NCBI GenBank assembly: GCA_964480775.1
Contig: CAYZRF010000001.1
Span: 26,101 to 58,100, forward strand
DNA length: 32,000 nucleotides
Direction: 5' to 3'
From: an uncultured Nitrososphaerota archaeon
GTDB taxonomy: Archaea > Korarchaeota > Korarchaeia > Korarchaeales > Korarchaeaceae
The position numbers were made by a program, and so were the translations under genes. Positions 1 through 32,000 of the stretch are shown in pieces. The number at the start of each line of letters is the position of its first letter. Position 1 is the stretch's first letter. The notes under the pieces were generated by a model. It made no database searches, was not told the origin of the DNA, and saw nothing but the letters and a program-made list of their open reading frames with translations.

Positions 1-93
1 GCATTCCTGAGACGAAACCTACCCCGATTCCTGTCAATAACAAAGCAAGGACGTATTGTGGAGGCATTGCTATCTTAGGTTTCTAATGATAAC

Positions 94-109
94 AAATTTA
101 AAAAATATT
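94..109 (+). promoter_or_regulatory. TATA-like box for the Lrp/AsnC gene
   Basis: The A/T tract 'aaatttaaaaaatatt' is centred about 28 nt upstream of the ATG at 129. The TTG used as the start in the ORF track (108) lies inside this tract. Confidence 0.35.
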
Positions 110-128
110 GGTTTCCTTTCGTAACTTA

Positions 129-692
129 ATGGACGAAAGGGACCTCATGATAATTCGAGGGCTTGCTGCGGACGGGAGAACTCCCCTAGAAAAAATAGGT
201 GAGAGAATAGGAATTAGCAGGGTTGCGGTTACAAAAAGGCTGAGAAATATGACGAATAGAGGTCTTCTCAAGGTAGGAGCAATGATAAATCCCAACAAAT
301 TGGATTTTAAAGTGCTTTTCATAAGCATAGAAGTTGCAAATTACGAAGATCTGCAGAAGCTAGTTGAAACTTACAAGGATTGTCCAAGGATAATTTCCTT
401 GATCCATGCCGCGGGAGGATATAATCTTCTAGCTCTAATGTATGCTGAGGATGAAAGGACTCTCATGAGCATCCTAAGCGGTTGCTCGATAAGGACTAGA
501 AGAGAGGTTAGGAGGTCCGAAGTTAGCGTTGGCCGCCTCATATACCCGAAGTACTTACCGATAACGCTGTCTTCTGGAGGAGAAAGCGAAAGCACACCGT
601 GTGGTCTTTCTTGTGGGAAGTGCGAGAGGTATAACGCGGAGCAATGCCTTGGATGCCCTAGTACAAAGTTCTACAGGCCTGTTTGGCTTTAA
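129..692 (+). CDS. Lrp/AsnC-family transcriptional regulator with a C-terminal Cys-rich tail
   Basis: This is ORF 108..692. The first ATG at 129 gives MDERDLMIIRGLAADGRTPLEKIGERIGISRVAVTKRLRNM, an AsnC-type HTH, followed by a RAM-like effector domain (FISIEV...LLALMYAED). The tail carries C-x3-C-x2-C-x7-C-x2-C. Confidence 0.8.
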   Translation: MDERDLMIIRGLAADGRTPLEKIGERIGISRVAVTKRLRNMTNRGLLKVGAMINPNKLDFKVLFISIEVANYEDLQKLVETYKDCPRIISLIHAAGGYNLLALMYAEDERTLMSILSGCSIRTRREVRRSEVSVGRLIYPKYLPITLSSGGESESTPCGLSCGKCERYNAEQCLGCPSTKFYRPVWL

Positions 693-717
693 TTTCAGGG
701 GATATTTTCACCTGAAA
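693..717. terminator. Hairpin in the convergent intergenic gap (Lrp-like / pmbA)
   Basis: 'tttcagg' (693-699) pairs perfectly with 'cctgaaa' (711-717) across an 11-nt loop, immediately after the stop at 690-692. Archaeal terminators are usually T-tracts, so its function is uncertain. Confidence 0.3.
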
Positions 718-801
718 CGGACTTCTCAAGCTACTGCAATTGTTTTTAGCATGAAACCTCAGAAATCGCTAAAATAAGCACCAAGCTAAGCTTCTCATGC
801 C

Positions 802-2172
802 TCATTTCGTGATTATAGTCATGTCTTCCACGACCAACTTTGGTGCAACGAAGTTTCCTACCTGCCTAGCCTCCTTTCCAATTAGTGTTACCTTCTTCAG
901 CATCTCATAGGCATTTCCAGCCATCATAACGCCCTTAACTGCGTGGGTTATCCTTCCATCCTTTATCCTGAACGCTGGGGCCAGGGCAACTGAGAACTCC
1001 CCAGTCTCGGGATTGGATTGGTGCGCGCCCTGCACCTCCCTTACGTAGTACCCATCCCTTACCTCTGATATGAGTTCCTCTTCAGAGGCATCCCCAGGCT
1101 GGACAACTATGTTCGTTGGACTTATTGATGGCACTGTGCCGTACTTTGGTAGCGCTAAACCCCCGCCTCCCCTACCCGCGTTCCCAGTACTCTCCTTTCC
1201 CACAAGCCTTGCCCAATAGTTGTTGTAGATGAACTTAGAAAGCACTCCTTTCTCTATTATTGGAGTTCTCTGGCAAGGAACTCCCTCCAGATCTGCTTTT
1301 GCTGAGTAGAGCCCACCAGGGAGCGTTCCATCGTCGTATATGCTCAGGATTTCAGAGGCAACCTGCTGTCCTACCTTGTCCTTATAGGCGCTCTTTCCTC
1401 TGTAAACGTTGTCGCCCTTTATGGTCTCGACAAACGTGAAGGTTAGAATGTCTTGAAGGGCAAATGGATCCAAGAGAACCTTGAACTTACCCTGTTCTGC
1501 TGGCCCAACGTTGGTCGACTTAAGGGCAAGGCTGCCAGCCTCCCTTCCAACCCAATCCGGGTCTATCTCATACTTTCTCCTAGCAATGAACTCGTAGCAC
1601 ATCGGAGATACCTGGGTCTCGGACCTTGCCATGGCTGCCATGTAGGTTGCGATGCCAGTTCCCCTATCATATACCTCAACTCCGTGGCTGTTGGCACATG
1701 CAAGCTCGGAAATGTAGATCTCCGTTCCGCCAAACGCAGGCAGGACATTTGATCCCACAGAGAAAGTTGCATCAATAACCCTTTGAGAGATCTCTACCGT
1801 CGTCTCAGAAGTAAGCTCCTCGATCTTCTTGTCGTAGGTCTCGGGAACCGTTGGATAAGCTTTCGGGAAAGGCAAAGACTTCCAATTTTCGTCTTTTGGA
1901 CTAGCTTTTGCCGCTTTCATGGCTCTAGTAGCCATTTCTCTTGCAATTTCTTCGGTAAGAACGTTTGTAAACGCAAAACCTATGCTTCCGTTAAGAATTA
2001 CCCTCACAGCTATGCCAACATCAGTTATGTCGCTACAGCTCTTTATCTGGCCCCTTTCTATTTCAGATCCCATACTTCTTCCGCCATAAACAAGAGCCTC
2101 CGCCTCGGAGGCACCCAACCTCATCGCTTCCTCAACTGCCTTCTTGCACAGATCTAAATGCTCAGAACTCAA
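802..2172 (-). CDS. pmbA: PmbA/TldE-family protein (partner of the TldD metalloprotease)
   Basis: The 456-aa ORF has TldD/PmbA-family blocks (GIAVRVILNGSIGFAFTN; GRGGGG...; YYVREVQGAHQSNPETGEFS) and lacks HExxxH, as expected for the PmbA subunit. Its TTG start sits 1 nt after the tldD stop, which indicates translational coupling. Confidence 0.9.
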   Translation of the reverse strand: MSSEHLDLCKKAVEEAMRLGASEAEALVYGGRSMGSEIERGQIKSCSDITDVGIAVRVILNGSIGFAFTNVLTEEIAREMATRAMKAAKASPKDENWKSLPFPKAYPTVPETYDKKIEELTSETTVEISQRVIDATFSVGSNVLPAFGGTEIYISELACANSHGVEVYDRGTGIATYMAAMARSETQVSPMCYEFIARRKYEIDPDWVGREAGSLALKSTNVGPAEQGKFKVLLDPFALQDILTFTFVETIKGDNVYRGKSAYKDKVGQQVASEILSIYDDGTLPGGLYSAKADLEGVPCQRTPIIEKGVLSKFIYNNYWARLVGKESTGNAGRGGGGLALPKYGTVPSISPTNIVVQPGDASEEELISEVRDGYYVREVQGAHQSNPETGEFSVALAPAFRIKDGRITHAVKGVMMAGNAYEMLKKVTLIGKEARQVGNFVAPKLVVEDMTIITK

Positions 2173-2173
2173 C

Positions 2174-3550
2174 TCAATACCCCCCTATCGTTATCTCCTT
2201 AACCCTTAGGTGCGGTCCTCCGGATGATATGAATGCAGACTGACCCTTTCCGCACCTTCCGCACTCAAGGCCGAAGTCCTTTCCGCAAGCATCTACCATC
2301 ATTAGGGTTTCAAGCGTGTTTCCTGAGATGCCGAGGTTCCTAACGGGCTCTCCAACTTCGCCGTTCACTATCTCGAAGGCACTTTGAACTCCTACTGTGA
2401 AGGTCCCATCCAGATTCGCTTGACCTCCCCTGAATGCCTCAAGGTAATAACCGAACTTTATCCCCTCAAGGAGTTCCTCGAAGCTGTAGTCTCCCCTCTC
2501 GAAGCAGGTGTTCCTCATCCTGATAAGAGGGGGCACGCGGAAGTCTTGGGCCCTTGCATTACCAGTTGGCTCAGCTCCCATCTTAGCTGCTGTCTCTCTA
2601 TCGTGCATCAAGCCCACTAAAACGCCCTTCTCAATCAGCATCGTCTTCTGGCCTGGAACTCCCTCGTCATCGTACTTTATGTATCCAAAGCCCTCCTCCA
2701 TGAGGGCGTCATCGTATATCGTTACGGCTTCGCTTGCTATCTTCTTTCCTATCTTGTCAACTATTATGCTTCCTGCAAGCGTGAGGTCGGCTTCGCAAAG
2801 GTGGCCAAGAGCCTCGTGGGCCAGAACTCCAACTATGTCGGTCCCTATTATAGCTGGAAATCTGCCTCCCTTCGGAGTCTTTGCCTCTAACTGCTGAACA
2901 ACACGCTTGCACACCCTGCCCGATATCTTCTCAGGGGTCTCAAGGTCGAAAAGTTCGTATCCGTGGGCTCCTATTTCGTCCCTAGCGCTTGCCATGATCC
3001 CGTTTCCAACGCCCGTAACCCAGCAGTAGTTCCAGACGTAGTCCTTCTTCTGCTCTATGTAGGTTCCCTCCGTCGTGGCAATGACCTCGTCGGTGGATAT
3101 GTCAGCGTACCTTATCGTGACGCTCTTGATCCTCGGATCGTATTCAAAGGATAGCTTGTCTATCTTCAGGAGGTTAGATAGCTTCTGTGATATGTCAACT
3201 TGGGTTGGGTCCTTTTTGGCTAGGGACCTAACTTTGTCCTCAACTGCCTTAACTTCAGCAAGCTTTACAGGTTCCTTTATGTTTTTACTTGAGGCTCTCG
3301 CCATCTTAAATGCAGATTCCGCAGCTCTCTTCAGGTCCTCCTTCTGCAAAGAGCTTGACACGGAGAAGCCCCAGGCGCCGTTTACAAGGACCCTTATACC
3401 CGCCCCTGCCTCCATCGCAGAGGTCACAGCCTCAACTAACCCATCTCTCGTCGTTATAAGGGTCTTATTCGTCTTTTCTACCCTTATTTCCCCATACTCG
3501 GCTCCCTTGTCCGTAAGGAAACTCAAAACTGGGAAAAGAACGTCTTTCAT
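2174..3550 (-). CDS. tldD: TldD metalloprotease
   Basis: The ORF contains the HExxxH motif (LAHEALGHLCEAD) and family blocks (GIRVLVNGAWGFS; PTGNARAQDF; GGQANLDGTFT). The preferred start is the ATG at 3550 (MKDVLF...), preceded by GGAGGAG. The ORF-track start at 3589 would add 13 aa. Confidence 0.92.
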   Translation of the reverse strand: MKDVLFPVLSFLTDKGAEYGEIRVEKTNKTLITTRDGLVEAVTSAMEAGAGIRVLVNGAWGFSVSSSLQKEDLKRAAESAFKMARASSKNIKEPVKLAEVKAVEDKVRSLAKKDPTQVDISQKLSNLLKIDKLSFEYDPRIKSVTIRYADISTDEVIATTEGTYIEQKKDYVWNYCWVTGVGNGIMASARDEIGAHGYELFDLETPEKISGRVCKRVVQQLEAKTPKGGRFPAIIGTDIVGVLAHEALGHLCEADLTLAGSIIVDKIGKKIASEAVTIYDDALMEEGFGYIKYDDEGVPGQKTMLIEKGVLVGLMHDRETAAKMGAEPTGNARAQDFRVPPLIRMRNTCFERGDYSFEELLEGIKFGYYLEAFRGGQANLDGTFTVGVQSAFEIVNGEVGEPVRNLGISGNTLETLMMVDACGKDFGLECGRCGKGQSAFISSGGPHLRVKEITIGGY

Positions 3551-3698
3551 TTCATCTCCTCCTACTTTTAGGTCAAATTGTTGGCTCAATCCAACCTAAA
3601 TAAGATAACTCACAAAATGATCTTACTGCAAATAAGATAGCTTCTCCTTAAATGGGGCCCTAAAATCGCTTGCTGGCCCCTTAAGTGGTCGAGATGAG

Positions 3699-4445
3699 CT
3701 ATCTGAAGAGATCCTCTTCTATAGGCCTAATCAAGTCCTTGGCGCTTCCATCTCCTTTTGGATAGTCGTAGCCCCGTATTATCACCACAGGAACTCCTTC
3801 AGCCTTCCCCTTAGCCAATTCGGCTGCTGAAGCCAGTTCATCGGCAACAGCCATCCTCGTCACCCTGAGCATGTAGCCGAACATGTCAGCTTCTCCTCTG
3901 TAGTCCCTGAAGGGGCTCATCCCAGCAACCCCTATGGCAAAGTCAACGTGTCCCAGCCTCCAGGGCCTACCCCAAGTGTCTGTAATTATTACGGCTGGGC
4001 TTTTTCCCGTAAGATCCTTTATCCTGCTCCTTATTTCTCTGGCTGATCTGTCTGGATCCTCTGGCAGTAGGGTCACGAAGTCCTCCCCTTCGACGTTTGA
4101 CCTATCAACCCCAGCATTCGCGCACACGAATCCGTGTTTTGTCTCCATGATGAGGTGCCGGTCCTTCATCCTAACAATTCTTCCAGTTTCCCTCAGGACA
4201 ACCTCCACAAGCCTTGGATCCTTATTCATCGCCTCTGCCACGTGCTCAGCAAATTCAGATGGAACCACGTCCTTCAGGGCTATGACCCTTCCCTCGGCCT
4301 TCGACACTATCTTCTGGGTTATGACTATGACGTCCTCATCCCTTATACCGATGCCTTGGTCCTCAGCTGCCCTTACTATGATCTCGCCAAGGTCATCTCC
4401 TGGTTTTATCAGCGGAATTCCCTTCAATCCGATGATACAAATCAT
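3699..4445 (-). CDS. cofE: Coenzyme F420-0:L-glutamate ligase-like protein (CofE family)
   Basis: The 248-aa ORF shows GIPLIKPGDDLGEII..., VVITQKIVSKAEGRV, CANAGVDRSNV, AVIITDTWGRPWR and IGVAG, which fit the CofE family pattern as I recall it from Archaeoglobus and methanogen CofE. Confidence 0.85.
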   Translation of the reverse strand: MICIIGLKGIPLIKPGDDLGEIIVRAAEDQGIGIRDEDVIVITQKIVSKAEGRVIALKDVVPSEFAEHVAEAMNKDPRLVEVVLRETGRIVRMKDRHLIMETKHGFVCANAGVDRSNVEGEDFVTLLPEDPDRSAREIRSRIKDLTGKSPAVIITDTWGRPWRLGHVDFAIGVAGMSPFRDYRGEADMFGYMLRVTRMAVADELASAAELAKGKAEGVPVVIIRGYDYPKGDGSAKDLIRPIEEDLFR

Positions 4446-4464
4446 CTCAAAGATCGATTTGAAT

Positions 4465-4480
4465 CGTTTTTATTAAATTT
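4465..4480 (-). promoter_or_regulatory. TATA-like box upstream of cofE (near-leaderless arrangement)
   Basis: The minus strand reads 'aaatttaataaaaacg', centred about 28 nt upstream of the cofE ATG (4445). No SD motif lies between them. Confidence 0.35.
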
Positions 4481-4532
4481 AAGGCTATTTAATGATGAAT
4501 CTTCGGAGGAGACGCTTTTTTCTGTTTTATTG

Positions 4533-5282
4533 CTATTTACCTTCCTTTAGAATTATGGAGGCTCTGCTTGCTATGGTCTCCCTTATTTGATTCCAGATAA
4601 ATCCAAATTCCTCCATACCATCTTCTCCATTTTTTAACCGATTTCGAAATGAAGTAATTGCATCTAGAAGACCTTTAACATCTTCAAGACCGGCTTCGGA
4701 TAGGAAAGAGGAAACCTCCTCGGTCTTCTTCGCCTTCATCCCCTTCAAGTAACAGCAACCGTATGCAAGATCTAAAACGGCCCAATACAGTTGGTTTACG
4801 CACTCTCTAAGGGAATCTTCAGCCAAAGAAAGCAGAACTTTGCTTCTTTCTAATAGAAACTTGCCTATGAGCTTGCTTGGTTTCAAAAGGCTCTTCAGGT
4901 AATATTCTTTTAGAGACGAGAAAAAGTCGTATTCGTCCAACAAAGTGCGTCCTTCCTCAATTATGTGCAGGATGCACGGATCTCCTTGGATGAAGTTGCC
5001 CAAAACAGTGGGCATGTCGGTGGAGACCACTTCAATTGCACCCCATTCCCCTGCCAAAATCTCCCTCATGATCTCTTCAGTTTTCTCGTCAAGCCTCTTG
5101 AATATTAGAAGAAGACTTCCGCTCCTCCAATTTCCTGAGCTTGTGTTCGTGCCGTACAAAACCACAGAAACGAGCTTATTCCCCAATCTCATCTTTACGT
5201 CCCTTAGAATACACTCCATCTCCTTAGGAAGGTCGCCAACGGGTAATTTCCCCAGGATTTCAGGCCAAACGAGGTCCGTCAA
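4533..5282 (-). CDS. Nucleotidyltransferase-fold plus helical (HEPN/KNTase-C-like) fusion protein with apparently degenerate catalytic motifs
   Basis: The 249-aa ORF starts at TTG, preceded by AGGAGGAG with about 7 nt spacing. The N-terminus has the layout of a minimal NTase (KLVSVVLYGTNTSSGNWRSGSLLLIF), but GS is replaced by GT and the DxD/E acidic pair is absent. The C-terminal helical half has RNRLKN where HEPN-type RNxxxH would be expected. The domain assignment is by eye only. Confidence 0.55.
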   Translation of the reverse strand: MTDLVWPEILGKLPVGDLPKEMECILRDVKMRLGNKLVSVVLYGTNTSSGNWRSGSLLLIFKRLDEKTEEIMREILAGEWGAIEVVSTDMPTVLGNFIQGDPCILHIIEEGRTLLDEYDFFSSLKEYYLKSLLKPSKLIGKFLLERSKVLLSLAEDSLRECVNQLYWAVLDLAYGCCYLKGMKAKKTEEVSSFLSEAGLEDVKGLLDAITSFRNRLKNGEDGMEEFGFIWNQIRETIASRASIILKEGK

Positions 5283-5627
5283 AGTTTTCTCCTCCTTAGA
5301 AAAGGATCTTAGAGCTATGCCTGAAAGAATCGGCGAGATATGGCTGTAGAGAGCGTGGGATAAGGAACTTGCTTCCAGCCCCTGTGTCCGATGCCCTCGC
5401 TACCCTAAAGGCGATCATCCCCAATTCAACCGTTAGTTTACAAAAGCCATTTTTTCGCATGTTTTTTACACCAAACTCGATTAGAAAAGGGAGTTAAAAG
5501 AGAAAGCGCACAACAGGAAATTACAATTCGTAGTAACATTTTGTGTTGTAGAGAGAACCTCCACTTGCCGTTATATCGCCTCCAAATTAGTGAGAAGATA
5601 TAGCGATTTAGAGGAGGATCCCTGATT

Positions 5628-6407
5628 TTAGGCTTCTCTCACATAGCCGATCTTTTCAAGAGCTTCTGTTAGAGCTGACAATGCCTTCAGCTTCATTTCT
5701 TTTGCCATATCTTCGTCTATGCCTATGAAGGACTTAGTAATTATCTTATCGAAGCCTATCACAGTCTTTCTCGTGATAGCTCTTTCGTTACTCACTATAA
5801 GCCTTTCAAGATCGGATTTCAACACTATTTTATTCCCGCGGAGGACTAAGTTTGTCTCTCTCTCTTTGAGTACAACTTCTTCCTCGTTCTTACGTGCGAG
5901 TTTTGCCTTGCATCCCTTGAAAACAAATTTTCCCTGCTTATCGTAAAGTGTGGCTTCATCCATTTCGCCCTTAACTTTGAAGAACCAATCCGCTCCCTTA
6001 ACTTCTCCCTCATCTCCGAATTTTAACAGGTAATGTAGTTCTTCCTTGGCTCTTTCTATGAAATCATCTTGGTTTTCGAAGCCTTTGGGGAATTCCTGCG
6101 TCTTAACAAATTTTCCAGCGATGTTTTCCCACTTTTCGCGCTTTCCTATGATTATCCCCAAGCCCCTTATCTTATCGACGTACTGCTTAGAATACACCCC
6201 AAACTCCGTTTTCAACCTTGAATTGACCAAGTAGTCCCCTTCTCCGTAAAATACAACGCCTCTCTTCTGGTTTTTGATTTCTATCGGAACTGCATATGTT
6301 CCAGCTCTTAGGGATAAGATCACTTCATCCTCTTTCATTATAAGCGCGTCTTCCTCAAGTTTCAACACAACAGGTTTGATTTTAAATTCATCTAACAAAA
6401 ATCTCAC
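5628..6407 (-). CDS. Hypothetical protein (259 aa) translationally coupled to the ArsR-like regulator
   Basis: The GTG start at 6407 overlaps the upstream stop (GTGA) and is preceded by the strong SD 'AGGAGGGAGGAGAG'. The Lys/Glu-rich composition is coherent with neighbouring genes. I recognised no motif. Confidence 0.75.
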   Translation of the reverse strand: MRFLLDEFKIKPVVLKLEEDALIMKEDEVILSLRAGTYAVPIEIKNQKRGVVFYGEGDYLVNSRLKTEFGVYSKQYVDKIRGLGIIIGKREKWENIAGKFVKTQEFPKGFENQDDFIERAKEELHYLLKFGDEGEVKGADWFFKVKGEMDEATLYDKQGKFVFKGCKAKLARKNEEEVVLKERETNLVLRGNKIVLKSDLERLIVSNERAITRKTVIGFDKIITKSFIGIDEDMAKEMKLKALSALTEALEKIGYVREA

Positions 6408-6850
6408 CTCTCCTCCCTCCTCAATGAGGAATCGTAAAGTTGAGCCAAGAACTTCAACGCCCTAAGGCCGAGCTCAGTAATTAGATATCTCCCGCGGGCG
6501 TACTCTTGATTAACGTAGCCCGCTTTTTGAAGGATGTTGAGGTGAAAATAGAGGGGGCTATGCGACATACCTAGCTCTGACAGGAGTTCTGTGAAATACT
6601 TCCCTCTTCCAGCTAAGTTTTTCAATATTTTCACGCGCTCTGCATGAGCAAGAGGAACTACCAGCTCAACAACTTCCTTTTCCTGCAATTTACTGAAGTT
6701 CAATTTTTCCTCTTGCTCCTCTGTCAAGACTCCTTCTACCTCTTTATCCGGCATTCTACTAGGTATTTTCTCTATTTTTTCTGCTAGTTCCTCGATCTTC
6801 GATTTTATTTCCTCCAGCTCCTTCCTAATTGCCTCAACTTCTTCGAGCAA
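6404..6850 (-). CDS. ArsR/SmtB-type winged-helix regulator with an N-terminal coiled coil
   Basis: The HTH region is RVKILKNLAGRGKYFTELLSELGMSHSPLYFHLNILQKAGYV. An N-terminal heptad-like segment reads EEVEAIRKELEEIKSKIEELAEKIEKI. The ORF track extends to 6931 (TTG), but those first 27 codons read like promoter DNA containing a TATA box and a palindrome. I prefer the TTG at 6850. Confidence 0.7.
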   Translation of the reverse strand: MLEEVEAIRKELEEIKSKIEELAEKIEKIPSRMPDKEVEGVLTEEQEEKLNFSKLQEKEVVELVVPLAHAERVKILKNLAGRGKYFTELLSELGMSHSPLYFHLNILQKAGYVNQEYARGRYLITELGLRALKFLAQLYDSSLRREER

Positions 6851-6865
6851 GTATAATCCACTGTG

Positions 6866-6893
6866 GTGGATTTCATATCCACAGTTATAAATA
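6866..6893 (-). promoter_or_regulatory. TATA-like box plus adjacent inverted repeat (candidate ArsR-like operator)
   Basis: The minus strand reads 'tatttataa' (6885-6893), immediately followed by GTGGAT-atgaa-ATCCAC (6866-6882, 6-bp arms). Both lie upstream of the proposed TTG at 6850. Confidence 0.35.
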
Positions 6894-6911
6894 CTGAGCT
6901 CTATTTCTGTA

Positions 6912-6925
6912 ATACAAATTTGTAT
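6912..6925. promoter_or_regulatory. Perfect 14-nt palindrome in the arsR-like / vapB divergent region
   Basis: 'atacaaatttgtat' is its own reverse complement. It sits about 27 nt upstream of the vapB ORF start. Confidence 0.4.
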
Positions 6926-6951
6926 ATACAAAAATTATAATACATCTAAAT

Positions 6952-7200
6952 ATGGATGATGGCATGATAACCATGAGCAGCACTACCATAAGCGTTAGGA
7001 TCCCCAAGGAGCTCAAGGAAAAGATAGACAAGCACGGGATAAGAGTTAGCCAAGTCGTTAGGAAGGCTCTTGAGGAGGAAGTTAAGAGAAGGGAGCTAGA
7101 AGAAGCCGCTAAAGCTGCTGAAGAACTAGGTGAGATGTTCTCAAAGATACCTGAGCAAGAGATAGTGCGCCTCGTTAAGGAGTATAGGAGGTCAAGGTAG
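6952..7200 (+). CDS. vapB: VapB-type antitoxin (ribbon-helix-helix/CopG-like)
   Basis: The N-terminal beta strand plus helices (TISVRIPKELKEKIDKHGIRVSQVVRKALEEE) fit the fold, and the gene is small, acidic and coiled. Its stop overlaps the GTG start of the PIN gene by 1 nt. The true start could be the ATG at 6964 or 6973. Confidence 0.75.
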   Translation: MDDGMITMSSTTISVRIPKELKEKIDKHGIRVSQVVRKALEEEVKRRELEEAAKAAEELGEMFSKIPEQEIVRLVKEYRRSR

Positions 7201-7616
7201 TGTACCTGCTTGACTCAAGCGCCATAGCAATTCTCCTCAGGAGACTTGGCAGGAGGGCGTTAAATTACCTTAAAGACGTGCATACGCTAGAGCTTGCCCG
7301 GTATGAGCTGGGTAACATCGTCTGGAAGGAACATACCATTGCAGCTTCGATGAGCGTGAATGAGGCCGCAAGTAAGGCGGGTCACATCGCTAAGTTGCTG
7401 AAAACTATGAAAATTCGAGGAATACAGTCGGATGAAGACTTTATGGAGACCATGAGGCTTGCTCTTAAGCTTAAACTGACATTTTACGATGCCTCCTACC
7501 TGTACATAGCTAAAAAGGAAGGTCTCACCCTCGTGACTGAAGATAAAGAGCTCAGGGTAAAATCGAAGGAGTCTGGTGTTAAAGCCATCGCGGTAGACGA
7601 TTACATCAAGGAGTAG
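7200..7616 (+). CDS. vapC: VapC toxin (PIN-domain ribonuclease)
   Basis: The PIN acidic residues occur in the expected order: YLLDSSAI (Asp near the N-terminus), FYDASYLYIA and LVTEDKEL. The GTG start at 7200 is coupled to vapB. Confidence 0.88.
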   Translation: MYLLDSSAIAILLRRLGRRALNYLKDVHTLELARYELGNIVWKEHTIAASMSVNEAASKAGHIAKLLKTMKIRGIQSDEDFMETMRLALKLKLTFYDASYLYIAKKEGLTLVTEDKELRVKSKESGVKAIAVDDYIKE

Positions 7617-7671
7617 GCGCGCTACCTATTCTTTCTTCTCCCTCGAAAATCAGAAAAATAGAAAAAGTAGC

Positions 7672-8058
7672 TTACAAAACGATTCTGCTTGACATCACGT
7701 CGAAATCCTCATCAGTAAGCTCGAACTGGTGCTTCAACCTGGCATTTAAAACAGCATCAACGAAACCTTCTGAAGCATCCACCTCCATTTCCAAGAGCTT
7801 AGACAGCCTCAGCAGAATGGCGCTCTCTATCACCATGGCCCCGTCTCCAAACATAAGCTGGAGAGCTTCATGTAACAAGCTTGGATCATCTAGGAGATCC
7901 TTATAAGAAACCCCGAGAATCTCGGTCATTGAGTCTAAAACCTCATCAAACACGCTGTCTCTGAATATAGTCTTGAATGCCTCCTCTATAGCTCTGGCAA
8001 GGAGCCTGTTGAAGTCCTTTGTTAAGGACAGTTGATATACGTTCACATCCACCACCAC
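7672..8058 (-). CDS. Small conserved hypothetical protein, paralog of 14779..15144
   Basis: The 128-aa ORF starts at GTG. It aligns by eye with the 121-aa ORF at 14779..15144 through shared blocks: F-x-x-L...A-x-E...IF-x-D, FG-[DE]-x-G, ARLK-x-x-[FY]-[ED]-L-x-ED. Confidence 0.7.
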   Translation of the reverse strand: MVVDVNVYQLSLTKDFNRLLARAIEEAFKTIFRDSVFDEVLDSMTEILGVSYKDLLDDPSLLHEALQLMFGDGAMVIESAILLRLSKLLEMEVDASEGFVDAVLNARLKHQFELTDEDFDVMSSRIVL

Positions 8059-8073
8059 TTCATGGCATCGACC

Positions 8074-8109
8074 AATCAGTCGATTATGTATCTATAATCA
8101 ATCGATTAT
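8074..8109. repeat. Two 14-nt direct repeats with 22-nt periodicity in the promoter region of 7672..8058
   Basis: 'aatcagtcgattat' (8074-8087) and 'aatcaatcgattat' (8096-8109) differ at one position. The second contains the palindrome AATCGATT. They lie 16-51 nt upstream of the GTG at 8058. Confidence 0.45.
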
Positions 8110-8495
8110 ATTTATATTTTTCGTGGAACGGGCTGGAACAGAATGGAAAATCGTTATGGAACCATGATAAGCCATCTAAAATCTCTTAATTGCCTTAGTA
8201 CTCCTATAAGCCGTCTTTTTATTTTTCCATATTAGTGTACGTTTAAGCTCACACAAAGATGGATCGAAAGTACTACAGAGGAAAGCAAGGGGTGCTTTTG
8301 CGTGGATAATATTCGTCCTCTGACAAAATTATCAAAAGTTTTTCCTTTAATTTCTTAACTTATTGCTGCTTAAAAAGGAATTTAAGCGCTTATTAGCAAA
8401 TGATTGATGTTCCTTAGTGTTTCATGTCTAGGTTGGAACGAGGACCTATGTGTCCAGTCCGTAGGCACATCCATTTAGTGGTAGAAAATCAAAGG

Positions 8496-9068
8496 TCAGA
8501 GGTATCTGACCGCGCTAGCGTAGTTCATTGGAGTTATTGTGAGGGCAAACCTGACCAAATTATCCTGAAACTCATCCAGAATCTCTTCTGCCCCCTCTTG
8601 AGGTGGAGTTTCTTCCCTTTTCCCTACGGGAAATACGGTTCTGTGAATAAAGCGAAGATATCCCTTGTTGTCGTCAACCCTGATTATATGCCCTTTGTAC
8701 TTGAAAAAGTAAGCAAAGAGACCATGCCGTGAACGAAACGTCTTTATCCTCGGATATCCGAAGACATGAATCATCTTGTAAAGGAGCCTAGGGATCAGGG
8801 CAGGCCAATCGCAATTGAACCAAGGGTCATCTGAAACGCCAATATCTAGGTTTTTCTTCTTTAGTTCTTCAAAGTCCTCCTTTGTCATTATTTCAATTTC
8901 TTTTAAGAAACCCTTGAGCCATTCGGGTAAAAGATGATCGAAATTCTCAAGATAAACCTCCAACAAATAACCAGTAATGTGCTCTTCTTCCATTTCTTCA
9001 AGAATAACTTCCACCTCAGTGATCTTTCTCAAAACTATAACCCCCGATAGAACATAATTATCGAACAA
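8496..9068 (-). CDS. Hypothetical protein (190 aa or less)
   Basis: The long ORF has a composition like neighbouring genes (EEMEEEHITGYLLEVYLENF...). I recognised no motif. The start is uncertain: TTG at 9068 has no SD, and the alternatives are TTG at 9032 or ATG at 8993. Confidence 0.55.
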   Translation of the reverse strand: MFDNYVLSGVIVLRKITEVEVILEEMEEEHITGYLLEVYLENFDHLLPEWLKGFLKEIEIMTKEDFEELKKKNLDIGVSDDPWFNCDWPALIPRLLYKMIHVFGYPRIKTFRSRHGLFAYFFKYKGHIIRVDDNKGYLRFIHRTVFPVGKREETPPQEGAEEILDEFQDNLVRFALTITPMNYASAVRYL

Positions 9069-9290
9069 ATGAGAAGAGCAAGGTTAATTGTGACCTTAGA
9101 TATACCTCTTCCCATTATTCAATTAAATAATTGTATGGATAAAAATTATAGGGTTAATTTTTTAACAAGTGCATCCTCTGCACATCTTCAGTTTTGTAGT
9201 GAAAGGTAAAAAGCGGGGTAAATAGTCCTTCTCATTATCCAAAGGACTTCTCGCCCGCGCTGAAGTCTTCCTTATTGTCCGATAGCCAAC

Positions 9291-10244
9291 CTAAATTAAG
9301 ACTTCTTCTCCAGGAACCCTTGGGAATACCTGAACGTCCTTGATGTGCTTAGCTCCGACCAAGAACCTCAGAAATCTCTCAATTCCCAATCCAGCTCCTG
9401 CACTGGGCTTCAATAACCCGAGCTTTGCTATTTCTAGGAAGCTGCCATAGCTCTCTGGGGAAAGACCGTCCTTTTTAATCCTATTTACTATCCTTTCGTA
9501 CTCCCACTCCCTCTCTCCTCCTGATAGCCCCTCTCCAAAGCCCTCCGGGTATATCATGTCGTAGTTCCTGAAGTGACCTGGCCTATCTGAATCCTCTCTG
9601 TCATAGAACTCTCTTTTATGGTCTATCACCCAAAACGGATCTCTGTGCTCCCTGGAAGCTGGCAACTCCCAATCTTTTCCGTACTTTTCTTCCATTTCAT
9701 GCGTTGTGTATACCTTGAATGGTTTCTCAGGGACCTTTAGCTCTCTTCCAAACGATTCTAGGTCCTCTTTTCTCTTAGCCTTCACGGCCTTGATCGCTTC
9801 GATAACCAGGTCCTCCACAAGAGACATGATTTGTTCCATCGTTCCGTAGGCAACTTCAAAGTCCATCTGGGTGAACTCGAATAGGTGCTTTCCTGTCGAG
9901 CGTTTCTTCTCGTTCTCAAGCCTCACGTTTGGGGACATTATGTAGATCTTATCGATTCCAGTTAGCAATGCAAGCTGCTTGTGCAACAACATGCTTTGCG
10001 TGAGAACAAGCTCCTGATCACAGTATCTTATCTTCGGAACCGCTATAACCCCGCTTCCGGGATCCGGGGCCAAGGGATCTGTGAATTTCGAAGTTATAAC
10101 AGGCATTAGTTGAAGGAACCCCCTTGAGATCATGAAATCGTGGATTGTCTTCAGCATAGTGGTCTGGATCCTAATCAGCGGTAAAAAAAGGTCTGATTTC
10201 ATCCTCTCTATTACGTCCGTAACTTGAACTTGGGTTTTCATCAT
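9291..10244 (-). CDS. Class-II aaRS catalytic-core paralog without an anticodon-binding domain (archaeal asparagine synthetase A-like / AsnRS-AspRS-related)
   Basis: The 317-aa ORF has a motif-2-like block (SPNVRLENEKKRSTGKHLFEFTQMDFEV) and a motif-3-like block (GAGLGIERFLRFLVG). It has no N-terminal OB-fold domain. This architecture matches the asparagine synthetase described in Pyrococcus. Confidence 0.8.
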   Translation of the reverse strand: MMKTQVQVTDVIERMKSDLFLPLIRIQTTMLKTIHDFMISRGFLQLMPVITSKFTDPLAPDPGSGVIAVPKIRYCDQELVLTQSMLLHKQLALLTGIDKIYIMSPNVRLENEKKRSTGKHLFEFTQMDFEVAYGTMEQIMSLVEDLVIEAIKAVKAKRKEDLESFGRELKVPEKPFKVYTTHEMEEKYGKDWELPASREHRDPFWVIDHKREFYDREDSDRPGHFRNYDMIYPEGFGEGLSGGEREWEYERIVNRIKKDGLSPESYGSFLEIAKLGLLKPSAGAGLGIERFLRFLVGAKHIKDVQVFPRVPGEEVLI

Positions 10245-10616
10245 TGGTTAGAAGTGAGGAGCCGTCTTTTTAGGATTTTATCAAGAAATCTTGGGATTTT
10301 TACAAAATCGTTGGTTCATTTGGCCATTTTTTTGGGACATTTACATCTTCTTGAACTCTAATGACAAGGGGCTAACTATAATGCCTAAGTTGCTATTATC
10401 ATGTATAGTTCTTTGGTAGCTTATCTAAGACCAACTCAAATAGTATTATCGTAGTAGAACTCAAATCTTTGCTTAGGACCATATTTATCCAACACGCTCT
10501 CAAATTTACCGAAGTTAGTCTTTTGAATGCTGTTTTAGGGATCTTTTCAACGCTTGCAAAGTTTTCAGCGATACTGCTTAATAGGGCGTTGTCTTCATAG
10601 GATATATGATGAAAAA

Positions 10617-12386
10617 GTGACGAAATGGAAAATAATACTCACTCTACTTCTTAGTTTTATAATGCTGGCTACAGCTATGTTTTTCTACATTAAAGAAGAG
10701 TCCCCAAAGCCCACCGCCATCCCTACGACTACTCCCAAACCAACCAAAGAAGCTGCACCCGTACTCCCTCCTTGGGAAAGCTCTGGTCTATTTCTTCCGA
10801 TAGAAGCTCCGCCGGAAATCTTAAGGGATGCTTTCTTCAAAGCTCTAAGAAATCTAAACCTTAACGCCACTACCGAGGTTTTCACATTAGAAGTTCCACC
10901 CGTTGAGTACAGCGAAGAGGAGATTAGACAGATATTGAGTTACTACGTAAACTTCTCTCAGATAAGACCCATCGTAATTAACTGGTATCTCCCTGAAGAG
11001 GTAAGTGCTGAATACTCCAAGAGGCTTGTAAGAGTGATCTCATTTGAAAATCGCAACTTTTCCATTGTTTTTCGATGGAAAACCTTCCATCTCAATGAAT
11101 CAGTAGTTTCTTGCTTAATCAAGAGCAAAATTCCCTTGTATGTCTACAACCTCACAACATGGGTGGAAGCCAACAACCTGTCAAATTCTGAAATAAGTGA
11201 ACTGTCTTCACGGCTTAGTAAATGGGAAATCAAAACTTTCAATGCAACAACCCTATGGTCCAAGAGGCTATATGGGGAACCCATTGCTATCTCCACAAGC
11301 AACAGTAATCTGACCATCGTGACCCAAGGAGCATTCAAAGGCATTCATTATGAAGAGTTTGCGTACACCCTGGTTTACCGATTAGACAAGCACGGAAAAG
11401 TTGTTGGAAGAAAACTGTTCAACCAGACCTTTAGGGACGTAGTGATCACTGACAAGATATACTTGTTGGGAGACGATCTTTTAGCCCTTGATTTCAATGG
11501 AAGTGAGGTTTGGAAGCTGGAAGTAAATGTTGATATCCTCCTTCCATTAGAAGAAGGTGTTCTGGCCTTAAGTAAGGATCCTTTGACGATCTATTATATT
11601 TCCTCTACTGGAGAGATATTATGGCATGAAAGAGTCGCAGATTGGTGGTGGAACGGACGGCGAGAGATCCTTTATCTCAAGACTTTATCGAATAGAACAC
11701 TTGCTGTAGATATGAACGATGGAAGATTGTATCTGGCCAGAGGGAGAGTTGAAAGGATCAAGGTCAATAGGATCAGGGTTTCTACTGATACAATGCTGTC
11801 GTACTCTTATGAGAGTGTGAAGATGTCACAAGCTGGTAAAACAGTCTGGGTATGGCAAGTACCAAAGTGCAAGCGCTGTTGGGAGGCTTCTATAGCTGGA
11901 AAAGTCCTTGTGGACTCGGGTCGGGTGTTCCTTTCAACACTTGAGTACTATAATACCACAAGCGGTTGTAGCTGGAACAGACTAGTTTACTGCCTAAACC
12001 TTTCCAATGGAGAAGTACTGTGGGTCAGAGAAGTTCTTAGTAACTATCTGGATGTTACTGAACTAGTCGTCCACGACGAAAGGCTTTATGTCACAAGCGA
12101 CGGAATGCTGTATTGCTTCAGTTATGATGGAGATCTACTCTGGAACAAGAGCAATGGCCTGTTCGTTGACTTTAGCCCCCCTATTTTCTTCTACGATGAT
12201 ATCGTATGTTCTGGGGCCATCAGGTGTTTTCAAGATAATGGTAACTTCATTTGGGGGGCTAGGTGGCTTAGCGCCTTTGGATACATCAAAAAGTCTGAAG
12301 CTGGCGTCTATCTTATAGCAGATATGTGGCCTGATGCTGTTACCTACGTTTACCTGATAGAAACCAAACCAAAGGATGGATCGTAA
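10617..12386 (+). CDS. Membrane-anchored extracellular PQQ-like beta-propeller repeat protein
   Basis: The preferred GTG start at 10617 gives VTKWKIILTLLLSFIMLATAMFFYI (a TM anchor), then a Pro/Thr linker (PKPTAIPTTTPKPTKEAAP). Repeated G-x-[ILV]-[LI]-W motifs follow (GSEVWKLEV, GEILWHERV, GKTVWVWQV, GEVLWVREV, GDLLWNKS, GNFIWGARW). I count 14 N-x-S/T sequons by hand. Confidence 0.78.
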   Translation: MTKWKIILTLLLSFIMLATAMFFYIKEESPKPTAIPTTTPKPTKEAAPVLPPWESSGLFLPIEAPPEILRDAFFKALRNLNLNATTEVFTLEVPPVEYSEEEIRQILSYYVNFSQIRPIVINWYLPEEVSAEYSKRLVRVISFENRNFSIVFRWKTFHLNESVVSCLIKSKIPLYVYNLTTWVEANNLSNSEISELSSRLSKWEIKTFNATTLWSKRLYGEPIAISTSNSNLTIVTQGAFKGIHYEEFAYTLVYRLDKHGKVVGRKLFNQTFRDVVITDKIYLLGDDLLALDFNGSEVWKLEVNVDILLPLEEGVLALSKDPLTIYYISSTGEILWHERVADWWWNGRREILYLKTLSNRTLAVDMNDGRLYLARGRVERIKVNRIRVSTDTMLSYSYESVKMSQAGKTVWVWQVPKCKRCWEASIAGKVLVDSGRVFLSTLEYYNTTSGCSWNRLVYCLNLSNGEVLWVREVLSNYLDVTELVVHDERLYVTSDGMLYCFSYDGDLLWNKSNGLFVDFSPPIFFYDDIVCSGAIRCFQDNGNFIWGARWLSAFGYIKKSEAGVYLIADMWPDAVTYVYLIETKPKDGS

Positions 12387-12584
12387 GAAGAAATTATGTA
12401 AAACTATGTGAGAGCTTAGAACAAACGTTCTAATATAGATTGAAGCCCTAGCAACCACTCATCGTATGGGGAATAAGTTTCGTACCTTTAAGCTTCACAC
12501 CACAAATGATTCCAAACTCATTGATTTTGTGCTTCATTTAGAATGAATGGAGGGATATAATACGATAAATCTCACTGAATGATT

Positions 12585-13790
12585 TTATTCCACTTTCACC
12601 CCGAATTTGAACAATATTAAGCTTGCAAACAGGATAACCAACCCTATCACGAAATTGCTGTAAAGCCCAAAGGACTCAGCTACGTAAGCCGCTATTATCG
12701 GTGAGAGCGAACTTACAAGGTTCCCTGAGAGGAAGAACAGGGAGTAGCTCAAACCCCTGCGCTTAGTTGAGGAGAGTTTTGCAATTAATGCTGAGTTGGC
12801 TGGCATTCCTGCGATGTTAAAGAACCCATACGCAAGGTAAAGAGCCACGAATATCAGGGAATGCGGGACAAGAACTGCTATGGTGAAGAAGGTGTAAGCA
12901 GTTGCGTACGCCGTCAATATCCACCTCTTCTCCCCTAACTTCGAGGCCAGAAATCCGCCTAAAGGAGTGCCAACGATCCCCATCAAAGGGACGGATCCTA
13001 TTACTATTGCCGCTAGGTTTTCGCTGAGCTCAAGGGAGTCCACGAGGTAGATGGACATGAAGGTGCTTATGAGGCCTTGGCCGAGCCATCTTATTCCAAT
13101 GAATGCCAGAAAAATTACCAAGCTTATTGATATTAGATGAGCTCCTTCTACAGCTGTTGGTTCCTCCTTTTCGCTGTCCTCTGAGGTTGATCTTTCCCTT
13201 AAGTACTCCTCCTTTAGGAAGATTATGGAAATCAACCCTAAGATAATAGGTATAAGCCAGAAGAGGTAAACTTGCCTCCATCCGAAGGCTAAAGTGCCCA
13301 TTAGGATGCCAACGCTTATTGGACCTATCGACATGCCTATAGTTCCACCGACTGCGTGAATTCCCATGGCTTTGGGGACGTCTTCAGGCGGAAAGAGCTT
13401 GCTGTTAAGGCTGTAAGAGGGAGGATGGTAGATCGTTGAGTTTAGCGAAATCAAGCAGACGGCCAGTATTATCATGACCGCGCTATGTGCTTGGCTTGCT
13501 ATCGCAACCGCTATCGTTAAAACGCTCATGCTCATCAACATCATCTTCTTTGCGCCCATCTTATCTGAAAGTAAGCCTACAGGAATGGCCAGCAATGTAG
13601 AAAGTAGGGAAGGTAGGGAGGCTATTACTCCCATCTGCTTTAACGTTAGGTTGAGCTCTTCTGGTTTTCTCCAAATTGGGAAAAGAACAGAGTGAATTCT
13701 CTGGGTGCAGTGGGTCAAGAAGTGAGTCAGCACGAGTACAAACATGCTGAGGCTTAAGATTGATGCTCTTTTCTGCGACCTATCGCCCAT
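12585..13790 (-). CDS. MFS transporter (1 of 4)
   Basis: The 401-aa hydrophobic multi-span protein has a motif-A-like loop (GLLSDKMGAKKMM) and a second-half equivalent (GGFLASKLGEKRW). Confidence 0.88.
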   Translation of the reverse strand: MGDRSQKRASILSLSMFVLVLTHFLTHCTQRIHSVLFPIWRKPEELNLTLKQMGVIASLPSLLSTLLAIPVGLLSDKMGAKKMMLMSMSVLTIAVAIASQAHSAVMIILAVCLISLNSTIYHPPSYSLNSKLFPPEDVPKAMGIHAVGGTIGMSIGPISVGILMGTLAFGWRQVYLFWLIPIILGLISIIFLKEEYLRERSTSEDSEKEEPTAVEGAHLISISLVIFLAFIGIRWLGQGLISTFMSIYLVDSLELSENLAAIVIGSVPLMGIVGTPLGGFLASKLGEKRWILTAYATAYTFFTIAVLVPHSLIFVALYLAYGFFNIAGMPANSALIAKLSSTKRRGLSYSLFFLSGNLVSSLSPIIAAYVAESFGLYSNFVIGLVILFASLILFKFGVKVE

Positions 13791-13889
13791 CGCTATTCTT
13801 TCGGAAGGTGTTACTTTATTGAATAAAGTTTATTACTCACCCATTTTTGAGGATAGGCGCGTGGAATTTGAAATAGAGTAACTACTTAC

Positions 13890-14636
13890 TTATTGTTCTA
13901 TAAAGGCCCTTATTTCGCTGATTATGTGACTAATCAGGGCTTCAACAACAAGCTTACCCTTTTCAACAGATGCGAGAGTGGCATCGCCAAATACGCCAGA
14001 TGAAGAGTAGGCCCCAGCATCCATCCTGTTAGGATCCCTCGTTAGGCCATGTCCTCCCCTTGGATGGTAGTCCTTAACAGCTTTGCTCATGTCTACAACC
14101 TCTGGCCTTATGTAAAGCATCATCGAAGTTTCAATCTCATCTGCGTGGGTTCCACCTTCCTGCTCTGAGATCTCCTCCTCGACGCTGCTGCAAGCCCTCA
14201 ATATGTCGGTATACCTCATCTCTATCCCCAGCTCCCTTAGCTCCTCAGCGGCAAGCTTGAGTCCCTTGATCGTGGAAACCCCTGTGTTTAGCACGTAGAA
14301 CATCTTTACTCCATAACGGCTCATGGATATGCAGATGTCCTTCAACATCTCCTTGAAGGTCTCGAGCTTAAGGGAAACAGATCCGGGATACTCGAGAAAT
14401 GAGGGATAGTAGCCGTACTGGATCGTGGGCATAAGCACGACAGGTACTTCGTTCGCTACTCTCTCAGCCAAGTACTCAGCAAGGATCCAATCCGTGTTAA
14501 GGGGCATGTGAGGACCGTGCTCCTTCGTCCTAGCTCCCAGAGGAATAAGAACAACTTCATACTCCTTGAGAACCTCCTCAGCTTCAATCCAGGTTAAATT
14601 CTCTAATTTTACGCCTTTTCCCCTTTTATTTGGCAT
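13890..14636 (-). CDS. Creatininase-family metal-dependent amidohydrolase
   Basis: The family signature is LIPLGARTKEHGPHMPLNTDWILAEY, plus the later GTHADEIETS. The substrate cannot be inferred. The family includes creatininase, mycothiol-related amidases and the archaeal riboflavin-pathway deformylase ArfB. Confidence 0.85.
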   Translation of the reverse strand: MPNKRGKGVKLENLTWIEAEEVLKEYEVVLIPLGARTKEHGPHMPLNTDWILAEYLAERVANEVPVVLMPTIQYGYYPSFLEYPGSVSLKLETFKEMLKDICISMSRYGVKMFYVLNTGVSTIKGLKLAAEELRELGIEMRYTDILRACSSVEEEISEQEGGTHADEIETSMMLYIRPEVVDMSKAVKDYHPRGGHGLTRDPNRMDAGAYSSSGVFGDATLASVEKGKLVVEALISHIISEIRAFIEQ

Positions 14637-14778
14637 ATCCTATGACCTCAGTAACGTTTCATAGCTCCGCAATTTATTATTATGAATTAGAAAAAGCTAT
14701 TGCAGTAAATAGTTGAAAAAGGCACAAAGAGATCTCAAACCAAGGCTAGAGTACCTATCTTTGAAACATAACTACCGA

Positions 14779-15144
14779 CTAAGGGGAGATGTACATCAGC
14801 TTGTCCTCAGGCAAATCGTATTCGTACTTAAGGCGTGCCCTCATTACCGTCTCAGCAAAACTTCCTGAAAAAGAAACTCTTGTCCCCGTTAAATCGCAGA
14901 GCTTATTTATTATTGAGCACAATACTACCTTTGACCCATCTTCTCCAAAAAGGAGTTTCAAAGAATCAGCTAGTGCATCAGGGGATCTTATAAGCTCTTT
15001 TGGGAGCATCCCCTTGATCTCGCACATTAGGGAGATTATAGCATCGTGAGCAACGTCGCCGAATATATTCTTTAGAGTTGATTCTACCGCCTCGACGTAT
15101 AGCTCGTCAAATCCCCTCCTTCTGCTCCTAGGAGGTCCGTGCAC
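14779..15144 (-). CDS. Small conserved hypothetical protein, paralog of 7672..8058
   Basis: The 121-aa ORF starts at GTG in the same 8-nt context (ATGAAGTG) as the paralog. Shared blocks include NIFGD, LLFGEDG and RARLKYEYDLPED. Confidence 0.7.
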   Translation of the reverse strand: MHGPPRSRRRGFDELYVEAVESTLKNIFGDVAHDAIISLMCEIKGMLPKELIRSPDALADSLKLLFGEDGSKVVLCSIINKLCDLTGTRVSFSGSFAETVMRARLKYEYDLPEDKLMYISP

Positions 15145-15160
15145 TTCATATGTTTATCGT

Positions 15161-15191
15161 CCTTGTGGAATAAATAGTTAACGTTACAAGG
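15161..15191 (-). promoter_or_regulatory. Inverted repeat bracketing a TATA-like box upstream of 14779..15144
   Basis: CCTTGT (15161-15166) and ACAAGG (15186-15191) flank 'ggaataaatagttaacgtt' (minus strand: aacgttaactatttattcc). The TATA-like core lies about 27 nt upstream of the GTG at 15144, suggesting a near-leaderless arrangement. Confidence 0.35.
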
Positions 15192-15387
15192 CGTTTCATT
15201 CTCATTCAATTTCGTTCTAAACCTTCCCAAATTGAAATTTTTCTAATATCACAGAACTAAATATGGAAAGCATCTTGGTTTCCTATTGCTTTTCTATTAA
15301 GAGAAAAACTGGATAAGGAAAAGAAGTCTACTTGTATGTCTTAAGCTTGGCTGCTGTAAAAATTCCATGGACTAAAAGCTCAAGGGC

Positions 15388-17028
15388 TCATTTAACCATT
15401 AAGAATCTTCCGACAACAAGCCTATCCGATGCTACGGAGACTATCTTCGTTTTGAAAGTTTCTCCAACCCTTAGGTTTTTTGGGACTCCCTTAACGAGGA
15501 CAACGGGCCCTTCTTTTACTGGATAAGCTACTCTATAGCTTCTATGCCTTCCTGGTGCTAAAACGACGTCTAAGGCCTTCCCAATGAGCTCTTTTTTCCT
15601 CGCAAGGTTAAAGCTTCTTGCAGCTCTTTCGATCATCCTTGAGGCAGGATCTCTGGATGAGGATGGTCCTTCAGGCATGTTCTCAAAAGCGGAAAAAGGA
15701 AGGGGCTTAAACCTATATACGGTAACCTTCTCCACTCCGATGAGGTACAATTTCCTTATCAAGCTAGCTGTTTTCCTCGCTGTTTCTATGGTCTGACCAG
15801 GAAGGCCGTGAATGAAGTATGCATATATCCGCAATCCAGCCTTTATCGCAGACTTAATGGCTTCCACATCTTCAGATGGAGGAGATGGTCTCCCTAATAG
15901 TACTGCATGTCCATCGTCCCCTGTCTCAATTCCTACGTGTATTACAGCCCCAGGCAAATAATTTGCAAGCAGAGATATCGTCTTATTAGTCAGAAGGGAT
16001 GCCTTGGCGTTCTCAACCCCAATGTAGACCTCTTCTCTCGTTACCTCAGGTATTGACGTAACGCTGGAGAGAAGCTCTTCAATGGCCTCTATGTTAGGTT
16101 TAGGTTCTGAGGGATGTGTTGGTGGGTTAGCAATTTCCTCCCTTCTGTATTCGAGGAAGTCTGCTCCGCTTAGAGTTATCCTCTTCACCCCTCTCTTAAT
16201 TAACCCCTTTATCTCCTCAACTAGCATGCTTAAGTCCCTTGACTTTGGATATCCATAAACAGCGGGAATTGAACAATATCCACATCCTGGAGGGATTTTT
16301 TGGGGACAAAGAATTCTTGAAGATAAATTAGTGCCAAAACAAGCCCCACAAGCTCTGCATTTCTGCTGATCAGCCAAGATCAAAGCCCTATTGAAGTTTG
16401 AACACCCTCTCACAACCTCAACGTAGACCCTTGAAGCTCTATAGTGTGGAATCGAGGTGTAGTTGCATATAGCACGAAAAGAAGGCTTGTACTTGTTAAA
16501 CTCCTCCTTCTTCAGTATTTCGTGACGTGTTATGTGCGTTTTACCCTTATCGACAAGGACGAGATTGGGAACAGTTTTCAACTCGTCTGCTCCTTCTTTT
16601 ACCTCTAATTTGACCTTTTCAAGTCCTAGATTAAGCAGCGAATCTACTGCAACCTCTCCTTCTCCGAAAACGCCTAAATTATATCCTAAATAAGCTATAA
16701 CGGATGGATCACAGGTTATCGGCCCTCCTAATACCTTAAAGGAAGATTTGAAGGCTCTTGAAATCTTCCTCGCTGCAACGAGGTCCATGGTCATCGCGCT
16801 AACAAAAATGATGTCGTGCTTCGAGTACTTGGATGGCCTCCTCAGAACGTCCTCTACCCTTGCAATCCTGTAGGAAATGCCTTCTTTCTCAAATATCCCT
16901 GCTATAGTTCTAGGCCCTGCCCCTATTACATCAAGCGTGGATCTCCTGGTTCCTTCTCCCGCCGCAAGAGCGTCAACGAGAAGGACCTCACCACTCACCT
17001 CAAGAACCTTCCCTACCGGATTTTCCAT
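15388..17028 (-). CDS. Radical SAM enzyme with an N-terminal Rossmann-like (B12-binding/MTTase-N-like) domain and a C-terminal TRAM-like domain
   Basis: The 546-aa ORF has an N-terminal block (HDIIFVSAMTMDL...KVLGGPITC) and core blocks (VEVVRGCS...GCGYCSIP, ITLSGADFLEY, VIHVGIETGDD, FIHGLPGQT). The C-terminus (ALDVVLAPG...VLVKGVPKNLRVGETFKTKIVSVASDRLVVG) has the shape of a TRAM beta-barrel. The Cys motif is non-canonical (see findings). Confidence 0.82.
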   Translation of the reverse strand: MENPVGKVLEVSGEVLLVDALAAGEGTRRSTLDVIGAGPRTIAGIFEKEGISYRIARVEDVLRRPSKYSKHDIIFVSAMTMDLVAARKISRAFKSSFKVLGGPITCDPSVIAYLGYNLGVFGEGEVAVDSLLNLGLEKVKLEVKEGADELKTVPNLVLVDKGKTHITRHEILKKEEFNKYKPSFRAICNYTSIPHYRASRVYVEVVRGCSNFNRALILADQQKCRACGACFGTNLSSRILCPQKIPPGCGYCSIPAVYGYPKSRDLSMLVEEIKGLIKRGVKRITLSGADFLEYRREEIANPPTHPSEPKPNIEAIEELLSSVTSIPEVTREEVYIGVENAKASLLTNKTISLLANYLPGAVIHVGIETGDDGHAVLLGRPSPPSEDVEAIKSAIKAGLRIYAYFIHGLPGQTIETARKTASLIRKLYLIGVEKVTVYRFKPLPFSAFENMPEGPSSSRDPASRMIERAARSFNLARKKELIGKALDVVLAPGRHRSYRVAYPVKEGPVVLVKGVPKNLRVGETFKTKIVSVASDRLVVGRFLMVK

Positions 17029-17894
17029 AGGATCCCAGATTCAGATGCTATTGGCTCAACCTCTCCCTCGTCCAACATGTAAGAAAGCATTGATCTTATT
17101 GTAACGCTGGAAATTATTAGGGAGGAAACGCTTATGTTTGACCCAGCCTCTAGGAGTATGCGAGCAGTTAGGCTTTCGGCGGTAAGAGGCTCCCTATGAA
17201 GTATCCTCTTTGCCTTCTTTGGGAGGCTTTCTAAAGCGCTAATGTTTGCCTTAAGGATTTTTTCAGCCCTGTTACCTTCACAAACTGGTCCGTGAGAAGG
17301 AACTATCTTCCTGTAGTCCCTTGCATGATTAAGTAGGAACCTCATAGTCTCCAATGACGTTTTGTAATCTATGAAATAGGGGATTGCAACCGTTCTAAGC
17401 AACTTGTCGCCGAAGAAAGCGTCCCCGGCGTAAAGAAGTCCGTCTTCGGTTAAGTAGCCAACGTGTCCGAATGAGTGGCCGTGTAAGGGCACCGACTCAA
17501 AGGGCCCGAGTTTGCAGGGCGGGTCAAAGCCCTCATCTACCATCACAGAGAGGGCTGGAGCAACCTTTGTTAGCTTCTCGCTTCCTTTAGCTCCGAAAGA
17601 GAGGGCCTTCCTGATTCCAACACTTCTCGCTGAGCAGGACTCAAGGGCTGGACCCATTACAACTGCTCCTGTAAGTTCTACAAGCTTCGGTATTGCGGCC
17701 AGGTGATCTGAGTGGCTGTGGGTTATCAGTACTCGTTTCCTTTTCTCGCTATCCAAACTTTTTGCGAGCTCTTCCCCTCTTTTGGGATGCGCTCCTGGGT
17801 CAACTATCCAGATCTCGCCTTCATAGGATATCACGAGCGTGCTTGGAGAACCAGGGGCCAGCAGTGCACCCTTTCCTAACTTCCTGAATTCCAT
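17013..17894 (-). CDS. MBL-fold metallo-hydrolase with a C-terminal helical/winged-helix-like extension
   Basis: The HxHxDH motif is present (ITHSHSDHLAA), followed by PLHGHSFGHVGY, YAGDAFF and VPSHGP. The preferred start is the ATG at 17894 (MEFRKLG), preceded by GTGATC. The alternative GTG at 17954 would overlap the upstream gene by 11 nt. The 3' end overlaps the radical SAM start by 16 nt. Confidence 0.87.
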   Translation of the reverse strand: MEFRKLGKGALLAPGSPSTLVISYEGEIWIVDPGAHPKRGEELAKSLDSEKRKRVLITHSHSDHLAAIPKLVELTGAVVMGPALESCSARSVGIRKALSFGAKGSEKLTKVAPALSVMVDEGFDPPCKLGPFESVPLHGHSFGHVGYLTEDGLLYAGDAFFGDKLLRTVAIPYFIDYKTSLETMRFLLNHARDYRKIVPSHGPVCEGNRAEKILKANISALESLPKKAKRILHREPLTAESLTARILLEAGSNISVSSLIISSVTIRSMLSYMLDEGEVEPIASESGILWKIR

Positions 17895-17943
17895 CCAGAT
17901 CACTGGAACTAAAGCTGTCGAGTGAAAATAAAAAGAGAAGAAA

Positions 17944-18195
17944 TCAACCCCCACCTACTATTGGAATGAATGAAACGACATCTTCCTCCTTAAGTACAGC
18001 AGAAAGACCACCGAACTCATCCGCAGGTTTACCATTAATCAATATAATTATTGAAAGCCTCTCATCCCTGTAAATAAGCCTCCTTGCCTCATCAGGAAGC
18101 TTCTCAATGAACTCTTTGAGGGTTAAGGACGTTTCAACTTCCATCTCCTTCCCTAAGATCTCTGTTAGTCTTCCAATGAACTTGGCCTTGGGCAT
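17944..18195 (-). CDS. MoaD/ThiS-like beta-grasp (ubiquitin-like, SAMP-like) small protein ending in Gly-Gly-Gly
   Basis: The 83 aa from the ATG at 18195 are preceded by AGGTGA with 5 nt spacing. The length and pattern match MoaD-type carriers (MPKAKFIGRLTEILGKEMEVE...ILINGKP...LKEEDVVSFIPIVGGG-stop). Confidence 0.75.
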   Translation of the reverse strand: MPKAKFIGRLTEILGKEMEVETSLTLKEFIEKLPDEARRLIYRDERLSIIILINGKPADEFGGLSAVLKEEDVVSFIPIVGGG

Positions 18196-18204
18196 GGAGT
18201 TCAC

Positions 18205-19512
18205 CTAACTTCCAGCCCTCTCCTCTTCTTTTGGTTCCTTGACATACCAGATAAATACCATGAGGGTGATAAATCCTATCAAGGAGCTTATGAAGAATGG
18301 TAAGGCAGCTCCAGGGACCAAAATTCCTCCAATCTTGAACGACTTGGGGGCATAGAGCTGGTAAATGTGCCCTCCAATCAGGGGACCTACCACGGCTCCT
18401 ATGTTAAATGCTGCCTGCACTGTCCCGAAGATCTTGCCCCTAACCTCTTTGGGCACTATGTCTGCCTGAAGGGCCCTAAAAGAAGGCATGGAGAAGTTGA
18501 ATGCCACCGACCTCAGACTTGTTAGCACTCCAAAACCCTTCAAGCTCCTCGTGAAAGGTATAAGCATGGTCGTTAACCTGGAGAAGAAGGTGCCAGATAT
18601 TATGGTGGGCCGCCTTCCTATGGAGTCAGAAATCCTACCTGCTGGATAGGTGACAGCTAAGCCGATGAGCCCTGCTATTGTGAAGACGCTTGCAACCGCA
18701 GCAGGATCTGCCTTTATGAATTCGATTATGAATATGCTGAAAAGGGGAGCTGTGAGACCCATTCCAACCCCATTGGCAATTGCCATGGCATATATGGCGT
18801 TGATGCTTTTTCTGGTCTCTTCTGGAATCTCTATCTCCGTTTTTACGTTCTTATTTTCTTTAGGCATAGGTTTAGGGCTTCTAACCCCGCTTTCCTCCAG
18901 CAATAAGGTGGCTGGGATAGCTAAAGATGAAAAAAGTGCAAGTCCGAAAAAGGGGAACTTGAGTGCCTTTCCTACCTCTTTAATTCCGAGGAAAATGACG
19001 CCAAATTTGTAGATTGCAGCTCCGACGGCTGGACCCGATGTCATCGCCAGGTTATTTGCTATCATGTAGACCGCCATTGCTCTTCCTCTATGACTTGGTT
19101 CAATTGTATCCATTAGTAGGGCTTCAGCGACGGGCCAGACCATTGCTGACGCTATTCCTTGGAATCCCCTTATTAGATAGAGGTGAATCGTGGAGGAAGA
19201 TACGATGTACGCAAAGGCCATCAAAACGTAAAAAATGGTTCCGACCAGAATGATTTTCTTCCTCCCTACTCTGTCGCTTAGGGTTCCGAAGTATCTAGCC
19301 ATGATGGCTCTCGTTAACATGAAAGCCGATGTCAAGGCAGTAAACTCCAGTGCATAACTTGATGCCCCAGAAATCTTCTCGAAGGTTTCAGGAAGCCTAT
19401 CAAGCCTTCCACCAAGGTATAGTATATAGTATGGTAGAACGGCCGATATAGATCCAAAGCCAAGGCTGACCATAAAACCAAGCCAAGAGAGGAGTGCTAG
19501 GTTCTTCTTCAT
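18205..19512 (-). CDS. MFS transporter (2 of 4), first gene of the Ubl/MBL/radical-SAM operon
   Basis: Motif A is GTLSDRVGRKKIIL, with the second-half motif GRISDSIGRRPTI, in a multi-span hydrophobic protein. The preferred start is the ATG at 19512 (MKKNLALLSWLGF). The ORF track extends to 19593. Confidence 0.88.
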   Translation of the reverse strand: MKKNLALLSWLGFMVSLGFGSISAVLPYYILYLGGRLDRLPETFEKISGASSYALEFTALTSAFMLTRAIMARYFGTLSDRVGRKKIILVGTIFYVLMAFAYIVSSSTIHLYLIRGFQGIASAMVWPVAEALLMDTIEPSHRGRAMAVYMIANNLAMTSGPAVGAAIYKFGVIFLGIKEVGKALKFPFFGLALFSSLAIPATLLLEESGVRSPKPMPKENKNVKTEIEIPEETRKSINAIYAMAIANGVGMGLTAPLFSIFIIEFIKADPAAVASVFTIAGLIGLAVTYPAGRISDSIGRRPTIISGTFFSRLTTMLIPFTRSLKGFGVLTSLRSVAFNFSMPSFRALQADIVPKEVRGKIFGTVQAAFNIGAVVGPLIGGHIYQLYAPKSFKIGGILVPGAALPFFISSLIGFITLMVFIWYVKEPKEEERAGS

Positions 19513-19906
19513 TTTTTGACCTTCTTTAATCTCCTCGACATGTATAAAAGAATTAATCATCCACTTACAACCCGATTTTCGAGGAATGGACAAAATCTCT
19601 TATCTAAAACGAGAGAATTCGTAGATAGAAGGAATTATTTATTCTTAGACAAACCCTTGAGAAGCTGGAATATGAGTGTTTGACTAATTGGTTTCTTTCT
19701 CAAGCAGAAAGCCTAAAAGAGGTAATTAATATAAAATGCGAAATTCTTACCTTAAAAATAAATCAAAACCCTCTTTCTTCATTATCTAAGATCGAGAATA
19801 AAAGAGAATAAAAATTTCTGAAACCTTGGTAATTAAAAGTTATCATCCAAAATAAAACATCCAACCAAGGACTCGGCAAGATCTAAAGCCCCTACGGTGC
19901 TGGAGT

Positions 19907-19936
19907 TAGATTTTGGGGATTTATCTCTAAAATCTA
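19907..19936. repeat. 8-bp inverted repeat inside a 500-bp AT-rich intergenic region
   Basis: TAGATTTT (19907-19914) and AAAATCTA (19929-19936) are separated by a 14-nt spacer. ATCTAA at 19881-19886 can alternatively pair with TTAGAT at 19906-19911. Confidence 0.3.
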
Positions 19937-20095
19937 GTAATAGAAATAGGATTAAGTTATATAGTTTACCTATTTCATGTACTTCATCTCATTTCACAAA
20001 ATTTATCCTTTAATCCCAGCGATTTGATAGAAGAACTTATAAATTAACCGGAATTCGCCCTCTTGACCCTCTAAAACCAGAGGAGGCTATCTGAG

Positions 20096-20557
20096 GTGGA
20101 GAGACTGACCAAAGACATCTCATGCATTGTGGTATATGGTCTGCAGAAGGTACTGTGGGAGACTTTGGGTGAAGGATCTCTCGCCTTCACATCGCTGATT
20201 GGTGAGGAGGTGCTTAAGGTTTTGGAGAATGAGGCAGGCCTGAAAGTTGAGGGAGATGGAGCCCAAGATTTGCTGAATAATATTGGACAGATCTTCGTTG
20301 AAAAAATAGGGCTCGCAAAGAGTTTTTCTTCGAAAATAGACGGAGACACGGTCAACATGGAAGTTGAAGGATGTTACTTCTTCAACGTGGAGGAAATGCT
20401 TGCCAAGAACAACATAAAGCCATTCGTATGTCCCTTCATGAATGCTTCTACATACGCAATGAGGAGGAACCTTAACGTGAGGTCAAAGATAAACGATGTA
20501 ACCATAGACGTGCCGTCGAAGAAGTGTACGATGCAGTTCCAAATGCTACGGAAGTGA
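20096..20557 (+). CDS. V4R-like domain protein (COG1719-type 'hydrocarbon-binding' protein)
   Basis: The GTG start is preceded by GAGGAGG about 9 nt upstream. The 153-aa ORF has the C-terminal pattern VNMEVEGCYFF...KPFVCPFMNASTYAM, resembling the conserved Cys-containing core of archaeal V4R proteins. Its position next to a Roadblock gene is typical for that family. The assignment is by eye. Confidence 0.55.
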   Translation: MERLTKDISCIVVYGLQKVLWETLGEGSLAFTSLIGEEVLKVLENEAGLKVEGDGAQDLLNNIGQIFVEKIGLAKSFSSKIDGDTVNMEVEGCYFFNVEEMLAKNNIKPFVCPFMNASTYAMRRNLNVRSKINDVTIDVPSKKCTMQFQMLRK

Positions 20558-20570
20558 ATGGTGGCGCGGT

Positions 20571-20939
20571 ATGGTACTAACAGGAATTGACATGAATCAA
20601 AAACTTGCCTCTTTCGTGAGTGAGGTTCCAGGACTAGAAGTTGCAGCGCTAGTATCATTTGATGGTCTCATCGTCGCCTCATCCTTTCCAAAAAAAGATG
20701 CTAGAGAGGATAGAATTGCGGCCATGTCTTCTGCTCTGTTAAGCATAGCTTCTGTAATTGCAGACGAGCTACGGAGGGGAAAATTTGAAAGGGCAATGAT
20801 AGAGGGAACAAGAGGCTCTGTGATCTTGCTTCCTGCAGGAGATGACTTTTTACTTGTGGCAGTTTGTTCTGCGGAAGCAAGGCTGGGGATGTTGCTTTAC
20901 GAACTTGAAAGAATGGTAAACTCCATAGCTCCCAAGTAG
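20571..20939 (+). CDS. Roadblock/LC7 (MglB-like) domain protein
   Basis: The 122-aa ORF shows LASFVSEVPGLEVAALVSFDGLIVASS...AAMSSALLSIASVIADEL...GSVILLPAGDDFLLVAVCSAEARLGML, the canonical Roadblock/LC7 pattern. Confidence 0.85.
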   Translation: MVLTGIDMNQKLASFVSEVPGLEVAALVSFDGLIVASSFPKKDAREDRIAAMSSALLSIASVIADELRRGKFERAMIEGTRGSVILLPAGDDFLLVAVCSAEARLGMLLYELERMVNSIAPK

Positions 20940-20991
20940 GTTGTCAAATGGCCTGCTTTTGATCAAAAGAGAGTTGGGAGTTGGATGAAAG

Positions 20992-21276
20992 ATGCCAGCA
21001 GTAGTTCTTACAAAAGAAGGTTTTCTTAAGGAGATGGAGGGTGCTATTCCAGATGGTTGTCTGGTAGTAGTTTCTTCAGATGTACTGGAGGCAGTAAATC
21101 CCTTCTCAAGAAAGGCATATTTCGAGGTAACGGCAGGAATTCCATCCAACATATTCAAAAAACAGGAAAAGAGCGTCGTTCTACCAAAAGTCAAGGGTGG
21201 AAAATCAGAGATGACACTAATGCTCGTCGTCTGCAAACCAAAACTTCTAACAGAAAAAGCCAGAGAAGGTATATGA
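20992..21276 (+). CDS. Hypothetical small protein (94 aa), third gene of the V4R/Roadblock unit
   Basis: It lies on the same strand 52 nt downstream of the Roadblock gene and has a Lys/Glu/Val-rich composition. The competing antisense ORF 20850..21296 is Ser/Thr/Phe/Pro-rich and looks like a shadow ORF. No P-loop or other motif is present. Confidence 0.5.
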   Translation: MPAVVLTKEGFLKEMEGAIPDGCLVVVSSDVLEAVNPFSRKAYFEVTAGIPSNIFKKQEKSVVLPKVKGGKSEMTLMLVVCKPKLLTEKAREGI

Positions 21277-21362
21277 CATAAGTAACCCATAGACAAAAGG
21301 GCAGGGGCTGATAAAAATGGAAATTTAGCGTAATACCTCCAGAATGGCTCTCCTCTATTCTT

Positions 21363-22595
21363 TTATGGGATAGAAGAGTTGTTATTTGCATCATCTCTTC
21401 TTTCTCCAAAAGTGGGGCTTTTACCCTTCATTTTGAAGGCCATTAAAATCAGAGCGCCCATGCTAATTCCTCCAAAACTCCAAACCAGAGTCGGGGAGAA
21501 GTTATAGACTAAGCCTGCCAGAGGGCTTCCAACCGCATTAAAGGCGCTGAAGGCCATGGATCCAATTGCTTCAACCCTTCCTCTAATTTCTGGGGGAGTT
21601 ACATCGCTCATCATTGCGAACAACGCAGCGCTCGGGGTAAAAGCACCCATTAGACCTATGGACACAGGGATAACCCACTGCCTCGATGGAGCTGTTACCA
21701 ACAACATATAACCCAAAAACCTGGTAAATCCCCCAAGCATAATGGTCTGATTTCTCCCCCATCTGTCAGCAAGGTGGCCTGAGACTGGAGTGGTTATCAA
21801 GGTTACAACATTTGCAAGAGACGTCGCCAAGCCCCAGATCGAGGGATCCATTCCAACATCTTTTACGGCGAAGATCTGCAGGAAGGGGTTGATCGTCATT
21901 ACAGTACCAAAGGAGATTACTCTAAGGAGCACGACCTTTCCCGCTTCCTTCTTTGTGAGCCAGGGCATTATCTCCGCATAGGCTCCAAGCATTCCAGAAA
22001 GGCTAAGTCTTTCTATAGATCTTTCTCTCGTTTCAATAAGCTTTAACCTTGAAATTCCTGCGATTAAGTAGAGGAAAAAGGAGATTACATAGAGTTCTCT
22101 TGTACCCTTAAGTAATTCGTTTTTAGATACGATCCAAGCGCCTAAAGTGGGTCCAAAAATGCTTCCTATCCACCAACTCGCGTCACAGTAAGATCTATAC
22201 CTGCCAGCAACGTTGACGGGTAGGCTATCCGATAGTATGGCCATTATTGCTGGATCTATTATCATTGAAAGTCCTTTACCAGCACTTAGAGCTAATATAT
22301 GGATCCAGCTTCTTGATAGGGAGAAGAAAAGACTCACCAGAGCCATGGAAAATGTTGCAGGTACTATTATGGCCTTTCTTCCATATCTATCAGCCAAATA
22401 TCCCCCAAATGGTTTAATGAAAAACGAAGTTACCGCATTTGCCGCTGCTATAAGACCTACCTGTGCTGAACTAGCTCCCAGGGATACCGCATACAAGTAG
22501 AAGTACGTACCTACTCCAGTCTCGGCCAAACCCATCAGGAGCCAATTTGATCCAATTATGATGACGTTTCTTTTTATCAGCTTTCTTTGGTACAC
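21363..22595 (-). CDS. MFS transporter (3 of 4)
   Basis: The GTG start is preceded by AGGAGTG. Motif A is GGYLADRYGRKAIIV, with the second-half motif GHLADRWGRNQTIM. Confidence 0.88.
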   Translation of the reverse strand: MYQRKLIKRNVIIIGSNWLLMGLAETGVGTYFYLYAVSLGASSAQVGLIAAANAVTSFFIKPFGGYLADRYGRKAIIVPATFSMALVSLFFSLSRSWIHILALSAGKGLSMIIDPAIMAILSDSLPVNVAGRYRSYCDASWWIGSIFGPTLGAWIVSKNELLKGTRELYVISFFLYLIAGISRLKLIETRERSIERLSLSGMLGAYAEIMPWLTKKEAGKVVLLRVISFGTVMTINPFLQIFAVKDVGMDPSIWGLATSLANVVTLITTPVSGHLADRWGRNQTIMLGGFTRFLGYMLLVTAPSRQWVIPVSIGLMGAFTPSAALFAMMSDVTPPEIRGRVEAIGSMAFSAFNAVGSPLAGLVYNFSPTLVWSFGGISMGALILMAFKMKGKSPTFGERRDDANNNSSIP

Positions 22596-23115
22596 TTCGC
22601 TTCCACTCCTTTTACCTTAGAATCGGTGAAGTTCCCTTGAAAGGTTGCTTTTAATTTAAACACCTTCTCCAAGGTTGAAAATGAACCTAAACGAGAATCT
22701 TTCTTAAAGCTGATTTTTCTCCACGCCCACCCCCAACATTCTTCAAAACAGCAGGATCCCAGAGCTCATATTGATCTCCCCTTAGTAAACCCTTTATCCA
22801 TATGCAGCCAACTCATTAACCATCAACTTTAGCGATGAGGAGTCCGCTGTGGTCAAAGTCCTGGTAATCAGTAACGGCCTATAGATCCTTAATCGTTCTC
22901 CTCTCTAATCTCCCAAAACATCGCGTAAGGAAGTTGTACCATAATATGGCGTCTCTACAGGGCGCCACCTCTATCATATGGAATTAAGACTTCAGCCTTT
23001 TCTAATTTTAACCTTGGATACGAATTCGGACAATGAACTGAACCCAGTCGTTGGACAAAGATATAAGATGGAGGGGTCTAAATCCCATCAGATTCTTTTA
23101 AGTGCGAGGAGACAG

Positions 23116-24228
23116 GTGAAGATAAGGTTGGTTTTTGATCGCTTGGTTCCGGGTGTCGAGAAGCAACAGATAGATACGCCAGCTTTGATCTTGGATCTTA
23201 AGCTTCTTGAGCACAACATAAAGGTAATGTCTGACTTCATCTCAGAAGTAAAGGCAGACCTCAGACCCCACGTCAAAGCTCACAGGACGCCAATGATAGC
23301 TCATAAACAGGTAGATGCAGGAGCCATAGGCATAACGTGTGCAAAGGTTAGCGAAGCAGAAGTTATGATTGAGTCTGGCCTGAAGGATATCTTCATAGCA
23401 AATCAAATCGTTGGAGAGAAAAAGATAGCAAGGCTGATTAGACTTGCTAAGAAAGGTAGAATCTCAGTAGCAGTTGATAGCAGAGAGAACGCTAGGAACA
23501 TTTCTAGGCTTGCATCTGAAAAGGAAATGAAGGTTAATGTCCTGATAGAGGTCGATATCGGAACTCACAGGTGCGGTCTAAAGCCAGGAAAACCCGTTTT
23601 AGAGTTTGCGAGAGAAATTCAAAGGCTTGAGGGCATAAGATTGAAGGGCCTGATGGGATATGAGGGCTTTGCTAGTTCAATCGTAGATTTTGAAGAGAGA
23701 AAGAGAGCTTGCACGAAGGCCCTGGAGCCCATAATAGAGACAAAGGATCTCCTCGAAGATGCTGGAATAGATGTTGAAGTGGTAAGCTTAGGAAGTACTG
23801 GAACCTACAAGATTAGCGGAAGCTATCCAGGAGTAACTGAGATCAGACCAGGCTCATATGTGCTCTCTAGTGTAAAACACAAAAGGTTAGTCCCCGAGTT
23901 CGAAATAGCCTTCACGCTTCTATCAACCGTGATAAGCAGACCTTCAGAAGACAGAGCCGTCATAGATGCTGGTAGAAATGCAATAAGCTATGATCAAGGA
24001 CTCCCATTAGTGAAAGAGTTAGAGGGGGTTGAACTCGTTAAGCTGTACGATGAGCACGGAGTGCTGGAGATCAGAAATAAGGACGTTAAGCTGGAAGTTG
24101 GTGATAAGATAGAGCTTATTCCGACGCATCCCTGTACCACAGTTGCCTTGCACGAAAAGATGTTTTGTGTAGATGATGGCACACTAGAGGACATCTGGGA
24201 CATTGCTACAAGGGGAAAATTCTTTTAG
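23116..24228 (+). CDS. Fold-type III PLP enzyme of the D-threonine aldolase / D-serine dehydratase (DSD1)-like family
   Basis: Family blocks include IDTPALILDLKLLEHNI, LRPHVKAHRTPMIAHKQVDAGAIGITCAKVSEAEVM (PLP lysine in HVKAH) and the C-terminal DEHGVL...GDKIELIPTHPCTTV. The GTG at 23116 follows GAGGAG and gives a family-typical 370 aa. The ORF track starts at 22978. Confidence 0.85.
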   Translation: MKIRLVFDRLVPGVEKQQIDTPALILDLKLLEHNIKVMSDFISEVKADLRPHVKAHRTPMIAHKQVDAGAIGITCAKVSEAEVMIESGLKDIFIANQIVGEKKIARLIRLAKKGRISVAVDSRENARNISRLASEKEMKVNVLIEVDIGTHRCGLKPGKPVLEFAREIQRLEGIRLKGLMGYEGFASSIVDFEERKRACTKALEPIIETKDLLEDAGIDVEVVSLGSTGTYKISGSYPGVTEIRPGSYVLSSVKHKRLVPEFEIAFTLLSTVISRPSEDRAVIDAGRNAISYDQGLPLVKELEGVELVKLYDEHGVLEIRNKDVKLEVGDKIELIPTHPCTTVALHEKMFCVDDGTLEDIWDIATRGKFF

Positions 24229-24269
24229 CTCTTCAAATACTGGAAAAGATCTAACTCTCTAAATCATAC

Positions 24270-25457
24270 CTATTTTTCCCTTTGATAAACTACTTTTCCA
24301 TCAATCAAAACCGAGTTCACCCTAGTAGTGGGCTCGAACGGATCTCCTTCGAAGATGACAAGGTCTGCGTCTTTTCCAACCTCTATACTTCCAACTCTGT
24401 CCGAAATGCCGATCACCTCTGCCGGGTTTATCGTTATGGACTTTATCGCTTCCTCCTCCTTCATACCCTCTCTTATAGCAAGGCCTGCTAATACACGCAG
24501 GCGCTGCAAGGGTAGAGTTGGGTGGTCTGTGGTCAGGCAAACCTTTACACCTGCATCAGAGAGTAACGCGGGCGTTTTTGGAGTAAGGTTCTTGAGTTCA
24601 ACTCCTCTTCTTGAGTAAAGGATTGGACCAATAACCGCGGGTATCCCCTTTGATGCTATCTCCGAGGCGATCAAATGACCCTCAAAAGCGTGTTCTAAAA
24701 CCAGATCAAAGCCAAACTCCTCAGCAAGCCTGATCGCAGTCCTAATGTCCTCCACTCTGTTGGCGTGAACTCTTGCGGGGATCTCTCTCCTAAGGATCAT
24801 GGCCATGGCTTCAAGCTTCAAGTCAACTTCAAAATCGGGGTCAGAGCTACTTTCTTTCTTCTTGAGATAGGCTTGCGTCTTGTAAAGAATCTCTCTCAAC
24901 AAAGCTGCAATCCCCATCCTCGTCGTCGGCATCTTCTTCTTTTGCGCCCAAGTCCTCTTTGGATGTTCTCCAAGGGCCATTTTGATTCCAGCCGGGTTCT
25001 TCAACATCCTACTCTCAAAACTACTTCCTCCGGTCTTCACGGCAAAGCCCTGACCTGCTATGACGTTTGCTACTTCTCCAGTCGCGAATCCAATCTCGCT
25101 ACCCGGTTCTATTAACACAGTCGTTACTCCTCCCCCAACAGCTTCTCTAAAACCTGGATCAAGGGGGTTCACGCCGTCGATGGCCCTTAACTGTGGAGTT
25201 ACGGGATCTGTGGTCTCAACGGCATCAGCGGTCCTTCCTCCTTCCTCAAGAGGGAGTATTCCTAAGTGTGTGTGGGCATCTATCAATCCAGGCGTTATTA
25301 TGCTTCCTTCTGCATCGATAACCTCTGCCCCTTCTGGAACCCTGACATCTGACCCTACACCTACTATCTTATTCCCTTTTATGAGAACAGTCCCTCTTCT
25401 TATTCTCTCTCCAGTTCCAGTCCAGATCTCTCCTCCTTTGATCGCAATCACCTTCAT
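24270..25457 (-). CDS. Metal-dependent amidohydrolase (COG1228/imidazolonepropionase-related group), copy A
   Basis: It carries PGLIDAHTHLG (HxH), GIKMALG, ARVHA, LEHA, TTDHP and GSIEVGKDADLVIF. The ATG at 25457 follows AGGAGGTG and shares one base with the upstream stop (TGATG). Confidence 0.9.
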   Translation of the reverse strand: MKVIAIKGGEIWTGTGERIRRGTVLIKGNKIVGVGSDVRVPEGAEVIDAEGSIITPGLIDAHTHLGILPLEEGGRTADAVETTDPVTPQLRAIDGVNPLDPGFREAVGGGVTTVLIEPGSEIGFATGEVANVIAGQGFAVKTGGSSFESRMLKNPAGIKMALGEHPKRTWAQKKKMPTTRMGIAALLREILYKTQAYLKKKESSSDPDFEVDLKLEAMAMILRREIPARVHANRVEDIRTAIRLAEEFGFDLVLEHAFEGHLIASEIASKGIPAVIGPILYSRRGVELKNLTPKTPALLSDAGVKVCLTTDHPTLPLQRLRVLAGLAIREGMKEEEAIKSITINPAEVIGISDRVGSIEVGKDADLVIFEGDPFEPTTRVNSVLIDGKVVYQREK

Positions 25458-26620
25458 CACACCTCCTGCTCGCTTCTATCGTATGCGATCTGACCGTTCA
25501 CAAGAACCTTCTCGACCTTGGACTTGATCCTCAAAGGGTGGCCTGAGAAAATTACGATATCTGCGTCCTTTCCAGGCTCAATGCTGCCAACCTGGTCAGC
25601 TACTCCAGCTATCTCAGCGGCGTTTATTGTAATGGCTTTCAAAGCCTCCTCTTCTGGCATTCCCTCGCCAGCAGCGACAGCTGCCATAAGGCTAAGGTAT
25701 TGTATTGGGATGACGGGATGATCCGTCATCAATGCGACCTTTATGCCTGCCTTCGCGAGGATAGCTGGAGCTCTTGGATCAAGGTTCTTGAAGACGATGC
25801 TTCTTCTAGCCCTCATGAGTGGGCCGAAAACAACAGGAACTTTATTCTTGAGCAACTCATCAACTATGAAATGAGCTTCCCTTGCGTGCTCCACGGTGAA
25901 GTCGAACCCGAACTCCTTGGCAACCCTTATTATTGAGAGCATATCTCCAGCCCTTTGAACATGGATTCTTGCGGGGATCTCCCTCTTCAGCAACTTTACT
26001 AGGACCTCCATCTTGAGATCCATCTCGCACTTCTCTCCTCTTTCAATTTTCTTCATGTAATTCCTTGCCTCTGTGAGTGCTTGCCTAAGCACCCCAACGG
26101 TTCCCATGCTTGTAACTGGATAAGGGTATTTTCCCTGTGAAGGCCTTTCCATCTTCCTTCCAAATGCCATCTTAACTCCAGCAGGATCTCTTAGCACCAT
26201 TTCCTCTAGACTTGAACCAAAAGTCTTAATCACGATGCTCTGTCCTCCTATCACGTTCGCACTCCCGGGACCAGTGATTACGGTAGTTACTCCTCCAGCA
26301 ATAGCATCCTTGAAAGCCTGATCTGTGGGATCAATGGCATCTATAGCTCTAAGCTGGGGAGTAACGGGGTCTGTAATCTCGTTTGCGTCGGCATACTCCC
26401 AATCTAATCCTTCAGGGACTATCCCAACGTGAGAGTGGGCATCAATAAGTCCTGGCATAACAACCTTGCCGCTTGCGTCAACAACCTCTGCTTCTGGAGG
26501 AGTTTCGAAATCCTTTCCAACCTTTTCTATCTTTCCATCTCTTATCAAAATCTTACCTTGTTTTATCGTCTGACCGGCCATCGTGAAGATCAAACCGTTG
26601 CAAATCGCCAGAGTTCTCAT
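25457..26620 (-). CDS. Metal-dependent amidohydrolase, copy B (tandem paralog)
   Basis: It carries PGLIDAHSHVG, GVKMAFG, ARIHV, VEHA, MTDHP and GSIEPGKDADIVIF. It shares the identical block TDPVTPQLRAID with copy A. Confidence 0.9.
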   Translation of the reverse strand: MRTLAICNGLIFTMAGQTIKQGKILIRDGKIEKVGKDFETPPEAEVVDASGKVVMPGLIDAHSHVGIVPEGLDWEYADANEITDPVTPQLRAIDAIDPTDQAFKDAIAGGVTTVITGPGSANVIGGQSIVIKTFGSSLEEMVLRDPAGVKMAFGRKMERPSQGKYPYPVTSMGTVGVLRQALTEARNYMKKIERGEKCEMDLKMEVLVKLLKREIPARIHVQRAGDMLSIIRVAKEFGFDFTVEHAREAHFIVDELLKNKVPVVFGPLMRARRSIVFKNLDPRAPAILAKAGIKVALMTDHPVIPIQYLSLMAAVAAGEGMPEEEALKAITINAAEIAGVADQVGSIEPGKDADIVIFSGHPLRIKSKVEKVLVNGQIAYDRSEQEV

Positions 26621-26745
26621 TCCAAGGAACTGTCAACATGAAATGCTAAAAAGGTCTCGAATTTCGCCTTTTTTGTTCGCTCTCAACAGGAAAGAACATA
26701 ATTAGTTAAAAATCATAAATTCCGAGAAAAAAGGAGAAGGAGGGT

Positions 26746-27504
26746 CTACGGAAGAGACCAAGAAATCAGCTGAATTAACATCTCCGCCTCATTATCGTGG
26801 TAGAATCCCTTGATCAAATACCCATTTAACGGGCCTTCCTCAGTCGAAAACCAGTATCGGGCTGGCTCTGGAAGATTTGAAGCCAGTAGATCTACTACAT
26901 TGCATTTAAACGTTCCAGCAGGAACAGTTATTGTTTCTTGACCTCTATCAATCTTTTCAGTATATTCAGACGCCCCACGCGCGCACAAGCTTGGAAATTG
27001 TGAACCAGATATTTTCTGTTTAAAAGGTTGACCCTGCGGGTTTTCTATTAGAATGTAAGCCTCAATTAACTCCAAGTTATCCTTTGTATAATAACCAAGG
27101 AAGGTTGTCTTAAACGTTTCAAGACCCATGACAGGATTCATCTCTACCGAAAAGGCGTATTTATCTCCTAGATCCTCCGCCCAATAGGTATACCTAACGA
27201 CAATGTGATCAGTACTTCCATTTGGGAAGAACCTCTTCATGTCTACTTCATACTCAGTTCTAAGGCCCGAACTCGCCATCCTCTCTATTTTCAAAAGCTC
27301 ACAGCACTTTACAACTTCTTTTTGTGGGGTCTGAGTTGACGTTGGTGTCGATGTGGGTGAAGATATCGGTGTAGGACTGGTTTCTGATCCGCCCCCTTGA
27401 GAGGGAGCCGCTTCTCCTCCTAGGCCTCCCTTCATGAGGAAATATGCACCCGCCGCTCCTCCAATTATAACTACGAGGAGGATTACTGCAAATAGCTTTC
27501 CCAT
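26746..27504 (-). CDS. Membrane-anchored extracytoplasmic protein with a Ser/Thr/Pro linker
   Basis: The ATG at 27504 gives MGKLFAVILLVVIIGGAAGAYFLM (signal anchor), then SETSPTPISSPTSTPTSTQTPQ, then a globular domain of about 190 aa with no recognised motif. The ORF-track TTG at 27573 is probably too far upstream. Confidence 0.7.
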   Translation of the reverse strand: MGKLFAVILLVVIIGGAAGAYFLMKGGLGGEAAPSQGGGSETSPTPISSPTSTPTSTQTPQKEVVKCCELLKIERMASSGLRTEYEVDMKRFFPNGSTDHIVVRYTYWAEDLGDKYAFSVEMNPVMGLETFKTTFLGYYTKDNLELIEAYILIENPQGQPFKQKISGSQFPSLCARGASEYTEKIDRGQETITVPAGTFKCNVVDLLASNLPEPARYWFSTEEGPLNGYLIKGFYHDNEAEMLIQLISWSLP

Positions 27505-27836
27505 GTCTTTCAACTTACCCTTTTCCGGATGAGGAAAGATCCTTTTCCCACTAAAAAGTTTCACGGTCGACAAAAAATGTGAATTTGAGGTTTATCTGCC
27601 ATCTATGCTGGATATCAGCGAAACTAAGCTAATTGGCCATGTGAAAGGATAAACCCTTCTGTTTTAAGTTCGAATGCCTGAGAAAGTTTTTAAAGGAATA
27701 TGAAAAGCACTTGTTTAGTGATAGAAGTGAGGGTTTTCGTTCCACATACCTGAATTCCTCTCTTTTGCGAGTTATCAGTTAGGAAACTCTGTTTTATGCA
27801 CTCACTTCGGAAATAATAAGAAAAGGAGTGATGAGA

Positions 27837-29279
27837 ATGTCTGATCTAGGTGTTACTGTCAAGAAGTCGGAAAACTTCTCTGAGTGGTACACTCAGGTGG
27901 TTTTAAAGTCAGAACTGGCTGACTACGCACCCACAAAAGGCTGCATAATCTTCAGAGAGTACTCATATGCCATATGGGAGAAGATCCAAGAGATAGTGGA
28001 CAGGAAAATAAAGCAAAAAGGGCATAAGAACGCATACTTCCCCCTTTTCATCCCTGAGAGCCTTCTAAAGAAGGAAGCGGAGCACTTCGAGGGCTTCGTT
28101 CCCGAATGCGCATGGGTCACGATAGGGGGTGACAGGAAATTAGAGGAAAGGCTTGCAATAAGGCCGACATCTGAGACCATCATCTATTCGATGTACGCAA
28201 AGTGGATTAAGAGCTGGAGAGACCTTCCGGTGAAACTAAATCAATGGTGCAACATAGTAAGATGGGAAACGAAGGCAACAAAACCCTTCATCAGGACAAG
28301 AGAGTTCCTCTGGCAGGAGGGACATACTGCTCACGCAACAAAAGAAGATGCGGATCAAGAGGTAATGGAGATTCTAGAGATATACAGAGACCTTATGGAA
28401 AATTATCTTGCAATCCCCGTTCTTACTGGAAGAAAGAGTGAGAGAGAGAAGTTTGCAGGTGCTCTTTATACCACAACACTAGAAGCCCTTATGCCTGATG
28501 GAAAGGCTTTGCAGATGGGAACCTCGCACAACTTAGGGCAGAATTTTGCGAAAGTCTTTGAGATAAAATTCATCGGTCAAGATGAGAAGGAGCACTACGT
28601 TTGGCAGACCTCATGGGGTATTTCGACGAGACTAATTGGAGCCTTGGTAATGGTACACGGAGACGACAGAGGCCTAGTACTGCCTCCGAAAATAGCTCCC
28701 ATACAAGTAGTTGTGATCCCGATATTCTACAAGGAAGTTGAGATGGAAGCAATCCTGAAAAAGGCTAGGGAGATCCTTCAAACTCTGCAGGAGAACGGGA
28801 TACGTTCCGTGATAGATGATAGGACAGAATACACTCCTGGATGGAAGTTCAATCACTGGGAACTCAAGGGAGTTCCGCTAAGGGTGGAAATAGGTCCCAA
28901 AGATTTGGAAAAAGGAGAGGTTACGATTGCCAGAAGAGACACCTTCGAAAGAATGTCGATAAAGGAGGGGGAGATGCTCCAAACGATTAAGCGAACCCTC
29001 GAAGAAATACAGGAAAACCTCTTCAAGAGGGCAAAGGAGTACTTGGAGACGCACATAACAGAAGTAAAAAGCTATGAGGAGTTTAAGGATGCGCTCAAAA
29101 CGAAAGGAGGCTTCATAAAAGCAAGCTGGTGTTTGAGTTCGGAATGTGAGGAGAAGATAAAGGAGGAAACGGGGGCGACTATAAGGCTAATACCTTTCGA
29201 GAAGGAAAAACCCTTTTCAAATTGCATCTATTGCGGTGGAGAGGCAAAAGTAGTAGCATATTTCGCTAAAGCATATTAG
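27837..29279 (+). CDS. proS: Prolyl-tRNA synthetase, archaeal/eukaryal type
   Basis: It shows FSEWYTQVV, IRPTSETIIY, RWE...PFIRTREFLWQEGHTAH, MGTSHNLGQNFA, WQTSWGISTRLIGALVMVHGDDRGLVLPP, a C-terminal Zn-type Cys pair region and a terminal ...YFAKAY. The ATG at 27837 lies 8 nt after GGAG. Confidence 0.95.
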   Translation: MSDLGVTVKKSENFSEWYTQVVLKSELADYAPTKGCIIFREYSYAIWEKIQEIVDRKIKQKGHKNAYFPLFIPESLLKKEAEHFEGFVPECAWVTIGGDRKLEERLAIRPTSETIIYSMYAKWIKSWRDLPVKLNQWCNIVRWETKATKPFIRTREFLWQEGHTAHATKEDADQEVMEILEIYRDLMENYLAIPVLTGRKSEREKFAGALYTTTLEALMPDGKALQMGTSHNLGQNFAKVFEIKFIGQDEKEHYVWQTSWGISTRLIGALVMVHGDDRGLVLPPKIAPIQVVVIPIFYKEVEMEAILKKAREILQTLQENGIRSVIDDRTEYTPGWKFNHWELKGVPLRVEIGPKDLEKGEVTIARRDTFERMSIKEGEMLQTIKRTLEEIQENLFKRAKEYLETHITEVKSYEEFKDALKTKGGFIKASWCLSSECEEKIKEETGATIRLIPFEKEKPFSNCIYCGGEAKVVAYFAKAY

Positions 29280-29479
29280 TAAAACAAAGAAGCCTTCCGT
29301 CACACGACATCGCTGCATTCGTAACAGTAGAGGAGATGAAAGCCTCTAATCAATTTTTTATTTGAAAACTCTTGACTACAGAACCTCATAAGAGCTAGCT
29401 TTTCAACTTCTTTTACTTCTGAGCCAATTGGTAAAGTTTTATGGTTTTCGCCTTACTTGCAGCTTGGAGAGGAAAGAAG

Positions 29480-30370
29480 GTGTTGAAAACTAACGAAGAC
29501 AGGTTGGTGAAGATTTCAGTTGTCGGAGAGATTTCCAGCCCCATTTTCGGCAGGTCTCCTTATCGCATAACCTCTGATGGGCATCCTGTCGTGCTGCCTG
29601 GCGTTGGGGGGATAACTTACAACATTAGGGTTGGGGATCCTGCTTGTGGATGGGAAGCAGATCACGTGGAGCCTGGTGTTAGTATTAAGAACAAGGAGAA
29701 AGACGAGCGTTTTCCACAGGCGGCTAATAGAGCATTAAATGTCCTAGCTTGCGTGGGAAATGAAGCAGTTGTCATGTCTGGCGATGCCAAGGGGGCAAAA
29801 GGAGTTGTTACGGGCAAGCATGGTGGAATCGAACACGTTCTTATCGACTTCCAGCCAGAAGTACTGGAGAGGTTGATGATAGGTGACAAGGTGCTCGTCA
29901 AAGCCTACGGCGTGGGATTGAAGCTGCTTGACTACCCAGAGATAAAGGTGATGAACATGGATCCACGCTTTTTGCACGCCATACCAATTAAGCCATTAGG
30001 AGACAAGCTAGAGATACCAGTGACGCATGAAATTCCGGCCTCAATCATGGGATCTGGTTTGGGAGCAAACCAGGTCTACTCTGGTGATTACGACATCCAA
30101 CTCTTTGACGAGAAGATGAGGAAGAAGTACGGTTTAGATGACCTGAGACTAGGTGATCTAGTTGCTATTCTGAATGCCGACCATTCTTACGGGAGGATTT
30201 ACAAGGAAGGAGCCATTTCGGTAGGAATAGTTGTGCACAGCAACTGCGTGACCTCAGGTCACGGGCCAGGAGTAACTACGCTCTTCACGTCTTCAACCGG
30301 TAAGATAGTTCCAAGGATAGGTCCAGATGCTAACATCGCGAAGATACTTAACCTGAGAAAGGATCTTTAA
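29480..30370 (+). CDS. Conserved protein of unknown function (DUF4438-like)
   Basis: The GTG at 29480 is preceded by GGAGAGG and gives 296 aa. The N-terminal pattern LKTNEDRLVKISVVGEISSPIFGRSPYRITSDGHPVVLPGVGGITYN recalls the DUF4438 family (Thermotoga/archaeal). This rests on my recollection only. Confidence 0.65.
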   Translation: MLKTNEDRLVKISVVGEISSPIFGRSPYRITSDGHPVVLPGVGGITYNIRVGDPACGWEADHVEPGVSIKNKEKDERFPQAANRALNVLACVGNEAVVMSGDAKGAKGVVTGKHGGIEHVLIDFQPEVLERLMIGDKVLVKAYGVGLKLLDYPEIKVMNMDPRFLHAIPIKPLGDKLEIPVTHEIPASIMGSGLGANQVYSGDYDIQLFDEKMRKKYGLDDLRLGDLVAILNADHSYGRIYKEGAISVGIVVHSNCVTSGHGPGVTTLFTSSTGKIVPRIGPDANIAKILNLRKDL

Positions 30371-30453
30371 CGACAGCTAGTGGAGGATTGAGCTCAAAGA
30401 TAAGGATTCCAACCTACGGAAGTATATAGGTCGCTAGCAAAAGAAGATCTCAT

Positions 30454-31650
30454 TTAAGTCGGTTCTCTAACCATACATGCTGCGATCAAGGACAAGAAGG
30501 TCAGGGGCAACGCTAGAAGGAATGGGGCTTGCCAGCCAAAGCGCCTGAATAGGAATCCTCCCAGGAATGGGAAGGGCAGGCCAATGAGAGAGCTCATGAA
30601 GTCTATTTTGCTCATCTCTGTGACTCTATTCTTCATTGATGTTCTTTCAGCGAGAAGGGCGCTGTAAGGGGAGGACCAGGTTGCTATTATTCCGGAAACC
30701 AATATGGGATAATATATCCTGATGGCTTTGGGATCGGGAAACAGTATAAGGGCAATAAGGGTGAGGACGCCGAAAGCCTCGCTTACCACTAAAAGTTCCT
30801 TCCTTCCTATCTTGTCAGAAGCCCACCCGGAGATAGGACCCATTGCAGCACTTAAGGCGTTTCTAAGAGAACTCAAGGCCCCCAGGTAGGAAGATGTAAC
30901 TTGAAAGGCATCGACCATGAACATAAACAGCACGCCCCTCATCCATATCCCGTAAGAGATGGAATCTATGGATTTCAACAAATAGATGTCTTTAAGGTCC
31001 TTGTTTGGCTTCAATAGTTCTCTAAGAGAGCCTCTCGGCTCTAAGAGCTCGGATTTGTATCTGTAGGTCTCCCTTATTATGGTCCAAGCAATGATTATCC
31101 CGATTGCTGCGGTACCAGCAGAGATCCATATGACAGCTCTCTCTCCGATGGATTCAGCAAGGACTCCAGCAACATAAGGCAGGAAGAACCCCGGAATTGT
31201 CCAGCCCAGGGATAACAAGCTCATTACTAGGGCCCTGCTCTCTCTTACCGTAGACTCTGCTCCAATGGTTGTGGAAAGCGGCCTATAGGTCCTGAAGCTG
31301 ATCGAACCTATGATTGAAGCCGGGATGAAATGAATCCAGCTCGTTGAGAGTGCGTACATTGCTCTACTAAGAGATGTCAGAACCATCGAAGCGGTGAACA
31401 TGATCTTCCTGCCAACCCTATCAGCAATCCTACCCAGGAAGAGGCTTGATGGCAGCGCTACCAGGCTTGAGATGGACTGGATCATCCCCATTTTCTCGCT
31501 GTCTGCACCGAGAGAGGATGCAAATGTGGGCAAAACAGGTCTTTGAAGGTTCATAGAGCAGGACCTGAGGAATCTAGCGAAGAAGAGACCAGCTACGTTT
31601 CTTTTATCTATTGTTTCAATATCTTCTCCTATATTTTCGCTGATATTCAT
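30454..31650 (-). CDS. MFS transporter (4 of 4)
   Basis: Motif A is GRIADRVGRKIMF, with the second-half motif GWASDKIGRKELLV, in a multi-span hydrophobic protein. Confidence 0.88.
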   Translation of the reverse strand: MNISENIGEDIETIDKRNVAGLFFARFLRSCSMNLQRPVLPTFASSLGADSEKMGMIQSISSLVALPSSLFLGRIADRVGRKIMFTASMVLTSLSRAMYALSTSWIHFIPASIIGSISFRTYRPLSTTIGAESTVRESRALVMSLLSLGWTIPGFFLPYVAGVLAESIGERAVIWISAGTAAIGIIIAWTIIRETYRYKSELLEPRGSLRELLKPNKDLKDIYLLKSIDSISYGIWMRGVLFMFMVDAFQVTSSYLGALSSLRNALSAAMGPISGWASDKIGRKELLVVSEAFGVLTLIALILFPDPKAIRIYYPILVSGIIATWSSPYSALLAERTSMKNRVTEMSKIDFMSSLIGLPFPFLGGFLFRRFGWQAPFLLALPLTFLSLIAACMVREPT

Positions 31651-31859
31651 CTCATGCCCCCTTTCATCATTTTCCCACTAGTGGATACCTAAATCCATAA
31701 AAAATCGACTAAGAAACTTAAGACATAGCTGTAATAGTGGATTTTAACCTCTTTGTGGGCTCTTAGCCTCATTACACGGATCTAATTGTAGGTAGAATCT
31801 TGGCTGTTCAGACCTGTGTACTCTTCCTTTATGCCCTAGAACTGTCGATTTTGGGATAA

Positions 31860-32000
31860 TTACTGACTCAAGGTAACACCTACAGCTTCAAGCCCGTCAA
31901 TCACGTAGTCTAGGCCCGACTTCTTTAGTGTGGATTTTGTCGGAATTCCTCTCTCGTCCCATCCCCTTATCTCGTAGTACCAGCTTAGCAGTTGGTCGTA
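31860..32000 (-). CDS. Aldehyde:ferredoxin oxidoreductase (AOR) family protein, C-terminal 46 codons (5' part lies outside the window)
   Basis: This ORF is not in the ORF track. The reverse-strand translation is [46 protein letters not shown]-stop (TAA at 31860-31862). The YYxxRGWDxxGIPT block is characteristic of the C-terminus of tungsten AOR-family enzymes. Confidence 0.7.

Follow-up and report, generated by a model that had tools for sequence, protein, structure and literature searches.

Four adjoining, probably co-transcribed genes in a Korarchaeota-like archaeon end with a split-motif member of a widespread radical SAM family

RimO and MgmA are radical SAM enzymes that modify proteins: RimO acts on uS12 and MgmA on MCR. 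MgmA (QCMT, PDB 9ccb), the B12-dependent glutamine C-methyltransferase of MCR, has a contiguous CX3CX2C motif. RimO shares a three-domain fold with MiaB and MtaB, and these methylthiotransferases (MTTases), for which four clades have been described (PMC10702137), have a three-Cys auxiliary-cluster site in the N-terminal domain. Among small proteins, a beta-grasp fold with a C-terminal Gly-Gly is found both in SAMP1/Urm1-like modifiers and in the MoaD proteins associated with aldehyde:ferredoxin oxidoreductase (AOR), and the adjacency of AOR and MoaD genes has been described (PMC1779556; PMC2948915). Neighbours of archaeal genes for such beta-grasp proteins (Ubl) include metallo-beta-lactamase-fold (MBL) genes of the GloB type (PMC2948915). 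GloB-type hydrolases and thioesterases, such as PA1813, YcbL, PqsE, and ST1585, carry the metal ligands HxHxDH, H, D, and H.

Relatives of these proteins are encoded side by side in a minus-strand run of four ORFs in the window, the 32,000-nucleotide stretch of Korarchaeota-like DNA analyzed here. The run consists of genes for an MFS transporter of the DHA1/multidrug-efflux type (18205..19512, 435 aa), a MoaD/ThiS-family Ubl (17944..18195, 83 aa, with a C-terminal Gly-Gly-Gly), an MBL hydrolase (17013..17894, 293 aa, its binuclear metal site intact), and a radical SAM enzyme (15388..17028, 546 aa). All coordinates were verified, and the family calls of the original prediction proved right: MFS_1, ThiS, Lactamase_B, and a radical SAM protein whose fold matches MiaB/MtaB/RimO.

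The packing is tight, as had been claimed: 9 nt separate MFS from Ubl and 49 nt Ubl from MBL, and the MBL and radical SAM genes overlap by 16 nt (or lie 14 nt apart). The MFS gene most likely starts at ATG 19512 (its MKKNLALLSWL is the N-terminus in the related locus L001) rather than at TTG 19593, where the maximal ORF begins. On re-reading, its stop is indeed TAG 18205-18207, and 9 nt beyond it the Ubl gene starts at ATG 18195, in agreement with homologues and with the proposed SD sequence AGGTGA, which overlaps the MFS stop. The Ubl frame ends in VGGG, with its stop at 17944-17946 as predicted. Of the two MBL starts proposed, ATG 17894 stands, giving the MEFRKLGKG common to homologues, and the overlapping GTG 17954 does not; the Ubl-MBL gap is thus 49 nt and the overlap disappears. 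The MBL stop (TAG 17013-17015) falls within the radical SAM ORF, and the 16-nt overlap holds given the recorded start, ATG 17028 (P0001, 546 aa). This start is ambiguous, and GTG 16998, 14 nt after MBL, is equally possible: residues 1-9 have pLDDT below 50 in the AF2 model, most homologues start near residue 13, and in close relatives the gene starts 19 nt past the MBL stop. Tight packing is common in the window: of its 17 pairs of same-strand neighbours, 7 are spaced by less than 50 nt, the gaps outside the cluster measuring -4, -4, +1, and +13 nt by gene coordinates; the three tight junctions therefore hint at co-transcription and are not exceptional. Upstream of MFS lies an AT-rich divergent intergenic region (19513..20095, 583 nt, GC ~0.39), where the promoter of the cluster would be expected. 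On the 3′ side of the radical SAM gene, a 243-nt spacer (15145..15387) has oligo-T (TTTTT/T5) runs on the coding strand and is plausibly an archaeal termination region. Both bounding spacers would fit a single transcription unit, and, judging from the sequence, the four genes are probably co-transcribed.

Contexts of the radical SAM gene were compared at 80 of 238 matching loci, from 80 different assemblies. Only in L001, L002, and L003, whose radical SAM proteins are 74–76% identical to that of the window, is the order MFS-Ubl-MBL-radical SAM found. A scan for GG-terminal ORFs combined with the Ubl profile (E ≤ 10) detected a ThiS-like ORF only in these three and in L086, and none near the radical SAM gene in the other 77 of 80 genomes at the same threshold. 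Within the clade, the MFS-Ubl gap is 9–12 nt and the Ubl-MBL gap 40–49 nt, and the four genes are contiguous and tight in every intact contig. Directly 5′ of MFS, the window and L001/L086 carry different genes; that the four nevertheless stay contiguous argues weakly for a block maintained as a unit. In the three cluster-bearing relatives, synteny spans the ~8-kb flanks on either side; between the window and L001/L086 it also takes in ProRS, a D-Ser-dehydratase-like gene, w26746, hyp121, and an aaRS-like gene. Because the flanks are syntenic too, gene order in the clade adds no weight. At the loci compared, conservation of the order is limited to a shallow clade, and where MBL and Ubl relatives from farther afield are encoded, the order is missing as well. 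The original prediction had named a gene order not conserved outside this genome as a refutation, and this distribution effectively amounts to that.

The small ORF modelled as a beta-grasp, as had been expected: its AF2 model (pLDDT 90) matches Urm1, SAMP1, MoaD, and CysO in Foldseek with TM-scores of 0.65–0.79, and the protein matches Pfam ThiS at 2e-11 (44.7 bits, cut-off 22.5). It stays under the NCBIfam cut-offs for moaD_arch (its best match), Urm1-like, SAMP1, and ThiS. Its C-terminal Gly-Gly, as in AOR-associated MoaD and SAMP1/Urm1-like modifiers, is invariant among relatives. In the nearest outgroup (57–61% identical), only 1 nt separates the gene from an AOR gene upstream of it, and the surroundings contain no MFS, MBL, or radical SAM gene. 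Unlike AOR-linked MoaD, the Ubl of the window lies between MFS and MBL, with no adjoining AOR, MoaE, MoeB, or Moco gene; the proposed search for an E1-like activator or a JAMM protease found neither in the 32-kb window, nor was MoaE found there. The Ubl would be a MoaD-branch beta-grasp protein with an activatable Gly-Gly end, descended from the MoaD proteins associated with AOR; its E1 partner would be encoded outside the window, and it would serve either as a sulfur carrier or as a SAMP-like modifier. Where linkage is missing, a Ubl may still act in trans, which counts against reading the cluster as a juxtaposition.

The MBL protein matches Pfam Lactamase_B at 2.1e-17 (64 bits), and its nearest solved relatives in PDB sequence searches are glyoxalase II, PA1813, and ST1585, with YcbL and PqsE also among the best matches. 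It keeps all the ligands of the GloB type, and none of these seven residues (H59, H61, D63, H64, H140, D158, and H201) varies within the family. Unlike GloB, it scores 40.5 bits on TIGR03413 (cut-off 200.8) and has an extra C-terminal domain of ~80 residues. Probably, it works as a binuclear metallo-hydrolase of the glyoxalase-II/thioesterase type. The family is narrow (13 clusters, in Korarchaeota-like and other Thermoproteota archaea), and homologues at 31–48% identity are solitary, in contexts unrelated to the cluster. Four or more frameshifts disrupt the MBL gene of L003, whose MFS, Ubl, and radical SAM genes are intact. The MFS protein matches MFS_1 at 2.8e-51 (175 bits) and remains below all NCBIfam equivalog cut-offs; the window has four MFS genes, and this protein would be one among many transporters of the efflux type that the genome encodes.

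The radical SAM enzyme (Pfam Radical_SAM, 3e-15; AF2 pLDDT 92.3) combines a Rossmann-type N-domain with a radical SAM core and a TRAM-like barrel. Its top Foldseek matches are MiaB, MtaB, MgmA, and RimO (for MiaB/MtaB/RimO, 7mjv with E 4.5e-26 and TMt 0.77, 9a6d, and 4jc0), and RNA-bound MiaB is the best full-length match. The cobalamin-binding-like N-domain (16579..16989, residues ~14–150) has no Cys conserved among 32 diverse members; PF02310 matches it at 5e-5 (23.5 bits, under the 32.1 cut-off) and is precomputed for most homologues, and the family profile aligns with the N-domain of MgmA. In the split Cys motif (16273..16404, residues 209–252), CX3CX2C is interrupted by a 36-residue insert carrying CX2CX2C...CP: G-C209-SNF is followed by the insert (C224-x2-C227-x2-C230...C241-P) and then by G-C249-GY-C252. 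Among the same 32 members, C230 is 97% conserved and the other six Cys are invariant; aligned with the CX3CX2C of MgmA, C209 is the first Cys, and C249 and C252 are the second and third. The C-terminal five-stranded barrel (15391..15582, residues ~483–546) shows strands across 485–545 by DSSP. Alignments with TIGR00089, RimO, and MiaB all extend through their TRAM regions, and the C-terminus of one family member passes Pfam TRAM (23.8 vs 21), though that of the window protein does not. From this anatomy, the enzyme would bind two Fe-S centres: the [4Fe-4S] cluster that cleaves SAM, with C209, C249, and C252 as its ligands, and a second centre on the ferredoxin-like insert with C224, C227, C230, and C241.

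An MTTase (MiaB/RimO) architecture had been predicted, and the fold and the TRAM-like barrel bear this out; the N-terminal Cys triad is absent, so that the analogy fails in a defining feature. The enzyme is not a canonical methylthiotransferase: besides the interrupted motif and an N-domain resembling B12-binding domains, it scores 59.6 bits on TIGR00089 (cut-off 251) and falls outside all four MTTase clades of PMC10702137. By sequence, the closest solved relative is MgmA (single sequence 1.2e-13, profile 5e-25), and the alignment takes in both the radical SAM core and the N-terminal Rossmann domain, including the GEGE motif of the latter. However, MgmA lacks the Cys-rich insert, its alignment to the family profile ends (position 418) before the TRAM-like region, and the window enzyme scores 84 bits on TIGR04014 (cut-off 360). 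A sulfur-carrier-type protein beside an MTTase-like enzyme without the usual auxiliary-cluster domain is mechanistically suggestive.

The original prediction joined the four genes into a self-contained sulfur-insertion or small-molecule module. Spelled out, a thiocarboxylated Ubl would supply the radical SAM enzyme with sulfur, a thioester or persulfide intermediate would be hydrolysed or recycled by MBL, and MFS would move substrate or product. Such a module, improbable on the present evidence, would account for the tight spacing, the order kept in all clade members seen, the GG-ended beta-grasp, and the MTTase-like fold, and an external sulfur donor is conceivable given the missing auxiliary-cluster cysteines. 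The module is unsupported, however: in 77 of 80 genomes the family lacks any Ubl, MBL, or MFS gene beside it, conservation within the clade does not exceed background synteny, MBL alone is frameshifted in L003, non-clade MBL and Ubl relatives occupy unrelated contexts, no E1 is nearby in the window, and the TRAM-like domain and the RNA-bound MiaB match suggest that the substrate is a macromolecule and not a small molecule carried by a transporter. It is less far-fetched, though still unlikely, that MFS, Ubl, and MBL alone are a functional unit with the radical SAM gene as a co-transcribed passenger; the trio would have branched off from MoaD-type sulfur or pterin chemistry within this clade, and, for example, a thiocarboxylate- or persulfide-derived compound may be handled or exported, with MBL as thioesterase or persulfide dioxygenase. 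The narrow range of the gaps, the GloB-type neighbours of archaeal Ubl genes (PMC2948915), and the AOR-linked outgroup, from which relocation beside new partners may mark a new role, point this way; against it, the trio has been seen in no genome beyond that shallow clade, MBL is solitary elsewhere and disrupted in L003, and MFS genes are abundant here.

A rather doubtful alternative concerns the radical SAM enzyme itself, as a cobalamin-dependent methyltransferase or other class-B enzyme acting on protein, not RNA. The profile match to MgmA, B12-type N-domain included, and the PF02310 matches of most homologues agree with this, and RimO, a protein-modifying MTTase, also has a TRAM domain (PMC10702137). 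Against it are the full-length match to RNA-bound MiaB, the sub-threshold PF02310 score of the window protein, and family scores far under the TIGR04013 and TIGR04014 cut-offs; moreover, MCR cannot be the general substrate, as the lineages are mostly non-methanogens. We consider it moderately probable that the four genes are a lineage-specific juxtaposition, probably co-transcribed, with an independent RNA-modifying radical SAM enzyme, and not a dedicated pathway. On this favoured reading, the TRAM-like barrel and a MiaB-like substrate cleft would serve RNA modification; fold and neighbourhood point to RNA, a ribosomal or other protein being the less likely substrate, and the enzyme would act independently of the upstream genes. 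Protein-modifying RimO and MgmA are also close relatives, which weighs against an RNA substrate.

Homologues of the radical SAM enzyme number 653, the best 120 of them with 40–100% identity and at least 91% query coverage, and the family spans TACK and Asgard archaea. In 77 of the 80 genomes, the gene sits among housekeeping genes: neighbours in other lineages include GlyRS (23 loci), RpoH (21), TgtA (20), DUF359 (20), TFB (18), SUI1 (17), and EndA (15). Since, at the loci compared, the four genes occur jointly only in one narrow Korarchaeota-like clade, the cluster looks like a local juxtaposition and not a new sulfur-insertion pathway. Its last gene would be the local, apparently single-copy orthologue of this housekeeping family, a widespread, uncharacterised archaeal radical SAM family with an unusual split Fe-S motif.

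The four genes of the cluster are all found on the minus strand at the positions of the original prediction, and the junctions between them can be read directly from the sequence. The MFS ORF (18205–19593, minus strand), whose start is best placed at ATG 19512 by comparison with homologues, ends with TAG at 18205–18207 and is followed, after 9 nt, by ATG 18195 of the gene for the MoaD/ThiS-like protein (Ubl; ORF 17944–18204, minus strand), which terminates in VGGG with its stop codon at 17944–17946. For the MBL gene, the maximal ORF covers 17013–17954 (minus strand), and homologue comparison puts the start at ATG 17894, so that the Ubl and MBL genes are separated by a 49-nt gap and do not overlap. 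When the radical SAM ORF (15388–17028, minus strand) is read from ATG 17028, it overlaps the MBL gene, whose stop is at 17013–17015, by 16 nt. This last start appears ambiguous between ATG 17028 and GTG 16998, because residues 1–9 are modelled with pLDDT below 50 and most homologues begin near residue 13; in close relatives the radical SAM gene begins 19 nt past the MBL stop. The cluster is flanked by a 583-nt AT-rich spacer on one side and by a 243-nt spacer with T5 runs on the other, and a single transcript for the four predicted genes is plausible from this layout. Tight spacing of this kind is usual in the window, in which 7 of the 17 same-strand neighbour pairs are less than 50 nt apart.

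From the packing, the four genes had been proposed to form a self-contained module for sulfur insertion or small-molecule modification. The arrangement was compared across 80 loci from 80 assemblies carrying the radical SAM family (80 of 238 matching loci), mostly MAG contigs whose genes were called as ORFs. These loci belong to Korarchaeia-type Thermoproteota, Bathyarchaeia, Desulfurococcales, Pyrodictiaceae, Methanomethylicota (Methanomethylicia) and Culexarchaeia, and to the Asgard lineages Odin-, Jord-, Baldr- and Atabeyarchaeia. When their ORFs were searched with the MBL, Ubl and MFS proteins of the window, the order MFS-Ubl-MBL-radical SAM was found only in the three closest relatives (L001–L003), whose radical SAM proteins are 74–76% identical to that of the window. 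A scan for short ORFs ending in GG and a search with the Ubl profile at E ≤ 10 each detected ThiS-like ORFs only in L001, L002, L003 and a further clade member, L086. The order is also kept in L086, with gaps of 12, 40 and 19 nt, and in the metagenome loci L089–L093 of the same clade; 77 radical SAM loci, five MBL loci and two Ubl-outgroup loci are without it. Furthermore, synteny between the window and L001/L086 extends to genes for ProRS, a D-Ser-dehydratase-like protein, w26746, hyp121 and an aaRS-like protein; the four-gene order is thus indistinguishable from background synteny, and the idea of a conserved functional module is not supported, as the association occurs only in the clade of the window itself (L001–L003, L086, L089–L093), where the flanks are syntenic as well.

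One metagenome locus of the clade, L091, might be taken as a natural break-up of the cluster: in the region 2077–3716 of this contig, the MBL lacks residues about 99–189 and is not followed by a radical SAM gene. Judged by eye from translations, the downstream sequence consists of frameshifted fragments resembling an ADP-forming acyl-CoA synthetase, and the locus is given little weight since this neighbouring gene is frameshifted as well; the contig is likely to be low in quality.

Outside the clade, the radical SAM gene, apparently single-copy among the 80 loci, is located in islands that consist largely of housekeeping genes, with many that serve transcription, translation or tRNA processing. 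Its neighbours include genes for GlyRS (23 loci), RpoH (21), TgtA (20), DUF359 (20), TFB (18), SUI1 (17) and EndA (15). In eight Korarchaeota-type loci (L005–L009, L011, L017 and L024, at about 4000–12000), the arrangement around the gene is conserved in the order geranylgeranyl reductase, an 80-aa basic protein, TgtA, DUF359 on the opposite strand, radical SAM and TFB, with an F420-0:gamma-glutamyl-ligase-like gene between TgtA and DUF359 in some of the loci of this type. A protein of about 100–112 aa with a weak match to the Pfam Molydop_binding (beta-barrel) family is found beside the radical SAM or GlyRS gene in 18 loci, for example at L033 11729–12004 and L068 10025–10363, and at L029 7696–7983, where its gene precedes the radical SAM gene by 12 nt on the same strand.

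The presence of TgtA suggested another identity for the radical SAM enzyme. Since a TGT paralogue is encoded upstream of it in 20 loci, the enzyme could be RaSEA, which works in archaeosine formation as the partner of ArcS and is described for Euryarchaea (PMC11298593). By profile score the neighbour is TgtA (431 bits, cut-off 350) and not ArcS (147 bits, cut-off 440), and in most such loci an opposite-strand (minus) DUF359 gene stands between it and the radical SAM gene. RaSEA was rejected on these two grounds and on its Euryarchaeal partnership with ArcS; among the 80 loci, each at 40% identity or more, the present family is distributed over TACK and Asgard lineages.

As for the individual proteins, family scores and structural models show that the component annotations of the original prediction are largely right. 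The Ubl was expected to adopt a beta-grasp fold, and its model (pLDDT 90) has Foldseek matches to Urm1, SAMP1, MoaD and CysO with TM-scores of 0.65–0.79. It scores 44.7 bits against Pfam ThiS (cut-off 22.5) and stays below the subfamily cut-offs of moaD_arch (37.4/49.5), Urm1-like (32.7/70), SAMP1 (23.5/60) and ThiS (18.9/37.45). G82 and G83, examined as the C-terminal Gly-Gly for E1 adenylation, are invariant in 19 Ubl relatives. No E1 (MoeB/ThiF/UbaA), JAMM or MoaE match was found among ORFs of at least 110 aa in the 32-kb window. The Ubl is a divergent member of its family, and relatives are few: only four were recovered by a word-indexed homologue search and only 16 representatives at E ≤ 1e-3 by an exhaustive search of 1.84 billion proteins, so that its context beyond the clade is represented by one outgroup type. 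In this nearest outgroup (P0139 type, 57–61% identical; L088 2499–4635 and L087 3–546), the Ubl gene follows an aldehyde:ferredoxin oxidoreductase (AOR) gene after 1 nt, and its surroundings contain no gene for an MFS, MBL or radical SAM protein. This adjacency suggests that the window Ubl may descend from an AOR-linked MoaD group. Another apparent relative, L094, was discarded as spurious, the match being 38% over 63 residues inside an unrelated gene on an apparently bacterial contig.

The MBL protein matches Lactamase_B at 64 bits, and its seven ligands of the binuclear site (H59, H61, D63, H64, H140, D158 and H201) are invariant among ten family members. Among solved structures it is closest to glyoxalase II-type enzymes, with which it shares the HxHxDH motif and the His, Asp and His ligands; its score against the GloB equivalog TIGR03413 is 40.5 bits against a cut-off of 200.8. 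It belongs to a small family of 13 clusters, most of them Korarchaeota-like, and homologues at 48, 45, 36 and 31% identity are solitary and stand in unrelated contexts. Matches of the MBL profile near the radical SAM gene in two other loci, L023 and L080 (21–30 bits), are generic superfamily members and were not accepted as orthologues. In Sulfolobus tengchongensis (L085 4867–6819), a 31% homologue is divergent from another radical SAM gene, with Radical_SAM and DUF3463 domains; this was seen once only. Within the clade, the MBL gene of L003 (Kor4; 1521–2389) has at least four frameshifts, while a single frame is kept in each of its MFS, Ubl and radical SAM genes; either this MBL has decayed to a pseudogene or the assembly is locally wrong. 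The MFS protein (MFS_1, 175 bits) resembles efflux-type DHA families and is under all equivalog cut-offs. It is one of four MFS proteins encoded in the 32-kb window (12585–13790, 18205–19593, 21363–22595 and 30454–31650), the first of which is encoded downstream of a creatininase-family amidohydrolase gene (13890–14636).

Several other features accompany the cluster in the window. Downstream of the radical SAM gene, an unannotated 121-aa protein is encoded at 14779–15144, with a paralogue at 7672–8058; in L001 and in L002 a single ORF is matched by both (the paralogue with E about 1e-17), and the gene is kept downstream of the cluster in these two relatives. The 121-aa protein has no Pfam or NCBIfam match. 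Other pairs of genes are tightly coupled too. Divergent from the cluster is a pair (20096–20939) formed by the gene of an unannotated 153-aa protein and, 13 nt downstream of it, a Roadblock/LC7 gene. TldD/PmbA paralogues (802–3589) are 1 nt apart, and the genes of two amidohydrolase paralogues (24270–26620) share 4 nt. Scans of the 32-kb window for tRNAs and Rfam families gave no match.

The radical SAM enzyme belongs to a large family with 653 homologues detected, of which the best 120 share 40–100% identity across at least 91% of the query and carry generic names only; an exact-sequence look-up returned no identical record. The protein scores 57 bits against Pfam Radical_SAM (cut-off 29.5) and is under every NCBIfam cut-off, and the family is uncharacterised, having neither a curated family model nor an informative name. 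A methylthiotransferase (MTTase) architecture of N-terminal domain, core and TRAM had been predicted, and as far as the fold is concerned this holds: the AF2 model (pLDDT 92.3) has the three-domain layout of MiaB, RimO and MtaB, and its top Foldseek matches are RNA-bound MiaB (E 4.5e-26, TMt 0.77), MtaB, MgmA and RimO, with alignment over the full length to MiaB, MtaB and RimO. The assignment to MTTases does not hold. An auxiliary [4Fe-4S] cluster of the N-terminal domain is the defining feature of MTTases (PMC10702137), whereas this domain is without conserved cysteine in the present family, no column of it reaching 30% Cys in the family alignment, and the scores fall below the cut-offs of TIGR00089 (59.6 bits against 251) and of the MiaB, MtaB and RimO equivalogs (30–36 bits against more than 314). 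By sequence and model, the enzyme is thus MTTase-like in fold and fails MTTase membership.

At the profile level, MgmA (5e-25) gives the best alignment for the N-terminal domain and core, and RimO and MiaB align to the core and C-terminal barrel, their TRAM regions included; Pfam TRAM is above its cut-off in the C-terminus of one family member. The family profile aligns with the N-terminal domain of MgmA, and precomputed annotation gives the cobalamin-binding PF02310 as present in most homologues, with the window protein at 23.5 bits against a cut-off of 32.1. The family appears, on these alignments and models, to combine an MgmA-like B12-type N-terminal domain, a MiaB/RimO-like core and a TRAM-like barrel. 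Membership of MgmA itself was rejected on taxonomy and on the curated cut-offs of the class B, MgmA-like models (TIGR04013, 89.5 bits against 251; TIGR04014, 83.9 bits against 360).

A further feature of the family is its cysteine motif. All seven conserved cysteines (209, 224, 227, 230, 241, 249 and 252) lie within residues 209–252, encoded at 16273–16404 on the minus strand, and the motif is present in all 80 loci; among TACK and Asgard members six of the seven are invariant and C230 is 97% conserved. The radical SAM CX3CX2C is split here: G-C209-SNF is followed by a 36-residue insert with a ferredoxin-like CX2CX2C...CP (C224-x2-C227-x2-C230...C241-P) and then by G-C249-GY-C252. In alignment with MgmA, C209 corresponds to the first Cys of CX3CX2C, and C249 and C252 to the second and third. 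We infer a split radical SAM site with a putative second, ferredoxin-like cluster in the insert. The motif is non-canonical with either candidate triad, C209-x39-C249-x2-C252 or, as an alternative SAM site, C241-x7-C249-x2-C252.

What, then, is the cluster? Probably, with moderate confidence, it is a clade-specific juxtaposition whose genes are likely co-transcribed, and not a module: a housekeeping radical SAM gene would have been placed downstream of a clade-specific MFS/MoaD-like/MBL trio. The enzyme would be expected to modify RNA, or less likely protein, via two Fe-S centres, an expectation drawn only from the fold, the TRAM-like domain and the neighbourhood. The new pathway of the original prediction is unsupported, the order being confined to one clade with syntenic flanks, and an integrated sulfur-insertion module is quite improbable. 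The invariant Gly-Gly and the MTTase-like fold are consistent with parts of such a module, and the 77 radical SAM loci without the association speak against it. A more far-reaching and very improbable reading is Ubl-dependent radical sulfur insertion in this clade: the MoaD-like protein would pass sulfur, as a C-terminal thiocarboxylate, to the MTTase-like radical SAM enzyme, whose N-terminal auxiliary cluster would have given way to the ferredoxin-like cluster inserted in the radical SAM motif, and the MBL would recycle the carrier. On the broader scale of this reading, the family in TACK and Asgard archaea would form a new sulfur-inserting class of RNA-modifying enzymes whose Ubl donors are encoded in trans.

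Or only the MFS, Ubl and MBL genes may work together as a functional sub-module, and the radical SAM gene would be a passenger. The trio is itself restricted to the clade and its MBL homologues are solitary elsewhere; we regard such a sub-module as unlikely. Somewhat less unlikely, if still doubtful, is that the radical SAM enzyme is a B12-dependent, protein-modifying enzyme like MgmA: its N-terminal domain points in this direction, and the window protein remains under the cobalamin-binding cut-off. Such an activity would be compatible with the juxtaposition reading.

As an operon, the cluster, being probably a clade-specific juxtaposition drawn from four well-known superfamilies, matters little, and it cautions that in compact archaeal genomes tight spacing by itself is not enough to infer function. 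What remains of interest is the uncharacterised radical SAM family of TACK and Asgard archaea, in which the cluster motif is split. Should the substrate of this enzyme be tRNA or rRNA, it would explain one archaeal modification whose enzyme is unknown, and would represent a new placement of an auxiliary cluster beside the radical SAM cluster.
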